A DNA stretch of 64,000 bases from the IMG/VR virus record IMGVR_UViG_3300045988_101835. One strand, 5' to 3'. The notes under the pieces were generated by a model that made no database searches, was not told the DNA's origin, and worked only from the letters and a program-made list of their open reading frames with translations. Made by a program: the position numbers and the translations under genes. Within the stretch, counting starts at the first letter, position 1. Every line of letters starts with the position of its first letter. Positions 1-64,000 of this stretch are shown here, in pieces. The DNA is from a virus.

Positions 1-102
1 GGTGACGTTCAGCTTAATCAGGCTACCCCGGAGACCAACTGGCAGTGGCAGTATCAGTTCATTTACCAGTGGCTTGAGAATAAGAACCTTCGTGGGTTGT
101 AG
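1..102 (+). CDS. 3' end of an upstream gene (partial, ...YQWLENKNLRGL*)
   Basis: Frame 1 is open from the window edge to TAG at 100-102. Codon style matches neighbouring genes, and a terminator follows. Confidence 0.4.
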   Translation, partial: GDVQLNQATPETNWQWQYQFIYQWLENKNLRGL

Positions 103-130
103 TTCCGGGTATATTTATCCACTTCTAGGA

Positions 131-180
131 GGCTGTGGGCGTGGGTTGTAGTGTCCCACCTCACAGCTTCCTTTTTTTTT
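131..180 (+). terminator. Two-tier hairpin plus T9 intrinsic terminator
   Basis: GCTGTG/CACAGC outer stem and GTGGG/CCCAC inner stem, followed by ttcc and nine T. Confidence 0.5.
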
Positions 181-195
181 CAGATTGGTGTTACG

Positions 196-732
196 ATGAG
201 TATTAAGATTTCTGCTTTCACTGCTGCGATTCCTGCTCCTTTGACGAAGCGGGATATTACGATGGTGTGGCCTAATTTACCTCAGTCTATGTTTCTTGTT
301 CAGTCGTTGACTTTTCCTACTGAGCAGTATGCTAAGGTTGAGGTTCCGGTTCGCGGTGTTTCTGTTCAGCTTCCGACACAGGTTTTTCAGCCGGGGGACT
401 GGTCTTTCGAGGTTCCGGATAGTAGGTTCACGGCGGTTCGTTACGAGATTGAGCGAGCTTACTACGAGCAGCGTCTTCATAATATTCATCTTATTATGGG
501 GGATGTCTCCAATGTTCTCAACATAGGGAGCGGTGCTTCGTTCTTTAGTAACCTTTTGAATGTAGCATCTGCTGCTGCATCTACGTTGCTTACGGCTTGT
601 ACCTTGTGCGATGCTTTTATTACCGATATCGATCCGGTTCAGTTTTCCGTTGCGGGTTCTGCGGGTGATCCTGTTTTGTGGTCGGTGAAGGTTCACTATA
701 CGTACATTACGAAATTGACTAACGTGGGGTAG
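196..732 (+). CDS. Tail-module structural protein (possible tail tube, about 178 aa)
   Basis: First in-frame ATG of ORF 151..732. Its size and its position upstream of the tape-measure-like gene resemble P2 FII. No diagnostic motif was recognised. Confidence 0.4.
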   Translation: MSIKISAFTAAIPAPLTKRDITMVWPNLPQSMFLVQSLTFPTEQYAKVEVPVRGVSVQLPTQVFQPGDWSFEVPDSRFTAVRYEIERAYYEQRLHNIHLIMGDVSNVLNIGSGASFFSNLLNVASAAASTLLTACTLCDAFITDIDPVQFSVAGSAGDPVLWSVKVHYTYITKLTNVG

Positions 733-736
733 AGTT

Positions 737-1495
737 ATGGGTCGTTTAAGTACTTTGGTTCAGCGTGCTGTTGCTTCGCGTCGTGAGTTCATGAGTCTTT
801 CGGCTTCGGGAGGTTCCTCCGGTACTCGTCATGTCATTGCTCCGCTTTTGCAGGGTGACTTTCGTCTTACGTTTGTGGACGGTAGTGATAGCTCCTTGCA
901 GTGGCATTCCACGGATTTCCTTTTGACGAGTTTGAGTGGTCCGAGTGCTACGTTGTCATGGTCACCACATAGCTCGGTCTTGGGTGTTTCCATGCCGTCT
1001 ATTTCGCAGGATTACTTGACTATCAATTTCTATGTTTCCGGCGACCCGGATTATACTCGCGCTAGTTTCCCGTCTTTGTTTTTGTACAATGATCAGTTTG
1101 CACCTAACGGGGCTTTGCGCTTGCCGTCTTCGGAGTACTTTACTTCCCCCATTACGAGTCGTCCTGTAGGTGAGCAGGCTACCAACGAGAGTATTATCAA
1201 TTCTTTAGGGGGTACGGGTAGCACTTATGTTCGTCCTACGATTATCCTTTACGCTCTTTACCGTCCGAGTGCGGGTGGCAGCTCTATGGAGGATACCCCG
1301 ATTGAGCTTTGCAGGTTCGAGGGCTGCGTTTTTGGGACGCCTACGCCTGCTGTGAATCCGTCTGCGGTTGCTCCTATGACTTGGTCACAGCAAATAGGTT
1401 ACCGTTTCGTTGTTTGGCAGGACGGTACGTTCTTGGGTAAGGCTATTTCGAAGGCCGAGCACCTTCGTTCTTTCCATGTCACGTCTTCAAATTAA
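737..1495 (+). CDS. Hypothetical tail-module protein
   Basis: 252-aa ORF that starts 4 nt after the previous stop. Phage-typical GT-rich codons. Confidence 0.5.
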   Translation: MGRLSTLVQRAVASRREFMSLSASGGSSGTRHVIAPLLQGDFRLTFVDGSDSSLQWHSTDFLLTSLSGPSATLSWSPHSSVLGVSMPSISQDYLTINFYVSGDPDYTRASFPSLFLYNDQFAPNGALRLPSSEYFTSPITSRPVGEQATNESIINSLGGTGSTYVRPTIILYALYRPSAGGSSMEDTPIELCRFEGCVFGTPTPAVNPSAVAPMTWSQQIGYRFVVWQDGTFLGKAISKAEHLRSFHVTSSN

Positions 1496-1499
1496 TTTT

Positions 1500-2762
1500 G
1501 GTAAGGCGATTACATACAATTTTACACAACTGTTTGCAATAAACGTAAAATAATTGTAACTTGCTGCCATGCATAAAGTATTCAAATATCGCATTTATCC
1601 GAACAAGGCTCAGCAGTCCTTGCTCCAAGTGACGTTTGGATGTTGCCGCTTCGTGTATAATAAAACACTTGATATTAGGAAGACGGCTTACGAAACCGAC
1701 AAGACGAAGCTTAGTAAGTTTGACCTCATCAAGAGATTAAAGCCACTTAAAGATGAATTCCCGTGGCTGCGCGACGTGCCGCATGTATGCTTGCCGCAAG
1801 CCGTCTACAACATGGATAGAGCTTACCAGAACTTCTTTAAGTCCGACAAAGGCTATCCGAAGTTCAAGACGAAGCATCGCAGCCGCAAATCTTGCAAATT
1901 CCCGTATCCGTTCTGTGATGTGCTTCAAGAGCAAGCGCGGCTCAAGTTTTCTAAATTAGGTTTAGTCAAGTACAAGAAAGATCGGGAGTTCGTTGGTACT
2001 TTACGACACATTGTGGTTACGCAAGACAGCGATGGTAAGTACTACGCTTCATGTTTGGTGGAGACTACTACGGAGATTCCGGAACCGCAACCTGTCGATG
2101 CCAGTACTACGGTCGGTATCGACTTAGGACTTAAAGACTTTATCGTCACGTCGGACGGACACAAGATACCTAATCCACGTTTCTACGCTACTATCGACCG
2201 TCGTATAGCACGCTTGCAGAAGCACGAAGCTAGAAAGACAAAAGGGTCTAAGCGCCGTGCACACATCCGGCTGAAGATTAACAAACTCTATATTAAGAAA
2301 CGCAATTTAATTAAAAATTATATTTACCATGTTGCCAAGACGTTACTGCGTGAAAGCCAAACGCTAGTAATGGAAGACCTTAATATTGTCGGCATGGTTA
2401 AGAATCATAAGTTAGCTAAATCCATTCAGAACATTTGTTGGGGCGAGCTTCGCAGAGTGTTAGAGTATAAGTCGAAGTGGCTTGGTCACAATCTTATTTT
2501 CATAGATCGTTGGGCGCCGAGTACAAAGACTTGTAGTTGTTGTGGTTTTCACAATTCTACGTTAACACTTTCAGATCGTTCATGGATGTGTCCGGGTTGC
2601 GGTACACAACACGACAGAGATGTTAATGCCGCGCTTAACATCAAGCGTATGGGTTTAGAAACATTACTGCCCGCGGTGAGCGGGTTTGACGGACGTGGAG
2701 AGGTCGGTTACGGCTTCGACGAAGCGTCAATATGTGCGAGTTATTAATTGTATATAATCACC
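1500..2762 (+). mobile_element. TnpB-only IS element, copy 1 (about 1263 bp)
   Basis: The left end GGTAAGGCGATTACATACAAT and right end ATTGTATATAATCACC form an imperfect inverted repeat. Homologous copies lie at 39472, 49771 and 60104. Base composition differs from the phage backbone. Confidence 0.7.
1569..2747 (+). CDS. tnpB: TnpB (IS200/IS605-family OrfB, RuvC-type RNA-guided nuclease)
   Basis: FKYRIYPNKAQ..FGCCRFVYN N-terminus. RuvC residues are VGIDLG (D), VMEDLN (E) and HDRDVNAALN (D). Zinc ribbon is CSCCGF..CPGCG. Confidence 0.9.
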   Translation: MHKVFKYRIYPNKAQQSLLQVTFGCCRFVYNKTLDIRKTAYETDKTKLSKFDLIKRLKPLKDEFPWLRDVPHVCLPQAVYNMDRAYQNFFKSDKGYPKFKTKHRSRKSCKFPYPFCDVLQEQARLKFSKLGLVKYKKDREFVGTLRHIVVTQDSDGKYYASCLVETTTEIPEPQPVDASTTVGIDLGLKDFIVTSDGHKIPNPRFYATIDRRIARLQKHEARKTKGSKRRAHIRLKINKLYIKKRNLIKNYIYHVAKTLLRESQTLVMEDLNIVGMVKNHKLAKSIQNICWGELRRVLEYKSKWLGHNLIFIDRWAPSTKTCSCCGFHNSTLTLSDRSWMCPGCGTQHDRDVNAALNIKRMGLETLLPAVSGFDGRGEVGYGFDEASICASY

Positions 2763-2778
2763 TTTCATATGATAGTTC
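2670..2778 (+). ncRNA. Putative omega-RNA (reRNA) scaffold plus flank-derived guide, copy 1
   Basis: Two stem-loops, CCCGC-ggtga-GCGGG (2670-2684) and GAGGTCG-gtta-CGGCTTC (2700-2717), show compensatory changes among copies. The 5' limit is unknown. The guide is assumed to start after ..TCACC at 2762. Confidence 0.45.
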
Positions 2779-3593
2779 AGCTTCCGTCTAATGGTATCTT
2801 TGGTCTCACGCAGACTGTTTTAAACACGCCGCTTGTCGGTCATCTTTCCCAGCTTGCTTCTACGGATTACACGGAGGAGCAGATTCGTCAGGAGTTTGTT
2901 CGTATGCTTCTGGCTCACCCGGAGGACCTTGAGCGCATGACTATCTGCGACCGCGATTACTTGTTCATGATCGCTGCGTCGGGTGTTTGTATGAACCAGA
3001 TCACTACGGACTTTGTTTGTCCTGTGTGTAAGGATGGTGGCAAGGACGTTGTCAGCTCTGTTGTTTATGACATTACTCAGCAGGAGGTTATTGAGCTTGC
3101 GCCTAAGACGCCGTCGGAGGTTAAGAAGACTTGGGATGACTTGGGTGTGGAGTATACTTACCGTATTCTCCGTGCTTCGGACGAGGAGCGCTTGGTCGAA
3201 TATGCTTTAGCCGATTACGATCATTACAGTCTTCGTTATGAGCAGGCTTTCATGGCTGCTACGCTTGGTCAGGATTGTAGCGATAATGAGGCTATCGCTA
3301 AAGGTATTGACGTCATTAGTCAGTATCCGTTAGCGGTTTACTTCTCGGCGTTACTGTTCACGCAGGTTGCGTTTCATGGTGTTCGTCCGAGTATAATGGG
3401 TAAGTGTCACGAGTGCGGTCGTGATGTTAAGGTTTTGGTTCCTTTTGGGGATACGGTTAAGATGCTTGACTCTGCACGTCTTGTTAACCGTTTCTCTCAG
3501 ATTTCACATATGGTTGACTTCAAGTCTTTCTTGGAGCTTTCTATGCCTATGCTTGCGCAGTTTGAGGCGAATGCGCGTGCTCAGGCTAAGTAG
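2769..3593 (+). CDS. Zn-ribbon protein upstream of the tape-measure-like gene (possible tail assembly chaperone)
   Basis: ATG at 2769 lies 7 nt after the IS right end. Contains CPVCKDGG...CHECGRD cysteine pairs. The functional call rests on position only. Confidence 0.45.
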   Translation: MIVQLPSNGIFGLTQTVLNTPLVGHLSQLASTDYTEEQIRQEFVRMLLAHPEDLERMTICDRDYLFMIAASGVCMNQITTDFVCPVCKDGGKDVVSSVVYDITQQEVIELAPKTPSEVKKTWDDLGVEYTYRILRASDEERLVEYALADYDHYSLRYEQAFMAATLGQDCSDNEAIAKGIDVISQYPLAVYFSALLFTQVAFHGVRPSIMGKCHECGRDVKVLVPFGDTVKMLDSARLVNRFSQISHMVDFKSFLELSMPMLAQFEANARAQAK

Positions 3594-3605
3594 TGGTGTT
3601 GTTAT

Positions 3606-6050
3606 ATGGCGTCGGACGAGAAGTTTAAAATTAGCGGCCTGAATGCCGCACTGGATGAGTATTTGGAGAAGATTGACAAGGTCAATCTTAGCCGCAAGGA
3701 CCTTCTTGCCAACAAGGAGCTTCTGGAGGATTCCTTGAAGTTGCTGGCTTCGCTGGATGATAAGATGAAGACGATTGAGTCTTCGTCTGCTTCGTCTTCC
3801 GAGAAGTCAGCCCGTTTAGCTTTGCTTGATAGCATCCGTTCTAACGTCATGTCGGGGAAGCCCGTTGATTCGTTGCTTACACAGGAGTCCCGTATTTCGG
3901 ATTTAGCACGCCGGGGTTCGGGTGCTGCATCGTTTCCGCGCATTTCCTCTAGTGAGCGTGTTGGTCTTCTGCGTGTTTCGGAGCGTGTTGCCGCCGCGGG
4001 GTTAGGTTCTACGCTTGGGGGCTTGTCTCCCCGCCAGCTTGATGCTATGCTTTCGTGGGCTACCCGCTCGGGCGGTGGTCCGGGTCGGTCCGGCATGAGT
4101 GCTGCTTTACAGTCGAGTGCTTTTGAGCTTGGTAGCAGCTTGACTTCGGGTGGCACGTGGGATCGCCTTCGTTCCACGTCTGATGATCATCTTATTGATT
4201 CTTTGGACGAGGCTGAGCGTGAGGAGAAGTTCGATCAGTCGGTGGCTACTATTCAGACTACGTCGGATGCGATCCTTGCTTCTTTGGGCAAGCCTACGAA
4301 GGGTGCGCCAGCGCGCCTTGAGCCTAGACAGGCAAAGCCGTCTAAGAGTGGCCGTGGTGATTGGTGGTCCACTTTGAAGTTGCTGGGCGGCATTGCGGGG
4401 ACGGTTGGCGTTCTGTATGGTCTTTTCAGCAATCAGAAGGTTCAGCAGTGGTTGAACGATGTTCTTCTCAATCCGGATAAGTGGAAGGAGTGGGGCGATA
4501 AGATAGATGCTATCTGGAATCGTCTTGGAGATGTATTCAACTTGGTTATGTCTTCTACCAAGTCTACCCGTGATGCTACTATTGCTTCTGCTAACGCAGG
4601 GTATGAGCTTTATAAGAGCATGGATTCCGATTTGCAGGGTTATGTTAATAGCTTCAATAGGGATGTTGGAGGTATGCAGCCGATGCGTGTTCTCGGCTTA
4701 TCGGATATTGATCGTTCTGTTGCTGCGTCGGGGGTTGACGAGGCTTTGTCTGCTGCTGCTAAGCTAGGGTTCGGTGCTTTGGGTGCAGGCGTTGTACTGA
4801 AGAAGGGTTTATCTGCCTTGTACGCTGGTGGTCCTGCGAGTGCTGCTGCTTTGGCGTTGTTCTCCATTAAGGCGTGGTCTGAGATTAAGGAGACTCAGCG
4901 CAAGACTTTTAATATTGTCTCTGCCGCGTGGGCCGTTGAGCATGGCTTAGCCGCGGCTTATCTTTTCACTGAGGGTTCGGGGTCGTCTCCGTCGTTGGTT
5001 GCTTTGGGTAAGATCGAGGATGCTTCTGGGACGACTTCCTATGATTCCTTGTCTCCCCAAGAGCAGATGGGCTACTCCACATCGTTGTTGCTTCAGGTAG
5101 AGTCGGAGCGCCAGCGATCTAATTCTTATGCTTTGCTGTCTTCTGCTTTCTCATCCAATCCTGCTATGTATGCAGAGTTGGTCTTGGGTAAGTCTGGTTT
5201 GTCGCCCGACGCTGCTCGTGGTGAGCTTATGGATTGGCTGAGTAAGTCTTCTCCGGAGGAGCGTCGTGCTTTCCTTGCTCAGCATCCTGAGATTTATCGG
5301 ATGATTACGAGTGGTAACGTTGGTCTTGAGCTTGGTCGCCCTGCAGATTATTTAGGTCGTGCAAATGGTATGTATTCCCATTTGTTCTTTAATACTGTAG
5401 ACAGTGCTATGGCTGCGAGTGCTCAGGGTTACGAAGGTGGTGAGTCAGACCCGGCCTTTGTAGAGGCTTGGGATAAGATTGCTCGCGGTGAGGTTAACGT
5501 AGCACCATCCGGTCGTGGCTTGCTTCGCACTGCGGACATGCAGCGTCAGTATGATGCTTTGCGCGATCCGCGCGTGGTAGGTTATCAGACTGCGGCTTCA
5601 TTCAATATCCTCAGTATGTTTGCAGGTGATAATGTGGATGCTGGGATAATGAAGTTAGGTATGAAGGGCGCTACGGGTCGCCGTGCATCTGCAGGAGCTT
5701 TGGCAGACTTCCAGCGTGCTTTGGCGTTGCGTAACATTCGTCTTCGTGGAGGTGATTCTGCGGTGGTACCTGAACTTCAGCTTTCCACTTTCTTGCCTAG
5801 TATTGCGGGGTCTATACAGACTACGACGAGTTCTGCTGCTCCGAAGCTGGAGGAGTATGTTTCTGCTTCCGATTTAAAGTTGGATGCTTTGCTGTACAAG
5901 GTTGACACTTTAGCCCATCAGTTGGATGTCCTTCGTGAGTATCGGGCATCGTCACCGTCGACCTCTGAGGGTTCCGGCAATGCTACTATGGTCAATAACA
6001 ATTCTACCACGGTCATTCGTACCGCTAACGATCCTACAGGCTCTATGTAA
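3606..6050 (+). CDS. Tape-measure-like protein (814 aa)
   Basis: Coiled-coil N-terminus and a Gly/Ala-rich hydrophobic segment (WWSTLKLLGGIAGTVGVLYGLF). Its size and position match P2 gpT-like genes. Confidence 0.5.
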   Translation: MASDEKFKISGLNAALDEYLEKIDKVNLSRKDLLANKELLEDSLKLLASLDDKMKTIESSSASSSEKSARLALLDSIRSNVMSGKPVDSLLTQESRISDLARRGSGAASFPRISSSERVGLLRVSERVAAAGLGSTLGGLSPRQLDAMLSWATRSGGGPGRSGMSAALQSSAFELGSSLTSGGTWDRLRSTSDDHLIDSLDEAEREEKFDQSVATIQTTSDAILASLGKPTKGAPARLEPRQAKPSKSGRGDWWSTLKLLGGIAGTVGVLYGLFSNQKVQQWLNDVLLNPDKWKEWGDKIDAIWNRLGDVFNLVMSSTKSTRDATIASANAGYELYKSMDSDLQGYVNSFNRDVGGMQPMRVLGLSDIDRSVAASGVDEALSAAAKLGFGALGAGVVLKKGLSALYAGGPASAAALALFSIKAWSEIKETQRKTFNIVSAAWAVEHGLAAAYLFTEGSGSSPSLVALGKIEDASGTTSYDSLSPQEQMGYSTSLLLQVESERQRSNSYALLSSAFSSNPAMYAELVLGKSGLSPDAARGELMDWLSKSSPEERRAFLAQHPEIYRMITSGNVGLELGRPADYLGRANGMYSHLFFNTVDSAMAASAQGYEGGESDPAFVEAWDKIARGEVNVAPSGRGLLRTADMQRQYDALRDPRVVGYQTAASFNILSMFAGDNVDAGIMKLGMKGATGRRASAGALADFQRALALRNIRLRGGDSAVVPELQLSTFLPSIAGSIQTTTSSAAPKLEEYVSASDLKLDALLYKVDTLAHQLDVLREYRASSPSTSEGSGNATMVNNNSTTVIRTANDPTGSM

Positions 6051-7621
6051 TGCAGAGGGCAGAGGTTGACATACAGGGTGCGGGTGTTGATGCTTTTCTG
6101 GCTCTTTCCGCAGAGACGCTGCAGGTCTGGGCTGCGGCTATGGCCCAACTGTCTTCGGAGGATGTTGCGGATGCAGAGCTGCCTGCCATGTCTCCGTCTG
6201 CCTTACGTGCTTACATTGAGTCTCATGACATAGATGATGTTGCGGATGATGCCGAGCGTTCTGCTTCTACGGATGATGACGAGGATGGCGGTGGGGTTCT
6301 AGGCTGGCTTCTGCGTCGTGCGGGGAGTGCTGCTATTCCTGCGTCGGTTAAGGCGGGCCTTGCTCTTTTGGATATTGTGATGTCTGTAGGTCAGGCTGCC
6401 TTGTGGGGTTTTCTCCTGTTTGGCGGCTTCAAATTGATCCACCGGGCATCTATCGCCAAGTTAAAGATCGACGGCTCAGAATCTGATTTTACGACGGAGT
6501 GGGCTTTGGTTCCTACGTGGTTTTCGGAACTTGCCACCGGGTCCGGGGGTGGTGCAGTTGTTCGAGGTACTCGGGCTTACTCGGAGGTTCAGGGCTATGT
6601 TGGTTCTGAGTTATATAAGCTTCTTGTCGGTGAGGAGTACGCCCGTGAGGATAAGGGTGTTGTTTCTACCGAGTATGGTATTATTGACTCACTTCATAGT
6701 AGACCTCACTCTGGTCTTGATTTGCGTATTGCTGGAGGCACTCCTTTGCGGTCTTTAGGTGATGGTGTTGTGACTCGCGTCTGGGAGGGCGGTTCAGGCG
6801 GCAAATCGCTCCAGATTACGCTTGATAACGGCATAGTGATAGGCATGGCCCACCTGCAGGACAATTCGCTTGTTCCGGTGGGCACACGTGTCCGCAAAGG
6901 GGACGTTGTAGCCGTTTCCGGTAATACGGGTACACATACTACTGGTGCTCATCTTCATATTACTTTCCGGCGTGCTTCGAATATGGGTTCGACGGTTAAT
7001 CCTGCTTCCATCATGCCGGAGTTAGGTATTTCAGTTCCTATGGCACAGACATCTTCTTTTCCGGCAGATAGACAGGCTCAGGGTTATTCTATTACTCTAG
7101 GTTCCTCCTTAGCTAAGAATGCTTATAATTTGACAGGCTTGCAGGCTTTCGGCACACAGTGGAAAGGCAAGTCGGGTACGGTTCAAGCTTCTGGGGGTCG
7201 TGTTTTCGAGCGCTTCACTTCTCCGGAGTGGAGTCTTCGTGCTACTATGGGTACCCTTTTGAACTACCAGACTCGGAAGGACATTTCCCGGTCTGGGGGT
7301 GCTTGGACTACCATTGGTGATATTTCCCGTATGTATGTAGGCGGAGGTTACACGAACCGTCCGGCTTACGAAGGGGATGATATTGTTCAGTATGCCCGTA
7401 ACATTTCGGAGTTTTCCGGTTATGGTGTTGATGAGCGTATTGATGTTCGCCGTCCGGAGGTCATTGAGAAGCTCACACAGGCTATTGCCCGTCAGGAGTC
7501 TTTTTCGATTGTTTCGGATACGGCTATTAAGCAGGTTCGTGCTGTTGCTTTCAATGACTTCTCGTCGGCAGTGAATAAGCAGGATGTTTCGGGGCTTAGT
7601 TCCAACTATCAGAAGTTTTGA
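6050..7621 (+). CDS. Tail-associated peptidoglycan hydrolase with M23 peptidase domain
   Basis: HSGLDL (HxxxD) and GNTGTHTTGAHLH (HxH) LytM/M23 motifs, plus an N-terminal TM segment. TAATG overlap with the previous gene. Confidence 0.75.
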   Translation: MQRAEVDIQGAGVDAFLALSAETLQVWAAAMAQLSSEDVADAELPAMSPSALRAYIESHDIDDVADDAERSASTDDDEDGGGVLGWLLRRAGSAAIPASVKAGLALLDIVMSVGQAALWGFLLFGGFKLIHRASIAKLKIDGSESDFTTEWALVPTWFSELATGSGGGAVVRGTRAYSEVQGYVGSELYKLLVGEEYAREDKGVVSTEYGIIDSLHSRPHSGLDLRIAGGTPLRSLGDGVVTRVWEGGSGGKSLQITLDNGIVIGMAHLQDNSLVPVGTRVRKGDVVAVSGNTGTHTTGAHLHITFRRASNMGSTVNPASIMPELGISVPMAQTSSFPADRQAQGYSITLGSSLAKNAYNLTGLQAFGTQWKGKSGTVQASGGRVFERFTSPEWSLRATMGTLLNYQTRKDISRSGGAWTTIGDISRMYVGGGYTNRPAYEGDDIVQYARNISEFSGYGVDERIDVRRPEVIEKLTQAIARQESFSIVSDTAIKQVRAVAFNDFSSAVNKQDVSGLSSNYQKF

Positions 7622-7668
7622 CGAGCACATACGTATATGTAGGGACTTACTATTTTATTACGATGACA

Positions 7669-7700
7669 GGCCGGGGCTTTCCTCGGCCTTCGTTGTGGTT
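7669..7700 (+). terminator. GC-rich hairpin terminator
   Basis: GGCCGGGG-cttt-CCTCGGCC 8-bp stem followed by a T/G-rich tail. Confidence 0.45.
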
Positions 7701-7790
7701 TATGGGGGTTATGCGGGGTTGTGAGTTGTGAGTTGTGGGTTGTGCGGGTTCCGGTATGTTGTGTGGATTTGGTTTCGGCCTTCGTTGTGG
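7683..7790 (+). repeat. GT-rich intergenic repeat block
   Basis: 16-nt direct repeat TCGGCCTTCGTTGTGG at 7683-7698 and 7775-7790. It flanks four tandem heptamers GTTGTGN at 7718-7745. Confidence 0.7.
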
Positions 7791-7845
7791 GTTCCGGGTT
7801 TTACTTAGGGTTGTGTATGCCGTATGGTTGTGGTGTTGGTTTTAA

Positions 7846-7859
7846 GCAATTATATATCC
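7846..7859 (+). promoter_or_regulatory. Conserved late-gene motif GCAATTATATATCC
   Basis: One of eight near-identical copies, each 13-27 nt upstream of a start codon and usually just after a terminator. Confidence 0.45.
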
Positions 7860-7875
7860 TAGAAATAGTTTTGTG

Positions 7876-8793
7876 ATGTCATTGAGTGTCCAACAGATCC
7901 GGGATTTAAATAAGATACGGCTTTTTGTTACGAGCTGTAGTGATCCTGCAGGTGAGTACTCCGATGGTAGTTCTAGCACTGCTGGTGTTTGGAGCTTCGG
8001 TATGTACTCTGAGGGTGGTCTTGGTCTTGAGGCACCTATCAAGACGACGTCTGTCTTCGGTGCGCTTCCGGGTAGTGGCTTCGGTGATACTATTGTTGGT
8101 CAGACTTTGGGTTCTGCGCTTCAGGTTGGCTGGGGTTTGGTTCCTCAGGTTGACTATCCCCATAAGTTTAAGTTTCAGGGTAGCGAGCCTTTGAGTTTTA
8201 GTGTTAAGTGCTACTTGGTTTTGGAGACGAGCGTGCAGCATGATTTCTTTGCCCCTTTGCTTCGGTTGTTTTTCCTTACTTACCCTCGTCGTACTACCGA
8301 TCCTGATTCGGGTGCTGCTATTAGTGTTCAGGATTGGTTCCGTGATCATGCTTCGGAGTTGGACGCTTCTATTCAGGATTGGATTTCGGCCTTAAATACT
8401 CCGTCTACACGTAATATTTACGATTTTCTCAGTAAGCTTTCGTCGGGCGCTGCGGACGCTGTTTCTGGTGTTGCGGACTTCGTTGATAAGTATGTAGGTA
8501 GTGTTTATCCTTTGGTTACGCCTCCTACGTTTCGGACTAGGGGTAGTAATACACCTAGTCGTTTTCCGTGGGGTGGTCAGGTAAGATATTACCAGACTTC
8601 GGGTAGCGGTTTGGCTTTGGGTTACGGTCGGACTTATGTTGATGATGTTTTCATCCGTAGTTTGAGTGTTCGTATTCCGGAGTTGTATTATGACGGTGGT
8701 TTTCCGCAGGTTATAGAGGTTGACCTGTCGTTTGAGACGTTGCGTGTTGCTACTGCGGATATGCTTTACGGTGCGGTTACGGGTCGTCTTTAG
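7876..8793 (+). CDS. Hypothetical tail/baseplate-module protein
   Basis: ATG follows the GTG at 7873. 305 aa, sited between the M23 protein and the gpX-like gene. Confidence 0.55.
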   Translation: MSLSVQQIRDLNKIRLFVTSCSDPAGEYSDGSSSTAGVWSFGMYSEGGLGLEAPIKTTSVFGALPGSGFGDTIVGQTLGSALQVGWGLVPQVDYPHKFKFQGSEPLSFSVKCYLVLETSVQHDFFAPLLRLFFLTYPRRTTDPDSGAAISVQDWFRDHASELDASIQDWISALNTPSTRNIYDFLSKLSSGAADAVSGVADFVDKYVGSVYPLVTPPTFRTRGSNTPSRFPWGGQVRYYQTSGSGLALGYGRTYVDDVFIRSLSVRIPELYYDGGFPQVIEVDLSFETLRVATADMLYGAVTGRL

Positions 8794-8811
8794 TTTAAAA
8801 ATCTTTTTGTA

Positions 8812-9036
8812 ATGACTATTGAGGAGGCTTATCAGAGTTACGGGAGTCTTACATATGAGACGAGTGTCGGGTGCAATCTGTTATGGTTGTGCCGTGAGTT
8901 GTACGGGAGTGATTCTAGTTATTACCGCAGGATTCTTCGCGTATTGAATCCTCGTATTAACTGGCTTTCTATTCCTAGCGGTGTTTCTATAAGTTATCTG
9001 AGTCCGGACATTGTTTCGGGCTTGAGTTTGCAGTAG
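8812..9036 (+). CDS. Tail protein X-like (LysM-like fold)
   Basis: 74 aa. The pattern LLWLCRELYGSDSSYYRRILRVLNP...IPSGVSISYL resembles P2 gpX/LysM. Confidence 0.5.
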   Translation: MTIEEAYQSYGSLTYETSVGCNLLWLCRELYGSDSSYYRRILRVLNPRINWLSIPSGVSISYLSPDIVSGLSLQ

Positions 9037-9047
9037 GGGTCTATGTT

Positions 9048-9968
9048 ATGAGTTCTCTGATCTTACGTGTTGGTTCCTTGGAGTTTACGCCTACGAGTTG
9101 GAGTTTCGAGGAGAGTGTTTGGAAGTACTGCCCTGAGTTACGGTTCACGCTTCGTTCTGCTTTGCCTAGTGACGTTTTCACGTTTGGGGACAGCGACGTT
9201 TCATGGGTTGTTATTTCGTGCGTGGGGTCTGGGGACGATAAGTATGACTACGTATGCTATCCTAAGAGCTTCTGGGATCAGTGTAACGTTGTTAGCGACT
9301 GCGTTAATGGTGATTACACGTTGCCGGAGTTGTGTAGTGTTCTGGGTCTTCCTTTTTATAATGGTCATAGTGGTAGTAGCTTTTCGCGCTTCCGCTGGGT
9401 TCTGCCACGTCTTCGTGGTATTAAGTTGCTTGATGCCTTGACGCTTGGGGGCGCCTGCCTCGGTGGTGGTTGTAGTACTTTGCATTACGACGCTTCTGGG
9501 GGTTATATTTTTAACGATCTGTTATTGTGGAGTTCTAGTGATCTTAGTAGCAGTAGATTTAGCTTTTTAGGCCGAGGTGGTAGTCCTAGTCTTGACCGTG
9601 GTTGGCAGACGGATGTTCCGGGGGTTGTTGACTTTTACTTCGATGGTGATGGTGGCGTTGGTTCGCTTCGTCGTGAGCTTTTTCGTGGTGGGAGCGGCGT
9701 TGGCGGCTTTCATCTGTATATGAGTAATGACAGCGTTTGTGAGCGTCGCGTTTGGGAGAGCCGTAATCGTTTCTGGCGTTCCTTCTTCCGTGGTAGCTTG
9801 GTCCAGTTTAGCGGTGTCCAGATTGTCGGGGGTTATATCGGTGCTGGGTGCTTATGTCGCCATATGGACGCCGTAGGGGAATCGGGCCGTGGTTACATCT
9901 GCTGTGGTTATCGTACTGCTTATAGTGGTTCTGTTCAGGATATAACGCTGGATTGCGTTTTGGTTTGA
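9048..9968 (+). CDS. Baseplate hub-like protein (gpD / Mu P position)
   Basis: 306 aa between the gpX-like and gpV-like genes. The call rests on position only. Confidence 0.35.
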   Translation: MSSLILRVGSLEFTPTSWSFEESVWKYCPELRFTLRSALPSDVFTFGDSDVSWVVISCVGSGDDKYDYVCYPKSFWDQCNVVSDCVNGDYTLPELCSVLGLPFYNGHSGSSFSRFRWVLPRLRGIKLLDALTLGGACLGGGCSTLHYDASGGYIFNDLLLWSSSDLSSSRFSFLGRGGSPSLDRGWQTDVPGVVDFYFDGDGGVGSLRRELFRGGSGVGGFHLYMSNDSVCERRVWESRNRFWRSFFRGSLVQFSGVQIVGGYIGAGCLCRHMDAVGESGRGYICCGYRTAYSGSVQDITLDCVLV

Positions 9969-10018
9969 TTTGTCCTTCGTTGTAGGTTTGTGAGTTGTTC
10001 TCCTTATTTGTTGTAGGG

Positions 10019-10552
10019 ATGTTGATAAAGGCTTTGGTTGTAGGCGGTAGTTCTAGTGATCCGTCTGGTGAGGGTCGTGTTGAGCTACGGAGTTCTAATG
10101 TCTGGGATCGGAGTTTGCGTATTCCGGTTGTGGGTAATGCGCCTTTGAATGAGGGTGACGTTGTCTTTGTCGATGTTAGTAATGGCTACGACAGTCCTTT
10201 GGTTCTGGGTCGTAGCCGTGACGGTTCATGGAGTACGCATGCTACGGATTCTGCTTCGGGTTATAACGTTCTGTGGGAGAGTGTGAGTAGTGATGGTTCT
10301 ACATGGGGTGTTGCGTACACTGTAGGTTCCTCGTTTGTTTATGAGAATAGCAGTGGTTTTGTTTTTCGGAGCACGGATGGTAATGTTGTAGTGCACGATG
10401 GTTCTAATCGTGGCGTTGTTAACATTGCGTCTTTGGAGTCCTTCATGCAGGCGGTATTGAAGGATTTGGTTGCAGTTGGTAGTGGTACCAATACGGTTTC
10501 TTACTTTGGCAAGGAGTACTACGAGTTGGAGGATAAGACGTTCACGCATTAA
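10019..10552 (+). CDS. Baseplate spike, gpV-like OB-fold protein
   Basis: RIPVVGNAPLNEGDVVFVDVSNGYDSPLVLG matches the gpV/gp5 N-terminal signature. The ATG at 10019 is preferred over the TTG at 9995. Confidence 0.55.
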   Translation: MLIKALVVGGSSSDPSGEGRVELRSSNVWDRSLRIPVVGNAPLNEGDVVFVDVSNGYDSPLVLGRSRDGSWSTHATDSASGYNVLWESVSSDGSTWGVAYTVGSSFVYENSSGFVFRSTDGNVVVHDGSNRGVVNIASLESFMQAVLKDLVAVGSGTNTVSYFGKEYYELEDKTFTH

Positions 10553-10564
10553 TTGGGGGTGATT

Positions 10565-11116
10565 ATGGCAGTTCCTTTTGGTTTGGATGTTGATGTTTGT
10601 ATCGACGCTAAGTATTCGGCGTCTTTGGATAAGTCGGAGGAGAGTGTTCCGGACGATCCTGCGGAGGGTAAGCGTCGTCGTTCTGCGCTGCGCGAGATGA
10701 TCAAGGACGCGGCGAAGGATTACATTAATCGCAAGTTGGATAAGCTTGACTCACAGTGGGAGAAGTTAGGCGACTCTCTCTCTAAGGTTAAATCCTCCGC
10801 GGAGACGGTTTTGACGGGTTCTGCGACGGGTACCGCGACGGAGGCTGCGGGTACCGCTTTGACGGGTCCTCCGACTACTCCGGCTTCTCCAGCAGGTGCG
10901 GGTATTAAGCTTGCGGGCAGTGGTCTTCGTCAGGCTGCTTCGGGTGCTAAGGACTCTTTGGGTGCCGCCTTGAATGATGCCTCGGTCTTGCTTGGTGACT
11001 GCCGTGACTTGTGCGACGAGCTTGGGGTTACGCAGTTGCCTGCCGTGTCTAATGGTCTAGCTACTATTGAGAATCCTATTAATGTCGCCGCAGCGGTGAT
11101 CTCCGCCATTCCTTGA
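10565..11116 (+). CDS. Hypothetical Ala/Gly/Thr-rich baseplate-module protein
   Basis: ATG at 10565 within ORF 10553..11116. Confidence 0.5.
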   Translation: MAVPFGLDVDVCIDAKYSASLDKSEESVPDDPAEGKRRRSALREMIKDAAKDYINRKLDKLDSQWEKLGDSLSKVKSSAETVLTGSATGTATEAAGTALTGPPTTPASPAGAGIKLAGSGLRQAASGAKDSLGAALNDASVLLGDCRDLCDELGVTQLPAVSNGLATIENPINVAAAVISAIP

Positions 11117-11139
11117 GGGGTTTACGGTTTTCTGGTCTA

Positions 11140-11178
11140 AGCCTTCGCGGTCCTGTTGTGATGCTGCGGGGGCTTTTT
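11140..11178 (+). terminator. Hairpin plus T-run terminator
   Basis: AGCCTTCGCGG pairs with CTGCGGGGGCT (11 bp including G-U pairs), followed by TTTTTGGTTTT. Confidence 0.45.
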
Positions 11179-11186
11179 GGTTTTGT

Positions 11187-11200
11187 GCAATTATATATCC
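11187..11200 (+). promoter_or_regulatory. Late-gene motif GCAATTATATATCC
   Basis: Exact copy, 16 nt upstream of the ATG at 11217. Confidence 0.45.
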
Positions 11201-11216
11201 CATAAATCGATGCTTC

Positions 11217-11531
11217 ATGGATTTTCCGTTGGTTTTGTCGGACACTTCTACGTTGAGTTTCGTCTATGGTTATGACGAGCTTAAGCAGGCTTTGTACTTG
11301 CTGTTGAAGACGTGGTATGGTCGCTTTCTGCAGAGTCCTGTTATAGGTTCCCGTGTTTCGCCGCACGTTGTCGAGGAGCTTACGTTGCGTGCGGGTATTT
11401 CGGCTACGATCACGCAGTTGCGTGGTTGTACTTGTGAGGACGTCCGTGTTAGTGGTGATAACGTTGTTGTCCGTGTTTCCTACGGTGGTCGCCTTGATGA
11501 TTTTGAGTATTCGCTGAGTTCGTTTAACTAA
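11217..11531 (+). CDS. Baseplate wedge protein, gp25/gpW-like
   Basis: 104 aa. LKQALYLLLKTWYGRFLQSPVIGSRV fits the gpW/gp25 pattern (..iL.T..GeR...p.fGs). Confidence 0.55.
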   Translation: MDFPLVLSDTSTLSFVYGYDELKQALYLLLKTWYGRFLQSPVIGSRVSPHVVEELTLRAGISATITQLRGCTCEDVRVSGDNVVVRVSYGGRLDDFEYSLSSFN

Positions 11532-11545
11532 TTGTCTATAATTGC

Positions 11546-14278
11546 ATGGCTCGTCCTATAGAGGAGATATATAATTCGCTTGTATCGAAGGTTTCGTCGC
11601 AGAGTGGTTCTTCGTGGTCTTCGTTGAAGGACAGTATGGTTGGCAAGGAGCTTTTGTGGTTCGGTGCTAACATTGAGTCGGATGCTGAGGTTCTGAGTGA
11701 TGCTGTTAATGGTGTTGTATCGCTTGCCCGGTATAGTGCCGATCAGCTTATCTCGTATGCTTACACGCAGGATGTTCCTTTGGACTTGAGCCGTCCGTCG
11801 TCGGTTAAGGTTGGGTTCCGTGGTCTTCCGGGCGGTCGTGCGGTTGTGTGTGCGCCTTTCCAGTTGTGCCTTACGATTGGGACGCTTTCGTTCTATAATA
11901 TCGAGTACTGCCGCACGGATTCGGAGGTTACTCTTTATCAGGGTATCCCTATGCAGATGCTTTCGGGTTCGTCTATGGTCCTTCCTTTTACGGTTCCGGG
12001 AAACCGTGTTACGCCGTGGAAGTTGTACTTGGAGCTTCAGTCGGGTTCTTTCCAGAGCAGTTACGTTAAGTTGGGTTCGGATGTTCTGTCTTCCAGTGTC
12101 TGGGTTTTCGCTCAGGCCCAGAGTAGCTCTACGAGTGACGTTGTGAGTCCGGTCTTTCCTTATACGAGTTATAATGCGTCTTTGTCGTCTCCGCAGGCTA
12201 AGTTGTACAAGGTCCGTGCCTTGTGGGATTATACGACGTGCGTTCTGTTCGGTGATAGTAACTGGGCGCAGCCTGTTTTGCCGTCGCAGTATAATTATAC
12301 GGTTGTTTGGCTTCAGGGGACCTATAATAGGTTCACTGTATCTTCGGGCAGTCGCCTTGAGGTTACGACGCCGAGTTATACGGGTTCTTTGCCGCTTTTG
12401 TCGTCTTCGGACTCCACGGATCTTGGGTTCTATGTTTCGTCGTCACAGGATGGCGAGACGCAGTCGTTATCATATGCCCGCAATTACCTTCTTAGTGAGG
12501 TTTTCAAGAATTCGGGTATTGTCACAGAGTCCCAGATTCGTAATTTCGTATTGAGCTTTCCTAGTGTCCAGAGTTGCTGGCTTGATGTTTCTCCGGGAGT
12601 TATTTCCATTTATGTTAAGCCCACGCATGAGGGCGATAGTGCCTTTGAGTTCTTGACGGATTACTTGTATCAGTACGGGGTTCCGGGTCCTAAGTATAGC
12701 ACTAGTGTCTCCCAGCCGTTGCTGTTCACGGTTGTTCTGCATGATGTTAGTAGTGCTGGTTCGAGCCAGCTTCCACGTGCTATGTCTTTGCTTCGTGAGT
12801 TGTACTCGTACGATAATGTCACGTTGTCGACACAGGTTTCGAGTGCTTTGATCCAGCAGGAGCTTACGTTGCAGGGTATCTCGGGTATTACGGCTACGAT
12901 TCGTGCCATTGAGGAGCTTACGGAGGAGGTTTCGAACTCTTTGGTTCTGCGGTCTTTGCCGTCGGAGGGTACTATTGTGCTGTACGACGCTTCGGGGCTT
13001 GTTTTGGGCTTTGACTCTACGGGCCGCTTTAAGGAGTATGTGATCTTAGATTCCGGCCTTAGTAACGCCTTGAACGCTGCCGATGTTTCGATGTCGGGTT
13101 TGGGTGATTACGTTTGGCTTGGCGGGGGCAGCGTAAGTTACTTGGTATCGCTGGATGATGGGCGCCTTCTTCTTTCGGACTCGTCTGTAGCGCTTCCGCC
13201 TTTGTCGGCATCTTTTGCTCCTTATGGTAGTGGCTTGTACGCTATGTGGTATGATGGGGTCGATAATGGTACGGATGCTAAGCTTGTTCGTTTGTATCAG
13301 GATTCGAGTGTTTTCCATTCGGGTAAGTATTCTATCTTCTCTCATCCGTCGTATGTTACTCCGCTTTCTAACGGTGTCGGGGGTGTTGACTTCGTAGTTC
13401 GTCCCGATTCGTCGTTTACGGTTAACGGTGTTCTTGGTGTTAGTGGTTCGGGGCCGTCTTCGGATAGCCTTATTTGCTCTGTCACCTCTACTCAGAGTGT
13501 TACGGTCGGTGAGTCTACTTATTATCCTAGTGGTCTTGCTCGCTACCGCCGCACGGGCAGCAATTATTACTATGACTTGACGTTGTTGTTGTCTGCTACT
13601 CCTGCATCTTATGTGAATGCTTCGGCTTTTTATAATGGGGTATGGTATATGCCTTTGACGGATATGTCTTCGTCGGAGGCGGGTCTTACGGGCTTTGACA
13701 TCTATGCTCCAGATGGGTCTTCTATTGGTGACGGTAGTTCCAACTGGTCTAAGAGCCTTAGCTTGACTATGCTTAATGCAGGTGTTGGGTCTTTGGAGGG
13801 TGCTACACCTTTGTCGCTTCGTGTTGTTGATCCGTCTACGATGTATGCGTTGTATACACGTGGTTCGGGTGACAGTTTGAAGTACTACTTCGGTGTTGTT
13901 TACTTCGTCATTTCCGTTTCGGAGTCTTCGGAGTTCCGTTACAGATTGATCTCGGAGGTTGAGTTCGGTGCTTCGGCTTACCCGTCTTCTATTTTGTCTG
14001 CTTCGAGTGGTTTGGTCACGCTTGGCGGCTTAGTTAACGGCAGTCGTCTTTTCTGGTCGGGTTCTGCTTCGAGCATTACGGCTTCAGGTTATTCGACACT
14101 TGGTGCTGGCTTGAGTTCGAGTTTGGTTTTGTCTACGGTAGGTAGTGTTGACTATTCGACGGGTACGATCTACGGCTTGGTTGGCGGTGGTCTTGGTGAG
14201 TACGTGGAGTACGAGATTGCTTCCACGCTTACGGGCGGTGCTACTTATCCTTTGTTGTCGGACGTTGTTGTAGATTAG
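11546..14278 (+). CDS. Baseplate J-like protein with long C-terminal extension
   Basis: Lies immediately after the gpW-like gene. The N-terminal 100 aa resemble the baseplate_J family. 910 aa. Confidence 0.5.
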   Translation: MARPIEEIYNSLVSKVSSQSGSSWSSLKDSMVGKELLWFGANIESDAEVLSDAVNGVVSLARYSADQLISYAYTQDVPLDLSRPSSVKVGFRGLPGGRAVVCAPFQLCLTIGTLSFYNIEYCRTDSEVTLYQGIPMQMLSGSSMVLPFTVPGNRVTPWKLYLELQSGSFQSSYVKLGSDVLSSSVWVFAQAQSSSTSDVVSPVFPYTSYNASLSSPQAKLYKVRALWDYTTCVLFGDSNWAQPVLPSQYNYTVVWLQGTYNRFTVSSGSRLEVTTPSYTGSLPLLSSSDSTDLGFYVSSSQDGETQSLSYARNYLLSEVFKNSGIVTESQIRNFVLSFPSVQSCWLDVSPGVISIYVKPTHEGDSAFEFLTDYLYQYGVPGPKYSTSVSQPLLFTVVLHDVSSAGSSQLPRAMSLLRELYSYDNVTLSTQVSSALIQQELTLQGISGITATIRAIEELTEEVSNSLVLRSLPSEGTIVLYDASGLVLGFDSTGRFKEYVILDSGLSNALNAADVSMSGLGDYVWLGGGSVSYLVSLDDGRLLLSDSSVALPPLSASFAPYGSGLYAMWYDGVDNGTDAKLVRLYQDSSVFHSGKYSIFSHPSYVTPLSNGVGGVDFVVRPDSSFTVNGVLGVSGSGPSSDSLICSVTSTQSVTVGESTYYPSGLARYRRTGSNYYYDLTLLLSATPASYVNASAFYNGVWYMPLTDMSSSEAGLTGFDIYAPDGSSIGDGSSNWSKSLSLTMLNAGVGSLEGATPLSLRVVDPSTMYALYTRGSGDSLKYYFGVVYFVISVSESSEFRYRLISEVEFGASAYPSSILSASSGLVTLGGLVNGSRLFWSGSASSITASGYSTLGAGLSSSLVLSTVGSVDYSTGTIYGLVGGGLGEYVEYEIASTLTGGATYPLLSDVVVD

Positions 14279-14284
14279 AGTGTC

Positions 14285-16246
14285 ATGACTTTAGATGCTG
14301 TTCGTGAGGTTTTCCGGAGTTACTTTTTGGAGGAGCTTAGGGTTGATCCGGGTTGGGATGAGTTCTTGGATCTCATCCTTTCGAACATGGACCTTCGTGC
14401 TCTGGACTTCATGCAGTCTAATGGGGTTCCTTATAGTATTGCTTTTAATGATTTTGGGGATCTGTTTAAGACGTCGGGTCCTTTCGTCGAGGTTCTACAT
14501 GTTTCCGGTTCATCACGTTCTTCTGAGGGTTATACTTTGTTGGGCTTCAACATGCCGCTTCGGTATAAGTTTCTATCGGAGTCGGGCCTGACTACGACAG
14601 ACCTTCAGTGGTTTGACTTTACGGCTGCTTCTCTGATGTCGCGTCCTCAGTCTGTGAGCTATTATACGAGTACAGATTTGGATGCCGCCCCTCAGTGGTT
14701 GCTTCGTCCGTCTTGCTATTACTATGTTCCCCAGACGGAGGAGGAGGCTGTGTCGCTGGATACGCTTCAGGGTCTTTCTGTTCTTGTCGATCCGGTTGTT
14801 CCTATTACATGGTCGGAGCGTGTTGACTTGTTTACGTATGCGGATGGTAAGCCTTGCTGCTTCTTTGTCAAGATATGGGATTATGTCCATGATGAATCCG
14901 GGGCTATTTTGCGCGATGCTGTGTCTGGGGAGTACTTCCCTACCATTCCTGCATTACAGCTCGCCACAGTGCCCGAAACGCTTAATGGTGCTGAGATTTT
15001 GAATGCCCGCCGACGGTCGGGTGCTGGGACTTCTCTGTATGGCACTTCTCCGTATGCGTCTGCTCTGTTTGGTGCTCTGTTTGGCTTGGGTTTGAACTAC
15101 GCGGAGGTTCCGTTTCGTATTTACTTGGCGAGTGATGACCGTTTAGGTACTCCTACGGCGTCTTATTCGTCGTTCGTTGAGTTCTGGCAGGTTCTGGATG
15201 CACTTCATGACTTCTTGCCGCGGTCTGTGTTTTTGAATCCGGAGGTTGTGGGTTTGGTTTCGGCGGAGGATACACGTGTTGATGCTGTTCGTGATTATTG
15301 GGGTACGGGTGATAGTATTGTTTCGTCTTTCTCCACTAAGGATCGTCTTCGTCGCATAGCTACTCGTTATGGTAGTATTCTTGGCTATGACAAGAAGCTT
15401 TGGGTTGTAGGGTCTAATGCTCCTTTCTCGGATTTGAACTTCTTGGGTCATGACGGGGGTGACGCTTCTGCGCCTTATATCAACACGCTGCCTACGGATA
15501 TGTACTTTACGCAGTATGGTTCGTCGGCGTCGGCTCCGGGTGGGAGCGTTCGTGTTTTCTCGGATGTTGCTGCATGGGAGGCATATGTTTACAACACTTC
15601 CGATCCTATTTACATTAGTCCGGTTACCATTAGGCTTGATTTGTCGTCATGGTCGGGTAAGCTTTTGGTTTCGCCTACCGATGGTTCTGGGGTTACGGAT
15701 TACCTTGTTACTCCGGATTCTCGTCTTGGTGAGCCAGTTTACGGCATCACTAAGAACTATGTTGACATGTCGATTCCGGATGGTTTTATCAACCGTTTAG
15801 TTCTGTCTTTTGGTGTTTCGGAGGATACTTTCATTGCTAGTCAGTTCGGCGGAGATAGTGCTGCTGCGTCCGCTTTTCTTTCTAGGCTTCAGTCTTTGCT
15901 TGAGGGTGCGGTTCCAGCCGGGGTTTCGGTTCAGGTTCTTTTTGGCACAGATGCCCATCCCGTTACTCTCCGCTTTGCTATGGAGGTTGGTACTCCGGAT
16001 TTCTTTATACGTGTTAGTCCTAGTGTTGTGACGAGTTCCGGCTCGGAGTCTTTCTCGTCTTCGGTTAGTGTTGAGTCCAATACTGCATGGCATGTGACGT
16101 CTCGCGTTGCGCCTTACATTCGTGTTGGTGCGAATGAGTATGAGACTTCGAGTTCTTACACTGTAGAGCTGGATCCTACGTCGGGGAGTCCTGCTTCGGT
16201 TTATGTTGCCACCAATTCGACGGTAGTAGTTAACGGTTCGGTTTAG
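14285..16246 (+). CDS. Baseplate/tail-fibre protein
   Basis: 653-aa ORF following the J-like gene (gpI/fibre position). Confidence 0.45.
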   Translation: MTLDAVREVFRSYFLEELRVDPGWDEFLDLILSNMDLRALDFMQSNGVPYSIAFNDFGDLFKTSGPFVEVLHVSGSSRSSEGYTLLGFNMPLRYKFLSESGLTTTDLQWFDFTAASLMSRPQSVSYYTSTDLDAAPQWLLRPSCYYYVPQTEEEAVSLDTLQGLSVLVDPVVPITWSERVDLFTYADGKPCCFFVKIWDYVHDESGAILRDAVSGEYFPTIPALQLATVPETLNGAEILNARRRSGAGTSLYGTSPYASALFGALFGLGLNYAEVPFRIYLASDDRLGTPTASYSSFVEFWQVLDALHDFLPRSVFLNPEVVGLVSAEDTRVDAVRDYWGTGDSIVSSFSTKDRLRRIATRYGSILGYDKKLWVVGSNAPFSDLNFLGHDGGDASAPYINTLPTDMYFTQYGSSASAPGGSVRVFSDVAAWEAYVYNTSDPIYISPVTIRLDLSSWSGKLLVSPTDGSGVTDYLVTPDSRLGEPVYGITKNYVDMSIPDGFINRLVLSFGVSEDTFIASQFGGDSAAASAFLSRLQSLLEGAVPAGVSVQVLFGTDAHPVTLRFAMEVGTPDFFIRVSPSVVTSSGSESFSSSVSVESNTAWHVTSRVAPYIRVGANEYETSSSYTVELDPTSGSPASVYVATNSTVVVNGSV

Positions 16247-16259
16247 TATTGTAGGTATC

Positions 16260-16844
16260 ATGATAGTTTCTAGTTCTTTGCGTGCCGCGGGCACCACGTC
16301 GGTTGTTACGGAGGATGTTGTGGGGATCTTGTCGCGTCTTATGCTTTTGCCGTCTTCGGATGATACTCGCAAGTTGTCGGACTATGCGGTTACGAATGTT
16401 CTTTACTTCAAGAAGGACATTCTGTCTACTGCTTCGTCTCTGCTTCGTGGTGCTGCGGGTCTAACCTTTTCGGATGTCCAGCCGCATGTTCTGTACTGCG
16501 ACTCTTTAGCATCGGGCTTAGTTGTTTCTCAGCCGGAGCTTATTAACGAGGAGGGTATCGTTGGTTATCATACTGTTGTTACGTCCACTCTTGCCGCCGA
16601 TATTCCTGTAGTAGATGATGGTCTTATTTACGGCATGGGTTTGCTTCTTGGTGGCAATACGGATAACCATAGTGCTAATTCGCAGCCTGCGAATCCGTCT
16701 TTCTATTATGGTGCGGGGACGTATGACGACATGCGTAATTACCTTTTTGTTGTTACATTGTTTTCGGCGGATTCTCCCATTTCGAAGGAGGCGGATAAGG
16801 TTCTGACTCAGTCTTGGGATGTTCATTATATCTGTGAGCTTTAG
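16260..16844 (+). CDS. Hypothetical protein (end of tail module)
   Basis: 194-aa ORF, tightly packed with its neighbours. Confidence 0.5.
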   Translation: MIVSSSLRAAGTTSVVTEDVVGILSRLMLLPSSDDTRKLSDYAVTNVLYFKKDILSTASSLLRGAAGLTFSDVQPHVLYCDSLASGLVVSQPELINEEGIVGYHTVVTSTLAADIPVVDDGLIYGMGLLLGGNTDNHSANSQPANPSFYYGAGTYDDMRNYLFVVTLFSADSPISKEADKVLTQSWDVHYICEL

Positions 16845-16901
16845 TGCTGGCTTCTTGGTTGGTACGTTTATGGAGGACATGGCTTCGGTCATGTCTTTTC
16901 T

Positions 16902-18533
16902 TTGTGTGTTATGGGTAGGTTTTTTAAAGACGGTTTTCAGTTATTTCCGGAGCAGATTGAATTGGCTAAGGGTCTTTCTAGCCGTAAGCGTGCTATCCTG
17001 ATCGACAGTACGGGTAACGGCAAGACGCTTGTATGTTTATATTCCTACAGTTACTTGAAGTCGAAGGGTTTAGCAGATTGTCTTTTGGTTCTCACGCCTA
17101 AGAATGCTTATGACAAGCGGGTCTGGGCGAAGGATGCTGCGGCTCATACTCATTTGACGTCCATTTCTTTGGATGACTTCATCAAGAAGGTTTCTGGTGG
17201 TGCTGACGTTCTGGAGCTTCTGAATAGCTATGATGTTGTTTACGGCAAGCATACTCATTGCAAGACGGATTACGGTGTCCTTCGTCAGATTTATATGTCT
17301 TCTTGTAAGTTGGTTACGGTTCTTGATGAGGTCCATGCCTTCAAGAATTCGAAGGCTCAGCTTACTTCCACTATGAGTTTGCTTGTTAAGAACTGCTATG
17401 CGTTGTGGGGTGTTACTGCCACGGTGCTGAGTAAGAACTGCATGGATACCTACCATTTGGTTAACTTCGTCTATCCTCGGTTTTTCACGTCGGTTCGTGG
17501 GTTCCAGAGCCAGTTCTGTAAGGTCGAGGAGAAGGTCATTGGTCGCAATCCGGATAAGACTCTACGCAAGGCTCGTATCATTACGGATTATAAGGATAGC
17601 GCTGCTTTGATGGACTATCTACGTCCGGTTATGATTGTCGGCACGCCACCTGTTCCTTTAGATATTCACTTCATTGATTACACGATGTCGGCTTCTGAGC
17701 AGGACTTGTACGCTAAGGTTGCTAATGGTTTGATGTTGTCGGGCGAGAGTGATGACGCCACTTGGATTCAGCAGGTTGTGTCGCGTTCTGAGATTCGTGA
17801 GGGTGCCGTCCGGTCGGTCAAGGACTTGGAGCGTCATAGTTCTCGTTTTATCTATCTTCAGGCGGTCACGGATGGTTGCTTGAATTCGGATGGTACGTTT
17901 GGTGTTGGAGGTTCTCGCAAGCTGGATTCTTTACTGACGCTGGTCAGTGATATTGCTTCTCGGAACGAGTCGGTTTTGGTTTATTTCGATTTCTATTCGT
18001 CATTGGATGCTGCCATGTATCACCTTCAGCGTTCCGGCATTACGGATTCCCGTGGCAGGTCCATTGTCGTTGTTGAGTCTTCGTCTCGGAATGTCCTTAA
18101 GCCTACACAGGCTACGGAGTCGCAGTGCTTCATGAATAGTTATGTTATTCTGTGTACTCGTGCCGCTTCGGAGTCTGCCAATTACACTTACATTAATAAT
18201 GTCGTATTGTTCGACGTTCCGGTCACGCCTATTCCGTTCCTTCAGTTTATTGGCCGCATTACGCGCAAGACGAGTAAGTTTTTAGGTGATCTTCATTTGT
18301 GGATATTCCGCAGTGATGACATTTCGGAGTATAAGCTTCAGCTTGTAGGCTTCAAGGTTTATATGCAGGAGAAGATCAGCTTTGAGATTCATAATTTCCC
18401 GCGTGAGTATGTTAAGCCGATGTCGGATGCGGAGCACCTTCGAGTTGCAAAGCAGCATCTGCTGTGGAAGGGTCGCAAGCCGCGTCTTACGCGGTCGTCT
18501 CAGATTGTTCCGCAGGGCGGTACTCTCTTTTAG
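16902..18533 (+). CDS. SNF2/DEAD-like superfamily-2 helicase
   Basis: DSTGNGKT (Walker A), LDEVHAF (DEAH-like box), WGVTAT (motif III) and QFIGRITR (motif VI). Confidence 0.7.
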   Translation: MCVMGRFFKDGFQLFPEQIELAKGLSSRKRAILIDSTGNGKTLVCLYSYSYLKSKGLADCLLVLTPKNAYDKRVWAKDAAAHTHLTSISLDDFIKKVSGGADVLELLNSYDVVYGKHTHCKTDYGVLRQIYMSSCKLVTVLDEVHAFKNSKAQLTSTMSLLVKNCYALWGVTATVLSKNCMDTYHLVNFVYPRFFTSVRGFQSQFCKVEEKVIGRNPDKTLRKARIITDYKDSAALMDYLRPVMIVGTPPVPLDIHFIDYTMSASEQDLYAKVANGLMLSGESDDATWIQQVVSRSEIREGAVRSVKDLERHSSRFIYLQAVTDGCLNSDGTFGVGGSRKLDSLLTLVSDIASRNESVLVYFDFYSSLDAAMYHLQRSGITDSRGRSIVVVESSSRNVLKPTQATESQCFMNSYVILCTRAASESANYTYINNVVLFDVPVTPIPFLQFIGRITRKTSKFLGDLHLWIFRSDDISEYKLQLVGFKVYMQEKISFEIHNFPREYVKPMSDAEHLRVAKQHLLWKGRKPRLTRSSQIVPQGGTLF

Positions 18534-18567
18534 TTTTTTTTTTCTGGTGTGTTCTAAACTTAAGACT

Positions 18568-20067
18568 ATGGAGGATATGTTTGGTGATTTAGGGATTGTT
18601 GACGCGCAGGGTTGGCGTGTCTCCGAGTTTTCTGCTGGCGGTGTTAACTCTCAGAAAGCCCGTCTTGCTTTAGAAGAGCGGTATTGGCCTATCACCGAAA
18701 TAACCGAGCGATTTAATCGTCAAAGCGTCAGTTATCAATTAAGCAAAAGAGATTGTCTGCATAAATGGTTAAAATACAAGGAGGGTTTTTCTGCCGAGTT
18801 GGTCAGTGCCCTTTTGCGTGATTTTCGTTTACAAAAGGGCGATCTAGTAGTAGATCCTTTTATGGGGTCAGGTACGACGGCTTTAGTATCAATGTTCAAT
18901 GGGTACAATAGTCTTGGTTTTGATATTTTGCCTATGTCAGAAATTGCTATTCGTGCAAAGACTGCTATTTATGTATATGATGTATTGGAGCTGAAGGAGC
19001 TTCTTAAAGAGGTGGTAAACTTGCACGTTCCGGAAGAGTATGCAGGGCGCACTCCTGAAATAGGAATTACTAAAGACGGTTATCCCAGTGAGACGAGTCG
19101 TGATTTGGCCTATTATAAAGAACATTTTCTCAATTCCAGATATTCTGAGACTACGAAAATGCTTCTTGAGCTTTGTACTTTGAATGCTTTGGAGCGTATA
19201 AGCTACTCTGCAAAAGATGGGCAATATCTTAGATGGGATTATCGCTGTCCCAAGATTACTGCTGCTTCGGAGGCTAGATTAAGACAGGGTAAGAAGCCTT
19301 TTGCTGTCAAATTGGATAAAGGGTCCTTGCCGTCCCTCAAAGAAGTATTACTGGAAGAATTAAGTGGTGTCCTTCGGGATATAGAATACTTAAATAATAC
19401 TCCTATTGGGTTTGATACGCAATGTAATTTTATTGAGGGAAGTGCGCTTTTTGAATTACCGAAGCTTGCAGACGGAACAGTTAGCGCAGTAATATCTTCT
19501 CCTCCATACTGTAACCGATATGATTACACTCGCACCTACGCTTTGGAGTTAGCCTATTTGGGGTTATCCGAGGCTGATGTGCGGGCATTACGTCAGGACT
19601 TATTGTCGTGTACAGTTGAGAATAAATCTAAAATTGAGCAACTGCGGGATTATTATCATCAAATAGGGCAGGAAGATCATTATGACAGGACAATGAAGAT
19701 CGTCGATGGAAATGCGGCACTTCAAGAAATAAATAACGCTTTGAAGAGCCGTAATGAAAACGGAGAGATAAACAATAAGGGAGTCCTTAAAATGGTGGAT
19801 GGGTATTTCACAGAATTGACCTTTCTGTTTTCTGAGTTGTATCGCGTATGTAAGACTGGTGCATACGTCGCTTTCGTTAATGATAACGTAAGGTATGCGG
19901 GCGAAGTTATTCCGGTTGATTTTCTCACTACCAATTTGGCCGAGCAAATAGGTTTTACTCCAGTAAAGATTTACACTTTAAAGCAACAAAAAGGTAATAG
20001 TAGTCAGCAGATGAAGAGATATGGACGAGTAGCTTTGCGAAAAAGCATTACTATTTGGCAGAAATAG
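18568..20067 (+). CDS. DNA methyltransferase (N6-A/N4-C type, alpha-like motif order)
   Basis: DPFMGSGTT (AdoMet motif I), then about 200 aa, then SSPPYCNRYDY (motif IV SPPY). A-rich composition unlike the phage backbone. ATG at 18568 is in frame with ORF 18382. Confidence 0.8.
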   Translation: MEDMFGDLGIVDAQGWRVSEFSAGGVNSQKARLALEERYWPITEITERFNRQSVSYQLSKRDCLHKWLKYKEGFSAELVSALLRDFRLQKGDLVVDPFMGSGTTALVSMFNGYNSLGFDILPMSEIAIRAKTAIYVYDVLELKELLKEVVNLHVPEEYAGRTPEIGITKDGYPSETSRDLAYYKEHFLNSRYSETTKMLLELCTLNALERISYSAKDGQYLRWDYRCPKITAASEARLRQGKKPFAVKLDKGSLPSLKEVLLEELSGVLRDIEYLNNTPIGFDTQCNFIEGSALFELPKLADGTVSAVISSPPYCNRYDYTRTYALELAYLGLSEADVRALRQDLLSCTVENKSKIEQLRDYYHQIGQEDHYDRTMKIVDGNAALQEINNALKSRNENGEINNKGVLKMVDGYFTELTFLFSELYRVCKTGAYVAFVNDNVRYAGEVIPVDFLTTNLAEQIGFTPVKIYTLKQQKGNSSQQMKRYGRVALRKSITIWQK

Positions 20068-20107
20068 CATTATATTTTTTGCGGTTACCTGTGTTGTATG
20101 CATTTAA

Positions 20108-20180
20108 CGGGCGTGAAGAGGTCGGTTGTGGCTTCGACGAAGCGTCAATATGTGCAAGTTATTAATTGTATATACTCACC
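20108..20180 (+). mobile_element. Solo right end of the TnpB element family (orphan omega-RNA-like 3' module)
   Basis: cgggcgtgaagaggtcggttgtggcttcgacgaagcgtcaatatgtgcaagttattaattgtatatactcacc aligns with the last roughly 73 nt of the four full copies. It retains the GAGGTCG-gttg-TGGCTTC hairpin. Confidence 0.7.
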
Positions 20181-20197
20181 TTTTAAAATAGTATTTT

Positions 20198-20545
20198 ATG
20201 GATATTACGGGCATTTTTTCGGAGAGCTTTTGGTGGCTTGCTCCGGCACTTTCCGCCGCTACGGTTTTGCTGGCGGGTGTTGCTAATGGTCTTTTCAAGA
20301 TCACGAATGGTATCTGGCCGCAGGTTGTGGCTTGGGTTATCGGCACGGCTCTGTCGGTTGACGCCTACTTTGCGGGCTTGATTGAGATGGGTCAGCCGGA
20401 GTGGCTTGGTGTTGTGATGCTGTGTGTAGTCGTTGGTTTGTCTTCGAACGGCATCTACGACATTCCTGCCATTAAGGCATGGGTTGATGCTTGGTTCGCC
20501 AAGAAGCCTACGACCTCTACAGCCAAGAAGAAGACGCAGAAGTAG
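20198..20545 (+). CDS. Holin-like membrane protein
   Basis: 115 aa with three predicted TM segments and a Lys-rich C-terminal tail (KKPTTSTAKKKTQK). Confidence 0.45.
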   Translation: MDITGIFSESFWWLAPALSAATVLLAGVANGLFKITNGIWPQVVAWVIGTALSVDAYFAGLIEMGQPEWLGVVMLCVVVGLSSNGIYDIPAIKAWVDAWFAKKPTTSTAKKKTQK

Positions 20546-20635
20546 ATAGTTCTGCTCTGTGTGTAGGAGTTTAGTCCGGATGACTTTAGTTATATGGACT
20601 TTTTTTTTCGTTTAACATTGTTTTTTTTTTATAAA

Positions 20636-20667
20636 TTTGGATTTATAATTTTAATTATCTACTTTTG
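20636..20667 (+). promoter_or_regulatory. Bacteroides-type promoter (-33 TTTG / -7 TActTTTG)
   Basis: TTTG at 20636-20639, 20-nt spacer, TAnnTTTG at 20660-20667. Member of a five-copy family sharing tTAATTTAACTTTt. Confidence 0.6.
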
Positions 20668-20671
20668 TGTT

Positions 20672-20687
20672 GTAGATATAGTTCTAC
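20672..20687 (+). promoter_or_regulatory. Inverted repeat GTAGA-N6-TCTAC at the predicted transcription start
   Basis: The same element and a roughly 40-nt leader recur at 56125-56165. Confidence 0.4.
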
Positions 20688-20708
20688 GGATAATTTAATT
20701 TCGATTTG

Positions 20709-21395
20709 ATGGTGCGTGATATTACTAATCTTGTATGTCCTAAGCGTATTTTATACTTGTGGGATATTCATAATCAGTTGATCGATGATTCGGGCTATGA
20801 GTTGATTAGCGATTTTGAGTATTACAAGAAAGCTATTTCCTCCCACTTGGAGCCTTATGCTGATATTCTAGATTACTCATGTTTGCCTATTTCTGAAGTA
20901 CAAGCTATTTCTGCTGAGTATAAGTTTGTGCGTGAGCTTGTTCAGTTGAATTACCTACTTAGTTGCAATGATCCTGTTGTTCGTCATGGTTATATGGACT
21001 TGCATTTTTCGGGTAGGTCCTCCTATTTGTTTTCGGGTAGGCATGATGCTTCTCAAGTTTTGTTTGACGTTAAGTTCCACGATGGTCTTCCTTCGATATC
21101 TCAGTTGGAGTTGGTGGCTACGTTTTATACTAAGTCTAAGAATCTTTCTAAGCTTGTCTCTAAGCGATTAGGTATCGATGCTTTTAAGTCTGCGTCAAAT
21201 CCGTTGGCTAGTTATATGGATCGTTTGAGCAATGGGTTTGCGTTACATATTTATCGTTCTGTATCTGATCGTAGTCGTCATTCTATTTCGGATGTCTCTT
21301 TTATATGTGATTTTTATAAGGATATTCCTGAGTTGCGTGTGAAGCATTACATTCCTTCAATTACGACCGCTTTAGAGGTGTTTGACTGTTTGTAG
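20709..21395 (+). CDS. Hypothetical early protein
   Basis: 228-aa ORF downstream of a host-type promoter. Confidence 0.5.
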   Translation: MVRDITNLVCPKRILYLWDIHNQLIDDSGYELISDFEYYKKAISSHLEPYADILDYSCLPISEVQAISAEYKFVRELVQLNYLLSCNDPVVRHGYMDLHFSGRSSYLFSGRHDASQVLFDVKFHDGLPSISQLELVATFYTKSKNLSKLVSKRLGIDAFKSASNPLASYMDRLSNGFALHIYRSVSDRSRHSISDVSFICDFYKDIPELRVKHYIPSITTALEVFDCL

Positions 21396-21428
21396 CTGCA
21401 AGTACGTTGATGCTTAAAAATTTTAGTT

Positions 21429-21953
21429 ATGCTTATCACGAAGGATAATATTAAGGATTTCTCTTTGGGGCTTTCGTTGTCTTCCGGGGACGTTGTTCAG
21501 TTTGATATTGACTGCTACCTTCTGGAGTATGTTTATACTTCCGATGTTGAAGGCTGTAAGTTGTCTTTTCGTGGTGACGCTAATGGCATTTTTAATGCTA
21601 CGCCTAACCCGGATTACGTTGTTACGGAGGGTGGCATGCTGGGTACGGTCTTACGCTTGTTGGGTTGTCGTGCCAAGGATATTAAAGTGTTTTATCGTTT
21701 GATTTACGGTGCAGACTCGGAGTCAGTTTTTCCTTATTTTCCGCTCGGCTGCCTTCGTTCGACCTTTAAGTCCGCATGTGCTCCGATGTATGTCCTTAAC
21801 GCAGTCGTGGCGGTGTTTAGGCTTATGGGTTATTCAGTCCATCCGTCTTTCGATTTAGGTCCGGAGTTTTATGAGTTTATGGTTAAGATTCGTGATTTAT
21901 CATATAACGGGCGTAGTGCCTTTGTTTTAGGTTCTAGGTTCACGATAGGTTAG
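21429..21953 (+). CDS. Hypothetical early protein
   Basis: 174-aa ORF with an ATG start. Confidence 0.5.
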   Translation: MLITKDNIKDFSLGLSLSSGDVVQFDIDCYLLEYVYTSDVEGCKLSFRGDANGIFNATPNPDYVVTEGGMLGTVLRLLGCRAKDIKVFYRLIYGADSESVFPYFPLGCLRSTFKSACAPMYVLNAVVAVFRLMGYSVHPSFDLGPEFYEFMVKIRDLSYNGRSAFVLGSRFTIG

Positions 21954-21962
21954 AAGCTTCAT

Positions 21963-22391
21963 TTGGCGAATGTAGATGTTTTGTGTAGGTATCATGCTCG
22001 CCCAGATCTTCTTAAGCTTGCATGCGTTGTATGTTTTGTTGCAAAAGTAGAGCGTGTTTGTTATACGTGCGATTTTGGTACGGGTGATGTGGATGACTGT
22101 ATACGTTATACCTTTTATGTAGGTAATAAGCCCTTTTCAGTTTCTATGTACTTATTTAAGGAGTATCATGATTTTTTAGTTAAAAATAATAGTTATGGAG
22201 AAGAGTGTGAAAATGCTTCTGGATTACAAGAATCAGAAGTTGCTGGACTCGTCCGAGGTGTCGGATCGGGATGTTTGCGCTGCCGTGTCGAAGACCGACC
22301 TGAGCTTGCAGCAGTCTCTTTTGGAGACGTATGTGGAGTACTTAGATGCTCAGGAGCGTCTTCGCGTGTTAAAGTCGTCCTACCCTCTTGA
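21963..22391 (+). CDS. Hypothetical protein, start and extent uncertain
   Basis: TTG-initiated ORF. Its last roughly 200 nt overlap the better-supported ORF 22195..22545 in another frame. Confidence 0.25.
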   Translation: MANVDVLCRYHARPDLLKLACVVCFVAKVERVCYTCDFGTGDVDDCIRYTFYVGNKPFSVSMYLFKEYHDFLVKNNSYGEECENASGLQESEVAGLVRGVGSGCLRCRVEDRPELAAVSFGDVCGVLRCSGASSRVKVVLPS

Positions 22392-22545
22392 TCTTGAGGC
22401 TATCGCTACGGCGTCGGGAGACGTTTCGGAGCTGAAGGCGGGTATTGACTTGATCATGTCGCTTCGCAAGGAGTTCGGCTTCTCGGAGGTTGATCTGGAG
22501 TCCTTCGTTCGGTCATCTAAGACGCAGGATCGGGTCGAGGGTTAG
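22195..22545 (+). CDS. Hypothetical coiled-coil protein
   Basis: 116-aa ATG-initiated ORF with an acidic, helical composition. Confidence 0.5.
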   Translation: MEKSVKMLLDYKNQKLLDSSEVSDRDVCAAVSKTDLSLQQSLLETYVEYLDAQERLRVLKSSYPLDLEAIATASGDVSELKAGIDLIMSLRKEFGFSEVDLESFVRSSKTQDRVEG

Positions 22546-22705
22546 TTTTCGCCATTGCGCTTGTAGGCTTCAGTCATATGTAACTTGGTAAAATCCGTAT
22601 GCGATAAAATTAGCCATTCTAAAGTTAAGGGACAGGCTATCGGGTTGCTTGCATACTTACGAGTGCTTGCGCCGCGTCAACGACCAAGTAGGAGATGCGG
22701 TTTTT

Positions 22706-22791
22706 GCTCGGATGGTGAAATAGGTATACACGCCGGATTTAAGCTCCTGTGATCAGCAATGGTCGTGCGGGTTCGATTCCCGCTCCGAGTA
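22706..22791 (+). tRNA. tRNA-Leu (anticodon UAA), type II
   Basis: Acceptor GCTCGGA/TCCGAGT (G1-U72). Anticodon loop TTTAAGC. Long variable arm GATCA-gcaa-TGGTC. T arm GCGGG-TTCGATT-CCCGC. Discriminator A. No encoded CCA. Confidence 0.8.
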
Positions 22792-22811
22792 CTTTTTTTT
22801 TGCAACAAAGA

Positions 22812-22843
22812 TTTGCAACTTTAAATTAACTTTTTTATCTTTG
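22812..22843 (+). promoter_or_regulatory. Bacteroides-type promoter (-33 TTTG / -7 TAtcTTTG)
   Basis: TTTG at 22812-22815, 20-nt spacer, TAnnTTTG at 22836-22843. It sits upstream of a small ORF and the tRNA/RNA island. Confidence 0.6.
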
Positions 22844-22867
22844 CATCAAGTAAATACTTGTGATGGT

Positions 22868-23116
22868 ATGCTCAGAATGATTCATAGTTGGGTTAAGGTG
22901 CTTCGTGGCCTTCGTATTCGGGTCAGTGCGGGTTCTTTGCTCTTGCTCAGTTCAGCATCCCCTATTGCTGTGGGGTCTCGAGTGTGGCATTCGGACTATG
23001 GTATCGGTGTGGTGCGTATTGTTGGGACGTGTGAGTATGTTGTTAGTTTCGAAGCTGGTTTTGAGAGTTCCACGTACAAGATGTATTGCTGCAGGGTTCT
23101 CTGTTCTTTGGGTTAA
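22868..23116 (+). CDS. Small protein with Tudor/DUF3553-like GxRVxHxxyGxGxV motif
   Basis: 82 aa. VGSRVWHSDYGIGVVRIVG...VVSFEAG resembles the small beta-barrel found at UvrD/PcrA C-termini. Confidence 0.4.
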   Translation: MLRMIHSWVKVLRGLRIRVSAGSLLLLSSASPIAVGSRVWHSDYGIGVVRIVGTCEYVVSFEAGFESSTYKMYCCRVLCSLG

Positions 23117-23125
23117 TTTACATTT

Positions 23126-23209
23126 GCCGTCTTGTCGGAATTGGTAGACGAGAAGGTCTCAAAAACCTTTGTCCTTTAGGACGTCCGGGTTCGATTCCCG
23201 GAGACGGTA
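23126..23209 (+). tRNA. tRNA-Leu (anticodon CAA), type II
   Basis: Acceptor GCCGTCT/AGACGGT (G1-U72). Anticodon stem AAGGT/ACCTT with loop CTCAAAA. Variable arm GTCC-ttta-GGAC. T arm CCGGG-TTCGATT-CCCGG. Discriminator A. Confidence 0.8.
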
Positions 23210-23795
23210 CGACTTCCCGACGTGGTTGCCGGGGGTCCCCAGCCTTGAAATGGTAGGTGCTGGGTTTTATATTGTGCACATTCCGGTTTTAGCTTGGTTT
23301 ATCCGTCCGGGTGTGGGTGCGTTGCTAGAGGAGTCTTTCCTACCGTAGGTTCCGTTTGCATAGCTGAATATCAGGCGTGGCGGCTTGGAGTAGCACGGCA
23401 ACAGCTAAGTATGGGTTCTTTTGTTTTCGCTGCAGTTAACGGACATATGGTTAGTCCTTGCTGGGTTTCTTATAAAGGGATTTCTCAGGGGTAGTGCAGT
23501 GTTTAACGAAGTTTGTTTATGGGGCATTATCCGTTCGCCACTATGCTTTGGCTATAAGGATTCATACTTTTTATACGTCTATGGTTTGTGTTCCTTGACA
23601 TAGTGAAGACGGCACCGTCGAGAGTGATACTCTTTCGCTTTTAACCTTTGGAGCTCACTCATCTTTTTCTTCAGGCAATTCCTTGTGCATGTTCTGGATT
23701 TAGCCTGTCACTCTCACTTGTTAGTGGCGTGTGCTGTCTTCACCTTTTTTTTTCAGTGGGACCTGCCTGAAAGTAGAGTAGGGTGTATGTGAATC

Positions 23796-23820
23796 AGGGG
23801 TTCGATTCCTTATACCGACT
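23796..23820 (+). other. Orphan tRNA-like T-arm and 3' acceptor fragment
   Basis: AGGGG-TTCGATT-CCTTA followed by TACCGAC. I could not find a matching 5' acceptor or D/anticodon arm upstream. Confidence 0.25.
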
Positions 23821-23878
23821 AAGTTCGTCGCTGGTTGGTGCTGGTTTGCAATATAGTGCCTTCGGGGTCCTTCTTGTT

Positions 23879-23966
23879 GGAGAGTTGGCGGAGTTGGTCT
23901 AACGCGCCTGCCTACTAATCAGGTGTCCGGGTTTCCGGGCCGGGAGTTCGAATCTCTCACTCTCCG
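23879..23966 (+). tRNA. tRNA-Ser with unusual anticodon ACU (A34), type II
   Basis: Acceptor GGAGAGT/ACTCTCC with discriminator G. 3-bp D stem. Anticodon stem CCTGC/TCAGG (31-39 C-U mismatch) with loop CTACTAA. Variable arm CCGG-gttt-CCGG. T arm GGGAG-TTCGAAT-CTCTC. Confidence 0.7.
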
Positions 23967-24236
23967 CGCCGAGTTGTTTCCGGTTGTGCTCTGAATTTAA
24001 CTGGCGTCGTTCCCGAACGTATCGGGGGATGGTTGAGGTGATACCATCAGAAATCACCTGCGGGCAGACGCGTATTTGTAGGAGTTGACTTGCGTCTATA
24101 TCAGCAGGCTGCGGTTAAGATGTATGAGTTCACCGCTACGGTTGACTGTATTAAAACTCTATTCATCGGTGCTTGTTAAGCGCGCAATGACAGGCATGAC
24201 GTCCCTATCTGCAGTGGCGTGCGTAGGGCTTTTTAG

Positions 24237-24321
24237 GAAAGTTGGCAGAGTGGTCGATTGCGCTGGTCTAGAAAACCAGTGATCCTTTAGGATTCGGGAG
24301 TTCGAATCTCTCACTTTCCGC
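24237..24321 (+). tRNA. tRNA-Ser with unusual anticodon AGA (A34), type II
   Basis: Acceptor GGAAAGT/ACTTTCC with discriminator G. Perfect anticodon stem CTGGT/ACCAG with loop CTAGAAA. Variable arm ATCC-ttta-GGAT. The T arm is identical to the other Ser tRNA. Confidence 0.75.
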
Positions 24322-24422
24322 CGCCCCTCCGGTTGTTAGACCTAATTGGAAGTCGACTAAGATTAGGTTGAGGCAACAGTTGTCTCACTTGCGTTTGCTT
24401 AAGTGTGGCAATGAGAGGGTCC

Positions 24423-24594
24423 CATAGAGGGGTATACTCTTAAGATGTCGATGTAGGCTCTTGTGATGACGTCGGCAATCCTACGTAGATGCTTAGGAGA
24501 GGATACCGGATGGATTCGGTTCCGCCTTTCGGAGGTTGCAAACGATGATTGGTATGGGCTGATGTATTCCGAGGTTCGAGTCCTCCCTCTATAC
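24423..24594 (+). ncRNA. tRNA-like element (acceptor plus T arm) enclosing a roughly 100-nt insert
   Basis: 5' CATAGAG pairs with 3' CTCTATA (six Watson-Crick pairs plus C1/A72). T arm is CGAGG-TTCGAGT-CCTCC. The interior has extra helices, e.g. ATGTAGG/CCTACGT. No standard D or anticodon arm was recognised. Confidence 0.3.
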
Positions 24595-25007
24595 AATTTA
24601 AGCTTGGTTCTTTTTTACATGGAGGGTTTCCTGCATTTTCTAGGCTGGCCCGAAGCCTACTTCGAAGAAACCACCGACGCGCAAGGTGAGGGGCTACGGA
24701 GGATAGTAGACGGGGTGAAATTCCGCCGTCGAAGCCGATGGAACCGGATGCAGATACGGATAAGGCGTGCGTTCCTTTTGCGAGGTTCGGCGTTTCTGCT
24801 ACGCTCGTATTCGAGTACGGTACCTTCGAGGTACCGTTTCTTGCCATCCCCTTTTTGGCTGGTTAGGGTGAAGATCAGTCCGGTGCTGGTACGAGAAGTC
24901 AGCAGCAGCCCGTGACGGCTATATTGTTGCGGCGCGGTGAAGCTGTCCGATGTGGGAAATTCGGAGATCAGCGGGATGTCCTATTCTAGATGTGGGTGTC
25001 TGACATT

Positions 25008-25034
25008 AGACGGGTGATTCCCGTCTTTTTTTTT
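25008..25034 (+). terminator. Intrinsic terminator closing the RNA island
   Basis: AGACGGG-tgatt-CCCGTCT followed by T9. Confidence 0.8.
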
Positions 25035-25043
25035 ATGCATTTA

Positions 25044-25075
25044 TTTGGAGTTTTAATTTAACTTTTCTATATTTG
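25044..25075 (+). promoter_or_regulatory. Bacteroides-type promoter (-33 TTTG / -7 TAtaTTTG)
   Basis: TTTG at 25044-25047, 20-nt spacer, TAnnTTTG at 25068-25075. Confidence 0.6.
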
Positions 25076-25104
25076 TGTGGTGCTACTTTAATCGGTGATT
25101 TACT

Positions 25105-25539
25105 ATGGTGTACGAGGATATGGTTGACTTGATGCGGACCTTCGATTCCAACGCTGTGGACGTTCCTCAGCTTGGCATCTTCTGGTTCTTGCCGGAGTCG
25201 GGTTCTTTGTTTGAGGTCCATACGGAGGACTTTGACAGTTCTAAGGTGGTCAATGGTCATTTGTCTTATGGCAAGCTTCACAAGAATTGGTGGACTAAGG
25301 CTCGCATGTCTCGGTCGAAGGGTTCCAACCCTATTTACCAGACTGATTATACTATGATTCCTCGAGGTAGGGTTTCGTTCGACGATGGCAGGTTTGTGGT
25401 GTATGTCGGAAGTTGGTATGCCCCTTATGAGTCTCTGCTTCGTGATCTTATTGTGGATGAGTTCAACATCCCGTATGATTTCGAGTTCTGTGTTAAGGAG
25501 CACTGGGATATCGGTCATGGTTTCAATGAATTGCTGTAG
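25105..25539 (+). CDS. Hypothetical early protein
   Basis: 144-aa ATG-initiated ORF, first gene after the promoter. Confidence 0.55.
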   Translation: MVYEDMVDLMRTFDSNAVDVPQLGIFWFLPESGSLFEVHTEDFDSSKVVNGHLSYGKLHKNWWTKARMSRSKGSNPIYQTDYTMIPRGRVSFDDGRFVVYVGSWYAPYESLLRDLIVDEFNIPYDFEFCVKEHWDIGHGFNELL

Positions 25540-25542
25540 GTT

Positions 25543-25755
25543 ATGGGAAAGTCAGGTCTTTATAGTTTAGCGTTGGTGGTTAGTGCACTTTCTGCTGGTC
25601 AGGATTTGGGTATGTTTTCTGCCCGCGCCGGGGGTTGCTCGTCTCAGTGTACGGGTGTCGGAAATGATACGCATCCGGTTGGTCACTTTAAACCTAAGAA
25701 GAAGCCGTTTGGTGCTCGGCGCCAGAGTAAGAAGGAGCGTTCTCGATCAAGGTAG
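25543..25755 (+). CDS. Small protein with signal-like N-terminus and basic tail
   Basis: 70 aa. It starts 4 nt after the previous stop. Confidence 0.35.
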   Translation: MGKSGLYSLALVVSALSAGQDLGMFSARAGGCSSQCTGVGNDTHPVGHFKPKKKPFGARRQSKKERSRSR

Positions 25756-25790
25756 GTAGTACGTATAGGGTACAAAAATCTGTTTTTATT

Positions 25791-26102
25791 ATGCGTTTCG
25801 TTCCTAGTGCAGTTGATGCATTGAGTTCCTACGTGAGCGGTCTTGATGCCTTGCGCCATCCGCAGTTTGTTATCGATAAGATCGAGGTGGTTGAGCTTAT
25901 GTTGCCTGAGCTTGCTGAGTTGCATGCTGTTCGTCCTAGCGAGGCTGAGGGTGCATGGGGGTCTGCGTGCTATGACTTGAGTACTACCATTGAGTTTCTT
26001 GGGAGTCTCAATCCAGACTTTGTGGATGTTGTATCAGGTCCGGAGAGCGTTCGAGTGCTTATTCGTCTTCATGAGCTGTTGTCTGCTGTGTTTGTAGATT
26101 AG
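25791..26102 (+). CDS. Hypothetical protein
   Basis: 103-aa ORF. Confidence 0.5.
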   Translation: MRFVPSAVDALSSYVSGLDALRHPQFVIDKIEVVELMLPELAELHAVRPSEAEGAWGSACYDLSTTIEFLGSLNPDFVDVVSGPESVRVLIRLHELLSAVFVD

Positions 26103-26104
26103 TT

Positions 26105-26281
26105 ATGCTTGTTGAGGAGTTGATCTTGAAGTTGCAGGCTCTCCAACAGTCCCATCCGGAGGCGCCTATTATCTTTGTTTCAGCTAACGGCGCCCATAAG
26201 TATTCTTGTTGCGTGACGAGCGTCTCGGAGGCTGGTTTCATTGTGGTTCGTTTGCAGGAAAATATCGTTAAGAAAAGGTAG
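26105..26281 (+). CDS. Small hypothetical protein (58 aa, below the ORF-track cut-off)
   Basis: ATG at 26105 lies 3 nt after the previous stop. Translates as MLVEELILKLQALQQSHPEAPIIFVSANG... Confidence 0.4.
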   Translation: MLVEELILKLQALQQSHPEAPIIFVSANGAHKYSCCVTSVSEAGFIVVRLQENIVKKR

Positions 26282-26291
26282 GGTTTTTATT

Positions 26292-26999
26292 ATGGGTTTG
26301 GATTTCGGATGTCCGTTTCGTTCTGCTGCGGGTTGCAAGTCTTGTGACTATGTGATCTACCGGAAGTGTTCTACTTTCCGCCAGCATCATCTTCGTCGCT
26401 GTGCGTCCGAGCTTGTCCCTTTTAAGTTCACTACTATTAAGCGTCAGGATGGTTCTGTGTTTATGCCGTCGGCGCCTGTTGTCTGGGGTTTCTGTGAGGT
26501 CCCGAACGTTGTGAGTGTTGATATGCTGTATCGCAATAGCACTTATGTTTGGTTATCGGATCGGTTGAAGTCTTTAGCGGTTCGTGCCGCCATTGAGCGT
26601 AATACGGCTTTTCCTGTTCAGTACTTCAATCTGGAGCGCGTCATTAGTTCTTGCTTTGCTTACAATCGTGGTGAGTTTGACTTTCAGGATTCCATTTACT
26701 TTCTTGAGATTTACAGTCGTGGGAGCCGGGATTCGAAGGCTATTAGCATGGTTGATTCGTTCATCAACTTGGCGTTGAGTATGCATGGTCGGGTGTTCTT
26801 GCTTTCGTCGTGGTGCCCGCCTACTATTGGGTCAGATTGGTTCGAGCTTCCTGCGCCGCGTATGGTTCGTCCTGCGGCTACGTCTAGTGTAGGGTCTGCG
26901 ACTTCGACGTCGGCGCCTTTGTCGTCTGTAGGACCTTCGTCGGGTTTGCTGTCTTCTCCTGAGACGCGTCAGTTTCGGGATCATGATGAGATTGTGTGA
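26292..26999 (+). CDS. Hypothetical replication-module protein (possible helicase loader by position)
   Basis: ATG at 26292. Its stop overlaps the start of the DnaB-like gene (TGATG). Confidence 0.5.
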   Translation: MGLDFGCPFRSAAGCKSCDYVIYRKCSTFRQHHLRRCASELVPFKFTTIKRQDGSVFMPSAPVVWGFCEVPNVVSVDMLYRNSTYVWLSDRLKSLAVRAAIERNTAFPVQYFNLERVISSCFAYNRGEFDFQDSIYFLEIYSRGSRDSKAISMVDSFINLALSMHGRVFLLSSWCPPTIGSDWFELPAPRMVRPAATSSVGSATSTSAPLSSVGPSSGLLSSPETRQFRDHDEIV

Positions 27000-28375
27000 T
27001 GCTAGGTTTTGAGATTTACTTTTACACGTGTGCGGGCAAGAAGTCGCATCCTGATTTTGACGATTGGTTTTCTCGCTTTTTACAGATTCCTAATTTATCC
27101 AAGAATGACAGGCAGGTTCTAGAGTATACGCTTTCCTGTTCTGCTGCTGGGTGCTATCCGTCTTGGGCATGGTATGGTAAGTATTACCCTACTCCGGACC
27201 ATGCCTATAATCTCGGTGAGCTTAGTGTTGCGTATGCGGACATTGTAGATGGCTATAGCCGCCTTAAGTTGGCTACGGATGTCACGGGTTCCCTTAGTAG
27301 CACTTCGACTACTAAGGAGCTTGCGGAGGAGCTTAAGCGTGCGCTTCAGTCTGTTAGTGTTGCTTCGGATGCGAGTGTCGCTGACTTTAGTTCATGGTCC
27401 TACGGCGAGGAGCTTAATACGCCTTACGGTGACGGTCTTTCTCTGGGTGTTCCGGAGGTAGATTCATTGACCAATGGTTTCCAGCCGGGTACGGTTGCTA
27501 GTATTTGTGCTTTCACGGGCGGCGGCAAGACACAGCTTTGTTTGTCTATGCTGTTCAAGAATGCCAAGGCGGGTCGTAAGATTGTTTATGTGTCTTTGGA
27601 GCTTGAGCCTAAGATGGTTTGGCTTATGCTTGAGACTCGGTACATGTATGAGGTTAAGGGCATCCAGTTGGATTCTCAGGACTTGCTTTTTCATAAGTTG
27701 TCGGGCGATAAGTTGAAGGCGGTTCTTGCTGCCGAGGATGACTTCAAGCGGGACTTCGTTCCTAACGTTCTTGTTGTAGATACTTCGTTGTTCACGAAGT
27801 CGGTTTTCACCAATGTCGATAGCCTTGTTACTTTGTATGGGGTTCTGGATAAGCATTTAGGGGGTCTTGACTGCATTATTTACGACCATGTCAATCAGTT
27901 TGACCTTCTGTTTCAGGATCGTGGTAAGGGCTTAGGAAATTCTATCATTGTCAATCTTCGAGCCGCTTGTTTAGCTTTCACCAATAGTGCGGGTAGTAAG
28001 TGCACTACGGTTTTTGCCGTTCAGGTTAACCGTGCGGGTTTTACCCGTGCGGGTCGTCGTGGCGGGGCTTATGACCTTACAGCTATCTCGGACTTGAATG
28101 AGATCGAGCGCACGAGTGCCTACTGTGTTTTCATGTATACGGGTTTGGACGTTGCGGAGACTCAGGAGACGAAGATCTGTATGATTAAGCATCGTCTTGG
28201 TCGCATCTTGCCGGAACCTGTTACGGCTCAGTTTTTGCCGAAGGTTGTTCTTGTGGGTGATAATGTCGAGTTTATCTCTTACGAGGGTGAGTTTGCGCAG
28301 TTGGGTTCTATGGACGATTTTGGTTCTTCTAGCGACTCTCTTACGGCGGAGCTTACAGCCGATCTAGGTCTATAG
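26999..28375 (+). CDS. DnaB-like replicative helicase (RecA-fold C-terminal domain)
   Basis: Walker A FTGGGKTQ, Walker B LDCIIYDHV, and VFAVQVNRAG (the DnaB QxNR motif). Confidence 0.65.
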   Translation: MLGFEIYFYTCAGKKSHPDFDDWFSRFLQIPNLSKNDRQVLEYTLSCSAAGCYPSWAWYGKYYPTPDHAYNLGELSVAYADIVDGYSRLKLATDVTGSLSSTSTTKELAEELKRALQSVSVASDASVADFSSWSYGEELNTPYGDGLSLGVPEVDSLTNGFQPGTVASICAFTGGGKTQLCLSMLFKNAKAGRKIVYVSLELEPKMVWLMLETRYMYEVKGIQLDSQDLLFHKLSGDKLKAVLAAEDDFKRDFVPNVLVVDTSLFTKSVFTNVDSLVTLYGVLDKHLGGLDCIIYDHVNQFDLLFQDRGKGLGNSIIVNLRAACLAFTNSAGSKCTTVFAVQVNRAGFTRAGRRGGAYDLTAISDLNEIERTSAYCVFMYTGLDVAETQETKICMIKHRLGRILPEPVTAQFLPKVVLVGDNVEFISYEGEFAQLGSMDDFGSSSDSLTAELTADLGL

Positions 28376-28388
28376 CAATTATATATCC
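28375..28388 (+). promoter_or_regulatory. Late-gene motif GCAATTATATATCC
   Basis: Exact copy overlapping the helicase stop codon, 23 nt upstream of the ATG at 28412. Confidence 0.45.
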
Positions 28389-28411
28389 CACAAATCAAAA
28401 TTTTGTAGGAT

Positions 28412-28858
28412 ATGCGATTTCCGATTGAGGTTCATAATAAGTTCCTTCCCTTTCCGGGGTTTAGTTGGATGACGTGGCTTGTGTTCTGTTTCACGCGCAA
28501 GCCGAAGGACGTCCATCTGGAGGGTACTACTCGCCGACACGAGTTGGTTCACGTGGTGCAACAGGGGGAATTAAGCGTCTTGTTTACCGTCATCCTCCTT
28601 CCCATAGCCATCCATTTTAGCTTTGCATGGTGGGCTTGGGTTCTGACGATTCTGGGTATTCTGTTTGCGGGTTGGATTTGCTATGGTATTAGTAATGCCA
28701 TAGAGTTCTTTTGTCCTCCGTTTGGCAAGAGCTATTATTACACGTGCTGGGAGACGGAGGCTTATAATCACGAGGGCGATCCGGGGTACTTGCGTCGTAG
28801 GATTCCGATCTGGGGTTCTTTGAAGCACATTCCGAATCGGCTTGTGCGTCATAAATAG
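28412..28858 (+). CDS. Membrane protein with HExxH zincin motif (HELVHVVQQ, DUF4157-like)
   Basis: RRHELVHVVQQGE is followed by two or three hydrophobic helices. Confidence 0.5.
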   Translation: MRFPIEVHNKFLPFPGFSWMTWLVFCFTRKPKDVHLEGTTRRHELVHVVQQGELSVLFTVILLPIAIHFSFAWWAWVLTILGILFAGWICYGISNAIEFFCPPFGKSYYYTCWETEAYNHEGDPGYLRRRIPIWGSLKHIPNRLVRHK

Positions 28859-28877
28859 TGTTTACTTTTTGGTTCGA

Positions 28878-28890
28878 GCATTATATATCC
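28878..28890 (+). promoter_or_regulatory. Late-gene motif variant GCATTATATATCC
   Basis: One-base-shorter copy. It is followed by the hairpin AAGACCAC-ataga-GTGGTCTT (28901-28921) and the ATG at 28957. Confidence 0.4.
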
Positions 28891-28956
28891 AACATCTTGT
28901 AAGACCACATAGAGTGGTCTTATGAGGTGTTTTTATTAAAATAAGGTTTCTTTGTT

Positions 28957-31900
28957 ATGGGTGATTTTTATACTCATGTTGTAGCGATCGATGATGATTC
29001 GATTGGTACGGCTCCGGAGTCCACGGGTGTTCGCCGTGTTGGTGACTCTGTTAGTTCGTTCCTGCAGGTGGAGTCGGGTGCTTCGCGTCGTGTTACGGAC
29101 GCGCGTCGTGGTGGTTTCACTGATGGGGAGATTCACAAGGTGGCTTGTAGTCTTTGCAGCATGTCGCGTGGCAGTCGCCGTGCGTCTTTGGCTAAGATGA
29201 GCGCTCCTTTGCGTCGTCGTCTTCTTGCGGAGGGTAAGCGCATTCAGTCTGTTGTTGCGGATTCGTTTATCGAGTACACGCCGGAGGTTTGCTGGGCCAT
29301 CAATGACATTATAGAGAATGACTCGTCTGCGGGTTATGACATCTTGAAGTCTAAGTACCGTTCTTTGCCGCCGGAGGTTAAGACGTTCTATGACGAGTTT
29401 TTGAAGAACCGTTACTCTCCTGCTGCTGTTCGTGCTCAGGAGATGTTGGGTCCTTATCGTCTTGTTCAGGATGACGCTCGTGTGGAGGCATTCCTTGAGG
29501 GTGGTTCTACGCAGGAGGGTGCTTTGGATGAGGTTATCGAGGCGGCTTCTGTTTCTGGCGAGGAGCTGTACGAGACTACTCAGGAGAAACTTGACGAGCT
29601 TGGCGAGCGTGCTCAGTCGGCAGCTATGACTTTCATTGAGGAGGTTTCTAATATCTACGAGGAGGGCATTGCGGATGTTGTTTCGGCCCAGACGTTGGCT
29701 TCCGCCGAGGAGGCTACGGAGGATGTCTTGGAGGCACCTATTCCGGAGGAGGATGTTGATGCCCTTCCTGATCCGAATGTGGATGATACGGATGCCGGAG
29801 CTTCTTCGGAGGTTCAGGATTCTGCCGCGTCTCCGGAGTTTGTTGTTCATGGTACTATTGATCCCGTAGATGATCCCGATTGGGCGTCTAAGAGTAAAGC
29901 TACCAATTGGGATATTGTAGACCTTGCTAGTTACACTCAGCGTCAGGAGTTCTTGGGTTCGCTTGGGAAGAAGGATGCTAAGGGTCGTGATCTTTATGGT
30001 CTTCGTTACTATTCTCCCAATGGTCGCAATTCGAGTGTTGCGGAGTTGATCTTCGAGGATTACTCTCGTTTGCTTGATCGTGCTAAGGCAGCATCATCGT
30101 CTAAGCCTGTTGCCGATGACGTCGATGGCTTGGTGTTGGCTTCGGAGCTTTCCGCTCAGCCGCTGCCTGCTGCTCAGGCGGCTCCAGTTGTTGAGGGTGC
30201 TATGTCGCAGGCTGTTCCGTCCGTTCCGGTTAACGTTGGTACTACGGTTCAGGTTTCGTATTTGGGTAATGTTTATTCGGGTGTCATCACTTCTGTTGGC
30301 AATGGTGTTGCCGTCATCGAGGGTCTTCCTTTTGAGTACTTCTCCTTGCGTCAGGCCGAGGGTGCCTTCACGGGTTCTGATGATGACGTGACTTTCGCCC
30401 TTGCGGATGTCGTTCCGGTTCAGATTGTCGAGGAGACGTCTGTTGCACCTTCGTCGAATGATGCTGACGTTATTATGGCTTCGGAGGATGTTGTTGAGGG
30501 CGATGATGCTCCGATAAGTGCGCCGGAGGAGACTCAGGTTACGGAGGATGAGATTATCGAGGATTCTGCTTCAGAGGAGTCTTCTAAGCTGATGGGTCGC
30601 ATTCTTAATGCCTACTTGGACCGGGGTGCTGCTGACGAGTTCGACGTCTATTTGACGGACGATAAGAGTGGTGGTCCTCGCCTGCATATCGTGTGCGGGG
30701 ATGATTCGCTTCATGCTTCTATTTTCTATCGTGGTAATCGTGGCTGGAATAAGGTTTATACCTTCGAGTCGGATGACGCTGCTATTGAGGCTGTCGAAGA
30801 GCTGACGGACGATGTTCTTGCGAAGCTTCCCGGCGTCATGGCGGAGCCTGTAGATGCTTCTGCTCTGCTGTTCGATAGTGTTCGTGACGATGTCGATCCT
30901 GCTGTTGTTTCGGAGTTCGAGTCTGTCGTGGGTCCTGAGATTCTCAACGACGTTGCTCCGCTTATTCATGTAGTTCATACGACCGAGGATGATGTTGTTC
31001 GACGGAGTGTATGGTCTTCGTTGAAGTCCATTGCGGAGGATATTATTCTGGACTTTGGTGACACTTTGGGTGGGTTGTCTGTAGGTGATATCTTGTCTAT
31101 CTTCAATAGTCACAAGTTTTCTACGCCGTGGGGTGCTGTTGTAGACTCTGCTGTTTCGGATGCTGCCGTTAACTTCACGGTCGATCAAATTATGACGGCT
31201 TTGCGCAATGGGGTTGACATTGCTAATGCGGATGATTCTGTATCTATCGTTTTTGATGATGGTGATGGTCTTGGTGATGTATTCGTATTCACCACGCCGT
31301 CGGGGTCGGTTGTTAAGGATGGCTCCGAGGCTGTTGCTTACTTGTCGGATCATCTTGCTGAGTTTAAGGACGCTATTTCGAATTCCTATGACGATATTTC
31401 AAAGGCTTTGGCTTCTGCGGGGTCCCCTACAGGCGAGGTTCCTGTGGAGGATGCGGAAGGCGATGTTTCTCCTGAAGTTGTGGTTGAAGATGCACCGCAT
31501 GCCGTAGACGAGACTTCCGATCCTGCAGCTATTGACTGGGGTGCTGTGGCTTTGGTTCTGAAGGACTGGGGTCTTGCTAATTGCTTCACTTTGGCTCAGA
31601 CGCCCGATCAGACTCATTTGGTTTCCGCTGCGGAGGCTTTGGCTTCGGCATTGTCTTCGGATACCCGTCTGGAGACTCGTCTTGATGCTTCTGTTCCTCG
31701 TATTCTTTGCAAGGATCAACGGTTTATTGACATCAAGGCCGATGGTGTCTATGTAGGCACTACGTTGTTTGTTTACCAGACTGCCGATGATGCTATTGTT
31801 ACCTTCGCGTCTACCATGTCGAATGCTGCTATTCAGCTTGCTCATAAGATTTACGATGCTACGGCTTCGGATGTTGTTGCTGAGGTTGCGAATGAGTTAT

Positions 31901-32619
31901 CGGAGGAAGAGGAGATCGCTCTGCTGCAGGATTCTTTGGAGACGGTTCGTTCGAAGGCTGATTGGAAGGATCGCCCGTGGGCACAGCATGCATCTTTCCT
32001 CCAGAAGTACCCGCGTCTTCGTATGGTGATTGATGACGAGAGTATCTTGTCGGACGCCGCTAAGCAGGAGGTTCTGCGGTCTATCGAGAACGAGATTTCG
32101 GAGGCTTTGAAGTCTAAGAACATTTTGATTGAGGATTCTGCGTCTCTGGCGATTGATCCGGATAAGGTGAAGGATAGTGCTCCTAACACTTTGGACATTC
32201 CTCATACGGCTTCGACTTATCATCGTGTTCGCAATACCCGGAAGGTTCTGGATTCGGTTCTTTCTGTTGCTTCTGAGATCATGGGCGAGCGCATTAGTGC
32301 CGCTAACTACAAGAGTCTCTGCAAGTCTTCGAGTAAGGCCGCTAAGGCGAAGGTTCAGCGTGTTGTGGATACCGCCGTTGTTATGAACGAGTTGGACTTG
32401 ATTTGTCCTGACTTATACAAGCGCAAGTTAACGGATTCCTATTGGGTTTGCGACAATGCATCGCGTGTTTCGGATTCGTTCAAGCTGAATGCTTCGTTTG
32501 CTGCGGGTCACGGTTGCTTGGTGTCTAATGCTCCGTTGGATGCGGACGTTGTTGCGGACCGGGAGGTTTCGAGCTTCAAGCTCAAGAATGGCTCTGAGCT
32601 TCACGTGGTTTTAGTTTAA
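28957..32619 (+). CDS. Very large acidic protein (1220 aa), function unknown
   Basis: Long uninterrupted ORF with D/E/A/V/S-rich composition. No catalytic motif was recognised. Confidence 0.6.
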   Translation: MGDFYTHVVAIDDDSIGTAPESTGVRRVGDSVSSFLQVESGASRRVTDARRGGFTDGEIHKVACSLCSMSRGSRRASLAKMSAPLRRRLLAEGKRIQSVVADSFIEYTPEVCWAINDIIENDSSAGYDILKSKYRSLPPEVKTFYDEFLKNRYSPAAVRAQEMLGPYRLVQDDARVEAFLEGGSTQEGALDEVIEAASVSGEELYETTQEKLDELGERAQSAAMTFIEEVSNIYEEGIADVVSAQTLASAEEATEDVLEAPIPEEDVDALPDPNVDDTDAGASSEVQDSAASPEFVVHGTIDPVDDPDWASKSKATNWDIVDLASYTQRQEFLGSLGKKDAKGRDLYGLRYYSPNGRNSSVAELIFEDYSRLLDRAKAASSSKPVADDVDGLVLASELSAQPLPAAQAAPVVEGAMSQAVPSVPVNVGTTVQVSYLGNVYSGVITSVGNGVAVIEGLPFEYFSLRQAEGAFTGSDDDVTFALADVVPVQIVEETSVAPSSNDADVIMASEDVVEGDDAPISAPEETQVTEDEIIEDSASEESSKLMGRILNAYLDRGAADEFDVYLTDDKSGGPRLHIVCGDDSLHASIFYRGNRGWNKVYTFESDDAAIEAVEELTDDVLAKLPGVMAEPVDASALLFDSVRDDVDPAVVSEFESVVGPEILNDVAPLIHVVHTTEDDVVRRSVWSSLKSIAEDIILDFGDTLGGLSVGDILSIFNSHKFSTPWGAVVDSAVSDAAVNFTVDQIMTALRNGVDIANADDSVSIVFDDGDGLGDVFVFTTPSGSVVKDGSEAVAYLSDHLAEFKDAISNSYDDISKALASAGSPTGEVPVEDAEGDVSPEVVVEDAPHAVDETSDPAAIDWGAVALVLKDWGLANCFTLAQTPDQTHLVSAAEALASALSSDTRLETRLDASVPRILCKDQRFIDIKADGVYVGTTLFVYQTADDAIVTFASTMSNAAIQLAHKIYDATASDVVAEVANELSEEEEIALLQDSLETVRSKADWKDRPWAQHASFLQKYPRLRMVIDDESILSDAAKQEVLRSIENEISEALKSKNILIEDSASLAIDPDKVKDSAPNTLDIPHTASTYHRVRNTRKVLDSVLSVASEIMGERISAANYKSLCKSSSKAAKAKVQRVVDTAVVMNELDLICPDLYKRKLTDSYWVCDNASRVSDSFKLNASFAAGHGCLVSNAPLDADVVADREVSSFKLKNGSELHVVLV

Positions 32620-32640
32620 CGAAGTTTACATACGTTGAGA

Positions 32641-32674
32641 AGGTTGCTAGGGATGTTCCTAGCAACCTTTTTTT
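32641..32674 (+). terminator. Strong intrinsic terminator
   Basis: AGGTTGCTAGG-gatgtt-CCTAGCAACCT (11 bp) followed by T6. Confidence 0.8.
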
Positions 32675-32685
32675 ATGTGCACCGC

Positions 32686-33198
32686 ATGGAAGTTAAGAGT
32701 GATTTTGCTTATAAGTCTCCTTTGGGGGGCGTTAGTCTTCAAGTGACGTTTGCGGTTCCGGATGAGGTTGATGACTTAGACTTCATACCTCGGGTTGCGG
32801 ATAGTGTTTCCGTTTTATGCGACCGGACTTTCACCGTTGGTGACTTTGTTGTTCGAGGCATGGTTGCGAAGTACCCTTCGGAGTCGCTTCCGGAGTTAGC
32901 TTCTACGCTGTACACGGTTTGGGTTTATGTTTATTGCCAGCCGGAGGATTTCTTTTCGGCCGTAGGTACCGACTCTGCTCAGGACATTATGATCCAGCGT
33001 TGGAATTCGGATTCTATTCATGGGTTCGTTTCTAAGCGTTTGGTTTCGCTTGGGTCGTTTCCGTCTTCGTCGTTGCTGTCTACGGAGATCCAGAAGTCAC
33101 TGGGTATTGCTATGTGTACGTGGTGGCACGTGTGCCTTCAGGACATTTACTGGCGACATATGGAGTCGCTTAAGGTTCCCGCTCTGGTTGTAGATTAG
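32686..33198 (+). CDS. Hypothetical protein
   Basis: The in-frame ATG at 32686 is used because the track start at 32635 lies inside the terminator hairpin. Confidence 0.5.
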   Translation: MEVKSDFAYKSPLGGVSLQVTFAVPDEVDDLDFIPRVADSVSVLCDRTFTVGDFVVRGMVAKYPSESLPELASTLYTVWVYVYCQPEDFFSAVGTDSAQDIMIQRWNSDSIHGFVSKRLVSLGSFPSSSLLSTEIQKSLGIAMCTWWHVCLQDIYWRHMESLKVPALVVD

Positions 33199-33212
33199 TC
33201 ACCTGCTTCCCT

Positions 33213-33608
33213 ATGGGCCGCTTCAATCCTAAGTTAGCACAGTGGGTAAATTCCAACTTATCGTTCCGTGATGAGTATAAGGCTATTTTCGGCAAGGAGT
33301 TGGATTACGGTACTTGCTACTGTCCTTTTCATGCTAACACGGATACGAAGGCAGCTAAGCTATATGGTAATTGGTTGAAGTGCTATGGTGAATGCCAGCG
33401 GTCTTATAGTGTTTATGACTTGCTTTGTAAGTTCAATCCTGATCGCCTCCGTGAGTTGCGTTACTCGGGTGTTTTGCCGGAGCAGGGTGTTGTCTTTCGC
33501 AATGACGTTAAGCCAGTAGTTTTTTCCTACGCTTCGGCGTCGGATATACCTTCGGATTTGGTTCCGGGGTCTTTTGAGTTTTATACTTTCATTTCGGATT
33601 TTCAATGA
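33213..33608 (+). CDS. CHC2 (DnaG-type) zinc-finger protein, primase-associated
   Basis: CYCPFHANTDTKAAKLYGNWLKCYGEC matches CPFHxexxPSf..(n)..CfgC. Confidence 0.55.
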   Translation: MGRFNPKLAQWVNSNLSFRDEYKAIFGKELDYGTCYCPFHANTDTKAAKLYGNWLKCYGECQRSYSVYDLLCKFNPDRLRELRYSGVLPEQGVVFRNDVKPVVFSYASASDIPSDLVPGSFEFYTFISDFQ

Positions 33609-33781
33609 GTGCTTTGCAGAAGAAGACGTTGGTGTACGTCGATGGTCATACGGAGGATGTCATTATACTTTTCACTTTGGAGATGTGCTACGTTGTTCTG
33701 GCTTCTAACCGCCGGGTTGTTTTGGTTTCCCGTGGTGTTGTCAAGAACGTTGTTCCTTACGTTAAGCGCCAGAAGGAATAG
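33605..33781 (+). CDS. Small hypothetical protein (58 aa)
   Basis: ATGA overlap with the upstream stop. Preferred over track ORF 33609..33881, which is off-frame and overlaps the pol start. Confidence 0.4.
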   Translation: MSALQKKTLVYVDGHTEDVIILFTLEMCYVVLASNRRVVLVSRGVVKNVVPYVKRQKE

Positions 33782-33787
33782 ATCTCT

Positions 33788-35779
33788 ATGTTGTGGGGCA
33801 CTTTTAATGGGTACAAGGTTGGCTTGGTTCAGAGTCTGTCGGATTTGGATTACATCCGGGCAGATTTGCATGCCAATATAGTGGCTGGTTTGGATTCGGA
33901 GACGACGAGCTTATCTTTTGTTCACGGTCGAGTGGTAGGGGTATGTATCGCTACGGGTAAGACTTACAGCAAGGATGACTACTGTGGTTATTACATTCCG
34001 ATTCGTCATGTGGGCTATCACGCCAATCTTCCGGTTGACCTTGTTATTGCTTTCGTGCAGTATGTCGTCGATAATTATATGACGATGTGGTGGAACCGGA
34101 GTTTCGACTTTTCTATGTTGGAGCTTGACGGGTTCAAGGCACCTTTTGTTGGTAAGACTCATGACGTCCAGTTCATGGCGCATGAGATTTTCAATGAGCG
34201 TTATCCTAAGCTGAAGGTCTTTGCTAAGCGTCTTTTTGGGTTTAAGACTATCGACTTCGAGGATAATAATGCGGTTAATGGTAACTTCGGCTCACTCGAC
34301 CCGGAGGTCTCTTTCATCTATGCTGCTGCCGACCCTCTCATCACGACACTGTGTGGTCTCCGTATTTGGAGTGACTATCCTCATATTCGTCAAATTTACC
34401 CGCTGGATAACGAGTCCGGTGAGGCTGTTCGTCGCTTGGCTAAGGCGGATATCCTTCTTGATTATGATTTCTTGGATCAGGAGGTCATTCGCACTTCTGC
34501 CCGCATGGAGGATGTCCGGCAGCGTATCTATCAGCTTGTGGGCTACGTTTTCAACATCAGTAGTGAGGATGACAAGGCGGATGCCTTGAGCCGCTTTGTC
34601 ACGTTGACGGTCCGTACTAAGAGTGGCAAGTTCAAGACGGATAAGAATGTCTTGGCGACGATAGATCATCCGTTAGCTAAGCTTATGCTGGAGTATAATG
34701 CCTTGAGCACTTACTTGAAGTCTTTCGTTTCCAAGATGGTTTCGTGGCGTCATCGTCAGATTCCGGTTCATATTAATTATAACCTTGTCGTGGCGTTGAC
34801 GGGTCGTATGAGTAGCTCCGGGTCGGAGGGTAATGACTTCTACGTTCCTTTTAATGGCCAGAACTGTGTTCGTGGTTCTAATACTACAGTTTTCACTCGT
34901 TCCGGGTCCAAGTTGATTTCGGAGGTTGTTGTTGGTGACGAGGTTTGGGATGGCGATGCTTTTCGGCGCGTGTCTGCGGTTTTGGATCAGGGTGTGCGTG
35001 AGATTTACCGTTTGACTTTGGAGGATGGTCGTTTCTTGGACGCGACATCAGATCACCCGGTTCTCACGGCTTCGGGGTTCCACGAGGTTTCTACGTTACT
35101 CGGGGTCGATGTTTTGGTGAGTGAGAACCCTCATGTTTTCCTGACTGGTGTAGATTGTGGTCCCGCTAGGTACTTATGTAGGGTTGTGTCGATCCACCCT
35201 ATTGGCTATGATCGTGTTTATGACATTACGGTCGATGTATCAGAGCGTTTTGTGGCCAACGGTATTATAGTTCATAATTGCCCGAAGGTTTCTTTGAAGA
35301 TGTATTTGCATACAGATCCTCTTATAGGCTACTGTTTGAAGCATGAGGCGGAGGGTGCTGTGTGTGATGAGTCGGGCAAGCCTATTAAGTATAAGACGAA
35401 GGGAGGACTTCGTGATGCCTTCTTGGCCAACCCGCCGGGGGAGGATGACTGGGTAATGGTTGGCAACGATTATTGTATTCATCCGGATACATTAGTATCG
35501 ACACCTTCGGGAGATGTTCGAATAGGTGATATGGTTGGTTGTGAGTTCGAGGTTTCTACGCCTTATGGTCCTTGCGTTGCTTCTAATGTTCACCATACTG
35601 GTCGTCGCAAGCAGTATCGTATAGAGTTGTCGGACGGTGCGGTTCTGGTTTGCTCTCCAGATCATCGTTTGTGGGTGTGTCGTGATGACGTAGATATGTG
35701 GGTTAAGGCTTCTGAGCTTTTGAGTAGTGATTATATTTACACTCAGTCTGATGTTACTTATCCGGAGATTGTGAGCTAG
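33788..35779 (+). CDS. Family-A DNA polymerase, N-terminal gene (exo domain, palm start, intein 1, IntN of split intein)
   Basis: GLDSETTSL (ExoI), ALTGRMSSS and FNGQN (PNLQN-like), ..VGNDY (motif A Asp). Ends at TAG 35777-35779 inside intein 2. Confidence 0.85.
   Translation: MLWGTFNGYKVGLVQSLSDLDYIRADLHANIVAGLDSETTSLSFVHGRVVGVCIATGKTYSKDDYCGYYIPIRHVGYHANLPVDLVIAFVQYVVDNYMTMWWNRSFDFSMLELDGFKAPFVGKTHDVQFMAHEIFNERYPKLKVFAKRLFGFKTIDFEDNNAVNGNFGSLDPEVSFIYAAADPLITTLCGLRIWSDYPHIRQIYPLDNESGEAVRRLAKADILLDYDFLDQEVIRTSARMEDVRQRIYQLVGYVFNISSEDDKADALSRFVTLTVRTKSGKFKTDKNVLATIDHPLAKLMLEYNALSTYLKSFVSKMVSWRHRQIPVHINYNLVVALTGRMSSSGSEGNDFYVPFNGQNCVRGSNTTVFTRSGSKLISEVVVGDEVWDGDAFRRVSAVLDQGVREIYRLTLEDGRFLDATSDHPVLTASGFHEVSTLLGVDVLVSENPHVFLTGVDCGPARYLCRVVSIHPIGYDRVYDITVDVSERFVANGIIVHNCPKVSLKMYLHTDPLIGYCLKHEAEGAVCDESGKPIKYKTKGGLRDAFLANPPGEDDWVMVGNDYCIHPDTLVSTPSGDVRIGDMVGCEFEVSTPYGPCVASNVHHTGRRKQYRIELSDGAVLVCSPDHRLWVCRDDVDMWVKASELLSSDYIYTQSDVTYPEIVS
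34865..35278 (+). mobile_element. Mini-intein 1 (138 aa) in the PNLQN|IP-like motif
   Basis: Starts CVRGSNTTVFTRSGSKLISEVVVGDEV. Block B is TSDHPVL. Ends FVANGIIVHN followed by C. Confidence 0.8.
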
Positions 35780-35899
35780 TGTATGGGACGCGCTTCTAAT
35801 ATAAAATCCATTTCGGTATTACAGGATGAAGTTGACATGATTGACTTCTCTGTTGCGGGTGCTCATTGCTACTATGCCAATGGTATGTTGGTCCATAAC
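35474..35899 (+). mobile_element. Split intein 2 in motif A (IntN 35474-35776, TAG, TGT, IntC 35783-35899)
   Basis: IntN (101 aa) starts CIHPDTLVSTPSGDVRIGDMV and contains SPDHRLW. IntC (39 aa) is MGRASNIKSISVLQDEVDMIDFSVAGAHCYYANGMLVHN, followed by C. Confidence 0.7.
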
Positions 35900-38707
35900 T
35901 GCTCTGAGGAAATCGCCCTTGTAGCTAACATGTCCCGTGAGGAGGGTTTCTTGTATCCGCTGCGTCATGATCTCGATGTCCATATGTACGTTGCGGAGAC
36001 GCGCTTCCATGTTTCGGACCCTGAGTTTCGTGATAAGTCTAAAGCTGTCTCGTTCGGTAAGATTTACGGTGGTGGTCCTACGATGATCGCTAACCGACTT
36101 GGTATTTCGAAGCAGGAGGCCAATAAGATCATCTATGACTACGATACGGGTATGCCTGTTTTTGCTAGGTGGCAGAAGGCTTTGCAGAAGCAGGCAAAAC
36201 GTACGGGTTTTGCTAAGACGTTCTTTGGGCGCACTATTTACTTGGCTCGGTGGTTTAATTCTCCGGATAACGGATTGCGCGCTTATGCTGACCGAGTTGC
36301 TCTCAACAGTCCAATTCAGGGTCCCACGCCCCCTAACACTCTGATTTTGACCACTTTAGGCTATGTTCCTATTAAGCATTTATATACCTTAGATGTTGCA
36401 GGGCAGCTTGCTCCATATGGTGTTAAGTGTTGGAATGGTGTTCGATGGTGCGATTTTCATGTTGTTGATGCGGGGTTAGGTGATATCCTTCGTTTTAAGT
36501 TCAAGCGTGGCAACTATGTTGACGTTGACGTTCGCCATCAGTTTAAGGTTTGGACTTCGGATGGGTGTGTTTTTGAGGATGCTACTAAGTTGTCGGTTGG
36601 GGATCGTGTTGCGGGGTCTTTGTGCCGTCGCCTTGAGTTCCCGGCACTGACGTTCTGTTGTTCTTCACAGTCGCGGTTGAAGGGTCTGCTTATCTCTCAT
36701 TCTCCCCGTACCCTTTCCTACGAGGATAGCGTGACTTTGATGTGGTGGGTCGGTTATGCTTTAGGTGATGGTAACTTTAGTACGCCTAATGCTATTCGGT
36801 TTACATTAGGGGCTACGGAGACTTTCCGGTATGACGATGCTTCGGCTTTCTTTCCGTCTATTGGTTGTACGGTTGGTAAGTTGAATCATTGTACGGCAGA
36901 TATGCCGGGGCGTAAGGGTGAGTGTTACACGTTCGTTGTGTATGGTGTCGATGTTATGCGGTGCTTGCGGCGCTTGGGTCTTGATTTTCGTTGGCGTCAT
37001 CACACTAAGCGCATTCCGTGGCGACTGTGTTGTTCGTCTATTGCCCAGCGCAAGGCTTTGGTTGATGGATTGTTTGCTTCAGATGGCTGTAAGACAGAGG
37101 AACAGTTCATGTGGCATATGTGCCAGTCGGACATTCTTCGTGACTTGCAGCGGTTGCTTCGGACTTTAGGGTTTGATAGTACTTTGTATGCTGCGCCAGA
37201 TGGTAAGTCCTATCGCTTGGTTGTGTGTGCGACTCAGGATTTCGCTCGGTTTATGGGTTATCCTTTGAAGGAGCAAGCGGGTCGTATTGGTCCGGGTCGC
37301 TGGAATGATCGTCGGATGGTTCCGTCGGTTTTGTGCCAGCGGTTTGTCTCTTGGCAGCAATCGCACGGAGGTCCGTCGCCTGATCTGCCCTCTAAGCGTC
37401 GCCAGTCGGATATGGCATTAATGAGTCGCCTTCGTCATGGTGGTTCTGTTTCGTTTTCGACTTTCGAGAGCTTGGCTTCGGATTATGGCTATACGGAGTA
37501 TCAGACGTGGGATGACTATCTGGAGGCTCAGGAGATCGTTGATATTGTTTCTTTGCCGCCGGAGAACTGCTATTGCCTTTCGTTGGATGATGAAAGCCAT
37601 TGCTACGACACGGATGGTCTTATTTCTCATAATTGTTTACCTCGGTCCTTGTATTCGCCGTCGCAGGATGGTAAGGTTTATTCTCCGTGGCAGTCGTTCG
37701 TCGGCCACCGTATGACTTTCCAGACTCGGTCGGACGGCGCACGTGTTGGCGTTCCTACGTTCCGGGGTGAGCACGACCTTCATGTTGCTTTGTTCGATAC
37801 GGGTGACTTCTGTGTTTGCAATCTGGGTCATAAGTTCGTTAAGTATGGTACGGATCGCGTCTTGCTTGGTTTGGATGAGATAGGTACTGCGCCTGTTGCT
37901 TTGATTCCGCCTATGCGCAAGAGTAAGTGGGGCTGGTTGAAGGGCTTGTTTAGTAGCCATAAGTGGACTTTGGAGTCGCTTCTTGCGCATGGTAAGATGG
38001 GCCGTGACATCCGCACGGACGATTGGGCTGTCTGCTGGTGTATGCTGAAGGCATTTATGACGCGAAAACGGGTCCATACGCGGTCGATGTTATCCGCAAT
38101 GATCCTACGGTCCATCTGCGATCTTTTCGGCTGGAATTTGGTCTACGATTTGCGCCATTCGGTTGTTGATGATTATGCTTTCAAGTTACGGTGGGGTCGT
38201 CGGCGTAAGGGTCACGCTATTTTCGCCACGGAACTTGGAATTCGGGATAACGTTATTTCTCCGTCCATGTCTTCGGGCCTTCAGACTTACCCGTTGTGTG
38301 GCTTCATTCATAAGAACACGGGTGGTGACTTGATTCGCCGTGACTTGGTTAAGTTCGAGCGTTTGAATGATCTGCTCCCGGAGTGGCGTGAGAACGTCCG
38401 CTTCGTGGTTACGGTTCACGATGAGGTCCAGTTCCGTGTTCGCCGTAAGTATTTGTTCAAGGCTATTCCTATCATCCAGAAGGTCATGAACTTCTGGCCT
38501 AAGAATTTTGAGACTCCGGTTGTTGTTGAGCCGGGTGTTGGTTTCCGCTGGGGCGGTGAGCTTGATATTGACGCTGTTCTGGATGACGGTCGTATTGTTC
38601 CTAAAGGTTACATGCCGCCGCCGGAGTACTTCGAGGGCCACGAGGTCTATTGGCTTCGTTCGTGGAAGGAGGAAGAGGAGAAGAAGCGTGGTTTGTCTAA
38701 GAAGTGA
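35783..38707 (+). CDS. Family-A DNA polymerase, C-terminal gene (IntC, motifs A-C, inteins 3 and 4)
   Basis: CSEEIALVANMS (rest of motif A), KAVSFGKIYGGG (motif B), NSPIQG / TGGDLIRR, VTVHDEVQF (motif C). Same frame as the N-terminal gene. Confidence 0.85.
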   Translation: MGRASNIKSISVLQDEVDMIDFSVAGAHCYYANGMLVHNCSEEIALVANMSREEGFLYPLRHDLDVHMYVAETRFHVSDPEFRDKSKAVSFGKIYGGGPTMIANRLGISKQEANKIIYDYDTGMPVFARWQKALQKQAKRTGFAKTFFGRTIYLARWFNSPDNGLRAYADRVALNSPIQGPTPPNTLILTTLGYVPIKHLYTLDVAGQLAPYGVKCWNGVRWCDFHVVDAGLGDILRFKFKRGNYVDVDVRHQFKVWTSDGCVFEDATKLSVGDRVAGSLCRRLEFPALTFCCSSQSRLKGLLISHSPRTLSYEDSVTLMWWVGYALGDGNFSTPNAIRFTLGATETFRYDDASAFFPSIGCTVGKLNHCTADMPGRKGECYTFVVYGVDVMRCLRRLGLDFRWRHHTKRIPWRLCCSSIAQRKALVDGLFASDGCKTEEQFMWHMCQSDILRDLQRLLRTLGFDSTLYAAPDGKSYRLVVCATQDFARFMGYPLKEQAGRIGPGRWNDRRMVPSVLCQRFVSWQQSHGGPSPDLPSKRRQSDMALMSRLRHGGSVSFSTFESLASDYGYTEYQTWDDYLEAQEIVDIVSLPPENCYCLSLDDESHCYDTDGLISHNCLPRSLYSPSQDGKVYSPWQSFVGHRMTFQTRSDGARVGVPTFRGEHDLHVALFDTGDFCVCNLGHKFVKYGTDRVLLGLDEIGTAPVALIPPMRKSKWGWLKGLFSSHKWTLESLLAHGKMGRDIRTDDWAVCWCMLKAFMTRKRVHTRSMLSAMILRSICDLFGWNLVYDLRHSVVDDYAFKLRWGRRRKGHAIFATELGIRDNVISPSMSSGLQTYPLCGFIHKNTGGDLIRRDLVKFERLNDLLPEWRENVRFVVTVHDEVQFRVRRKYLFKAIPIIQKVMNFWPKNFETPVVVEPGVGFRWGGELDIDAVLDDGRIVPKGYMPPPEYFEGHEVYWLRSWKEEEEKKRGLSKK
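36323..37633 (+). mobile_element. Intein 3 (437 aa) with LAGLIDADG homing endonuclease; Pro at position 1
   Basis: Inserted after PIQG. Block A-like PTPPNTLILTTLGYVPIKHL, block B VDVRHQF. LAGLIDADG motifs WVGYALGDGNF and LVDGLFASDG. Block F CYCLSL, ending DGLISHN followed by C. Confidence 0.65.
37634..38317 (+). mobile_element. Intein 4 (228 aa) directly abutting intein 3
   Basis: Starts CLPRSLYSPSQDGKVYSPW. Block B is CNLGHKFV. Degenerate LAGLIDADG-like GWLKGLFSS. Ends CGFIHKN followed by T of the extein TGGDLI. Confidence 0.55.
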
Positions 38708-38719
38708 GTACGTTGATTT

Positions 38720-38944
38720 ATGGAGTGCTGTTACAGTCCCGGCGACTTGGTTTCCGGCAGTTGGGTTGCCGTGGGGACGTTTAAGTCTTGCGGTGCAGTT
38801 TGTGGGAGTTACATTTGCCTTCTTTCGGATATGTCGGAGGTTCGTCTCTATTGGGATGGCTCCGGCTTTTTGAAGGACTTGGGTTCCTTTTACGTGGCGG
38901 CGCTGGAGGAGGATTTTGTAGTTTCGGTTTTATGCACGATGTAG
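38720..38944 (+). CDS. Small Cys-rich hypothetical protein
   Basis: 74-aa ATG-initiated ORF after the pol gene. Confidence 0.35.
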   Translation: MECCYSPGDLVSGSWVAVGTFKSCGAVCGSYICLLSDMSEVRLYWDGSGFLKDLGSFYVAALEEDFVVSVLCTM

Positions 38945-39017
38945 GTATGCATGAGTTTGTAGCAGATTGGGAGTTGGTTATTATTCCTGTTGAGGAATGT
39001 TTTAATAGTGAGGTGGT

Positions 39018-39329
39018 ATGGGCTTTTTAAGTGTGCTGGCATGGTGCTTGGGTAGTTACTATGCCCTTTCGTACTTTGTTTTCGTTCTTATTCTTTGGAA
39101 TCTGAATGACATGTATAAGTCGGAGAATGGTATTCCGTGGGGTTATGCTAAGATAGTTGCCATTCCGTTTATAGGGTTCTGGCTCTTTGTTATGGTTGTC
39201 ATAGGGGACATTGCTCGCCATCGTGACAATGAGCTTCTGAAGGCTCAGAATGCTAAGGATCGAAATGGTTCTATGCACACCGGGTCGGACACTCGTTTCC
39301 ATCGTGGTGGAGGCGATACGGAGGATTAA
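39018..39329 (+). CDS. Small membrane protein
   Basis: 103 aa with two or three hydrophobic helices followed by a polar tail. Confidence 0.5.
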   Translation: MGFLSVLAWCLGSYYALSYFVFVLILWNLNDMYKSENGIPWGYAKIVAIPFIGFWLFVMVVIGDIARHRDNELLKAQNAKDRNGSMHTGSDTRFHRGGGDTED

Positions 39330-39437
39330 CTGGTGTTGTGTGGCCGGCGTCGCATTAAAGTGCAAAATTGTATATAGCTGTATGCTAAAGATGGGAATCT
39401 TTGGCTGTTGGGATAAAAAATAGGCGTTCTGTCTGTT

Positions 39438-39466
39438 CCTCCGCGAATTCTTTGCGGAGGTTTTTT
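39438..39466 (+). terminator. Intrinsic terminator
   Basis: CCTCCGC-gaattcttt-GCGGAGG followed by T6. Confidence 0.75.
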
Positions 39467-39471
39467 GTTGA

Positions 39472-40729
39472 GGTAATCATATACAATTTTATTCTGCCGT
39501 TTGTAATAGACGTAAAATAATTATAACTTGCAGCCATGAAGAAGACATTCAAATATCGCATCTACCCGAACAAAGCCCAGCAGGCTTTGTTACAGGCGAC
39601 GTTTGGATGCTGCCGCTTCGTTTACAACAAAACGCTTGATATTAGGAAGACGGCTTACGAGACCGACAAGATGAAGCTTAGTAAGTTCGATTGCATCAAT
39701 CGGATGACTGCGTTGAAGGATGAGTATACGTGGTTGCGTGCCGTTCCTGCGGTTTGCTTGGTTCAGGCTGTTGACAACATGGATACAGCCTACCAAAACT
39801 TCTTCAAATCTGGTAAAGGTTATCCGAAGTTTAAGTCGAAGCATCGTAGCCGTAAGTCCTGTAAGTTTATGGTGCCTAAGTGTGTTGTATTGCAAGATAT
39901 TAGTCGTTTAAAGCTTTCTAAGTTAGGGTTAGTCAAGTACAAGAAAGACCGGGAGTTCGTTGGCGCTTTGCGTCACATTGTGGTTACACAAGAAAACGAT
40001 GGTAAGTACTACGCGTCGTGCTTGGTGGAGACGGGCGTTGAAGCACCTAAGCCAAAGCCCGTTGATGATAGCACAACGGTCGGCATTGACTTGGGGCTGA
40101 AAGACTTTATCGTCACGTCCGACGGGCGCAAGATACCTAACCCGCGCTTTTATGCTACTATTGACCGACGCATAGCTAGGTTACAGAAGCATGAAGCACG
40201 AAAGACGAAAGGCTCGAAGCGTCGTGCCCGCATTCGCTTAAAGATTAACAAACTTTATATCAAGAAGCAAAACTTAATTAAGAATTATATTTACCATGCC
40301 GTCAAGACGTTACTGCGTGAGAGTCAAACGATAGTAATGGAGAATCTTAATGTTGGCGGCATGGTTAAGAATCATAGTTTAGCTAAATCCATACAGAACA
40401 TTTGCTGGGGTGAACTTCGCAGAGTGTTAGAGTATAAGTCTCAATGGCTTGGTCATAACCTTATTTTCATAGATCGTTGGGCACCGAGTACGAAGACTTG
40501 TAGTTGTTGCGGCTTTAAGAATGATATATTAACACTTTCAGATCGTTCGTGGACATGTCCGGGTTGTGGTACGCATCACGACAGAGATGTTAACGCTGCC
40601 CTCAACATTAAGCGTATGGGTTTAGAAAAGTTATTGCCTACGGTGAGTGGGTTCGACGGACGTGGAGAGATCGGTTACGATCTCGACGAAGCGTCAATAT
40701 GTGCAAGTTATTAATTGTATATAATCACC
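39472..40729 (+). mobile_element. TnpB-only IS element, copy 2 (about 1258 bp)
   Basis: Left end GGTAATCATATACAATTTT matches the reverse complement of the right end, GGTGATTATATACAATTAA, at about 16 of 18 positions. It sits between a terminator and an early promoter. Confidence 0.7.
39536..40714 (+). CDS. tnpB: TnpB (RuvC-type RNA-guided nuclease)
   Basis: 392 aa with the same motif set as copy 1 (VGIDLG, VMENLN, CSCCGF..CPGCG, HDRDVNAALN). Confidence 0.9.
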   Translation: MKKTFKYRIYPNKAQQALLQATFGCCRFVYNKTLDIRKTAYETDKMKLSKFDCINRMTALKDEYTWLRAVPAVCLVQAVDNMDTAYQNFFKSGKGYPKFKSKHRSRKSCKFMVPKCVVLQDISRLKLSKLGLVKYKKDREFVGALRHIVVTQENDGKYYASCLVETGVEAPKPKPVDDSTTVGIDLGLKDFIVTSDGRKIPNPRFYATIDRRIARLQKHEARKTKGSKRRARIRLKINKLYIKKQNLIKNYIYHAVKTLLRESQTIVMENLNVGGMVKNHSLAKSIQNICWGELRRVLEYKSQWLGHNLIFIDRWAPSTKTCSCCGFKNDILTLSDRSWTCPGCGTHHDRDVNAALNIKRMGLEKLLPTVSGFDGRGEIGYDLDEASICASY

Positions 40730-40745
40730 CTTTGTTTGTAGAATA
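40637..40745 (+). ncRNA. Putative omega-RNA scaffold plus guide, copy 2
   Basis: Stem-loops CCTAC-ggtga-GTGGG and a perfect GAGATCG-gtta-CGATCTC. Both carry compensatory changes relative to other copies. Confidence 0.45.
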
Positions 40746-40777
40746 TTTGGATTATTAATTTAACTTTACTATCTTTG
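40746..40777 (+). promoter_or_regulatory. Bacteroides-type promoter (-33 TTTG / -7 TAtcTTTG)
   Basis: TTTG at 40746-40749, 20-nt spacer, TAnnTTTG at 40770-40777. Confidence 0.6.
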
Positions 40778-40820
40778 TGGTGTGGTAATAGTGCCGCGCA
40801 TAACTAATTTGGATTGTATC

Positions 40821-41156
40821 ATGCCTAAGCGTAAGATTTCCGTCGGCTCTTATGTCTATTTGCCGCTTCCGGGTATTCAGAGTTGTTCTTTAGGAGTTTG
40901 TGCTCGTGTCGTCTTGTTGTACTCCACTCCTTGTGAGGAGTGCGTTGCCGTTGGGGATCGTTATTATGATCCTGTTTCGGGTGAGTCGGGCGACCTGTCT
41001 TCTCATTCGCATATTGTAGTTCGTCCTGCGAGTTACTTGACGGGATATGGCCTTGAGGATTGCCAGCAAGTTGTTGCGATCTTTTCGCGGAGCATGATAA
41101 GCCCTACGAAGCCGTCTCCGTCTATTGTTCGTTTAGCACGTTATGCAGGAGTCTAG
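40821..41156 (+). CDS. Hypothetical early protein
   Basis: ATG at 40821 within ORF 40782..41156. Confidence 0.5.
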   Translation: MPKRKISVGSYVYLPLPGIQSCSLGVCARVVLLYSTPCEECVAVGDRYYDPVSGESGDLSSHSHIVVRPASYLTGYGLEDCQQVVAIFSRSMISPTKPSPSIVRLARYAGV

Positions 41157-41159
41157 GCT

Positions 41160-41594
41160 ATGGAGTCGAGAGCTACTTTTCTAGATTTTCACAATCTGGT
41201 CCGAGCTTATTATGGTCCGTATGTGGATTCGAAGCCGCTGTTGCGTTCGGATGCTGCGTCGGGTGCTCATTGCTTCGACTTCTTAGCGTGTAGCTTTCTG
41301 CCGCATTCTCTGGAGCGTGTTTTGGTTCGTGTGACGGCTATCACTAGACCGTGGGGTTATTCTGAGGTTTTGTCCGCCTGCTTAGACGCTTATGATATCA
41401 ATTCTCTACGTGTTTCCTTAGAGTGCGGGAACTATCGTTGTGAGTGGATCTATTCGGATTTAGTGTCTGGTTCGGTATTAGAGCGTCTGTTCGATGTCTG
41501 TGCTATGCTTCCTACGCTTAAGTCTGCTTATGATGTTGTCACGCTGCATCGTCGTCTTAGTTTGGTTCTGCGGTCTTGGGGTTATACGAAGTAG
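41160..41594 (+). CDS. Hypothetical early protein
   Basis: 144-aa ORF. Confidence 0.5.
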   Translation: MESRATFLDFHNLVRAYYGPYVDSKPLLRSDAASGAHCFDFLACSFLPHSLERVLVRVTAITRPWGYSEVLSACLDAYDINSLRVSLECGNYRCEWIYSDLVSGSVLERLFDVCAMLPTLKSAYDVVTLHRRLSLVLRSWGYTK

Positions 41595-41602
41595 TCTTTG
41601 CT

Positions 41603-42148
41603 ATGGATTCCTATCGCCGCATACCGTTGTCTAAGCCTTTTGAGGGTGCCCGGAGGATTTCTCCGGAGCTTTACATGTCGGGAGTTGCTTCGGCCTTTCT
41701 GGGTTATCAACTTGGTCGCACTAAGAGCGTAGATGACTTTTACCGTATCTTGGAGGATCACTTAATTTCGGTCCGCAATGTTTGGCGGTCGCCGGATTAT
41801 GATGCTAGCCGTGTAGTGTGCTGCTTTGTGAAGTTGGAGTCGCAGGCTATTTCCGTCAACCATCGTGAGATTATGCGCGTTCTTAGTTCTGCTTTGGGTC
41901 TTGAGTACCGGGAGGTCCGTGGTACTACGTCTCGTAATGCTCGCATCTTTGATGTTATGGGTCCGGACTATTCGGTTTTGGCTTTCTTGCCGCTCTTTAG
42001 CTACACGTTGATTTCGTATGATCGTATAACACGTAGGGTCATTAAGAACATGCGTGGGGATCGTTTTGCGAAGTTTGCATGGCGTGCGGATTTCACTTCG
42101 GAGTTTCTCCGCCGCATTCAGGAGATAGTGTTGAATGTTTTAAAGTGA
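41603..42148 (+). CDS. Hypothetical early protein
   Basis: ATG at 41603 within ORF 41576..42148. Confidence 0.5.
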   Translation: MDSYRRIPLSKPFEGARRISPELYMSGVASAFLGYQLGRTKSVDDFYRILEDHLISVRNVWRSPDYDASRVVCCFVKLESQAISVNHREIMRVLSSALGLEYREVRGTTSRNARIFDVMGPDYSVLAFLPLFSYTLISYDRITRRVIKNMRGDRFAKFAWRADFTSEFLRRIQEIVLNVLK

Positions 42149-42160
42149 GTTTTGGGTAAT

Positions 42161-42568
42161 ATGGATTCTGCTTTTTTCAGGTCTAATGTCAACTTCTGTG
42201 CTGAGTCGCATTTGGATACTGTTAATTATTCACAGGAGTATGCTGATAATAATTTTCGTCTTTTCGGCAATAAGCTTTCTCTTATTGAGGGTAAGCTTGA
42301 TGCATGGCGCGCTTGTGGTTTCCGCGATGCACTTGGGGCTTTCAAGGTTCTTCGTATGATTAGAGCTTTGTGCGGGGACGGGCGCCTTACGAAGCTTGGC
42401 TGTAGTGGCGCTTTGCTTACATACGGAGATTATACTATGAGCCTTAATAGGTATGTGTTTTTGCTTTGCCATAACGACAAGGTTCTTTTTCGGTGGTTTA
42501 CTTTGGACTATGACTGGATTTACCTGTTGCCGTCATTGTTGGGTTTAGATATTGAGAGTCATGAATAA
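42161..42568 (+). CDS. Hypothetical early protein
   Basis: ATG at 42161 within ORF 42152..42568. Confidence 0.5.
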   Translation: MDSAFFRSNVNFCAESHLDTVNYSQEYADNNFRLFGNKLSLIEGKLDAWRACGFRDALGAFKVLRMIRALCGDGRLTKLGCSGALLTYGDYTMSLNRYVFLLCHNDKVLFRWFTLDYDWIYLLPSLLGLDIESHE

Positions 42569-43028
42569 GGAACTGTTGTGTGTATCGGCCATTAGGTTTG
42601 CCTGTGGTCCTCGGGGTTCACGCCTTATGGATAGCAGCTTTGCTGCGCAGGTTGTTGACTTGAGTCTTCGAAGGTTCGGGGCGTCCTTGCGCCCGCTTCG
42701 TGAGTTCTGCTTCTACGCTTCGCCTGCTAATATTCCTTTGGCTGCTTACGATCTTAGAGATATTGCTTATCTGATTTCGGCGTTTCTTTTAGATTATGAT
42801 ATCAAGCCACTGCATAAGGTTTCGTCATTAGATGATACTGCAGATTGGAGTGTTCAGCATGGTGACTTGGTGGTTCGTATTTCTACGGATCAGATTCGGT
42901 TTTTTGATTTGTCATCTTCGGAGTCTTTCATTCTGGGTGTAGACACAGGCGCTTGGTTGATCTGGATTCATTTAATTCCTTATATCTTTGGATTAATGGA
43001 TGGCGCATACGTAGATGATATTGTCTAA
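42561..43028 (+). CDS. Hypothetical early protein
   Basis: ATG at 42561, overlapping the previous stop by 8 nt. Confidence 0.5.
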   Translation: MNKELLCVSAIRFACGPRGSRLMDSSFAAQVVDLSLRRFGASLRPLREFCFYASPANIPLAAYDLRDIAYLISAFLLDYDIKPLHKVSSLDDTADWSVQHGDLVVRISTDQIRFFDLSSSESFILGVDTGAWLIWIHLIPYIFGLMDGAYVDDIV

Positions 43029-43047
43029 CTGTTTATGATGATATTCT

Positions 43048-43368
43048 ATGGCTTATCGAGGATATAAGTTTGTGCGTACTGAGGGTTCTGGGGCTGAGTT
43101 GGTTCCGGTTAAGTATTCCACGGCGATTACGCAGTTGGTTCCGGGTGATCGCTATTTGCTTCACGCTCCGGTTCGTGTTTTGAATGCGGGTCAGTGGGTT
43201 ACGGGTCAGTATGTTGATACGACTTTAGCAGGTATGGCGCGTTTTACGGCGTTGTGTGGCTCGGCCGATACCATTGCTCGCTTGGTTCCGGATGACGATG
43301 GTCTTTTCCCTTATCCGGAGGCGGATTTGCTTAGTAGCAAGACGTTCGTTCCGACATATGGTCTTTAG
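43048..43368 (+). CDS. Hypothetical protein
   Basis: 106-aa ORF followed by a terminator. Confidence 0.5.
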   Translation: MAYRGYKFVRTEGSGAELVPVKYSTAITQLVPGDRYLLHAPVRVLNAGQWVTGQYVDTTLAGMARFTALCGSADTIARLVPDDDGLFPYPEADLLSSKTFVPTYGL

Positions 43369-43377
43369 TGCAGCTTA

Positions 43378-43407
43378 GGACGGAGGTTTATCCTCCGTCT
43401 TTTTTTT
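43378..43407 (+). terminator. Intrinsic terminator
   Basis: GGACGGAGG-tttat-CCTCCGTCT followed by T8. Confidence 0.75.
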
Positions 43408-43417
43408 CTATTGGTCT

Positions 43418-43452
43418 GGTTTTCCTTCGTGGGTTTTCCTTCGTGGGTTTCC
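43418..43452 (+). repeat. Tandem 14-mer GGTTTTCCTTCGTG x2 plus a partial third copy
   Basis: Perfect tandem copies at 43418-43431 and 43432-43445. Shares the CCTTCGT core with the repeats at 7683, 7775 and 9974. Confidence 0.7.
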
Positions 43453-43508
43453 TCCTTTTTCTTTTCGTCTTTTGCCTGCATCTTCTGGAGGTGTTTGTCC
43501 TAGTTTTC

Positions 43509-43534
43509 CGGCCCGGTTTTTCCGGGCCGTTTTT
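43509..43534 (+). terminator. Second intrinsic terminator
   Basis: CGGCCCGG-ttttt-CCGGGCCG followed by T5. Confidence 0.7.
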
Positions 43535-43540
43535 GTTGTT

Positions 43541-43554
43541 GCAATTATATATCC
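43541..43554 (+). promoter_or_regulatory. Late-gene motif GCAATTATATATCC
   Basis: Exact copy 6 nt after the terminator and 21 nt before the GTG at 43576. Confidence 0.45.
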
Positions 43555-43575
43555 GATAAATAAAAATAGTTCGTT

Positions 43576-44784
43576 GTGTACAGGTCGCAGTTGCTAACAT
43601 ATCTTAGTGCTCTTTTTAGTAGCGGCAATCCGTCGGCGTCTGATTTTCAGAAGTTGATTCAGGGTTTGGGTAGCGAGTCGGATAGGCCTCATATTGTGTG
43701 TGTATCGTCTGCGTCTAACATTCCTGATGATCAGCTTCTGACTTCGACCTATGACATGCCTACAACTACTTCTGGTTCGGGTTGTGGTTCTACGGGTGTT
43801 TCACCTGCGCCGTCGGGTTGTGGTTGTCCTCCTGCGCCGACGCCGCCTACCCCGCCGCTTCCTACGACTCGCAAGGAGAAGGTTATCAATGTTCTGTGCG
43901 ATTGGTTCCGTGAGGGTTGGCTTCTGGATTGTATTGGCATTTGTACGGGTACTGATGCTGCTCGCGCCTACTATTGGGTTGTTAGCATGGACTCGGATGC
44001 AGGCACCTACGAGATACTGTCTGTCCAGTTTAATAACCCGGGTTTTGGCAAGGGCGGCTTTGCTTCGGAGAACGCTATCCGCCTTCTGCGCCTTGTTTAC
44101 AATCGCTCTACGCAGACGGTTGTTTCTACGGATGCCCGTCTGGTTATTACGGAGCTTACGAATGCCGTCATGTCGGAGGACGTCCGTGAGATTAAGATTG
44201 TTTACTCGACGCCGCCTATGCAGGAGGATGGTGTTCTGTATGTCCAGATGTCGCTTCCTAAGCTTGATAAGCCTGATGTCTCGGTTTCTGCTGTTACTCA
44301 GACGTCGTGCGTCCTTAGCTGGCCTAGCATTGCAGGCGCTGCAGGTTATAGGTTTGCGATTGAGGGCACGGACATTTCGGCCATTGTGTCTTCGCCTTAC
44401 ATGGTCACGAATTTGAAGCCTAGCCGTTCTTATGTTTTCACGGTCACGGCTCTTGGTGATGGTGTTAAGTCGAGTGACTCGGAGGCATCGAGTGTCAACG
44501 TCTTGACTCCTGCAGCAAGCATTCTGTCTGCTCCGGTTCCTGTAGTGTCTAATTTGAGTTCTACTTCTGCCGTTGTTTCGTGGTCTGCTGCCCGTGGTGG
44601 CGATAGTTACACATACAGGCTTAATAACGGTCCTTTGGTTTCGGAGGTTATGCCTCCTGTTACTTTGGATGGTTTGACTCCGGGTTTCCGTTACACGTTT
44701 GCTGTTAAGGCTATTTCCACGTCGCCTGCAGTTCTGGACTCGGATTGGGGTTCTACTGATTTTGTCACGGAGAGTGGCGATTGA
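43576..44784 (+). CDS. Virion surface protein with two fibronectin type III repeats
   Basis: Pro-rich linker, then PDVSVSAVTQTSCVLSWPSIAGAAGYRF...YVFTVTALGD and APVPVVSNLSSTSAVVSWSAARGGDSYTYRL...YTFAVKAIS. Confidence 0.6.
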   Translation: MYRSQLLTYLSALFSSGNPSASDFQKLIQGLGSESDRPHIVCVSSASNIPDDQLLTSTYDMPTTTSGSGCGSTGVSPAPSGCGCPPAPTPPTPPLPTTRKEKVINVLCDWFREGWLLDCIGICTGTDAARAYYWVVSMDSDAGTYEILSVQFNNPGFGKGGFASENAIRLLRLVYNRSTQTVVSTDARLVITELTNAVMSEDVREIKIVYSTPPMQEDGVLYVQMSLPKLDKPDVSVSAVTQTSCVLSWPSIAGAAGYRFAIEGTDISAIVSSPYMVTNLKPSRSYVFTVTALGDGVKSSDSEASSVNVLTPAASILSAPVPVVSNLSSTSAVVSWSAARGGDSYTYRLNNGPLVSEVMPPVTLDGLTPGFRYTFAVKAISTSPAVLDSDWGSTDFVTESGD

Positions 44785-44811
44785 TTGTTGATTGGTTTTT
44801 GTTGCTGGGTC

Positions 44812-45042
44812 ATGACGCCTTCTGTTGTTCGTTCGGATAATAATGTGTGGGTTTTGCTCACGGCGTTGAGTGTTGTTTTCAACGCGGAGGAAGCATTGCG
44901 CTGTTGGCTTAACGGTCAGATTGTCTGGGAGCGGAAGGGTCCTTATCTGGAGGTTTCTCCGGATGTTGTATGGTTTGCGTCGGCTGCGGGGAGTTCCGGC
45001 AGTTTTAAGATTACTAGCAATACGGACTGGGTAATTATTTAG
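44812..45042 (+). CDS. Small protein ending in the first half of a BACON-like domain
   Basis: LEVSPDVVWFASAAGSSGSFKITSNTDWVII*. ATG at 44812. Confidence 0.4.
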   Translation: MTPSVVRSDNNVWVLLTALSVVFNAEEALRCWLNGQIVWERKGPYLEVSPDVVWFASAAGSSGSFKITSNTDWVII

Positions 45043-45064
45043 TATTCCTTTTTTTTTTTGCATT

Positions 45065-45712
45065 ATGGCAATACCTTCTTGGCTAACGCTATCACAGCTT
45101 TCGGGTAATGGTGACGAGAACATTAACGTCACGGGTACTGAGCATACTGGTCGTGTTGTTCGTACCTACACCTTGACGGTTACCGCTACGGGTCCTGCGG
45201 CTTGTAAGGTGACTACGAATCAGACTCCTACTGCTGAGTTCTGTACTTTTGATTCTAACACCGCTTCTATTGGTAAGGAGGGCGGTGTTCTTACCATTAC
45301 GGGTAAGTCTAACTCTTCTAAGCTTACGTTTGCGGTTACGGAGGGCGGTTCTTTGGAGCTTACGCTTCCGAGCAACTACAAGGCTTCTGGTCTTGACACG
45401 GCTAACGGTGTTGTTATTGCGGGTGACCCCGGTGCTGCTGCTGCTTTTAGTTTCTCGATTGAGTTTACGGTTGATCTGAATACTACTATCGAGTCTAAGA
45501 CGGCTACGGTTACGGTTACGGATGCGGGCGGTACTTCTGCGGGTGCGGGTCAGTACCATTCTTGCGTTGTCACTCAGAATGCAGGTGATGCTTACCTGTA
45601 TGTCAACGATGAGGGCACTACGACGGCTACGATTACCATTCCCGCTGCGGGCGGTTCTGGTAATCAGACGCAGTTCTCCGTAATTTCTAATACGGACTGG
45701 GTCATATCGTAG
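45065..45712 (+). CDS. BACON-like domain protein
   Basis: PSWLTLSQLSGNGDENINVTGTEHTGRVVRTYTLTVTA...VTTNQ fits the BACON consensus (sWl.vs..sG.g...v.v..N....R.a.itv). Its C-terminus again ends ..FSVISNTDWVIS. Confidence 0.55.
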   Translation: MAIPSWLTLSQLSGNGDENINVTGTEHTGRVVRTYTLTVTATGPAACKVTTNQTPTAEFCTFDSNTASIGKEGGVLTITGKSNSSKLTFAVTEGGSLELTLPSNYKASGLDTANGVVIAGDPGAAAAFSFSIEFTVDLNTTIESKTATVTVTDAGGTSAGAGQYHSCVVTQNAGDAYLYVNDEGTTTATITIPAAGGSGNQTQFSVISNTDWVIS

Positions 45713-45738
45713 TGATTTTCAGACACTTACGCTATCGG

Positions 45739-45769
45739 GTCGGGATTGGTTTTCCAGTCCCGACTTTTT
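45739..45769 (+). terminator. Intrinsic terminator
   Basis: GTCGGGA-ttggttttccag-TCCCGAC followed by T5. Confidence 0.65.
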
Positions 45770-45820
45770 ATTTTACTTTTTTTTTTCTTTCATTTATAGA
45801 TTAATCTTTTTATATTTGTG

Positions 45821-45828
45821 CAAATAAA
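45821..45828 (+). promoter_or_regulatory. Possible -7 box TAtaTTTG (weak -33)
   Basis: TAnnTTTG lies 12 nt upstream of the ATG at 45840, but there is no TTTG at the expected -33 position. Confidence 0.35.
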
Positions 45829-45839
45829 TTCCGTTGGTT

Positions 45840-46061
45840 ATGGTGACTCATAAAGCTCAAAAGATTCGTGCAGGTCATTACTTGTACCGTGGTTTCCATG
45901 TGTATTCCGTCGGCTATTATGAGCCGGAGGGTTGTGTGTGCTGGGAAGCAGTTGATCATGATGGGTGTGGCTTCGCTCATTCACACTCTTTACGCGATAC
46001 GAAGGCTATGATTGATGCCGAGCTTAATTCCCCTCGGTTTTCCCCTTCCCTTCAGCGTTAG
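45840..46061 (+). CDS. Small hypothetical protein
   Basis: 73 aa, MVTHKAQKIRAGHYLYRGFHVYSVGYYEPEG... Confidence 0.45.
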   Translation: MVTHKAQKIRAGHYLYRGFHVYSVGYYEPEGCVCWEAVDHDGCGFAHSHSLRDTKAMIDAELNSPRFSPSLQR

Positions 46062-46084
46062 ACGTTGCCTCCGGCGGCATTGAT

Positions 46085-46098
46085 GCAATTATATATCC
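46085..46098 (+). promoter_or_regulatory. Late-gene motif GCAATTATATATCC
   Basis: Exact copy 15 nt upstream of the ATG at 46114. Confidence 0.45.
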
Positions 46099-46113
46099 TA
46101 TAAATTGCATTCG

Positions 46114-47952
46114 ATGTCTTCGGTTAGGGTTGTAAGTATTCCGTCTGACGGTGGTATTTCGTTAGCTGCATCTCATAGTTACACCGCTGATTTTCCGTGG
46201 GAGGATGACAGCGGTCAGTATGTTCGTATGGGTGCAGACTCTAATACGGGTCCTGTTTCTACTGCTGATTTCTGGTCGGACGAGAATCTTTCGGGTAAGC
46301 GTCGGTCTATGCTTATCGACCTCTGTGCTGGCGGTTCGTCTTCCGTTTATCGGACACGTGTTAAGGTCACTCAGGATTCCGCTTACCTTAGTGCGGACGT
46401 TGCTTCCTACACGCTTCCTGCAGAGGCGGGGTCTTCTGTTGATCTTTCGTTCACCTCTACGGTTTCGTCCCTAGGTATCATTACGATTGAGAGTTCGGAT
46501 ACGTCTTTGTATACTGTTTCTAACCGTCGTCAGGGTGGTCGTGTTGTGACGGTTACGGTTACGGCGGTTAAGTCGTGGTCTTCGACTACGACTACGGGTA
46601 ATGCTGCTGTTATTACGGCGAGTGTTCATGGTGTTGGGGGTAAGGTTACGCTTTCTGCTGTGACGTACGTTCGTCAGGCTCCGAGTACGTTCCGGGGGTA
46701 TGTGGGTGTTTCGTCTTCGGTCAATTCCTATACGTCTTCTAGCTTCAGCTTTGATCAGCAGAGCACATCGAGTCCTGTTGAGGTTCCGGTTTCTATTTCG
46801 GAGGGTAGCACGTGTAGCTATGTTTTTAATTCTGTCTCTATTGTCGAGCAGTGGGGCGACGGTGAGAAGCTTGTTCCTATTTCTAGCTTTGCTTCTCGTA
46901 TTACCCTTTCGGCTTATGGTCCTTTTACGGACTTCCAGTCGCCTACGACGTCTGTATCTTTGGTTGGTGATGATATCCATACTACATGGAACTCTTTGGA
47001 CTTGACTTCCAATGCAGCTCCGTCGGTTTCGGGCTACGTTGTTGTAGCCGTTTCTTTGGATGACAAGTTGCTTGGCACACTTCGGTCCTTTGAGTTTACG
47101 CGAAGTGCTAATCGTCCTGTTTCTACCTATGGGGCTTTAGCTTACCGTCTTCGTTACTCGCAGGCGGGGGTTATCGCTTCGGAGTTATCCGCGGAGGCTA
47201 CTACCACTAGCAATGATGGTGGCAATCCTCAGTATTTCGAGTTCTACCGTCCTGAGACGGTAACCTATACTTCGGGTACGGTTTTGACCCGCGACGCTCT
47301 TGTTGCTATGGACCCGTCTAAGGGTGGCGCTGTGTCTTTGAGTTCCGACATGCTGAAGGATGGTTATACTACGTTCCGCTCTGCAGGTGCTTCTGTTCCT
47401 TATTCGCAGTGGGACGTATGGAATCCGGATCGGACACCGTTCATAGGCCCTCGTTATTACGAGTCAGGTCTTACGGCGATTGCTCCGGGGGGTGCTGCTA
47501 TTTCGGGTTCCGCTCGTAACTTGACACGTGCTGCGGGGTTGTTTTCGAGTACGGTTCCTTACTCGGTTTACTTTGTTTTTGGTCGCTGGCCGTCGGATGT
47601 TCCTACGTCTACACAGTTGGACGTTTATTATAAGTTAACCTCCTCGGATGACTCTGCGACTACGGATTACGTTTATCTTCAGTCCATTTTTTTGGGCGTC
47701 CAGCCGGGTTCGGATAATTACTGGGTTTCTATTCCGGGAGGTCCTACGTCGTTGTTGATTCAGGCGTTGTCTTCTACGCAGCTTGGCTCTCGCCCTGTGC
47801 AGTATGGGGACGCTATAGGCTTCAACTTGCGTCTGTTTGGTCAGGATCATGGTTTCTTTTCGGGTACGGGCAGTAACTATCCGTGGAAGTTAATCCAGCA
47901 CGATGGGGTTGGTTCTAGCTTGTCTAATCCGTTCTATATGATTTATGAGTAG
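46114..47952 (+). CDS. Structural protein with BACON-like N-terminal domain (paralog A)
   Basis: IPSDGGISLAASHSYTADFPWEDDSGQYV...NLSGKRRSMLIDL...VKVTQ. Paralogous to the next gene. Confidence 0.55.
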   Translation: MSSVRVVSIPSDGGISLAASHSYTADFPWEDDSGQYVRMGADSNTGPVSTADFWSDENLSGKRRSMLIDLCAGGSSSVYRTRVKVTQDSAYLSADVASYTLPAEAGSSVDLSFTSTVSSLGIITIESSDTSLYTVSNRRQGGRVVTVTVTAVKSWSSTTTTGNAAVITASVHGVGGKVTLSAVTYVRQAPSTFRGYVGVSSSVNSYTSSSFSFDQQSTSSPVEVPVSISEGSTCSYVFNSVSIVEQWGDGEKLVPISSFASRITLSAYGPFTDFQSPTTSVSLVGDDIHTTWNSLDLTSNAAPSVSGYVVVAVSLDDKLLGTLRSFEFTRSANRPVSTYGALAYRLRYSQAGVIASELSAEATTTSNDGGNPQYFEFYRPETVTYTSGTVLTRDALVAMDPSKGGAVSLSSDMLKDGYTTFRSAGASVPYSQWDVWNPDRTPFIGPRYYESGLTAIAPGGAAISGSARNLTRAAGLFSSTVPYSVYFVFGRWPSDVPTSTQLDVYYKLTSSDDSATTDYVYLQSIFLGVQPGSDNYWVSIPGGPTSLLIQALSSTQLGSRPVQYGDAIGFNLRLFGQDHGFFSGTGSNYPWKLIQHDGVGSSLSNPFYMIYE

Positions 47953-49765
47953 GCAAAAAATAAAAGGCTTGACTCCGGTTGTTCCGGGTTCTGCTTCAGT
48001 TTCGATGCTGGATGTTCCGTCGGAGGGCGGTTCTTTTCCGGTGTCGGGGTTGTCTTCGGATTCGGATGTTGTGACTTATGCTGCGGGTTCCTATCCGTGG
48101 GAGGATGGTAGTGGTCAGAGTGTTACTGTTACTCCGTCTTCGGGTGTTGGGAGTATTAGTGACGTTGTGATTTCTGTTCCTGAGAATTTCACGTCGCGTT
48201 CCCGCCGGATGGAGTTGGACTTTACTTTGGATATGGACCCTACGAAGCAGGTTACGGTTTACTTGTCTCAGTCTTACGCTTCGTTTTACGCGGAGTCTGC
48301 GGAGGTTATTGCTCCTACGGCTGCTGGGTCTCCGTTCCGTGTTTACTTTGTGACGTCTGCGTCTTCTATTGCTGCTGGGGGTTCTGTTTCGGGTGGGTCT
48401 AAGGATGAGAGTCTTTATACTTACTATAACTCTGGTATTGATCCGGATAATCCCAAGCGCATGTGGGTTGAGTTCCTTACTGTGCAGTCATGGAATTCGA
48501 GTACTCCGGGTAATACGGCTACTTTGTACGCTAGGTTTGGCTTACTGCAGGCCACGGTTTCGGTTTCCCAGCAGGCAGACTCTGTAGTGTCCTATACGGG
48601 CTTGGGTTGCACTACGATCTCTGTTACGTCTGAGTCTGGGAATGTTGAGGTTCTGGATGCTCCTTATACGGGTGTTGGTGCTATTAATATTCCTATTACT
48701 GCTGCCGAGACTATCACGCAGACTTTCGATGACGCTTACTTGATAGCTTTGTATTCGTCGGGTCGTGAGGATCATGTCCCCTTGTCGTCGCTTAGTGCTT
48801 CGCGCTTACGTGTTGAGTTCGCGGGGTCTTCGGAGTGGTCTTCTTATCTTGAGGACAGCAGTGCTTCTGTTGTCAATAGTAAGTTGACCTATTCTTTCTC
48901 TACTACTTATGCGGGTTCGGAGCTTCGTCCGTCTACGAGTGGCTCTGTTTCAATTCGTGTCTACTATAACGATCAGGCCGTCGGTACTTTGTCGAGTCGT
49001 GTCTTTGAGTTGCCTGCTAATGAGAAGTCGGAGTTGGTTTACACGTCTATTGCCGCCGATCCATTGTCTTTGTATTATCTTGACGCGCCAGTTTACGCAG
49101 GTATCGTTGCCACATACAGGGAGGAGTATACCTCTGGTGCCGCTAATAGTGGTCGTACACGGTTTACGTCGCCCTCGGATATTACGGTTACGCAGCAGCC
49201 TTATGCGTCTGGGTTCTACACTTTGGGGTCTAATGCCTCCGGGTATTATGTTTCCTTTGCCACCCCCAATGATTTAGGAGGAGCTATTTACTATCGGGAT
49301 TCGGGACTTGCAGGTTTGGACATGAAGTTTATTCCTACGGGAGGTACGACTACTTGTGCTGTGGCTTATGTGGGTCGCGGCTTTGCGGATTCGGGGACTT
49401 TGTACTTCAAGGTTAATAAGTCGGAGTGGACTTCGTCGAGTTCGCTTCCTGTAGGTCAGTTGTATTTAGACTGGACTGTGCCGTCGGGTCCTTCTTTAAA
49501 TTCGGACTGCGGGGTGACGACATCGGCTTCGGGTCCAGATTCGTCTTACTTTTACTTTTCCATTCCGTGCGGCAGTTACTCTAAGATGGCTAATAGTCTT
49601 TCTTTTGGTTGGGATGAAGGTGTTGTTTACAACTGGGGTCAGAGCGGTGTTTTCCGTCTTGAGATTAGCGGGGCTAACGCTGCTGCTTTCAAGAGCTTTA
49701 GCTTTAATGCCGCTTATGGTACCTACGGCACTCCGGAGGATGCTTGTTTGATGACACGAGTTTAG
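47945..49765 (+). CDS. Structural protein with BACON-like N-terminal domain (paralog B)
   Basis: VPSEGGSFPVSGLSSDSDVVTYAAGSYPWEDGSGQSV...NFTSRSRRMELDF. 8-nt overlap with paralog A. Confidence 0.55.
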   Translation: MSRQKIKGLTPVVPGSASVSMLDVPSEGGSFPVSGLSSDSDVVTYAAGSYPWEDGSGQSVTVTPSSGVGSISDVVISVPENFTSRSRRMELDFTLDMDPTKQVTVYLSQSYASFYAESAEVIAPTAAGSPFRVYFVTSASSIAAGGSVSGGSKDESLYTYYNSGIDPDNPKRMWVEFLTVQSWNSSTPGNTATLYARFGLLQATVSVSQQADSVVSYTGLGCTTISVTSESGNVEVLDAPYTGVGAINIPITAAETITQTFDDAYLIALYSSGREDHVPLSSLSASRLRVEFAGSSEWSSYLEDSSASVVNSKLTYSFSTTYAGSELRPSTSGSVSIRVYYNDQAVGTLSSRVFELPANEKSELVYTSIAADPLSLYYLDAPVYAGIVATYREEYTSGAANSGRTRFTSPSDITVTQQPYASGFYTLGSNASGYYVSFATPNDLGGAIYYRDSGLAGLDMKFIPTGGTTTCAVAYVGRGFADSGTLYFKVNKSEWTSSSSLPVGQLYLDWTVPSGPSLNSDCGVTTSASGPDSSYFYFSIPCGSYSKMANSLSFGWDEGVVYNWGQSGVFRLEISGANAAAFKSFSFNAAYGTYGTPEDACLMTRV

Positions 49766-49770
49766 TTTTA

Positions 49771-51026
49771 GGTAATTATTTACTTTTTCATTTTCATTTG
49801 CAATAAATGTAAAATAATTGTAACTTGCAGTCGTGAAGAAGGCATTTAAATATCGCATTTATCCGAACAAGGCCCAGCAGGCTTTGTTGCAGGCGACGTT
49901 TGGGTGCTGTCGCTTCGTGTATAATAAAACGCTAGACATCAGGAAGACGACGTATGAGAGGGATAAGACGCAGCTTAGCAAGTTTGACTTAACCAAGAAG
50001 ATACCGCTGCTTAAAGAAGAGTTTCCGTGGTTGCGCGACGTTCCGGCGGTATGCTTGCCGCAAGCAGTCGGCGATATGGATGATGCCTATCAGAAGTTCT
50101 TTAAGTCCGGTAATGGTTATCCTAAGTTTAAGACGAAGCATCGCAGCCGTAAGTCTTGTCGTTTTCCGGGCCAGAGTTGTGCGGTATTGCAAGACATTAG
50201 TCGTTTAAAGTTTCATAAGTTAGGCTTAGTCAAGTATAAGAAGGATCGTGAGTTCGTCGGTACTTTACGTCACATTGTGGTTACACAGGAAAGTGACGGT
50301 AAGTACTACGCTTCGTGTGTAGTAGAGACGGGTGTCGAAGCACCTAAGCCACAATCCGCAGAAGCTAGTACGACGGTCGGTATTGACTTAGGACTCAAAG
50401 ACTTTATCGTTACGTCGGACGGACGCAAGATAGCTAACCCGCGGTTCTACGCTACTATTGACCGTCGTATAGCTCGGTTGCAGAAGCACGAAGTTAGAAA
50501 GACGAAAGGGTCTAAGCGTCGTGCACGCATCCGATTGAAAATTAACAAACTTTATGTTAAGAAACGCAACTTAATCAAAAATTATATTTACCATGTTGCC
50601 AAGACGTTACTGCGTGAAAGCCAAACGTTAGTAATGGAAAATCTCAATATTGTCGGCATGGTTAAGAATCATAGTTTAGCTAAATCCATCCAGAATATTT
50701 GTTGGGGTGAACTGCGTAGAGTGTTGGAGTACAAGTCTCAATGGCTTGGCCACAATCTCATCCTCATAGATCGTTGGGCACCGAGTACGAAGACTTGTAG
50801 TTGTTGCGGTTTCCACAATTCTATGTTGACGCTTTCAGATCGTTCGTGGGTTTGTCCGGGTTGCGGTACGCATCACGACAGAGACGTCAATGCTGCGATT
50901 AATATTAAGCGTATGGGTTTAGAGTCATTATTGCCTGCGGTGGGCGGGTTTGACGGACGTGGAGAGGTTGGTTACAACTTCGACGAGGCGTCAATATGTA
51001 CAGTGTAGAAATTGTATGCATTCACC
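49771..51026 (+). mobile_element. TnpB-only IS element, copy 3 (about 1256 bp, most diverged ends)
   Basis: Left end GGTAATTATTTAC..., right end ..AATTGTATGCATTCACC. It begins 5 nt after the stop of the upstream structural gene. Confidence 0.65.
49833..51008 (+). CDS. tnpB: TnpB (GTG start, altered C-terminal residues ..ASICTV)
   Basis: 391 aa. The RuvC D/E/D residues and zinc ribbon are intact. Confidence 0.85.
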   Translation: MKKAFKYRIYPNKAQQALLQATFGCCRFVYNKTLDIRKTTYERDKTQLSKFDLTKKIPLLKEEFPWLRDVPAVCLPQAVGDMDDAYQKFFKSGNGYPKFKTKHRSRKSCRFPGQSCAVLQDISRLKFHKLGLVKYKKDREFVGTLRHIVVTQESDGKYYASCVVETGVEAPKPQSAEASTTVGIDLGLKDFIVTSDGRKIANPRFYATIDRRIARLQKHEVRKTKGSKRRARIRLKINKLYVKKRNLIKNYIYHVAKTLLRESQTLVMENLNIVGMVKNHSLAKSIQNICWGELRRVLEYKSQWLGHNLILIDRWAPSTKTCSCCGFHNSMLTLSDRSWVCPGCGTHHDRDVNAAINIKRMGLESLLPAVGGFDGRGEVGYNFDEASICTV

Positions 51027-51042
51027 TTGGTTTAGCGCCATT
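50934..51042 (+). ncRNA. Putative omega-RNA scaffold plus guide, copy 3
   Basis: CCTGC-ggtgg-GCGGG and GAGGTTG-gtta-CAACTTC. C-G pairs are replaced by T-A pairs relative to copy 1. Confidence 0.4.
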
Positions 51043-51072
51043 GAGGCCGAGATTGAGCTTTATGTTGAGGTT

Positions 51073-51351
51073 GTGGACTTGTCTGAGTCGTTGTCGGAAG
51101 TTCGCTGGAGACCTTACGATAGTAAGACGCCGAACGTGACGCAGAGCCGCCGTTATCCTCGGTCTATTGCTCATTCTATGTATCGTCGTCTTCGTCGTGA
51201 GTACATGGCTCATGTTTACTACGACTTTTTGAAAGGTTACTCTAAGACACACTTAGATTCGCAGTCTAAGTTTTCGCGTTGGTATGTTTCTCATCGCAAG
51301 TGGTTCTCGCCACGTTGGGTTCTTGCTAAGTTTTTGCATATTTATATTTGA
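51073..51351 (+). CDS. Hypothetical basic protein, 5' end uncertain
   Basis: The frame is open from inside the IS (track ORF 50950..51351). No ATG lies between the IS end at 51026 and the GTG at 51073. The IS may have displaced or supplied the start. Confidence 0.3.
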   Translation: MDLSESLSEVRWRPYDSKTPNVTQSRRYPRSIAHSMYRRLRREYMAHVYYDFLKGYSKTHLDSQSKFSRWYVSHRKWFSPRWVLAKFLHIYI

Positions 51352-51845
51352 TGGTCATGGAGTTGGGTACCATTCGGTCTTCGTCGCGTCAGTCTGTGCT
51401 GCGAGAGTTGAAGACTTTCTTTAAGATTCAGGAGCTTGTATGCTCTCATGTTTATAATCGGTTTGGTGAGAATGCATGGCAGTTCTTGGATACCGATTTG
51501 CTTCGTTTTCTGCTGTGGGTTCGTCTGCTTACGGATAAGCCTATCACGGTAAATAACTATCATTCTGGGGGTAGTTATTCTCAGCGTGGTCTTCGTTGTA
51601 ACAAGTGTGACCTTGTTGCCACTAAGACGTACGCCTATGTTTCTGCTCATATTCTCGGCAAGGCGGTTGACATGACGGTTGAGGATATGGATGTGGAGGA
51701 GGTTAGATCGCTCATCAAGGAGAATAAGAGTTCGCTTCCGTGCCAGCTTCGCCTTGAGGAGGGTGTTTCGTGGGTTCATGGCGACGTTCGGTCTTCTATG
51801 GGCTACGATAGTGATGACTATTGCATTATCACGTTCACGGATTAG
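51351..51845 (+). CDS. Endolysin, LAS-family zinc peptidase (M15-like)
   Basis: SAHILGKAVD (SxHxxGxAxD) and VSWVHGDV (second His). Confidence 0.7.
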   Translation: MVMELGTIRSSSRQSVLRELKTFFKIQELVCSHVYNRFGENAWQFLDTDLLRFLLWVRLLTDKPITVNNYHSGGSYSQRGLRCNKCDLVATKTYAYVSAHILGKAVDMTVEDMDVEEVRSLIKENKSSLPCQLRLEEGVSWVHGDVRSSMGYDSDDYCIITFTD

Positions 51846-51955
51846 TGTACGTATACATAATGTGCCTTTGGTAACAACGAGGCGCTGTTTCATATTTTTG
51901 GGCGACGGCGGGGAGCGTTGAGGCGCGCTTCCTGCCGTTTTTAATTTTGTCGGTT

Positions 51956-52534
51956 ATGGGTAAGACTTTCTGGCAGGTTGTAGCTATTCTGCTTCTTTTG
52001 GGTTTGATCTTCGGCGGTGGATACTACTTGGGTTACAAGTCTGTCTCGGTCACGGAGCGTGTTGTTGAGAAGTTGGTTCCGGGGGATACTATTAGGGATA
52101 GCATTAGATTTCCGGTTCCGGTGTATGTTGACCGTTGGCATCCGGGCAAGGTCGATACGGTTTATTTTCCGGCTCCTACGTCTCCTATAGATTCTGCTTC
52201 TGTTGTGGAGGACTATTTTGCTACACGGGATTACCTTTTGGATTTCAGTTCGGATTCTTGTGGTACTTTCAAGGTTTCCTGTAAGGTTACACGGAATCAG
52301 CTTGTGGATGCTTCGTCTATGATTGTTCCCATGTACCGTTATGTTGAGAACGTTCGTGAGGTCCGTACGACTCGTTTCTTTCAGCCGTGGGCTATGGTTG
52401 GTACAGACTTCCGATTTGGCACGCAGCAGCTTATGTTAGGTGGTGACTTTCGTGAGAAGTATAAGGTCGGAGTTAGTGGCATACGTATAGGTGATAATTA
52501 TGGTTGGACCCTGAATGTTGGCTTCAACTTTTAG
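51956..52534 (+). CDS. N-terminally membrane-anchored protein next to the endolysin (possible lysis accessory or spanin-like)
   Basis: MGKTFWQVVAILLLLGLIFGGGYYLG TM anchor. The functional call rests on position only. Confidence 0.4.
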   Translation: MGKTFWQVVAILLLLGLIFGGGYYLGYKSVSVTERVVEKLVPGDTIRDSIRFPVPVYVDRWHPGKVDTVYFPAPTSPIDSASVVEDYFATRDYLLDFSSDSCGTFKVSCKVTRNQLVDASSMIVPMYRYVENVREVRTTRFFQPWAMVGTDFRFGTQQLMLGGDFREKYKVGVSGIRIGDNYGWTLNVGFNF

Positions 52535-52543
52535 CTGTGTTGT

Positions 52544-52771
52544 ATGGGTAGTGCGTTAGTTAATCCGCCACGTGTTGTTGAGCCGTCGGGGTCGGATTAT
52601 TGCCGTTCAGATAGATATACGTTTTTCATGACCGCGGAGGAGCTTAGCTTGTACATTGCAGAGACGGCCCTCCGTTGTGCGGCTTATCAGGAGCAGTCTT
52701 TGCACCGAGGTTATCATCGTGGTCGTCGCGGCAAGGCTTTAAGTTCAAGTTCTAATGAGGATGATAGATAG
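52544..52771 (+). CDS. Small hypothetical protein
   Basis: 75-aa ORF. Confidence 0.4.
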   Translation: MGSALVNPPRVVEPSGSDYCRSDRYTFFMTAEELSLYIAETALRCAAYQEQSLHRGYHRGRRGKALSSSSNEDDR

Positions 52772-52787
52772 TTAATGGTGATTATAC

Positions 52788-53657
52788 ATGGAAGATTTTA
52801 ACTGTGACATTTATAGGCGCTGGGATATTGACACGCCGCGTGAGGAGGTTGTTCGTAGCATGGTTGACGTTATCATGTGGGCGGACGAGAATGGTAATGG
52901 TTCCGAGGAAGGTTCTCCCATTTCGGGTCTTCATATGGACGACTTTGCCTTCGCGGGTAACAATTCGATGTGGGCGCGTCGCTTCGATGCTACTCCGGAT
53001 GGGTCTTTCTGGCGAGTTCTTGTTGCTGCCAACCGTGGTCGTTTCTTGATCGAGGTTCGCCAGAGTGATTCTGCGGTTACAGCGTGGCTTGCTACGCTTC
53101 GTTCTTGGCTTTGTGGGGGTGATTATAAATCCCGCTTCGCTTATTTAGAGAAACACTACGCTGGTGCGCTTCAGCGGGCTTTGAGCGCTGCAGAGTCTAC
53201 TGCGAAGGATGTTGGTCTTCGTAAGGGCTTTGCTGAGGCTGCGGTTCCGGTTGTTGCTCAATATTTGGAGTGCGCTTCTATGGTTAATGTCTTCGGCTTG
53301 CTTCCTACGCAGCGGCGTCCGGTCTTCACGGAGAAGTATAGCTTCCCTGCGGAGGTTAGTTTTCTGCAGATGCTAGCTCCTTTGATGTATGGCAAGGATG
53401 AGCTTGCTTTCGCTGATGGTAGCTTCCCGGAGGAGGTTTACTATATCCATCGATTCCTTCGTATGGCTTACGAGCAGATCCTGCGTCGTCTTAGTAAGTT
53501 CTACTATGATGATATTCATCAGTACCGTAAGTTTAAGAACGACTATTGCCTTGAGCTGGGTACGATGTTCTATGCTGCTCTGAAGCCTTGTCTGCAGGCG
53601 GGTCAGGGTAAGTGGTCCAATTCGTTGACGCCTGTTTTGTTCGACTTCTATGCTTAA
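52788..53657 (+). CDS. Hypothetical protein
   Basis: 289-aa ORF. Confidence 0.55.
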   Translation: MEDFNCDIYRRWDIDTPREEVVRSMVDVIMWADENGNGSEEGSPISGLHMDDFAFAGNNSMWARRFDATPDGSFWRVLVAANRGRFLIEVRQSDSAVTAWLATLRSWLCGGDYKSRFAYLEKHYAGALQRALSAAESTAKDVGLRKGFAEAAVPVVAQYLECASMVNVFGLLPTQRRPVFTEKYSFPAEVSFLQMLAPLMYGKDELAFADGSFPEEVYYIHRFLRMAYEQILRRLSKFYYDDIHQYRKFKNDYCLELGTMFYAALKPCLQAGQGKWSNSLTPVLFDFYA

Positions 53658-54789
53658 AAGCACGGGTTTGGGCCATGATGGTCTGGTGGTTGATCCGCTG
53701 AGCGGTCCTACTGCTATCTTTGCCACATTGGAGCCGGATCAGGTTGATTTCAGTGATACGAAGTTTAAGTCTGTCTTCGAGTGGGGTAAGTCTTCGGGGT
53801 TCTTGGAGTCGGCGCCGCATGAGTGTACGGTGCGTGACGGCATGCTTTTCTTTCCTGCTGCCAACACTGTCGGTTATTCTGTTTCGCTTCCGGATGGAGA
53901 TACGGTCTGGCTTCTCATGTATGTTGCTAAGGACTTCTGCTGCGTCTTTGATAGTCTTCAGGATTCGTCTGATAGCCCGGCGGCTTTTCAGGAGGGGTTG
54001 GCTGCTAAGTTACTGGCTATGAACCTTTTCGGCTCGTCTGCTTCTGCTCCACGTAAGGTAGAGTTCTTTGATAATACTACTTGGACGGAGTTGAGGGATT
54101 CTATCGTCTCTAGTGATTTGTCCTGCGATTATGATCGCTTTGCTCGCTACGTTGCTATGTGGTTCCATCACGAGCTGCTTCGCGGTCTTTTCGACTCGGA
54201 GGTTCATACTTCCATAGGCGTTGTCGATCATGCTTGGGAGCGTGAGATTCTTTCCGTTCTGTGTAGTACTTTAAATGGTGCTGTTTTCAAGTCGGTTCCT
54301 AATAATCCCTATGCTTATGAGATGACGTTGCCGTGGGACGGTGAGCGTGTACTTCGTCGTGTTGCTAGTCTGCTTAGTAGTTTCATCATGGCTTTCATGA
54401 GCGTTGTCGAGACGGGTGTTGTTGCAGTCACACAGGATGCTTCTGGCTTTGCCGCTTCCCGTGTTCCTATGTTCAGTGCTTTGCTGAAGGTCATGCTCTG
54501 CTCTTTTCTTTCGGAGCTTTATTGGAGTCTTAGTTCCTTCGGGTTCCTTACGCGCCGTGTTTTGGTCATGGAGGAGGGTGATATTAATGCTGTGCTAGGG
54601 TTTCCTACGTCTTCCTGCATGGAGGTCCAGTCGGGTGCTTGGGGTTGCTCGGGTAGCATTACCGACTTCGGTTTTTCGGATATAGCACAGCTTATGTCTC
54701 ATCTGGAGTCTACTGTTGGGTCTCTTTCTCCTGCGCCGTCTCCAGATTCTATTGTCATCCCGATTAAGGGTTCCGGCAAGGTGTCGTAG
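53650..54789 (+). CDS. Hypothetical protein
   Basis: 379-aa ORF with an 8-nt overlap with the previous gene. Confidence 0.55.
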   Translation: MLKSTGLGHDGLVVDPLSGPTAIFATLEPDQVDFSDTKFKSVFEWGKSSGFLESAPHECTVRDGMLFFPAANTVGYSVSLPDGDTVWLLMYVAKDFCCVFDSLQDSSDSPAAFQEGLAAKLLAMNLFGSSASAPRKVEFFDNTTWTELRDSIVSSDLSCDYDRFARYVAMWFHHELLRGLFDSEVHTSIGVVDHAWEREILSVLCSTLNGAVFKSVPNNPYAYEMTLPWDGERVLRRVASLLSSFIMAFMSVVETGVVAVTQDASGFAASRVPMFSALLKVMLCSFLSELYWSLSSFGFLTRRVLVMEEGDINAVLGFPTSSCMEVQSGAWGCSGSITDFGFSDIAQLMSHLESTVGSLSPAPSPDSIVIPIKGSGKVS

Positions 54790-54848
54790 TTGCAGTACGT
54801 TTATTCAGTGTGTTTTTCCGGCATGATTTTAAATTAATAAGAAGAGGG

Positions 54849-54877
54849 CGTCCGGCTTTGCCGGGCGTTTTTTTTTT
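54849..54877 (+). terminator. Intrinsic terminator
   Basis: CGTCCGG-ctttg-CCGGGCG followed by T10. Confidence 0.8.
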
Positions 54878-54971
54878 AATTTATTGACATTTTACTTGCG
54901 AGTTTGAATATGATTTTGTAGTTTTGTGACGTTGGTGCTTGAGCGCCAGCAGAAGGAAAAACACACTTAAA

Positions 54972-55793
54972 ATGGATACTAATTTTGTTCGCACGTTTCT
55001 TCGTGGTTCTACGGAGGTTGAGCTTATCGGCTCGGGATTATCATCAACAGACATCTGGGTTCATTGTTTAGGTCGTCGCGGTGTCGGCAGTTACGACATT
55101 ACGCTAGAGGACCTTCGTGCGCGCCTTTTCGATCTTGTCCGCGAGAGTGTTCGTATGGACCTGCATCGTTTCTGGCCTACGTTCGATGGTGACTGGATGG
55201 ACTTGGTCCATATGTTCTACTACGGTTATATGACGCCTAAGTGTCGATATAAGGGTAAGAAGTACTACTTCGACGGTGACTATATGAAGGCACTTCAGGA
55301 GGGCATTCCTTACCTGACGCTTATTGATCGCTATGCCAATAGCACTCATGTAAGCTTTGAGACTTACGTCCGGGGTTGCGTTAAGAATCGTCTTCTTGAC
55401 GGCATCCGTGGGGGTGTTAAGGGCTACGACGCTGCGGGCCGCAAAGTATCCGTTGATGAGTCTCTGGAGGCGTGTGGTGATAGCACGCTTGTTAAGTTCG
55501 GGCTGCTGTGCTCGCAGGACGGTTTCCTTGATGATTCCTCGGCGGAGATATGGCATGATCCGCGCGCTGCTGCTCGGTGTCACGAACAAATGGCCGTTAT
55601 CCGGGAGCAGGATGCCGCTACGGCGCGTCGGATGCTTGTTTCGTATATTAAGATGCGTTCGTCTTTAGAGGCCGACATTCGGGCGTTTTTTGACTTTACG
55701 TTCGAGGTTCCGGATAGCACGGAGGATTCTCCGGAGTTTCAGGCTTTCGTAGTTTCTAACAGGCTTGGTCGTTACTTCTCATCAAGTTGCTGA
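54972..55793 (+). CDS. Sigma-70/ECF region-2-like protein (candidate phage transcription factor)
   Basis: IDRYANSTHVSFETYVRGCVKNRLLDGIR resembles sigma region 2 (..F.TY...i..N...D..R). ATG at 54972. Confidence 0.35.
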   Translation: MDTNFVRTFLRGSTEVELIGSGLSSTDIWVHCLGRRGVGSYDITLEDLRARLFDLVRESVRMDLHRFWPTFDGDWMDLVHMFYYGYMTPKCRYKGKKYYFDGDYMKALQEGIPYLTLIDRYANSTHVSFETYVRGCVKNRLLDGIRGGVKGYDAAGRKVSVDESLEACGDSTLVKFGLLCSQDGFLDDSSAEIWHDPRAAARCHEQMAVIREQDAATARRMLVSYIKMRSSLEADIRAFFDFTFEVPDSTEDSPEFQAFVVSNRLGRYFSSSC

Positions 55794-55810
55794 TTTTATA
55801 TTTTGTGCTT

Positions 55811-55921
55811 ATGAAAAAGCAGGATGATTATCGCAAGTGGTTCGCCTACGGCGGCCAGTTGTTTCTGGAGATTGTTGTATGCTTTGTGCTGGTGTATGGT
55901 CTTCTCCTTCTCTTAAGCTAA
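55811..55921 (+). CDS. 36-aa single-TM peptide (not in the ORF track)
   Basis: MKKQDDYRKWFAYGGQLFLEIVVCFVLVYGLLLLLS*. Confidence 0.35.
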   Translation: MKKQDDYRKWFAYGGQLFLEIVVCFVLVYGLLLLLS

Positions 55922-56088
55922 CTTAACACTTTCGGGAGTTGTGATTCGTTGGGTTCCACTACTGCGTGCCTTGTTGTGACACGTAGGGTCTTTTCTTGTC
56001 GGCTTTATCATAGTCGTATGGTTCATTATTGTCATGGGCGCAGTTGTCGTATTTATTTTGCGCGATGTTGGAATTTGTCCCCCTTAGA

Positions 56089-56120
56089 TTTGGATTATTA
56101 AATTAACTTTTCTATCTTTG
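56089..56120 (+). promoter_or_regulatory. Bacteroides-type promoter (-33 TTTG / -7 TAtcTTTG)
   Basis: TTTG at 56089-56092, 20-nt spacer, TAnnTTTG at 56113-56120. Confidence 0.6.
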
Positions 56121-56124
56121 TAGT

Positions 56125-56140
56125 GTAGAAATAGTTCTAC
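56125..56140 (+). promoter_or_regulatory. Inverted repeat GTAGAA-N4-TTCTAC at the predicted transcription start
   Basis: Second copy of the element at 20672-20687. The shared leader is ..GATAATTTAAT..GATTTGA. Confidence 0.4.
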
Positions 56141-56165
56141 AGATAATTTAATATGGATTTGAGCT

Positions 56166-56543
56166 ATGCGCGTTTTCGAAACATTAACCAAGCTTATTTT
56201 ATACGCAGTAGGTTTTGCTATTGAGCTTGCAAGTTTTCTTGTGTTCTTGTATGCTTCCATTTTCACGGTTTTCTGCGTAACTCGTCCCGGTACTTACTTC
56301 AAGGAGCCGTTTCTTTCTATGCCTTATGCTATCTGGGGTGCTATTGGCGGGGCTGTTGTCTACTTGGTTTTCGTCTTCCTGAATAAGAGCTTCTACGTAA
56401 GTTTCATTAAGCAGGTTTCGACTTCTAGTCTTATGATGTTCTTCACCTGTCTTATTCTTCGTTGGAAGTATGTTATCTTCTGGTGGGTTATGTATACCTT
56501 CTTCGTTTACATTGTCTTTGGAGTTGATCCCTATGGCGTATGA
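56166..56543 (+). CDS. Polytopic membrane protein
   Basis: 125 aa with four hydrophobic helices. Confidence 0.55.
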   Translation: MRVFETLTKLILYAVGFAIELASFLVFLYASIFTVFCVTRPGTYFKEPFLSMPYAIWGAIGGAVVYLVFVFLNKSFYVSFIKQVSTSSLMMFFTCLILRWKYVIFWWVMYTFFVYIVFGVDPYGV

Positions 56544-56791
56544 GAATGAGACATCATATGGCTATGCACCTTGCGGGGTGCTTGGAGCACTTTCGGCGGC
56601 GCCGCATGACGGGTCTTTTTACGGATGATACGGGCCGTCCTTTGTCGGATTCGGAGGCCCGCGAGTATATTCGTCAGTGTATGCTGAATGGCTGGAATTA
56701 CGTTCCTTTGTGTCCGTCGTCGGAGTGTCCGGATTTCGATTATATCACGGGTGAGTGTCCGGGTCATCCATTACCAGATGAGGAGGAGTAG
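56540..56791 (+). CDS. Small Cys-containing hypothetical protein
   Basis: 83 aa with an ATGA overlap. Confidence 0.45.
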   Translation: MRMRHHMAMHLAGCLEHFRRRRMTGLFTDDTGRPLSDSEAREYIRQCMLNGWNYVPLCPSSECPDFDYITGECPGHPLPDEEE

Positions 56792-56793
56792 TT

Positions 56794-57150
56794 ATGGCTT
56801 GGTTTCGGTCTATGTTCGAGATGCTTTTCAGTACTTCTGTAGGGTATTCACTTGATCTTCTTGACTCGGAGGACTGGTGTATCAACCCTCGGAATATGAA
56901 TACACCGCGTGCGTCGCTTCCGGCAGAAGGAGCATTGGTGGTGGCTACGTATAGTGTTGTGCGCGATAACGTTGTAGGTCGTAGGAGCTATTCGCTTATG
57001 ACCCGCCGAGGTGATCGCTGGTACTCGGATGCCTTTCGTGGTCGCTACTTCGTCCCGGAGTTCATGTATGCTTCTTGCTGTGCTGATAGTAGATGCGCAG
57101 GCTTTGTTTCATCGTGGGAGTCAATACCGCGTTATATTGATAATGCTTAG
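56794..57150 (+). CDS. Hypothetical protein
   Basis: 118-aa ORF. Confidence 0.5.
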   Translation: MAWFRSMFEMLFSTSVGYSLDLLDSEDWCINPRNMNTPRASLPAEGALVVATYSVVRDNVVGRRSYSLMTRRGDRWYSDAFRGRYFVPEFMYASCCADSRCAGFVSSWESIPRYIDNA

Positions 57151-57161
57151 TTTTTGATTAT

Positions 57162-58118
57162 ATGGGTTTTATTGGGGATGCTATTCAGCAGATTGATAGT
57201 GAAGATTTGACTGTAGGTGCTTCGTGGGTTTGCAGATTTTACAATTACCGAAGTAGCGGGACTGCGTCGGAGCTGGAGCCTTCGTTGTTGTCGTGTTTCA
57301 AGGATGAGTCGGATGCGCTTAGGGTTTTCAATAAGGAGATGACTGCGAATGCGAAGGCCATCAAGGAGGAGGGAGGTTTATTCTTTTTTCGTGGTGCTGA
57401 TCCGATGCATCCGGCGGTTAATTCATTATCGGGTCAGGCATTATCGTCTTGTCAGGCTATGGGGGTTCCGGTTAACTTCTGTACGACATATTGGGAGTGG
57501 GCTAAGGATTACCCGGGTTACGCTGCCATGCTTGGCATCGACAAGGGCTTAGTGGCATTTGGCGCTGATATTGGTCGTCCTTTTTATTCGGGCAAGGTAT
57601 CCTCTCTTGAGGTTGTGACGGAGGGTCTTGCTTCGCTTCATAAGTACAGGTTCAAGACTTGGGCGTTGTTTACTCCATGCGTTTCCGTGAATTCTGATGA
57701 TCCGTATGCTTCGGATTACGATGTAGCTAAGTCGGAGGAGGTATTCAAGAGCATTGTTCCTTTTATTGACTTTGTTCGGATTTGGCTTACTCCGGTTGCG
57801 GTCTTGACGGATGCTGAGTTGCATGGTGTTTCTCAGATTCTCAATAAGATTACTTCTCTGGCCAAGAAGTATAAGGTCCATGTGATCTTGGATTCTACGG
57901 TTCGAGATGTCGTAGGTTTCCCGGATGCTTCCTCACCTTCGGCTCCTAAGTGGTCCAAGTACAAGTATTTGAATACGGGTCAGTGGCCACGGTTCGAGGT
58001 TTCATTTGACGATACCCGCGAGGCGGGCAATATCGAGGCTGCGGTTAAGGAGGCTATGGATGCCACGAGCGAGGCCGCTATGCGCCAGCATGAGCGTCGG
58101 TCTAAAAAGAATAAGTAA
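57162..58118 (+). CDS. Hypothetical protein
   Basis: 318-aa ORF. Confidence 0.55.
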   Translation: MGFIGDAIQQIDSEDLTVGASWVCRFYNYRSSGTASELEPSLLSCFKDESDALRVFNKEMTANAKAIKEEGGLFFFRGADPMHPAVNSLSGQALSSCQAMGVPVNFCTTYWEWAKDYPGYAAMLGIDKGLVAFGADIGRPFYSGKVSSLEVVTEGLASLHKYRFKTWALFTPCVSVNSDDPYASDYDVAKSEEVFKSIVPFIDFVRIWLTPVAVLTDAELHGVSQILNKITSLAKKYKVHVILDSTVRDVVGFPDASSPSAPKWSKYKYLNTGQWPRFEVSFDDTREAGNIEAAVKEAMDATSEAAMRQHERRSKKNK

Positions 58119-58120
58119 CG

Positions 58121-58357
58121 ATGATGCAGAAAATCTGTTTGTTTCTGGCCGTGGTGCTGGGTTTTACGTTGTTTCTCGGCGGCTTGGGATTAACTGCTGC
58201 TCTTATATCGTACTGCACAGAACTTAGCTCTGTTGAGTTCTTAACGGTTGTGGGTCTTGTTGTGCTCTTTGGAGCGTGCGCAGCTATTGTCTTAGGAGGT
58301 CTTTCCATGCTGTTCTCAGCAGTTGCCATTCTTTCATTAAATGGTCGTGAGCGATGA
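58121..58357 (+). CDS. Small two-TM membrane protein
   Basis: 78 aa, ICLFLAVVLGFTLFLGGLGL... and VVGLVVLFGACAAIVLGGL. Confidence 0.5.
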   Translation: MMQKICLFLAVVLGFTLFLGGLGLTAALISYCTELSSVEFLTVVGLVVLFGACAAIVLGGLSMLFSAVAILSLNGRER

Positions 58358-58653
58358 TTTTGGATTGTTACCATACGTCTCTCTTGCCGTTCCCGGCTCA
58401 CTTATCGATTACACGCACGCAGGTTGCGTCGGATGATCCTCATAGCGACGTTTATTACTTCGTAAATCCGCATTCTGGGGGTTGCGCAATTAAGTCATCT
58501 AATGGCGATGTTATTTCCATTAATGCTACTCATTTAGTGCTTCACAGGTCTACAGGTGAGTGGGAGCTGTGGTATAAATTAATTTCGTCTAATTCTCGTA
58601 GAGGTGCTCCTATGCGTCAGCTTCTGGGGTGTCGGGTCGAGGAAGTCAAGTAG
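58354..58653 (+). CDS. Hypothetical protein
   Basis: 99-aa ORF with an ATGA overlap. Confidence 0.45.
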   Translation: MILDCYHTSLLPFPAHLSITRTQVASDDPHSDVYYFVNPHSGGCAIKSSNGDVISINATHLVLHRSTGEWELWYKLISSNSRRGAPMRQLLGCRVEEVK

Positions 58654-58736
58654 GATATGCGCGCATATGTAAAGAAAAGTCGATTTTCTTTACATATGTC
58701 AAGTGATATAGAAAAATAATTGCAAAATCTTTTCAT

Positions 58737-60083
58737 ATGGTAAAAGCAGATTATGTAAGTTTGTGGTCCGTAAAGCAGGAGTTCTACCAGCCTCGGCTGC
58801 TCAGTAGTCTTTTGACGCCTACGGGTCGAGGCGGTTCGGTTGTGATCCGGGATTACGTTCGGGCTTTGAAGTGGCTTACGGCTTTGGAGTCTGCGATGCA
58901 TTCTCTGGGTCATCCTATTACGAAGGGTACTTGCTCTCAGGTAGGCTCACTGCAGGACTTGTGCTCTATGCTCCATCCGTCGGATAAGTTCCGGCTTGGT
59001 ATGGACATGTGCCTTTGTGGTACCTTGAGTAGCCTTCCGGATGATCGCCAGACGGAGATTCTGGAGTCTTCGTCGTGGCTTGCTACGGAGAAGATACGAG
59101 GTGTCCGGGCTTTGCTCTTGAGTTACGCGGCACCGGGGCGTGGTTCACGGTTCAGTCTTTACTCTCGGTTCTTGTCGGACGACTGTGGTCTTATAGATTG
59201 GGGTCCTAAGCTTTGGCAGCAGCACAACTTCGGTCAGGGGGTTACGGCGGTGGATGTTGAGATTTGCTATCCTCACTCTATGGATGACTTCAAGACTTTG
59301 TTCGAGGGTGCTGAGAATTTGGCTTCTACTTCTACGGGTGTTGTGGAGTACGTTCTTAGTCTTCCGGAGAATCAGGCTTTGGGTATCCAGTCTCAGTTTT
59401 ACGCTAAGTACCAGCGTCATATGTTCTCGCTTATGGTTATTTGTCCTATTTTCTACGAGAAGGTCAACTACCTCAAGCAGCCCTTGCGTGCGGGGTGGGA
59501 TGTGTATACGCAGGTCGTTTCTCATCTTCGTTCCGCGGGCTTAAATGCCTTCGAGGTTAACCGCTGCTTTGGTGGCAAGTTCGAGAAGGTCTCGTTCTTG
59601 GACTCTATTCTTAACCGAGGCGGCGAGGGTGTTGTGCTTCATAACGGAGATGCCTTCTACGACATTACAGGGTCCCGTGATTCTAATGTCATGGTTAAGA
59701 TTAAGAACCGTGTCGGCGGCCCTGCTAAGCGGATTATGGACGATACGTTCGACGCTTTCATTACGGGCGGTTCGGGCGCCGCGTCTTCTATTCTCCGCCT
59801 TGAGCTTAGCATCATCTGTGAGAATGAGGACGGCTACCAGCATCGTCAGGTTCTGGGCTTCCTGCCTATTAGTGGTGATCTTTCACTGCAGGCTACGATT
59901 CTGGATAGTGGTGTTCCACGATTGAATCCTGACTTTATGGATAAGGTCGTTGAGGTTCAGGCCCGTGCTTTGGATAACAACTTCCATTTGATTGATCCTA
60001 CTTTGATTCGTCTTCGTCACGACAAGGCCGCTTCGGACTGTGTCTATACGGCTACATATTTACGGTCCTTGCCGCGGGGTTAA
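58737..60083 (+). CDS. ATP-dependent RNA/DNA ligase-like nucleotidyltransferase
   Basis: Motif I-like TEKIRGVRA (K-x-R-G rather than K-x-D-G), motif III-like AVDVEICY, motif IV GGEGVVLH, motif V VMVKIKN. Confidence 0.45.
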   Translation: MVKADYVSLWSVKQEFYQPRLLSSLLTPTGRGGSVVIRDYVRALKWLTALESAMHSLGHPITKGTCSQVGSLQDLCSMLHPSDKFRLGMDMCLCGTLSSLPDDRQTEILESSSWLATEKIRGVRALLLSYAAPGRGSRFSLYSRFLSDDCGLIDWGPKLWQQHNFGQGVTAVDVEICYPHSMDDFKTLFEGAENLASTSTGVVEYVLSLPENQALGIQSQFYAKYQRHMFSLMVICPIFYEKVNYLKQPLRAGWDVYTQVVSHLRSAGLNAFEVNRCFGGKFEKVSFLDSILNRGGEGVVLHNGDAFYDITGSRDSNVMVKIKNRVGGPAKRIMDDTFDAFITGGSGAASSILRLELSIICENEDGYQHRQVLGFLPISGDLSLQATILDSGVPRLNPDFMDKVVEVQARALDNNFHLIDPTLIRLRHDKAASDCVYTATYLRSLPRG

Positions 60084-60086
60084 GGG

Positions 60087-60100
60087 GCAGTTATATATCC
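60087..60100 (+). promoter_or_regulatory. Late-gene motif variant GCAGTTATATATCC, interrupted 3 nt downstream by IS copy 4
   Basis: One mismatch to the consensus. No ORF follows it, either before or after the IS. Confidence 0.4.
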
Positions 60101-60103
60101 CAA

Positions 60104-61361
60104 GGTGATTATATGCAACTTTATATCATCGTTTGCAGTAAATGTAAAATAATTGTAATTTTCAGACATGAAGAAAGCATTCAAATATCGCATCTACCCG
60201 AACAAGGCTCAGCGGGCTTTGTTTCAGGCGACGTTTGGATGTTGCCGTTTCGTTTACAACAAAACGCTTGATATCAGAAAGACAGCTTATGCGATGGATA
60301 AGACGCAGCTTAGCGAGTTTGATCTCATCAAGAAAATAAAGCCGCTTAAAGAAGAGTTCCCGTGGCTGCGTGACGTTCCAGCGGTTTGCTTACCTCAAGC
60401 AGTTGGTGATATGAATGATGCTTTCCGTGATTTCTTTAAGTCGGGTAAGGGTTACCCTAAGTTCAAGACGAAGCATCGTAGTCGGAAGTCTTGTCGTTTT
60501 CCCGGCCAGAGTTGTGCAGTGTTGCAAGACATTAGTCGCTTAAAGCTTCCCAAGCTTGGTTTAGTTAAGTACAAGAAAGATCGTGAGTTCATTGGCACTT
60601 TACGGCATATAGTGATTACGCAAGAAAGTAATGGCAAGTATTATGCTTCGTGCTTGGTTGATACGGGCGTCGAAGCACCGAATCCGAAGCCAGTAGAAGC
60701 TAGTACGACGGTCGGCATTGACTTGGGGCTTAAAGACTTTATCGTCACGTCGGATGGGTGTAAGATGCCCAATCCACGTTTTTATGTTACTATCGACCAC
60801 TCCATCGCCCGCTTGCAGAAGCACGAAGCGCGGAAGATGAAAGGATCGAAGCGTCGTGCGCGCATTCGGTTAAAGATTAACAAACTTTACAGTAAGAAAC
60901 GGAATTTAATCAAGAATTATATTTATCATGTCGTCAAGACATTACTGCGCGAAAGCCAAACGCTAGTAATGGAGAACCTTAACATTGTTGGCATGGTAAA
61001 GAATCATAGTTTAGCTAAATCCATCCAGAATGTTTGCTGGGGTGAGCTTCGCAGAGTACTGGAGTACAAGTCGCAGTGGTTGGGTCACAACTTAATCTTC
61101 ATAGATAGGTGGGCGCCTAGTACGAAGACTTGCAGCCATTGCGGGTTCCATAATTCTACGTTAACGCTTTCAGATCGTTCATGGACATGTCCGGGGTGTG
61201 GTACACATCACGACCGGGACATCAACGCCGCGATTAACATTAAACGTATGGGTTTAGAGACATTACTGCCCGCGGTGAGCGGGTTCGACGGGCGTGGAGA
61301 GGTCGGTTACGGTCTCGACGAAGCGTCAATATGTGCAAGTTATTAACTGCATGTAATCACC
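60104..61361 (+). mobile_element. TnpB-only IS element, copy 4 (about 1258 bp) flanked by direct repeat TCCCAA
   Basis: Left end GGTGATTATATGCAAC matches the reverse complement of the right end, GGTGATTACATGCAGT. TCCCAA occurs at 60098-60103 and at 61362-61367. Confidence 0.7.
60168..61346 (+). CDS. tnpB: TnpB (RuvC-type RNA-guided nuclease)
   Basis: 392 aa. VGIDLG, VMENLN, CSHCGF..CPGCG and HDRDINAAIN are all intact. Confidence 0.9.
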   Translation: MKKAFKYRIYPNKAQRALFQATFGCCRFVYNKTLDIRKTAYAMDKTQLSEFDLIKKIKPLKEEFPWLRDVPAVCLPQAVGDMNDAFRDFFKSGKGYPKFKTKHRSRKSCRFPGQSCAVLQDISRLKLPKLGLVKYKKDREFIGTLRHIVITQESNGKYYASCLVDTGVEAPNPKPVEASTTVGIDLGLKDFIVTSDGCKMPNPRFYVTIDHSIARLQKHEARKMKGSKRRARIRLKINKLYSKKRNLIKNYIYHVVKTLLRESQTLVMENLNIVGMVKNHSLAKSIQNVCWGELRRVLEYKSQWLGHNLIFIDRWAPSTKTCSHCGFHNSTLTLSDRSWTCPGCGTHHDRDINAAINIKRMGLETLLPAVSGFDGRGEVGYGLDEASICASY

Positions 61362-61377
61362 TCCCAATGGCCAATTG
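61269..61377 (+). ncRNA. Putative omega-RNA scaffold plus guide, copy 4
   Basis: CCCGC-ggtga-GCGGG and GAGGTCG-gtta-CGGTCTC. The candidate guide tcccaatggccaattg is followed by a T11 run. Confidence 0.45.
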
Positions 61378-61816
61378 AGATGGTCTGTTGTTGACGGTTT
61401 TTTTTTTCTTTTCTTCTTGAGGACTTACGCTGTGACGGTGCGAGTCCTCTTTCTTTTACGTATATGCCAGCAAGGCTTTCTGCGGTTTTCCGCAGTTGGT
61501 CTGGTTAGTTTTCCATCATTTCGTGTGGGGTTCTTCTGCTGAGATAGCATGAGTCTCCATTTTGCAGATTGCTTTGTAGAATTTTTTCATGTCCTCCGTA
61601 GCTTTGTGTGTTCTTGCTGCGGAGGTTTTCGTTGTACGTATATGTATTTGCGTTACATTTTGTAAGTGTTTAGTGTGACGCATGTCATCGTATGGTTATG
61701 TACCTTTCGTCGTGAGATGCGAGTACATATGACGCAGGTCCTGTTTTTCCATTTTGTATAGCACCTTCACTTTCCTTCACGTGACCTGCGTTCCTTCTTC
61801 AATTCGTTTGGAGTTT

Positions 61817-61847
61817 CCGCCGAGGCTAGAGTGACCTCGGCGGTTTT
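61817..61847 (+). terminator. Intrinsic terminator
   Basis: CCGCCGAGG-ctagagtga-CCTCGGCGG followed by T4. Confidence 0.7.
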
Positions 61848-61849
61848 GT

Positions 61850-61863
61850 GCAATTATATATCC
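61850..61863 (+). promoter_or_regulatory. Late-gene motif GCAATTATATATCC
   Basis: Exact copy 2 nt after the terminator tail and 23 nt before the ATG at 61887. Confidence 0.45.
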
Positions 61864-61886
61864 TATAAATATTTATCAGGGTTACT

Positions 61887-64000
61887 ATGGCAAAGAAATC
61901 GCTCAAGACGGCTCGTCTTGCTTTGGAGACGTCGCCTACGCCGAAGGCTTCTGGGGATGTTCCTACGCAGACGGTTACGCCGTTGAATGATCTTCCTATT
62001 CTCATATCGTCTACGGGTCAGAATGTCAATCTGGACACGTCTTTTGTTGTAGGTTACGCTCATGATTCTACGGGATCGCCTTATGCTGTTCGCATGACGC
62101 TTCGCCAGCTTATGGCCTACGTCGGTGGGTCTGGTGGTTCGGACGGTAGCGGTGGAGGTAGTGGTGAGCCGGGTGCTACGGGTGACTACACATCCTTTGC
62201 CTTCAAGAAGAGTGATGATCAACCTGCCACGCCACAGAGTTCGAGTCCGCTTCCTGCGGGTTGGTCTGTGCTTCCGGATAGTGACGGTAAGTGGTGGATT
62301 TCGAGTTCTAAGGTTTCGGGTTCCACGAATACGACGTATGGTGGCTGGGGTCTTCCTCAGCCTATTACCGCGGAGGATGGTGCTCCGGGGTCTATGGGTC
62401 CGGCGGGTCCTTTCATTGAGACACGCTACGCTGCTAATAATAGCTATACGGAGGCTCCTGCGTTAGCCAATCCTGCACTTCGTGATCCGGAGGGGTGGGT
62501 TGTCGGCAGTCAGTTTGATGCTGGTGACTTGAAGGCCGTATGGACTATCAATGCTAAGATTTCGTCGGAGACGGATGCCTTGATGACTAATTGGTCTACG
62601 CCTTTCTGCCTTACGGGCGGTGTTCCGGATTATCAGATCAACCGTTTTAAGAAGAGCGACACGGCGCCGTCGGCTCCTACGTCTCAGTCTCAGAATCCGT
62701 CGGGTTGGTTGGAGGCTCCTGATTCTACGGGTAAGTGGTGGATGACGGTTGGCTTGGTTAATGGCGCTGACGGTCTTGTTAAGGGCTGGTCTACGCCTAT
62801 TCAGGCTACGGGTGAGGATGGTGTTGCTTCGGATTATTACAACTTCAAATATGCTGTCAATCAGGACCCGAATAATGCTCCTGCTGTAAATTCGACGAGT
62901 ACCGATCCGGGTGAGGCTTGGGGCGACATTGTTCCTACTACGAATAAGGGTTGGTATTTGTGGATGATTATTGGAAAATTCCACGAGGGTAAGTTGGAAG
63001 GTAACTGGTCTACTCCTGTTCGTTTGACGGGTCAGGATGGCACTAATGGTACTAACGGTACTGATGGTACGGATGGTCATACGATTACTTCTCGTTATCA
63101 GATTACGAGTAGTCCGGATGACACGCCTAGTGTTAACCGCACGAATGCCAATCCGGGTTCTTTGTGGGCTGTTTCTGTAGATACTCCTGAGCTTGGTGAG
63201 GCCGTCTGGATGATTACTGCAGAGTTTACGGGTTCCGGGTCGCTTGTCGGCGAGTGGCAGGGTCCGTTCTGTATGACGGGTACGAAGGGTGAGCCGGGCA
63301 CCTCTCCTACGCCGCCTAATTATACTTTCACGGTTTATGCTAAGAGTTCCTCGCAGCCGAGTGCTCCTGTGTCTCTTGATCCGGATGATTACAGTCCTTC
63401 GACTACTCCGTGGATGACGATTCCGGATTCGTCGGATGGCACTTGGTGGCAGTGTCTTGGTGTTGTTCTGGGGTCCACGGGTAAGGTTGATGAGTGGGGT
63501 TCTGTTTTGCCTTTGAATGGTAAGGACGGTACTGCTCAGAATGGCCGAGAGTCACGTCTTATCTTCAAGAAGACGAATAGCTGGTCGGAGGCTCCTGCTT
63601 TGGATACGAGTGCTGTGAATCCTCCGGGTTGGACTACGGATCAGTCTTCGTTGATGCCGCTTGGGGATGATGAGTACCTCTGGATGTCTTCGGGTATCAT
63701 TGAGTCTACGGGTACTTCTATGTACCAGCCGTGGAGTACTCCTTGCTGCATCACTGTTCCGGGTCCTCAGGGTCAGCAGGGTCCTATTGGTGAGACGGGT
63801 AATCCGGGCGCTATGGGTCCGTCAGGGGTTCCGGGGGTTAGTATTGAGATTCGTTATAGTTTAGGGTCAGCTACTGCTTCCCTTGCTGCCGCTCCGGTTG
63901 GTAATGTTCGCAATCCGGAGGGCTGGTCTCTCACGCCGCCTACGCCGTCTTCGGGTGATGAGACGAACATTTACATTTGGTTTGTTCAGGCTCGGTTGAC
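61887..64000 (+). CDS. Tail fibre with collagen-like G-X-Y tracts and at least seven tandem ~65-75-aa modules (3' partial; absent from the ORF track)
   Basis: My manual translation from ATG 61887 found no stop before the window edge. G-X-Y tracts include GEDGAPGSMGPAGP, GQDGTNGTNGTDGTDG and GPQGQQGPIGETGNPGAMGPSGVPG. The repeated module is FKKSD..P..P...GW...PDS.GKWWM.....W..P. Confidence 0.75.
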   Translation, partial: MAKKSLKTARLALETSPTPKASGDVPTQTVTPLNDLPILISSTGQNVNLDTSFVVGYAHDSTGSPYAVRMTLRQLMAYVGGSGGSDGSGGGSGEPGATGDYTSFAFKKSDDQPATPQSSSPLPAGWSVLPDSDGKWWISSSKVSGSTNTTYGGWGLPQPITAEDGAPGSMGPAGPFIETRYAANNSYTEAPALANPALRDPEGWVVGSQFDAGDLKAVWTINAKISSETDALMTNWSTPFCLTGGVPDYQINRFKKSDTAPSAPTSQSQNPSGWLEAPDSTGKWWMTVGLVNGADGLVKGWSTPIQATGEDGVASDYYNFKYAVNQDPNNAPAVNSTSTDPGEAWGDIVPTTNKGWYLWMIIGKFHEGKLEGNWSTPVRLTGQDGTNGTNGTDGTDGHTITSRYQITSSPDDTPSVNRTNANPGSLWAVSVDTPELGEAVWMITAEFTGSGSLVGEWQGPFCMTGTKGEPGTSPTPPNYTFTVYAKSSSQPSAPVSLDPDDYSPSTTPWMTIPDSSDGTWWQCLGVVLGSTGKVDEWGSVLPLNGKDGTAQNGRESRLIFKKTNSWSEAPALDTSAVNPPGWTTDQSSLMPLGDDEYLWMSSGIIESTGTSMYQPWSTPCCITVPGPQGQQGPIGETGNPGAMGPSGVPGVSIEIRYSLGSATASLAAAPVGNVRNPEGWSLTPPTPSSGDETNIYIWFVQARL

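Follow-up and report, generated by a model that had tools for sequence, protein, structure and literature searches.

A family-A DNA polymerase (PolA) of an uncultured phage is predicted to be encoded by two adjoining genes and to be interrupted by four inteins, one of them naturally split and two lying back to back. The locus spans positions 33788-38707 (+) of a 64-kb stretch of IMGVR_UViG_3300045988_101835 (the whole stretch that we analyzed, hereafter the window), which is part of a genome of ~130-145 kb; a search for close similarity between this phage and deposited phages found none. We consider it likely that the polymerase is produced from the two abutting genes by four protein-splicing events, including a class-3-like step performed by intein 3a. 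The features of the locus are listed below; here and throughout, a slash marks an insertion site.

33788-35779, + strand: ORF1, 663 aa, 74.5 kDa; N-terminal PolA exteins, intein 1 and IntN, ending in TAG
33788-34864, + strand: extein E1; exonuclease-like domain plus the first part of the polymerase domain, up to ...FNGQN; matches Pfam DNA_pol_A
34865-35278, + strand: intein 1 (I1), putative class-1 mini-intein of 138 aa; Cys1...TSDH...VYDITV...VHN, +1 Cys
35279-35473, + strand: extein E2, 65 aa, ending at motif A ...VGNDY; joined to E1 and E3 in intein-free alleles
35474-35776, + strand: IntN of split intein 2 (I2), 101 aa; Cys1...CSPDH (block B)...YPEIVS
35777-35782, + strand: TAG stop of ORF1 and 3-nt spacer TGT, immediately 5' of the ORF2 ATG (35783)
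35783-38707, + strand: ORF2, 974 aa, 111.2 kDa; IntC, E3, I3a, I3b and E4
35783-35899, + strand: IntC of I2, 39 aa, MGRASNIKSISVLQDEVDMIDFSVAGAHCYYANGMLVHN, +1 Cys
35900-36322, + strand: extein E3; CSEEIALV (rest of motif A), motif B KAVSFGKIYGG, to ...NSPIQG; matches Pfam DNA_pol_A
36323-37633, + strand: intein 3a (I3a), 437 aa, with LAGLIDADG endonuclease; Pro1, block B VRHQF, block F NCYCLSL, end SHN
37634-38317, + strand: intein 3b (I3b), 228 aa; predicted Hint fold with decayed central insert; Cys1, block B NLGHKFV, end HKN, +1 Thr
38318-38707, + strand: extein E4; TGGDLI..., motif C (VHDEV), C terminus and TGA stop; matches DNA_pol_A to position 380/381

Removing exactly 34865-35278, 35474-35899 and 36323-38317, boundaries that the earlier note had placed and that natural alleles of relatives confirmed to the residue, left an insert-free extein of 694 aa with a product mass of 79.5 kDa. 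Across the junctions this extein aligned with Pfam DNA_pol_A (PF00476) as a single stretch (residues 235-644, profile positions 10-380/381, E 2.8e-62, 211.3 bits), compared with 52 and 116 bits for the two ORFs with the inserts left in. What we take, from general knowledge of PolA, to be catalytic motifs A (VGNDY/CSEEIALV), B (KAVSFGKIYGG) and C (TVHDEV) could be read directly and are intact. The D-x-E motif GLDSETT is present, and DNA_pol_A_exo1 (PF01612) scored 16 bits against the extein, under the 23.6 cutoff. All motifs quoted in the earlier note are present in the sequence, its total of 2835 of 4920 nt for the inserts is correct (943 of 1637 codons, or 57.6%), and its account of a colinear extein of ~690 aa that holds four intein modules, at three conserved motifs of PolA, withstood every test. 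Its description of the locus as one phage gene was wrong, having overlooked an in-frame TAG at 35777-35779 inside insert 2 that creates two ORFs. Because this TAG divides insert 2, the polymerase would be made as two polypeptides, and trans-splicing is predicted to be needed to join them. Counterparts of ORF1 with the same length of 663 aa occur on several independent contigs (P0044, P0048-50), every homologue of the 974-aa ORF2 (48-99% identity) begins with Met-Gly and IntC, and forms of 663, 974 and 537 aa recur on many independent contigs.

The intein-model searches proposed in the earlier note succeeded for inserts 1 and 2 and for I3a; I3b matched no sequence model but has a modeled Hint fold. 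I1 scored 45.5 bits against PF14890 (cutoff 35.8), 26.9 bits against TIGR01443 (cutoff 15.6) and 24.8 bits against TIGR01445 (cutoff 24.5). Its splicing residues are complete, with Cys1 (CVRG...), block B TSDH, block F Asp (VYDITV) and VHN/C, and the catalytic residues are kept in relatives at 51% identity. Alleles lacking I1 (L001 and L003) read FNGQN/CPKVSL. The +1 residue at this site is Cys in 33/33 intein-bearing alleles and Leu, Ile, Val or Cys in empty ones. By its sequence, then, I1 is an ordinary class-1 mini-intein.

Both halves of insert 2 also matched intein models: IntN matched TIGR01445 (28.1 bits, cutoff 24.5) and PF14890 (E 9e-7), and IntC matched TIGR01443 (17.6 bits, cutoff 15.6) and positions 122-155 of the 155 in the PF14890 profile. 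The catalytic residues of I2 (Cys1, S-x-x-H, block F Asp, His-Asn and Cys+1) are kept in all IntN and IntC recovered, and IntC is conserved in P0001-P0007. Each half aligns to a contiguous 152-aa intein at the same site in P0053, the break corresponding to the linker of that intein, and the empty alleles L001 and L003 read VGNDY/ASEEIALV. I2 is thus predicted to be a naturally split intein encoded in separate ORFs, each half fused to part of the extein and expected to splice in trans.

Relatives differ in what lies between the halves. They flank a 358-aa endonuclease gene in L005 (PHROG 4645, E 4.7e-16), are separated in L002 by ~610 nt containing a frameshifted endonuclease remnant with multiple stops in all frames, and overlap in different frames in L004; L006 has a TAG-TGT-ATG junction identical to that of the window. 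No endonuclease lies between the halves in L004, in L006 or in the window, where they are 3 nt apart. The gene in L005, the remnant in L002 and the 3 nt in the window together suggest that the window is a derivative that arose after endonuclease loss, the TAG and TGT at 35777-35782 being the predicted scar of a deleted homing-endonuclease gene. Between them, the locus and its relatives show nearly the full life cycle of an intein: empty sites, mini-inteins, contiguous inteins, and split inteins with an endonuclease gene, with a remnant and with none.

Could the TAG in insert 2 instead be read through, by a suppressor tRNA, recoding or a frameshift, so that a single gene yields a contiguous cis-splicing mini-intein? 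Both halves lie in one frame with the TAG, the gap from stop to ATG is only 3 nt, and TAG recoding occurs in some gut phages (PMC7886860). Against this, TAG is the stop that long ORFs use most often (30/63), and it is absent from the interior of long ORFs such as one of 1220 aa; the window holds no sign of stop-codon recoding. A tRNA search found no suppressor tRNA in the 64-kb window, which is the part of the genome that the search covered. The Met-Gly start of the IntC ORFs is conserved down to ~48% identity. Because the halves are apart in L005 and L002 and out of frame in L004, read-through cannot be the general route by which the split intein is expressed, and we regard it as very improbable for the window. 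Two polypeptides joined by trans-splicing remains our preferred account.

This organization recalls the fractured genes described by Dassa et al. (2009, PMC2677866), in which an essential replication gene is broken within a mini-intein at the endonuclease-insertion loop and, as in L005 and L002, an endonuclease ORF that separates the halves runs into the start of the following gene. A term search of the partial text of that report did not find PolA among its fractured enzyme types. Compared with the cases described there, the endonuclease of our relatives matches PHROG 4645, with weak LAGLIDADG similarity, and in the window the endonuclease gene has been cleanly deleted, leaving TAG-TGT-ATG, while the split has been kept. 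Cyanobacterial split DnaE is likewise a replicative polymerase assembled from two polypeptides by trans-splicing (predicted here), and its halves are of similar size to those of I2 (about 100 + 36-39 aa). According to PMC2874743, citing Liu and Yang (2003), the split dnaE of Trichodesmium erythraeum also combines split and cis inteins in one polymerase. Unlike those of DnaE, the halves of I2 are adjacent rather than at distant loci and belong to another polymerase family, and a single phage population contains the site in split, contiguous and empty form. Both halves carry a slight negative charge (-7 for IntN, -2 for IntC) and so show none of the charge complementarity seen between the halves of split DnaE inteins. 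The pair of 101 + 39 aa, like its diverged orthologues, could provide new reagents for trans-splicing.

Insert 3 contains two modules. For the downstream one, I3b, we found no Pfam, NCBIfam or PDB-sequence match, and its hhalign alignment to a profile of I1 and I2 had 21% probability. Its AlphaFold2 model (pLDDT 91.9, pTM 0.90) has a complete Hint fold. Its best Foldseek matches in the PDB were confined to inteins, which took the first 26 places, and to other proteins with a Hint fold (bacterial BIL, hedgehog autoprocessing domain); the TM-score to Npu DnaE was 0.70 (normalized to target length), with an rmsd of 4.1 Å. Homologues at 23-95% identity keep residue 1 (Cys or Ser), His66 (block B), Asn228 and Thr+1, and Lys227 is conserved too. 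Some catalytic positions are unusual: B:7 has Asn in place of Thr, F:4 is Ser, and Lys is the penultimate residue. On the model, I3b is predicted to be a Hint-fold intein.

The upstream module, I3a, carries the following internal features.

36743-37090, + strand: LAGLIDADG motifs and the stretch between them; WWVGYALGDGNF at 36743-36778 and LVDGLFASDGC at 37058-37090
37574-37576, + strand: Cys418 codon, block F:4, proposed branch nucleophile

I3a matched the LAGLIDADG model PF14528 (39.1 bits, cutoff 22.5), and Asp149 and Asp254 in these motifs are invariant in the family alignment. The endonuclease fold matched PI-SceI, PI-PfuI and I-DmoI in a model of modest confidence, and the top Foldseek matches of I3a, from a low-confidence model, were endonuclease-bearing VMA inteins. 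Pfam and NCBIfam detected no Hint domain in I3a, and its splicing regions were modeled at pLDDT <50; its Hint assignment therefore rests on an hhalign alignment to the I1 and I2 profile (56% probability, E 1e-4) that spans the N and C splicing regions, on family membership and on alleles. Its homologues number 1045 and are mostly inteins at the same PolA site. Alleles without I3a (P0007, P0008 and L006) read NSPIQG/SLPRSL, an exact absence that fixes the boundary at Pro1, a non-nucleophile on which the earlier note made no remark, and in these alleles residue 1 of I3b is Ser in place of Cys. I3a is present or absent among genomes that are ~99% identical, and silent differences cluster <=20 nt from the junction.

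I3a adjoins I3b directly, with zero extein residues between them. From this back-to-back position, one intein appears to have invaded the border of the other. We found no description in the literature of an intein at the edge of another intein, a layer of parasitism that is known for introns. In twintrons (introns within introns; PMC4649490), as here, a self-splicing mobile element targets another such element and sequential, ordered removal is expected. The present arrangement differs in operating at the protein level; moreover, I3a lies on the border of I3b, not within it, and one catalytic Cys is common to both elements.

Insert 3 might instead not be two independent inteins, but a composite or nested intein, or I3a joined to a permanent, non-splicing I3b domain. 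Every closer relative recovered (extein identity ~100% to roughly 48-60%) has I3b, which fits such a domain, as does its failure to match sequence-based intein models. Yet I3b is absent from some relatives at 36-48% identity, and only from these; P0060 reads NSPVQG/TGGDLIR with site 3 intein-free, and others do likewise. I3b-only and empty alleles thus both occur, with clean junctions. The complete Hint fold of the model, its intein matches and the conserved terminal and block B residues also argue for a splicing element, and a conserved palm motif would hardly tolerate 26 kDa inserted between its Gln-Gly and Thr. We consider it highly unlikely that insert 3 is anything other than two inteins.

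The residues of I3a that differ from those of ordinary inteins resemble the class 3 pattern. Cys418 aligns with the F:4 Asp of I1 and I2 and is invariant in the family. A non-nucleophilic residue 1 (besides I3a, eight further tandem-type clusters have Pro, Gly or Asn there), F:4 Cys, an HN end and an I3b-type intein directly downstream co-occur in 9/9 representative clusters, and in distant PolA clusters the signature is found only immediately upstream of an I3b-type intein (9/9). By comparison, ~70 single-site relatives of I3a have Cys1, a KN ending and Thr, Ser or, rarely, Asp at F:4, and none has F:4 Cys. The class 3 prototype, DnaB of Mycobacteriophage Bethlehem, has Pro1 and requires F:4 Cys, and classical class 3 inteins carry a WCT triplet and mostly Ser or Thr at +1 (PMC2807308). 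I3a shares with class 3 inteins Pro1, the covariation of F:4 Cys with loss of the N-nucleophile, and phage origin (PMC2807308, PMC7664689). It differs in retaining only the Cys of the triplet, with Phe74 rather than Trp at B:12 (Phe, Leu, Val or Tyr in relatives) and Ser435 rather than Thr at G:5 (Ser or His in relatives), and in having Cys at +1. Its host protein is PolA, compared with the helicase or ATPase P-loop of class 3 hosts (PMC2807308, PMC7664689).

This +1 residue is Cys1 of I3b, and it is Cys in 17/17 sequences and 9/9 representative clusters. It could also be placed in a class 2 (KlbA-like) scheme, in which the +1 Cys directly attacks the N-terminal junction and Cys418 is structural or redox-regulatory. 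The invariance of this Cys, set against Ser in close relatives without I3a, fits that scheme, as do the reduced triplet and the mostly Ser or Thr +1 residues of classical class 3 inteins (PMC2807308). However, F:4 Cys covaries with loss of the N-nucleophile in 9/9 clusters against 0/~70 single-site relatives, which is the covariation that defined class 3, and the prototype of class 3 likewise begins with Pro, whereas KlbA inteins begin with Ala and retain Asp at F:4 (PMC2807308). We therefore regard class 2 splicing as rather unlikely and favor a class-3-like route for I3a.

The inteins most closely related to I3a are conventional Cys1 inteins that occupy this same site in PolA, which suggests an origin separate from that of known class 3 inteins. 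More tentatively, I3a-type elements may be "inteins of inteins". They could have arisen from Cys1 inteins of the PolA QG/TGAD site, come to occur only at the junction of extein and I3b, and independently evolved class-3-like chemistry by losing the residue-1 nucleophile and gaining F:4 Cys; the N-extein thioester would then pass to the downstream Cys1 in a coupled relay that shares one cysteine. This is possible but falls short of being the expected outcome. If true, it would constitute a natural transition from class 1 to class 3, which has been judged improbable (PMC7664689). Because the tandem-upstream lineage has class 3 hallmarks, whereas its nearest relatives at that site are of class 1, natural sequences that are closely related now make it possible to test directly how class 3 arose, which is disputed. 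Two inteins with a common cysteine also raise a new question, namely in which order their reactions proceed and how these are coupled.

Sequence comparison establishes the anatomy of the locus, its boundaries and homologies, the alleles with and without each insert, the selection and the covariation; the maturation pathway that follows, with its chemistry, splicing order and history of homing, is inferred. ORF1 would yield E1-I1-E2-IntN, and ORF2 would yield IntC-E3-I3a-I3b-E4. I1 would splice in cis at ...NGQN/CP. IntN and IntC, halves of a mini-intein that probably once had a free-standing homing-endonuclease gene between them, since lost, would associate and trans-splice at motif A (DY/CSEE), linking the two polypeptides. 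I3b would be the older resident at NSPIQG/TGGD, and I3a a still-mobile LAGLIDADG intein that homed into the junction of extein and I3b. In its class-3-like action, Cys418 (F:4) would attack the Gly-Pro1 bond, the N-extein would move to the +1 Cys that is residue 1 of I3b, and Asn437 would cyclize, so that I3a departs. I3b would next splice conventionally onto Thr+1, giving the 694-aa, 79.5-kDa polymerase as the end product.

Comparisons with relatives indicate that purifying selection acts on all modules. For the inteins, dN/dS was 0.06 (I1), 0.18 (IntN), 0.11-0.13 (I3a) and 0.05-0.07 (I3b), a range of 0.05-0.18, with a value of 0.55 for IntC that comes from only 8 substitutions. For the exteins it was 0-0.06, with 0.06 for E1 (against L001), 0.03 for E3 and 0-0.05 for E4, and E2 had zero nonsynonymous changes against L001 or L002. 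These values bear on whether the locus is a decaying pseudogene, with the stop and the Pro1 intein as lesions, in a phage that replicates with another polymerase. The in-frame stop, the non-nucleophilic first residue of I3a, the atypical catalytic residues of I3b and the lack of a Pfam Hint match for either module would suit decay, but dN/dS is low (0-0.18) in exteins and inteins alike, the split and the tandem pair are kept to ~25-50% identity on many independent contigs, and catalytic motifs A to C are preserved, as are the residues at the intein ends. Decay is thus exceedingly improbable. Given purifying selection on all modules, it is reasonable to expect, as the earlier note held, that polymerase function would need every module to splice.

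The earlier note had also called the intein load very high for one phage gene, but there are precedents: Trichodesmium ribonucleotide reductase has four inteins, according to a citation in PMC2874743, and haloarchaeal MCM has four insertion sites (PMC10643990). In these multi-intein genes, as here, one essential protein of nucleic-acid metabolism is interrupted at conserved motifs by inteins whose presence varies among alleles. Their inteins are separated by extein, whereas here two share a junction, one is split, and inteins fill 57.6% of the codons. Intein-rich crAss-like phages (Yutin et al. 2021, PMC7886860) are similarly uncultured and have core genes full of self-splicing elements; they carry up to three inteins per genome, compared with four in one protein here, where no sign of recoding was seen. 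With 58% of its codons parasitic, the polymerase appears to gene callers as two unrelated-looking proteins, and so do those of hundreds of metagenomic relatives.

The PolA locus comprises two consecutive open reading frames in the same frame on the + strand, which carry four intein modules at three sites of a family-A DNA polymerase: I1, the split intein I2 (halves IntN and IntC), and insert 3, made up of I3a and I3b.

33788-35779, + strand: ORF1, 663 aa
34865-35278, + strand: I1, 138 aa; Cys1, TSDH, VYDITV, VHN/C (slash, extein-intein border or insertion point)
35474-35776, + strand: IntN, 101 aa; passes TIGR01445
35783-38707, + strand: ORF2, 974 aa
35783-35899, + strand: IntC, 39 aa; passes TIGR01443
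36323-37633, + strand: I3a, 437 aa; Pro1, block F NCYCLSL, ends ...LISHN
37634-38317, + strand: I3b, 228 aa; residue after the intein (+1) Thr

An earlier note had treated the locus as a single polymerase gene and overlooked the in-frame TAG within insert 2 (35777-35779), which is followed by a TGT triplet and separates the two ORFs. The three insert boundaries that it proposed were exact, both in the sequence and in natural alleles. Excision of the inserts leaves an extein of 694 aa, close to the roughly 690 aa anticipated, and residues 235-644 match Pfam DNA_pol_A positions 10-380/381 in a single stretch (E 2.8e-62, 211 bits), whereas the uncut ORFs give two separate DNA_pol_A matches of 52 and 116 bits. 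Given the exact inserts and this contiguous match after excision, the anatomy is real and far beyond chance. Inserts account for 943 of 1637 codons (57.6%), in line with the claim that inteins occupy more than half of the coding sequence. Profile searches of the inserts with intein models, which that note had proposed, bore it out in part: I1, IntN and IntC scored above thresholds and I3a was detected through PF14528, but no Hint domain was found in I3a or I3b using Pfam, NCBIfam or PDB-sequence searches.

To examine natural variation at the locus we collected relatives from IMG/VR (contigs L001-L003, 94-96% nucleotide identity), protein collections and Logan assemblies (L004-L006). Taken together these represent every combination of intein modules, and at the level of sequence they fix every insert boundary. 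L001 and L003 lack inserts 1 and 2 and encode a single 1359-aa ORF reading FNGQN/CPKVSL and VGNDY/ASEEIALV; P0007, P0008 and L006 lack the initial 437 aa of insert 3 (NSPIQG/SLPRSL); and P0060, a protein with 44% identity, is intein-free at all sites (NIQN/IPKK, SDY/GQQELR, NSPVQG/TGGDLIR). Cluster members of 1497, 1060, 921, 537 and 525 aa supply the other combinations. With at least five sites in total, the PolA family of these phages is a hotspot for inteins. Where an intein is present at site 1, site 2 or the I3a site, the residue that follows is invariably Cys (33/33, 27/27 and 17/17, respectively); where it is absent, the residue is L/I/V/C at site 1, A/S/I/G at site 2, and Ser (51) or Cys (5) at the I3a site. 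PolA proteins of related phages (P0065-P0067, P0058, P0078, P0062-64) carry inteins at further sites, one in the exonuclease domain (NNFG/CFADD…SGN/STDPE) and another, with a LAGLIDADG domain, at the TGR motif (NV/SCLTES…THN/TGRLSS). In P0062-64, extein segment E2 also contains ~120 aa of unexplained extra sequence.

I1 scores above the curated cutoffs for PF14890, TIGR01443 and TIGR01445 and is predicted to be an ordinary class-1 mini-intein. P0053 has an unbroken intein of 152 aa at the I2 site, to which both halves of I2 align; the break between them falls within the P0053 linker. Catalytic residues are kept in both halves across relatives, and IntC ORFs start with Met-Gly down to ~48% identity. 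Complementary charge between IntN and IntC was looked for and is absent. TAG terminates 30 of the 63 long ORFs in the window and does not occur inside long ORFs, no suppressor tRNA was found within the 64-kb window, the 99% identical L006 has the same TAG-TGT-ATG junction, and many independent contigs encode the same 663-aa and 974/537-aa products. On these grounds we take the TAG to be a real stop.

Read-through is excluded as a general expression route by how relatives arrange the two halves: in L005 an ORF of 358 aa lies between them, matching PHROG 4645 'endonuclease' (E 4.7e-16) and overlapping the beginning of the IntC gene, in L002 a frameshifted remnant of an L005-type endonuclease lies between them, and in L004 the two split-intein genes overlap in different frames. 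A split intein around an endonuclease is the arrangement of the 'fractured gene' layout, as Dassa et al. (PMC2677866) describe it. We infer that the window locus is a derivative that lost its endonuclease gene by a deletion running from just past the TAG to 3 nt before the ATG. ORF2 has no Shine-Dalgarno site; this is uninformative, as no such motif is evident before any gene of the genome or ahead of start codons window-wide. Because several other genes also start a few nucleotides past the preceding stop, the ORF1/ORF2 junction is typical for this genome. In comparison with L006 (~99% identical), 35 of 41 left-flank mismatches fall within 440 nt around I2 and motif A (35629-36067), a patch that looks like recombination or gene conversion centred on the intein site.

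At the third site two inteins stand back to back: Cys1 of I3b directly follows the ...LISHN of I3a, with zero extein residues between them. A nested arrangement, with I3a inside I3b or a single composite intein, is ruled out by alleles that contain complete I3b alone. When the DNA is compared with L006, whose I3a-free junction reads …CAGGGG/AGTTTGCCTAGG…, I3a stands out as a cleanly inserted block of 1311 nt, and the codon that follows it is TGT (Cys) where L006 has AGT (Ser). Silent differences are concentrated in the 20 nt on either flank (36302, 36304, 36322; 37639, 37643) against a background of ~1% divergence. Homing with co-conversion would be expected to leave such a pattern, and so would target-site immunity.

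Sequence-model searches with I3b were empty, so its assignment needed a structure model; hhalign against I3a alone or I1 alone gave no signal. An AlphaFold2 model built with 13 diverse homologues was confident (pLDDT 91.9, pTM 0.90), and inteins made up all of its best PDB matches, among them PhoVMA, Ssp DnaB and Npu DnaE (TM-score 0.70 to the last, normalised by target length). Residue 1 (Cys/Ser), His66, Lys227-Asn228 and Thr+1 are kept across 23 to 95% identity. The middle region (e.g. WLKGLFSSHKW) looks to us like a decayed LAGLIDADG remnant. I3a has a LAGLIDADG domain (PF14528, 39 bits) in which both catalytic Asp residues are invariant. hhalign matches the two terminal regions of I3a to an I1+I2 Hint profile with the endonuclease skipped (56% probability, E 1e-4), and Cys418 aligns with the Asp of I1/I2 at block position F:4. 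A profile search of 1.84 billion representatives returned 1045 homologues, the majority full-length inteins at the same PolA site. Endonuclease-bearing VMA inteins were the first fold matches of the I3a model, as supporting evidence only because the model is poor (six sequences, pLDDT 57.9, splicing regions <50). The probable Hint assignment of I3a rests on profile, family and allele evidence.

Within the I3a family, single inteins at QG/TGAD (~70 representative clusters) have Cys at residue 1, Thr/Ser at F:4 and a KN end followed by extein T/S/C. The tandem-upstream type, which includes I3a (9 clusters), has Pro, Gly or Asn at residue 1, Cys at F:4 and an HN end; an I3b-type intein, complete over profile positions 1-229 and with a KN/[TS]G[GA]D end, always follows it. 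A non-nucleophilic residue 1, F:4 Cys and an I3b partner thus covary in 9/9 tandem clusters versus none of the ~70 single ones. No I3a-type intein without an I3b-type partner was found among the family's clusters; I3b without I3a is common. In a crude neighbour-joining tree, 6 of 7 tandem types group, along with two single types, and we claim no single origin for the tandem type.

Like I3a, the class 3 prototype MP-Be DnaB starts with Pro1 and has an F:4 Cys, which it needs (PMC2807308). Unlike class 3 inteins with their Trp/Cys/Thr triplet, I3a has Phe at B:12, Ser at G:5 and Cys at +1. Because two of the three triplet positions differ and +1 is Cys, we describe I3a as class-3-like and do not claim canonical class 3 membership. 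A class 2-type route, in which that +1 Cys would attack directly, is a live alternative.

All modules are under protein-level constraint, as would be expected if a working polymerase depended on the folding and splicing of each one. Comparing the window with L001 or L002, dN/dS was 0-0.06 for the exteins, 0.06 for I1, 0.18 for IntN, 0.11-0.13 for I3a and 0.05-0.07 for I3b; the value for IntC, 0.55, comes from 8 substitutions only. In the scheme we propose, ORF1 and ORF2 would be translated separately, I1 would splice in cis, and IntN and IntC would come together and splice in trans, linking the two chains at motif A. Cys418 of I3a would then attack the Gly-Pro1 bond and hand the N-extein to Cys1 of I3b, and cyclisation of Asn437 would free I3a. 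Splicing of I3b onto Thr+1 would come last and yield a 79.5-kDa PolA. The reverse order, with I3b excised first and I3a then facing Thr+1, is chemically possible.

Parts of this architecture have precedents. In Trichodesmium, as cited in PMC2874743, one gene has four inteins and a polymerase gene combines a split intein with cis inteins; split inteins flanking endonuclease genes appear in PMC2677866, Pro1 inteins with F:4 Cys in PMC2807308 and intein-rich gut phages in PMC7886860. A class 1 to class 3 transition has been judged improbable (PMC7664689). The literature searched, incomplete in coverage, yielded no natural tandem, nested or directly abutting inteins, no intein lineage restricted to another intein's border and no class-3-like features emerging within a class 1 family. 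The proposed architecture is bioinformatically well supported.

The phage could not be placed, since megablast found no deposited phage close to the locus and tblastn of the extein and a helicase against deposited phages gave at best <=26% identity. Related contigs reach 128-145 kb. Home-made profiles detected no further inteins in the 64-kb window, a weak negative as they are narrow. Five regions hold same-frame consecutive ORF pairs parted by TAG and a few nucleotides (2748-6050, 11546-16246, 16260-18533, 21429-22391, 40764-41594), and the narrow profiles found no inteins in them; the match of the helicase ORF at 16902-18533 is confined to the middle of a 1881-position PHROG profile. Directly ahead of the replication genes lies a very acidic 1220-aa ORF (28957-32619) without a Pfam match, which is kept in L001-L003 and L006. 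Across the window, long ORFs not overlapped by a larger one on the opposite strand lie on the + strand; sampled over 31000-41000 on that strand, G exceeds C and T mostly exceeds A (positive GC skew, mostly negative AT skew). Four tRNA genes (22706-24322) read Leu(TAA), Leu(CAA), Ser(ACT) and Ser(AGA), none a suppressor; in two of them the wobble base is A, an uncommon feature among bacterial-type tRNAs. Three TnpB/OrfB_IS605 genes of 392 aa each (1569-2747, 39536-40714, 60168-61346; HTH_OrfB_IS605, OrfB_IS605 and Cas12f1-like TNB domains) share near-identical upstream sequence (…cgtaaaataattgtaac…). The copy near 39.5 kb (39470-40730) is missing from L001/L003, and L002 has one that is diverged (82% identity) and sits elsewhere, just after PolA. 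Together these features suggest recent transposition within the phage lineage.

Follow-up and report, generated by a model that had tools for sequence, protein, structure and literature searches.

A putative split intein at motif A of a family A DNA polymerase in an uncultivated phage

The window analysed here, by which we mean the whole stretch of 64,000 nucleotides, contains a DNA polymerase gene that is interrupted by a TAG stop codon inside an intein. The question raised by this locus is whether, and how, an active polymerase can be produced from such a gene. The best explanation, to which we assign a probability of about 0.8, is that a phage family A polymerase gene carries a genuine natural split intein and that its two polypeptides would be joined by protein trans-splicing. 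The phage is uncultivated, with relatives known from assemblies of human gut metagenomes. A megablast search of the polymerase gene against GenBank phages gave no match, tblastn recovered only distant Pol I genes (~25% identity) that were uninformative on the intein, and PHROG scans of ten large ORFs of the window did not place the phage lineage.

Anatomy of the interrupted polymerase gene

The two polymerase ORFs share one reading frame and are separated by the TAG and a single codon, the junction reading ...GAG ATT GTG AGC TAG TGT ATG GGA CGC... The initial annotation had described this arrangement, with a 101-aa IntN and a 39-aa IntC that carries its own Met, and the positions of all these elements were confirmed (Table 1). 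The N-half contains, in this order, a 3'-5' exonuclease region, the N-terminal polymerase extein, a cis mini-intein, the extein up to ...VGNDY, IntN and the TAG. Pfam detected DNA_pol_A (E 6e-14) and Intein_splicing (E 6e-18) in this half, and DNA_pol_A_exo1 remained below threshold (E 0.0098, 16.2 bits versus a cutoff of 23.6). The C-half consists of IntC, the remainder of motif A, motif B (KAVSFGKIYGG), two more insertions and motif C (VHDE), and matches DNA_pol_A with an E of 1.7e-33. When the exteins were conceptually spliced, the product aligned over its full length with Bst, Klenow and Taq Pol I (E 3e-30), with motifs A, B and C of the family A polymerases all intact. The same alignment bears out the earlier placement of the insertion at motif A of PolA, since vgnDY/Cseeialvanms lies opposite faaDYSQIELRVLAHIA (the slash marks the insertion point). 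The cis mini-intein of the N-half, intein 1, is separate from the split intein and is missing from two relatives (L002 and L003), which read NGQN/CPKV; it must splice too for the mature enzyme to be formed.

Table 1. Coordinates of the polymerase gene pair and its inteins in the window
Feature	Position	Strand	Evidence and remarks
Polymerase N-half gene	33788..35779	+	663 aa; ORF list, Pfam
Intein 1, contiguous 138-aa mini-intein	34865..35278	+	NGQN/CVRGS...IVHN/CPKV; Pfam Intein_splicing, E 9e-12
IntN, 101 aa	35474..35776	+	ORF1 residues 563-663, CIHPDTLV...YPEIVS; Cys1, block B S-P-D-H
TAG stop closing the N-half	35777..35779	+	Sequence; same in L004-L008 and L001
3-nt spacer, single TGT codon	35780..35782	+	Right edge of the 612-nt indel versus L001
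Polymerase C-half gene	35783..38707	+	974 aa; ORF list, Pfam, Bst Pol I alignment
IntC, 39 aa, own ATG at 35783	35783..35899	+	ORF2 residues 1-39, MGRASNIK...MLVHN; blocks F and G, terminal His-Asn
Cys+1 (TGC), first C-extein residue, predicted trans-thioesterification nucleophile	35900..35902	+	Ala (GCG) in intein-free alleles

When the two intein halves are fused, the Pfam Intein_splicing model spans both of them (E 2.3e-12, 47.4 bits, cutoff 35.8). The residues of a class 1 intein are present, namely Cys1, the S-P-D-H of block B, the C-terminal His-Asn and Cys+1; the family alignments show no variation at Cys1, the block B His or the terminal Asn, and almost none at the penultimate His. Among PDB sequences the fused intein is best matched by the gp41-1 split intein (E 2e-8, ~27% identity), which makes gp41-1 the closest solved relative by sequence. 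An independent gene call (P0001), the sole short relative obtained from a word-indexed search with the fused intein, begins at the IntC Met.

An AlphaFold model, built on the fused halves as one sequence, not as two chains, and with a 16-row alignment, showed a confident HINT fold (pLDDT 92.4, pTM 0.86); a single-sequence run was uninformative (pLDDT 36). The only weak region of the model is residues 91-110, the loop containing the break. As the split point also aligns with that of gp41-1, the break indeed falls at a canonical split site, as first noted. The 50 PDB matches listed by Foldseek consist entirely of inteins and related Hint-type autoprocessing domains, and they include gp41-1 (PDB 6qaz and 6riz; TM 0.84, rmsd 2.8 A) and the DnaE-intein structures 4kl5 and 1zde.

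The ratio dN/dS of IntN plus IntC is 0.08-0.23 at dS 0.2-0.39, indicating that both intein halves are under purifying selection, and that of the extein is 0.04 against an intein-free allele. Together with the conservation of the splicing residues, the intein ratios suggest that the halves splice in trans. These values also bear on the idea of a decaying or inactive polymerase, in which the TAG would be a nonsense mutation in the intein or the sequence a variant from a defective phage. The gene does carry four insertions plus a stop, and the genomes are metagenome assemblies, which may come from non-viable phages. However, the low ratios of both extein and intein, the intact polymerase motifs and the recurrence of the same arrangement in six assemblies and in lineages only 30-55% identical make decay highly improbable.

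Alternatively, the separate halves could be held together by the intein acting as a dimerisation module, and no peptide bond would be formed. There is a precedent for such non-covalent complementation in phages, a fragmented NrdA reported to be assembled through interaction domains derived from a mobile element (PMC3045599). Against this, Cys1, the block B His, the penultimate His, the terminal Asn and Cys+1 are all kept and conserved, and a Cys at position +1 is restricted to intein-bearing alleles, as expected if a nucleophile is needed there. A 140-aa domain within motif A, beside the catalytic Asp, would also be hard to fit into an active polymerase, and we regard this explanation as very unlikely.

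Alleles of the junction in close and distant relatives

The survey of related phage genomes suggested in the initial annotation recovered alleles in several states. The TAG-TGT-ATG junction is identical in five other independent metagenome assemblies (L004-L008), which come from different samples and vary at other positions of the intein. A 97% identical phage (L001) carries the TAG at the same codon as the window. A sequencing or assembly artefact, which had been named as a possible refutation and for which nothing speaks beyond the general possibility, is refuted by these independent sequences.

In L001 the same two halves lie 615 nt apart, and the spacer contains 13 in-frame stops (5 TAG, 4 TGA and 4 TAA). 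Because in-frame stops of all three kinds are present, the halves of L001 must be translated separately. The DNA alignment revealed that the window equals L001 minus one 612-nt block located between TAGT and GTATGGG, and that the window keeps the GTATGGG that forms the overlap of endonuclease and IntC in L001. The spacer ORF of L001 is the decayed remnant of a LAGLIDADG endonuclease, with 110 aa and the motif LLGLLDSDGW; it matches PHROG 4645, annotated as 'endonuclease', at positions 200-302 of 308 (E 1.5e-7), and its stop overlaps the ATG of IntC by 17 nt.

Four close relatives (L002, L003, L009 and L010) are intein-free and read VGNDY/ASEE at this site, where GGCAACGACTAT is followed directly by GCGTCCGAGGAA. 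These alleles define the exact extein junction. Residue +1 is Cys only in the intein-bearing alleles and Ala in the intein-free ones. The extein differences cluster beside the insertion site, with 8 in the first 21 nt; this cluster hints at co-conversion and was considered too weak to be used.

The arrangement extends to lineages only 30-55% identical to the window. An exhaustive search with IntN gave 27 cluster representatives whose polymerase context reads D[YF]/C. Metagenome loci L011-L017 were set aside, as their inteins lie in other host genes. The intein sequence ends at the split point in 24 of the 27 representatives and is contiguous in the other three. Given this common break in divergent clusters and the identical junction in L004-L008, the split is not a chance event. 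The distance between the halves varies among lineages: in L019 (~53% identical) the TAG is followed by three codons and the ATG, and L020 has a TAA, then about 26 codons and the ATG. In L024 and L025 the halves are separated by intact free-standing LAGLIDADG genes of 295 aa and 265 aa, respectively, and the two intein halves of L025 lie in different frames. Both endonucleases match Pfam LAGLIDADG_3 with 33-41 bits (cutoff 22.5) and PHROG 4645 with E values of 1e-21 to 3e-26, and the remnant of L001 aligns with their C-terminal domain. The 3' end of the endonuclease gene overlaps the start of IntC by 32 nt in L024 and by 8 nt in L025. At the same PolA site, P0007, P0027, P0035 and L021-L023 carry contiguous inteins, and that of L022 includes a LAGLIDADG domain in frame.

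These alleles are consistent with a history in which the locus would have been a 'fractured gene' with a free-standing LAGLIDADG homing endonuclease gene once present between the halves. This gene would have stayed intact in distant lineages, decayed to the 110-aa remnant in L001 and been cleanly deleted in the window, a deletion that would have left the stop, 3 nt and a start codon formerly overlapped by the endonuclease gene. The locus is thus an endonuclease-less 'fractured gene', corresponding to step III of the model of Dassa et al. 2009 (PMC2677866).

Decoding of the TAG and expression of the two halves

The strongest competitor for the split is that the TAG is read through or reassigned, for example to Gln, so that a contiguous mini-intein reading ...EIVS-X-C-MGRAS... 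would splice in cis and the split would be only apparent. The layout of the window, with both halves in one frame and one TAG and one codon between them, would allow this, as would the TAG and three codons of L019. Contiguous mini-inteins do exist at the same site (P0007 and P0027), and the loop tolerates insertions, as seen in L022. Furthermore, some gut crAss-like phages reassign TAG (PMC7886860), and the relatives of the window come from the human gut. However, the 13 stops in the spacer of L001, the TAA of L020 and the different frames of the L025 halves all argue against read-through, and recoding occurs mostly in late genes and not in replication genes (PMC7886860).

The use of TAG in the window points in the same direction. 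It is the commonest terminator of the long ORFs, ending 20 of 41, and long open frames flank a TAG at only six sites, close to the one-third that chance alone would give. None of the four tRNAs of the window has a CUA, UCA or UUA anticodon, although the scan for suppressor tRNAs covered 64 kb of the genome only. One candidate for a hidden CUA amber suppressor, a tRNA-Ser called as 'act', was rejected, since under the Rfam tRNA model its loop has the normal 7 nt (CUACUAA) and its anticodon is ACU. Finally, in all split lineages inspected as DNA (L001, L019, L020, L024 and L025) the region homologous to IntC opens with a Met, which P0007 and P0027, the two contiguous relatives inspected, lack at this position. 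On balance, we consider read-through unlikely as the explanation of the locus; a dual mode, in which trans-splicing is accompanied by occasional read-through with cis-splicing, could nevertheless operate.

Under the preferred reading of a natural split intein, one message would yield two polypeptides, the N-extein with IntN (663 aa, stopping at the TAG) and IntC with the C-extein (974 aa). The second would start at the ATG located 4 nt downstream of the stop. No ribosome-binding motif could be recognised at the start of IntC. Because most genes of the window are likewise without Shine-Dalgarno motifs and are often spaced by 0-15 nt, termination-reinitiation coupling is the most likely route to this start. 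A second TAG-nnn-ATG junction occurs in the window at 41154/41160. The junction could provide stoichiometric translational coupling of the halves, and the 3-nt in-frame stop/start arrangement of the endonuclease-less alleles may have been maintained because it serves expression.

After translation, the two intein halves would come together as a single HINT fold and perform class 1 protein trans-splicing. In the predicted course, Cys1 would undergo an acyl shift, the N-extein would be transferred to Cys+1, the terminal Asn would cyclise and an S-to-N shift would follow. The product would join ...VGNDY to CSEEIALV..., with VGNDYCSEEIALVANMSR as the predicted peptide at the ligation junction, and would rebuild motif A beside the catalytic Asp; neither half is expected to polymerise before splicing. 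The net charges of the window allele are -7 for IntN and -2 for IntC, and those of L020, L024 and L025 are +3 to +8 for IntN and -6 to -9 for IntC. The halves of the window are thus without charge complementarity, and their association may be weaker or use other contacts.

Relation to known split inteins and fractured genes

Natural split inteins are few, and some of them (DnaE, gp41-1 and NrdJ-1) are workhorses of protein ligation technology. The locus and its relatives add a split-intein family at a new host gene and a new site. They also form a homologous series that runs from the intein-free allele through the contiguous mini-intein and the contiguous intein with an in-frame endonuclease domain to three split states, with an intact free-standing endonuclease, a decayed endonuclease or its clean removal, which are the states of the 2009 gene-breaking model. 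The replicative polymerase of a phage lineage from gut metagenomes is probably assembled post-translationally from two polypeptides, and annotation pipelines will report a pair of truncated polymerase genes in its place. A wider reading, possible but on the doubtful side, is that motif A of phage family A polymerases hosts a large undescribed family of split inteins mobilised by free-standing LAGLIDADG endonucleases, a kind of endonuclease not known from fractured genes, and that the junction is kept for expression. If true, the polymerase would need post-translational ligation to be active, and protein engineering would gain new orthogonal Cys1/Cys+1 split inteins.

The initial annotation knew of no split intein at this PolA site. 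The literature searched, with most subscription journals outside its scope, yielded no report of a PolA split intein, and in this respect the statement holds; the arrangement itself, on the other hand, is not unique to the window, as it belongs to a widespread metagenomic family that fits the published 'fractured gene' model. As far as we found, therefore, the host gene and site are new for split inteins and the arrangement is of a known kind. Contiguous inteins in bacterial DNA polymerase I are mentioned in a survey (PMC4760082). The contiguous PolA-site inteins of our own set (P0007, P0027, P0035 and L021-L023) share with the window the D[YF]/C insertion point and splicing domains that are 33-38% identical, but each is made in one piece, and a short linker or an in-frame domain takes the place of the window's stop, spacer and start.

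Among the known systems, the DnaE split intein resembles that of the window in its replicative polymerase host, its Cys1 and Cys+1, its fold and the sizes of its halves, the last of which had been pointed out from the beginning. The cyanobacterial DnaE inteins (Ssp and Npu) are natural class 1 split inteins with Cys1/Cys+1 and halves of ~102 and 36 aa. Unlike the window, the DnaE host is the alpha subunit of Pol III, its genes lie far apart in a cellular genome and no endonuclease is involved. There is no close sequence relationship between the two inteins, which are alike only in size and mechanism. The gp41-1 intein is nearer, with a phage origin, an aligned split point, an IntN of ~88-101 aa and an IntC of ~37-39 aa across the two systems; the gp41-1 host protein is a helicase, its C-extein nucleophile is Ser and not the Cys of the window, and the window halves differ from it in being without charge complementarity.

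The closest parallel is with the fractured genes, whose listed hosts are gp41, IMPDH, DnaE, NrdA, NrdJ, ligase and terminase (PMC2677866). As in those, the break in a phage replication gene lies within an intein, in the loop where endonucleases insert, and the halves are neighbours on the same strand. In relatives a free-standing homing endonuclease gene lies between the halves, with an overlap of 8-32 nt between its 3' end and the start of IntC, compared with 6-69 bp in the published cases (PMC2677866). The same work models the loss of the endonuclease from fractured genes with gp41-7 as an example, and the window allele likewise has lost the endonuclease and kept the split, as in step III. 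It differs from the described fractured genes in its host, a family A polymerase interrupted at motif A, in the type of endonuclease, which is LAGLIDADG and not GIY-YIG or Vsr-like, and in the cleanness of the loss, which left only 3 nt from stop to start.

Structure of the broken polymerase gene

The family-A DNA polymerase gene of the window is interrupted at ...CCG GAG ATT GTG AGC TAG TGT ATG GGA CGC GCT TCT AAT..., inside an intein, and both this junction and the Pfam matches agree in every detail with the break described in the initial annotation. The two ORFs (33788..35779 and 35783..38707) match Pfam DNA_pol_A, and there are Intein_splicing matches where the first one ends and, less strongly, where the second begins. 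When the N- and C-terminal intein halves (IntN and IntC), whose coordinates bear out the proposed lengths of 101 and 39 aa, are joined, the Intein_splicing match spans both parts (E 2.3e-12). With all insertions taken out, the polymerase gives a full-length alignment to Bst, Klenow and Taq Pol I (E 3e-30), in which vgnDY/Cseeialvanms lies opposite faaDYSQIELRVLAHIA. The insertion is thus placed between Tyr and Ser of motif A, adjoining the catalytic Asp, as had been claimed.

Features of the window and their coordinates
Feature	Position	Strand	Remarks
IntN	35474-35776	+	101 aa
IntC	35783-35899	+	39 aa, Cys next
Intein 1	34865-35278	+	contiguous 138-aa mini-intein at NGQN/C, same polymerase
437-aa insertion	36323-37633	+	polymerase C-half, after NSPIQG; LAGLIDADG_3 domain, E 9e-10
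228-aa segment	37634-38317	+	CLPRSLYS...CGFIHKN/TGGD; intein-like termini (Cys1, terminal Asn, Thr+1)
tRNA-Ser pair	23879-23967, 24236-24322	+	A at position 34; anticodons ACU, AGA; loops CUACUAA, CUAGAAA
Four 391-392-aa ORFs	1569-2747, 39536-40714, 49833-51008, 60168-61346	+	similar sizes
Large ORF	28957-32619	+
Other large ORFs	3606-6050, 11546-14278, 14285-16246, 46105-47952, 47945-49765

The fused halves were modelled with AlphaFold from a 16-sequence alignment (mean pLDDT 92.4, pTM 0.86), and the model is weak only at residues 91-110, the loop that holds the break. Every one of the 50 PDB matches listed by Foldseek is an intein or a related Hint-type autoprocessing domain, including the gp41-1 split intein (TM 0.84, rmsd 2.8 Å, 27% identity). 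By sequence, too, gp41-1 matches best among solved structures, and the two are split at aligned positions, in accordance with the claim that the break occupies the canonical site. A family alignment of 35 sequences shows no variation at Cys1, at the His of block B or at the terminal Asn, and the penultimate His is nearly invariant. Among alleles of the window lineage, dN/dS is 0.08-0.23 for IntN plus IntC (dS 0.2-0.39) and 0.04 for the flanking exteins, the adjoining polymerase parts (dS 0.21). The net charge is -7 for IntN and -2 for IntC in the window, and +3 to +8 and -6 to -9 in the related loci L020, L024 and L025; the charge complementarity of the latter is absent from the window halves, a caveat to the split-intein reading.

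Alleles of the insertion site and expression of the halves

Protein-guided scans of IMG/VR and metagenome contigs uncovered close relatives with 94-98% identity. The sequence tctgatgttacttatccggagattgtgagcTAGTGTATGGGACGC recurs unchanged in L004-L008, five independent assemblies of which one is labelled human gut metagenome; these differ from the window at other intein positions. The break is neither an error nor a private mutation, and the sequencing or assembly error considered in the initial annotation is contradicted by these exact junctions. Together with residue conservation and selection, the independent assemblies contradict an artefact, a pseudogenised polymerase and a non-covalent assembly of the halves. 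The survey of relatives proposed at the outset revealed contiguous alleles and four intein-free ones (L002, L003, L009 and L010), in which the polymerase gene is continuous (...VGNDY/ASEEIALV...); the latter fix the extein junction and show that Cys+1, the first C-extein residue, accompanies the intein. At the C-extein start (window 35900-35920, L002 7273-7293), eight nucleotide differences fall in the first 21 nt and become sparser further away, a pattern compatible, in these small numbers, with co-conversion or endonuclease-site immunity. Intein 1 is also missing from L002 and L003, and has a homologue at the same site in P0007, a protein relative with a contiguous intein.

Locus L001 (97% identical) has the same IntN, TAG codon and IntC, with 615 nt in between. 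In the IntN frame this spacer contains 13 stops (five TAG, four TGA and four TAA), so that no stop-codon reassignment yields a contiguous intein there; judging from these stops, the L001 halves must be made separately. A contiguous intein in the window allele, through read-through or reassignment of TAG, would have a parallel in some gut crAss-like phages with reassigned TAG (PMC7886860), and the window halves are in frame, but we regard it as very improbable given the three kinds of stop in L001, the TAA of L020 and the different frames of the L025 halves. Within the 64-kb window, moreover, TAG terminates 20 of 41 long ORFs, long open frames flank just six TAG sites (close to the one-third share that chance predicts), and the four tRNAs are Leu(UAA), Leu(CAA), Ser(ACU) and Ser(AGA).

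Another frame of the L001 spacer holds a 110-aa ORF with the motif LLGLLDSDGW, whose match to PHROG 4645 'endonuclease' is limited to profile positions 200-302 of 308 (E 1.5e-7) and whose Pfam LAGLIDADG_3 match is sub-threshold. It aligns to the C-terminal domain of the L024 and L025 endonucleases, and is a decayed remnant: of a LAGLIDADG homing endonuclease with two domains, the C-terminal half is left. Its TAA and the IntC ATG overlap by 17 nt. In a DNA alignment, the window allele corresponds to L001 without a single 612-nt block between TAGT and GTATGGG. The GTATGGG that ends the endonuclease ORF in L001 is still present in the window, which is most simply explained by a deletion in the window lineage rather than an insertion in L001.

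Both ORFs would be carried on one message, with stop and start 3 nt apart. Since no Shine-Dalgarno motif was seen in the window genes, gaps are usually 0-15 nt or replaced by overlaps, and a second TAG-nnn-ATG junction occurs (41154/41160), the C-half start is probably used by ribosomes that terminate at the TAG and re-initiate. IntN and IntC would associate and fold as a HINT domain, and standard class-1 trans-splicing would then rebuild ...VGNDY-CSEEIALV..., as the residue conservation suggests. Neither half should be active alone, because the junction lies inside motif A, and the mature enzyme would also require excision of intein 1 and of the C-half insertions. These comparisons support the natural split intein initially proposed.

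Other features of the window

The 437-aa insertion starts with Pro (PTPPNTLILT...; PAAPNT in relatives), not Cys or Ser, ends in ...LISHN, and has Cys at the block F position (CYCLSL), usually occupied by Asp. Class 3 inteins have no N-terminal nucleophile, and the insertion appears to resemble them. The 228-aa segment directly abuts it, with zero extein residues between; it has no Pfam or PDB sequence match, and its homologue stands alone at the same QG/T site in P0007 and L019. Should both insertions be inteins, they form a tandem in which the first would rely on the second's Cys1 for its +1 nucleophile.

A at tRNA position 34 is unusual outside tRNA-Arg(ACG). Both tRNA-Ser genes share a cluster with those for tRNA-Leu(UAA) and tRNA-Leu(CAA), and each of the four tRNAs has a long variable arm; a CUA amber suppressor hidden behind the odd 'act' anticodon was considered and dismissed, the Rfam tRNA model putting this anticodon in a normal loop. 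A near-identical sequence, c/tgtaaaataattgtaac/att..., precedes each 391-392-aa ORF. The ORF at 39536 is TnpB, since it carries HTH_OrfB_IS605, OrfB_IS605 and Cas12f1-like TNB domains; this copy is found in L001 and missing from the intein-free L002 and L003. Just upstream of the polymerase region, a 1220-aa acidic protein is encoded at 28957-32619. Several of the large ORFs, this one included among those searched, have no PHROG match at E <= 1e-5, and the phage lineage is not placeable by them.

The PolA split-intein family and known fractured genes

IntN was searched exhaustively with HMMER against 1.84 billion representatives, yielding 203 matches at E <= 1e-3; after local re-scoring, 27 of the best 150 show the polymerase context D[YF]/C. 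These are, from their sequences, clearly diverse family-A polymerases; three are contiguous, and the other 24 stop no more than a few residues from the split position. In L019 (IntN about 53% identical) the halves are separated by TAG, three codons and ATG, and in L020 by TAA, about 26 stop-free codons and ATG. L024 has an intact free-standing gene (295 aa) between the halves that overlaps the IntC start by 32 nt, and L025 has one of 265 aa with an 8-nt overlap; both match Pfam LAGLIDADG_3 (33-41 bits, cutoff 22.5) and, like the L001 remnant, PHROG 4645 (E 1e-21 to 3e-26). At this insertion site the inteins of L021, L022 and L023 are contiguous and hold larger inserts, with an in-frame LAGLIDADG domain in L022. 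Met starts the IntC homology in all split lineages examined at the DNA level and is absent there from the contiguous P0007 and P0027. Separately translated halves need not share a reading frame; IntN and IntC do so in four of five lineages (window, L001, L019, L020, L024 and L025 considered; binomial P ~0.045), which could be left over from their origin or point to occasional read-through.

A survey (PMC4760082) mentions contiguous inteins in bacterial DNA polymerase I, and our literature search, with most subscription journals outside its coverage, turned up no description of a PolA split intein; PolA split inteins are apparently an undescribed family of some size. Dassa et al. 2009 (PMC2677866) described fractured genes in gp41, IMPDH, DnaE, NrdA, NrdJ, ligase and terminase, in which a free-standing endonuclease lies between the halves of a split intein and overlaps the start of IntC with its 3' end; one such locus, gp41-7, has lost the endonuclease, which they propose to be a stage on the way to unlinked halves. 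The anatomy is the same here, and the window allele corresponds to a derived, endonuclease-lost state like gp41-7. In contrast, the endonucleases of those genes are GIY-YIG or Vsr-like and those of the PolA relatives LAGLIDADG, and the host gene and site, motif A of a family-A polymerase, are new. The PolA split intein is an instance of a known arrangement, not a new kind, and its main value lies in a well-resolved allele series and a sizeable family.

Follow-up and report, generated by a model that had tools for sequence, protein, structure and literature searches.

Two abutting inteins at one site of a phage family-A DNA polymerase, the first with a class-3-like signature

How might an intein without an N-terminal nucleophile be spliced when the residue that follows it belongs not to an extein but to another intein? 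This question is raised by a family-A DNA polymerase gene of an uncultured human-gut phage of ~127 kb. The window analyzed here is the whole 64,000-nt stretch of IMGVR_UViG_3300045988_101835, and all coordinates refer to it (Table 1). On its plus strand an insert of 665 codons (36323-38317), stop-free and with exactly the translation given in the initial annotation of this DNA, separates PIQG from TGGDLI of the polymerase. The insert starts with PTPPNTLILTTLGYVPIKHL, reads ...ENCYCLSLDDESHCYDTDGLISHN/CLPRSLYSPSQ... in its middle (the slash marks a junction, here and below) and ends ...LCGFIHKN, followed by TGGDLIRR. It is contained in an ORF of 974 aa (35783..38707) whose flanks match Pfam DNA_pol_A (1.7e-33). 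The N-terminal match of this ORF ends at PIQG, and the profile breaks off at position ~304 in all relatives sharing the insertion site. With the insert taken out, extein residues 4-267 align as a single unbroken piece to phage DNA polymerase I genes.

The remainder of the polymerase is encoded by ORF 1, which contains intein 1 and the N-fragment of split intein 2. Between the two fragments of split intein 2 lie a TAG (35777-35779), a TGT and then the ATG that starts the C-fragment; we infer that trans-splicing joins the two polymerase ORFs. Split intein 2 is missing from P0008 and L001-L004, which read NDY/ASEE, and intein 1 is missing from L006 and L007. Intein 1 forms part of the context of the locus and lies outside the tandem-intein finding.

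Table 1. Positions of the polymerase ORFs, exteins and inteins in the window
Feature	Coordinates	Strand	Details
ORF 1, N-terminal polymerase half	33788..35779	+	3'-5' exonuclease and start of polymerase domain; ends TAG
Intein 1, 138-aa class-1 mini-intein	34865..35278	+	NGQN/CVRGSN...GIIVHN/CPKV; Pfam Intein_splicing 65.5 bits
Split intein 2	35474..35899	+	N-fragment 35474-35776; C-fragment 35783-35899 (...MLVHN/CSEE)
N-extein end RVALNSPIQG	36293..36322	+	conserved family-A polymerase motif; left half of insertion site
Module 1, 437-aa LAGLIDADG intein, putatively homing	36323..37633	+	delimited by presence/absence alleles; Pro1...Cys418...Ser-His-Asn437
Module 1 block A, PTPPNTLILTTLGYVPIKHL	36323..36382	+	residue 1 = Pro
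Module 1 block B, GNYVDVDVRHQFKVW	36509..36553	+	B:7 = Asp69, B:10 = His72, B:12 = Phe74
Module 1 endonuclease core (predicted)	36737..37093	+	LAGLIDADG motif 1 36737-36778, motif 2 37052-37093
Module 1 blocks F and G, ENCYCLSLDDESHCYDTDGLISHN	37562..37633	+	Cys418 (F:4) codon 37574-37576; Asn437 last residue
Module 2, 228-aa resident mini-intein, apparently class 1	37634..38317	+	Cys1 codon 37634-37636 = +1 residue of module 1
Module 2 block B, GDFCVCNLGHKFV	37802-37840	+	His66
Module 2 blocks F and G, ...VISPSMSSGLQTYPLCGFIHKN	38243-38317	+	ends ...HKN, then Thr+1
C-extein TGGDLIRR...SKK and stop codon	38318..38707	+	Thr 38318-38320 = predicted +1 nucleophile of module 2

Two inteins in one insertion

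The 665-aa insert consists of two inteins lying head to tail with zero extein residues between them, as had been proposed from the sequence. The stretch P1...N437, no more and no less, is absent from P0007, P0008 and L001-L005, which read PIQG/SLPRS, so the boundary between module 1 and module 2 is independent of any reading of motifs. In close phage genomes, whose module 2 and C-terminal extein show 97-99% identity, the first 437 aa are absent while the 228-aa module 2 is present, and these module-2-only alleles share their haplotype background with tandem alleles. Module 1 is present or absent as an exact 1311-nt unit. Module 2 occurs solo at this site in P0007, P0008, P0014, P0015, P0022 and others; counted without redundancy, it does so in 16 other polymerase lineages, and inteins of the module-1 type stand alone there in ~80 representatives among the best 150 of 1015 profile matches. 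Homologous polymerases, which the initial annotation had singled out as informative, hold both modules, module 2 alone or a module-1-type intein alone at the site. The tandem arrangement is no assembly artefact, since assemblies made independently for ENA, Logan and IMG/VR show it again. A literature search found no description of natural inteins that abut without an intervening extein residue, in agreement with the annotator's impression.

Could the insert nevertheless be one big intein that has undergone an internal duplication, or one intein nested in another? With deep profiles, remote homology does emerge between module 2 and the module-1 family in their splicing parts, with blocks in register (hhalign, E 2.3e-5 for the N-part with blocks A/B and 1.8e-6 for the C-part with blocks F/G). 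However, hhalign of shallow profiles of module 1 (A1) against module 2 (A2) gave a probability of only 0.35%, and the two are not products of a recent duplication. Each module moreover exists by itself at this site, complete at both ends, and module 1 is gained or lost as a unit. An internal duplication was rejected on these three grounds, and we consider a single or nested intein scarcely conceivable.

Module 1 has the anatomy of an intein: it is an in-frame insertion whose removal restores a colinear host, and its blocks A, B, F and G, assigned from an hmmalign of 104 family members, bear the required residues. His72, His426, His436, Asn437 and Cys+1 are conserved across the module-1 family, while 7 close homologues (47-94% identical) share, without exception, Pro1, His72, Phe74, Cys418, Ser435 (G:5), His436 and Asn437. 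The best Foldseek matches of the module 1 model are whole endonuclease-bearing inteins (TliVMA, E 1.8e-13), and in the homologue P0011 a Pfam Intein_splicing match of 63 bits (cut-off 35.8) ends at …SHN. Within the window, TIGR01443 intein_Cterm matches module 1 residues 417-438 weakly (E 0.17), a Pfam search recognized the splicing domain in neither module, and AF2 models give the splicing domains of both modules a pLDDT <50. Residues about 130-400 are predicted to form an active two-motif LAGLIDADG endonuclease, in line with the initial annotation. Motif 1 reads ...GYALGDGNF (Asp149) and motif 2 ...GLFASDGCK (Asp254), both catalytic Asp residues are invariant in the 7 close homologues, and Pfam LAGLIDADG_3 matches with 39 bits (cut-off 22.5). 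The AF2 model of this part has a pLDDT of 70-90, and Foldseek comparison of module 1 to I-DmoI gave a TM of 0.6-0.68 (E about 1e-5).

The splicing domain that Pfam fails to recognize and the non-nucleophile at position 1 would suit a decaying, splicing-dead module 1 whose carrier polymerase genes are non-functional alleles or pseudogenes. Several observations speak against such decay: the reading frame is open, no variation is seen at His72, Cys418, His436, Asn437 or the two endonuclease Asp residues, and the tandem form is retained in 11 lineages, down to 27% identity. Furthermore, module 1 has diverged no faster than the extein, the tandem proteins P0001-P0004 represent 186 member sequences, and the gene is apparently the sole replicative polymerase gene seen in its neighborhood. 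We therefore regard a dead module 1 as very improbable.

Module 2 appears to be an intein of ordinary class-1 design without a working endonuclease. Its family (24-33 sequences) has Cys or Ser at position 1, an invariant His66, an invariant Asn228 and Thr or Ser at +1. Pfam intein models matched 0 of 24 family members, a PDB sequence search with module 2 returned zero matches, and its Foldseek matches were not significant. A degenerate LAGLIDADG motif had been read into module 2, but the likeness is only visual: when the middle part of module 2 was compared by hhalign to the endonuclease region of the module-1 family, the match was not significant. The residues of module 2 are unchanged between the tandem and solo states, with no tandem-specific residue among them.

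Catalytic residues and the tandem state

Residue 1 of module 1 is Pro, and the module therefore lacks an N-terminal nucleophile. Inspection of the best 150 of 1015 profile matches yielded 16 tandem members, representing 11 non-redundant lineages that are 27-64% identical to the window, and these differ from stand-alone members of the family at four positions (Table 2). The Pro had been correctly placed, since in stand-alone relatives the residue right after ...QG is Cys. When ~400 columns were scanned without bias, the two that best told tandem from stand-alone members apart were F:4, the single best, and G:6. The Cys that had been noted in block F in place of Asp likewise holds up as Cys418, which lies in the F:4 column of the 104-member alignment, where canonical members have Asp (…[MV][YF]D[IL]xV…HN). 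Among tandem members, no Cys other than Cys418 reaches 80% conservation, and Cys418 is present in all tandem lineages, whereas the nearby Cys416, also seen by the annotator, is unconserved outside the closest clade. Position B:7 is fixed as Asp in stand-alone members and is Asp, Gly or Ser in tandem members, a relaxation that fits the dispensability of B:7 in the class-3 prototype (PMC2807308).

Table 2. Residues of tandem and stand-alone module-1-type inteins among the best 150 of 1015 profile matches
Position	Tandem (n=16)	Stand-alone
Residue 1	Pro 13, Asn 2, Gly 1	Cys wherever the junction is readable; P0078 ambiguous
F:4	Cys 16/16	Thr 96%, Cys 0/~79
G:6 (penultimate)	His 16/16	Lys 92%
+1	Cys 16/16 (= Cys1 of module 2)	extein Thr, Ser or Cys

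Hoffmann et al. define class 3 by an N-terminal end without Cys together with Cys at C2:4 (PMC7891396). Module 1 has no Cys, Ser or Thr at position 1 and has Cys at F:4 (C2:4). Its WCT triplet is incomplete, as had been pointed out, because B:12 is Phe74 and G:5 is Ser435; other tandem members have Phe, Leu, Val or Tyr at B:12 and Ser or His at G:5, in place of the class-3 Trp and Thr. The +1 residue is Cys throughout the tandem members, where class-3 inteins typically have Ser or Thr. Module 1 shares the missing N-terminal nucleophile and the Cys+1 with class-2 inteins, but has Cys rather than Asp at F:4. All its nearest relatives among 1.84 billion representatives are class-1-signature inteins at the same polymerase site, and in this search no descent from the canonical, reportedly monophyletic class-3 lineage of P-loop ATPase hosts was found. 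Judged by these residues, module 1 carries the operational class-3 signature, minus the Trp and Thr of WCT, inside a class-1 family. The linkage of the tandem state to this signature across the family, which was beyond the view of the initial annotation, is the strongest argument of our analysis. The tandem members are interrelated, and a single evolutionary event, or very few, may account for the 16/16 covariation; in a neighbor-joining tree, monophyly of the Cys-type members was recovered in 2 of 100 bootstraps, which does not separate a derived from an ancestral state. Beyond the best 150 of 1015 matches there may be exceptions, either Cys-type inteins without module 2 or Cys1-type inteins preceding it.

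We compared module 1 to the class-3 inteins MP-Be DnaB, Msm DnaBi1, MchDnaB1, AceL NrdHF and Bvi IcmO. Like these, it has no nucleophile at position 1, Cys at F:4, His at B:10 and a C-terminal His-Asn, and it resides in a phage and bears a LAGLIDADG endonuclease, class-3 inteins being mostly LAGLIDADG-bearing and phage-associated. The Pro1 pointed out in the initial annotation is no oddity for class 3: the MP-Be DnaB prototype, in which B:7 is dispensable, also starts with Pro (PMC2807308). Among catalogued class-3 inteins, ~6% deviate at B:12, with a Met variant being active, and ~4.6% deviate at G:5; the MCT variant splices via the class-3 route (PMC7891396). Module 1 resembles the proven MCT variant AceL NrdHF in its non-Trp B:12, and Bvi IcmO, the one known class-3 precedent, in its Cys+1. 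In contrast to class-3 inteins, it lacks both Trp B:12 and Thr G:5, its host is a family-A polymerase instead of a P-loop ATPase (e.g. helicase or terminase), its nearest relatives are class-1-type inteins at the same site, and another intein always lies directly downstream. Those relatives, stand-alone 'T-type' polymerase inteins at …PIQG/[TS][GA]AD…, share site and architecture with module 1 and are homologous to it over the full length (HMM E-values 1e-15 to 1e-50). Where they differ from it, they have Cys at position 1, Cys-Asp at B:6-B:7, Thr or more rarely Ser at F:4, Lys at G:6 and an extein residue at +1. No name for this family was found in the searchable literature. KlbA class-2 inteins likewise combine a missing N-terminal nucleophile with Cys+1, but they have Ala1, Asp at F:4 and no obligate block-F Cys (PMC2807308, PMC5222942).

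Putative mobility of module 1

Module 1 looks mobile. Alleles with and without it occur on two haplotype backgrounds, each with a diverged patch at the insertion point. Compared to L005, the window has 0 differences from -255 to -22, 12 from -21 to +164 and 0 from +165 to +423; L008 compared to L001 has 0 from -306 to -20, 11 from -19 to +114 and 0 from +115 to +476. The patch spans 135-185 nt at the junction, and one of the changes in it turns the +1 codon from AGT (Ser) to TGY (Cys). Distant lineages, too, offer pairs in which one member has module 1 and the other lacks it (P0011 vs P0027 and P0021 vs P0145). The polymerase genes are mosaic at several other places, and a global Fisher test of L008 vs L001 gave p = 0.34; the junction patch is suggestive of co-conversion. 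The putative homing site of module 1 would be the extein/resident-intein junction …CAGGGG/AGTTTGCCTAGG…, and with such a target module 1 would invade only alleles that are already occupied.

Twintrons, in which one intron is inserted in another, are nested and act at the RNA level. They resemble the present pair in that a mobile self-splicing element occupies a site defined by another such element, whereas modules 1 and 2 are juxtaposed and act at the level of protein. Other host proteins likewise contain two inteins, such as haloarchaeal MCM-a/MCM-d and Msm DnaB i1/i2. There the inteins occupy separate sites with extein between them and extein residues at -1 and +1, unlike modules 1 and 2, which have zero intervening residues and in which the +1 nucleophile of module 1 would be residue 1 of module 2. 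In double inteins, one often invades alleles holding the other, and a flanking splicing residue can be co-converted (PMC10643990).

Splicing routes and evolutionary reading

Taken together, these findings lead us to favor, with some confidence, two abutting inteins of which module 1 is mobile with class-3-type chemistry and module 2 is a resident class-1 intein. Cys418 (block F, position 4) would act as the branch nucleophile and attack the Gly-Pro1 bond, so that the N-extein is held as a branched thioester. The N-extein would then move to the +1 cysteine, Cys1 of module 2, and cyclization of Asn437 would release module 1. Excision of module 2 onto Thr+1 by ordinary class-1 chemistry could follow and re-create PIQG-TGGD. 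Splicing in the opposite order, in which module 2 leaves first and Thr+1 remains for module 1, would be equally possible.

The Cys at +1 invites a different route, in which Cys438 attacks the Gly-Pro1 bond directly in the manner of KlbA, with Cys418 being only structural or metal-binding. Direct attack by +1 defines class-2 inteins (PMC5222942), all 16 tandem members combine the missing N-terminal nucleophile with Cys+1, and in the clade of the window the change from Ser to Cys at +1 travels together with module 1. Such a route would, however, leave the best discriminating column unexplained, namely the F:4 Cys of every tandem member that none of the ~79 stand-alone members has; class-2 inteins carry Asp there, and in Bvi IcmO the Cys+1 is no substitute for Cys F:4. 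We consider class-2-type splicing quite unlikely. Alternatively, the two modules might work as one coupled machine, in which the N-extein passes from Cys418 via Cys438 to Thr666 while module 1 is still unreleased; the branched intermediate of module 1 would be the thioester of module 2, and both may exit as one 665-aa piece. Chemically, the side-chain thioester of Cys438 would be one and the same in either pathway, remodelled catalytic residues of module 1 go strictly with the tandem state, and the pair has co-diverged at roughly the pace of the extein (extein 58-60%, module 1 48-64% and module 2 48-57% identical). Since module 2 has no tandem-specific residue, and since the invariant His-Asn end argues that module 1 still cleaves its own C-terminal junction, we judge this coupling unlikely as well. 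The preferred reading remains separate splicing of a class-3-type module 1 and a class-1 module 2.

For the origin of this arrangement we offer a more tentative proposal, itself rather doubtful: that a class-1 intein of the PIQG/T site became class-3-type beside a second intein, losing Cys1 and gaining Cys at F:4, with the N-extein being relayed from Cys418 via Cys438 to Thr666. By a published argument (PMC7664689), class-3 inteins form one monophyletic group for which an origin from class 1 or 2 is unlikely, and Beyer et al. suggested a separate, protease-like origin for them. As homologous inteins of either signature occupy one site, the question of a passage from class 1 to class 3 becomes directly testable.

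Abutting inteins are a recurrent architecture, found in at least 11 diverged phage polymerase lineages, and not a one-off. The polymerase studied here would need four protein-splicing events, one of them in trans, while standard pipelines annotate two unrelated ORFs. The sequence space for intein searches is widened both by a class-3-type intein lacking Trp B:12 and Thr G:5 and by a very divergent mini-intein missed by Pfam in all 24 family members searched, and the two module types are possible new orthogonal splicing tools. Module 1 would represent a mobile element specialized on alleles holding another intein, half of its homing site being intein DNA. If the proposed origin were true, class-3 chemistry would have arisen more than once and be reachable from class 1, contrary to the published argument for monophyly.

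Two elements at one polymerase site

The window comes from an uncultured phage of ~127 kb found in human-gut metagenomes, and a megablast search of GenBank phages with its polymerase locus returned no match, that collection holding no close relative. The locus encodes a family-A DNA polymerase in two halves bearing 4 intein-like insertions, the third and fourth of which form a 665-aa insert consisting of an upstream 437-aa part (module 1) and a downstream 228-aa part (module 2). An acidic ORF lies immediately upstream of the polymerase cluster and keeps the same length in 5 of the homologous phage loci compared (L001-L005); it has no Pfam match. A TnpB/IS605 OrfB-type gene is located 0.8 kb downstream of the polymerase and a similar one ~3.2 kb downstream in L001; because its position differs, this gene is probably a mobile insertion.

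Features of the polymerase locus and its surroundings in the window
Feature	Coordinates	Strand	Remarks
Four-tRNA cluster	22706-24322	+	Leu-TAA, Leu-CAA, Ser-ACT, Ser-AGA; suppressors 0/4
Acidic ORF	28957-32619	+	1220 aa
Family-A DNA polymerase, two halves	33788..35779 and 35783..38707	+	Pfam DNA_pol_A_exo1, DNA_pol_A
Intein 1	34865-35278	+	138-aa mini-intein
Split intein 2, N-fragment	35474-35776	+	101 aa
Split intein 2, C-fragment	35783-35899	+	39 aa
Third and fourth insertions (modules 1 and 2)	36323-38317	+	665 aa
Module 2	37634-38317	+	228 aa
TnpB/IS605 OrfB-type gene	39536-40714	+	HTH_OrfB_IS605, OrfB_IS605, Cas12f1-like TNB

Our translation of the 665-aa insert agreed residue for residue with that of the initial annotation, which had placed the boundary between the modules from motifs. 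Once the insert is removed, the C-terminal extein and phage polymerase I genes align without a break across the junction (…NSPIQGTGGDLIR…). A homologue search returned 6 proteins that carry the entire insert (49-96% identity), together with P0007 and P0008, which were 95-98% identical and covered only one third of the query. In the latter two, precisely the first 437 aa are missing, giving PIQG/SLPRS…FIHKN/TGGDLI (slashes mark junctions). At the DNA level, presence or absence of module 1 is a clean 1311-nt unit, the module-2-only allele reading …CCAATTCAGGGG/AGTTTGCCTAGGTCC…. The motif-based boundary is therefore borne out by natural alleles, some having module 1 and others lacking it. Internal duplication of a single intein was rejected, as each module occurs solo and a profile comparison of the two gave a probability of 0.35%, indicating no recent relationship.

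We compared a profile of the insert with 1.84 billion representative proteins and inspected the best 150 of the 1015 matches, sorting site states by local HMM mapping at …N-x-P-[IV]-Q-G / [TS]-G-[GA]-D…. The initial annotation had proposed checking which modules homologous polymerases carry, and these 150 include all 3 states: the module-1-type LAGLIDADG intein alone (~80 representatives), the module-2-type mini-intein alone (16 non-redundant representatives), and the tandem (16 sequences, the window among them). Tandem members represent 11 non-redundant lineages, in which module 1 is 27-64% identical to that of the window. The DNA_pol_A profile breaks at position ~304 in all members tested. 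Queried with the spliced extein, a word-indexed search for homologues returned a single fragment, too little to survey empty sites.

Evidence that module 1 is an intein comes from tandem member P0011, which matched Pfam Intein_splicing with 63 bits (cut-off 35.8), the match ending at its …SHN, and from Foldseek, in which the best matches to the model of the window's module 1 were whole endonuclease-bearing inteins (TliVMA, E 1.8e-13). Searched against Pfam and NCBIfam, the window's own modules gave only LAGLIDADG_3 and a sub-threshold intein_Cterm. None of 24 module 2 family sequences matched the intein models of Pfam or NCBIfam, and intein annotation is blind to this mini-intein family. Its N-terminal part nevertheless matched blocks A/B of the module-1 family (E 2.3e-5), and its C-terminal part blocks F/G (E 1.8e-6). 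Within the module 2 family alignment, Cys1 is nearly invariant, His66 and Asn228 are invariant, and every member has Thr (or Ser) directly after Asn228. Unusual block residues are Asn, Ser or Asp at B:7, Ser at F:4 and Lys at G:6; such a penultimate Lys is known in functional phage inteins (PMC5050341). AlphaFold2 models built on 7-sequence alignments had pLDDT <50 in the splicing domains of both modules, and Foldseek on the low-confidence module 2 model gave no significant match, with inteins dominating the top matches. Against PDB sequences, the insert alone gave only noise, the module 1 profile only the LAGLIDADG part of PI-SceI (E 0.04), and the module 2 profile and family alignment no meaningful match.

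Catalytic residues of the upstream intein

Residues at catalytic positions of module 1 and its stand-alone relatives, counted among the best 150 of 1015 matches
Position	Stand-alone	Tandem
Residue 1	Cys wherever the junction is readable (one ambiguous case)	Pro 13, Asn 2, Gly 1 (of 16)
F:4	Thr 96%	Cys 16/16
G:6	Lys 92%	His 16/16
+1	extein Thr, Ser or Cys	Cys1 of module 2, 16/16

The tandem and stand-alone forms of module 1 differ at several catalytic positions. An unbiased scan of ~400 alignment columns returned F:4 and G:6 as the 2 best discriminators, in both directions, and the next-best columns (residues 427, 421 and 68) likewise fall in blocks B and F. At F:4, the canonical sequences in this alignment have Asp. 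B:7 is fixed as Asp in stand-alone members and is Asp, Gly or Ser in tandem members. No cysteine other than Cys418, at F:4, reaches 80% conservation across the tandem lineages; Cys416 of the CYCLSL motif, as cited in the initial annotation, is not conserved past the closest clade. For module 2, no column separates the tandem from the solo state. Since module 1 is changed and module 2 is not, these alignments indicate that the remodelled catalytic centre belongs to the upstream intein. The independent events behind this covariation may be few, the tandem members being related to one another.

The stand-alone relatives at the PIQG/T site (P0019-P0158) have a non-canonical active site of their own, with Cys-Asp rather than x-Thr at B:6-B:7, Thr rather than Asp at F:4, and Lys in place of the penultimate His. 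We found no description of this family in the literature.

The original definition of class-3 inteins combined a Trp(B:12)-Cys(F:4)-Thr(G:5) triplet with the absence of an N-terminal nucleophile; the first branched thioester is formed by Cys F:4, and the prototype starts with Pro1 (PMC2807308, PMC5222942). A later census used the criterion 'no Cys at the N-end plus Cys at C2:4', and found Trp replaced in 6.1% and Thr in 4.6% of 1701 inteins, with the class-3 route proven for an MCT variant (PMC7891396). Module 1 was initially described as class-3-like. That description holds for both operational features of the census, as module 1 has no N-end Cys and has Cys at C2:4, but not for the Trp, Thr and Ser/Thr+1 features, which it lacks. 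Moreover, its nearest relatives are class-1-type inteins rather than canonical class-3 inteins. For these reasons we infer that module 1 would work like a class-3 intein, while not placing it in the canonical class-3 lineage. The main rival is a class-2 route, in which Cys+1 would attack directly; although this Cys is present in all tandem members, such a route leaves the strict Cys at F:4 unexplained.

Probable mobility of module 1, and other polymorphic inteins

Both LAGLIDADG catalytic Asp residues of module 1 are invariant, and on 2 different haplotype backgrounds some alleles have module 1 and others lack it. The window (with) and L005 (without) show 0 differences from -255 to -22, 12 from -21 to +164, and 0 from +165 to +423; likewise, L008 (with) and L001 (without) show 0 from -306 to -20, 11 from -19 to +114, and 0 from +115 to +476. 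Alleles with module 1 share the junction GGY/…/TGY TTA, compared to GGG/AGT TTG in those without, and the Ser-to-Cys change at the +1 position is part of this diverged patch. Homing with co-conversion of short flanks would produce such a patch; it is supportive rather than conclusive, because mosaicism also occurs elsewhere in the polymerase genes. In a global Fisher test, differences between the window and L005 clustered significantly at the junction (p = 8e-5); those between L008 and L001 did not (p = 0.34), because of other mosaic patches further downstream. Given this mixed outcome, we describe the patch structure instead of relying on the test. More distant lineages also provide pairs with and without module 1 (P0011 versus P0027; P0021 versus P0145). 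Half of the presumed module 1 target is module-2 DNA, which suggests that module 1 could invade only alleles already occupied by module 2. The idea that Ser1 of module 2 always turns to Cys on module 1 arrival was only locally true, as 14 of 16 solo module 2 sequences start with Cys.

Among near-identical phages, polymerase inteins other than module 2 come and go independently. L001-L004 carry only intein 1 of inteins 1, 2 and module 1, L005 carries inteins 1 and 2, L006 and L007 carry module 1 without inteins 1 and 2, and the window and L008 carry all; module 2 is present in every relative compared (L001-L008). Intein 2 resembles a natural split intein that would splice in trans; its halves adjoin, parted only by TAG-TGT-ATG (TAG at 35777-35779; ATG at 35783), and the C-fragment ends MLVHN/CSEE. 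Recoding of the in-frame TAG was rejected: every homologue restarts at the same position with Met-Gly, and read-through is unlikely because TAG is the commonest stop of the window's long ORFs and the window has no suppressor tRNA. The +1 codon (35900-35902) gives NDY-intein-CSEE with the intein and NDY/ASEE without it (P0008). The +1 nucleophile (Cys versus Ala) travels with intein 2, the same pattern as Ser versus Cys at the module 1 junction. L008 has ~620 nt (3529-4149) between the halves, containing small ORFs (3667-3885 and 3834-4166) with a LAGLIDADG-like motif (FLLGLLDSDGWV); Pfam did not recognise these ORFs. This segment, apparently lost from the window, resembles a 'fractured gene' arrangement in which the endonuclease is free-standing.

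Age of the tandem and relation to class 3

Across the 3 closest clades, identities were 58-60% for the exteins, 48-64% for module 1 and 48-57% for module 2. These values indicate an old pair that is under purifying selection. We found no natural inteins without intervening extein residues in the full-text literature, although coverage was incomplete and novelty is not proven; nor do abutting inteins feature in a 2025 survey of actinophage inteins with non-canonical architectures. The nearest precedent, the 'double inteins' of MCM, occupies separate, nearby sites (PMC10643990), whereas modules 1 and 2 abut.

A neighbour-joining tree of tandem members with Cys at F:4 and stand-alone relatives with Thr at F:4 placed the Cys-type as a basal grade, with monophyly recovered in 2 of 100 bootstraps. 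Whichever type is derived, both signatures occur within a single homologous family at the same site. In the published view, class-3 inteins form a monophyletic group whose origin from class 1 or 2 is unlikely (PMC7664689), and a family with both signatures bears on that view.
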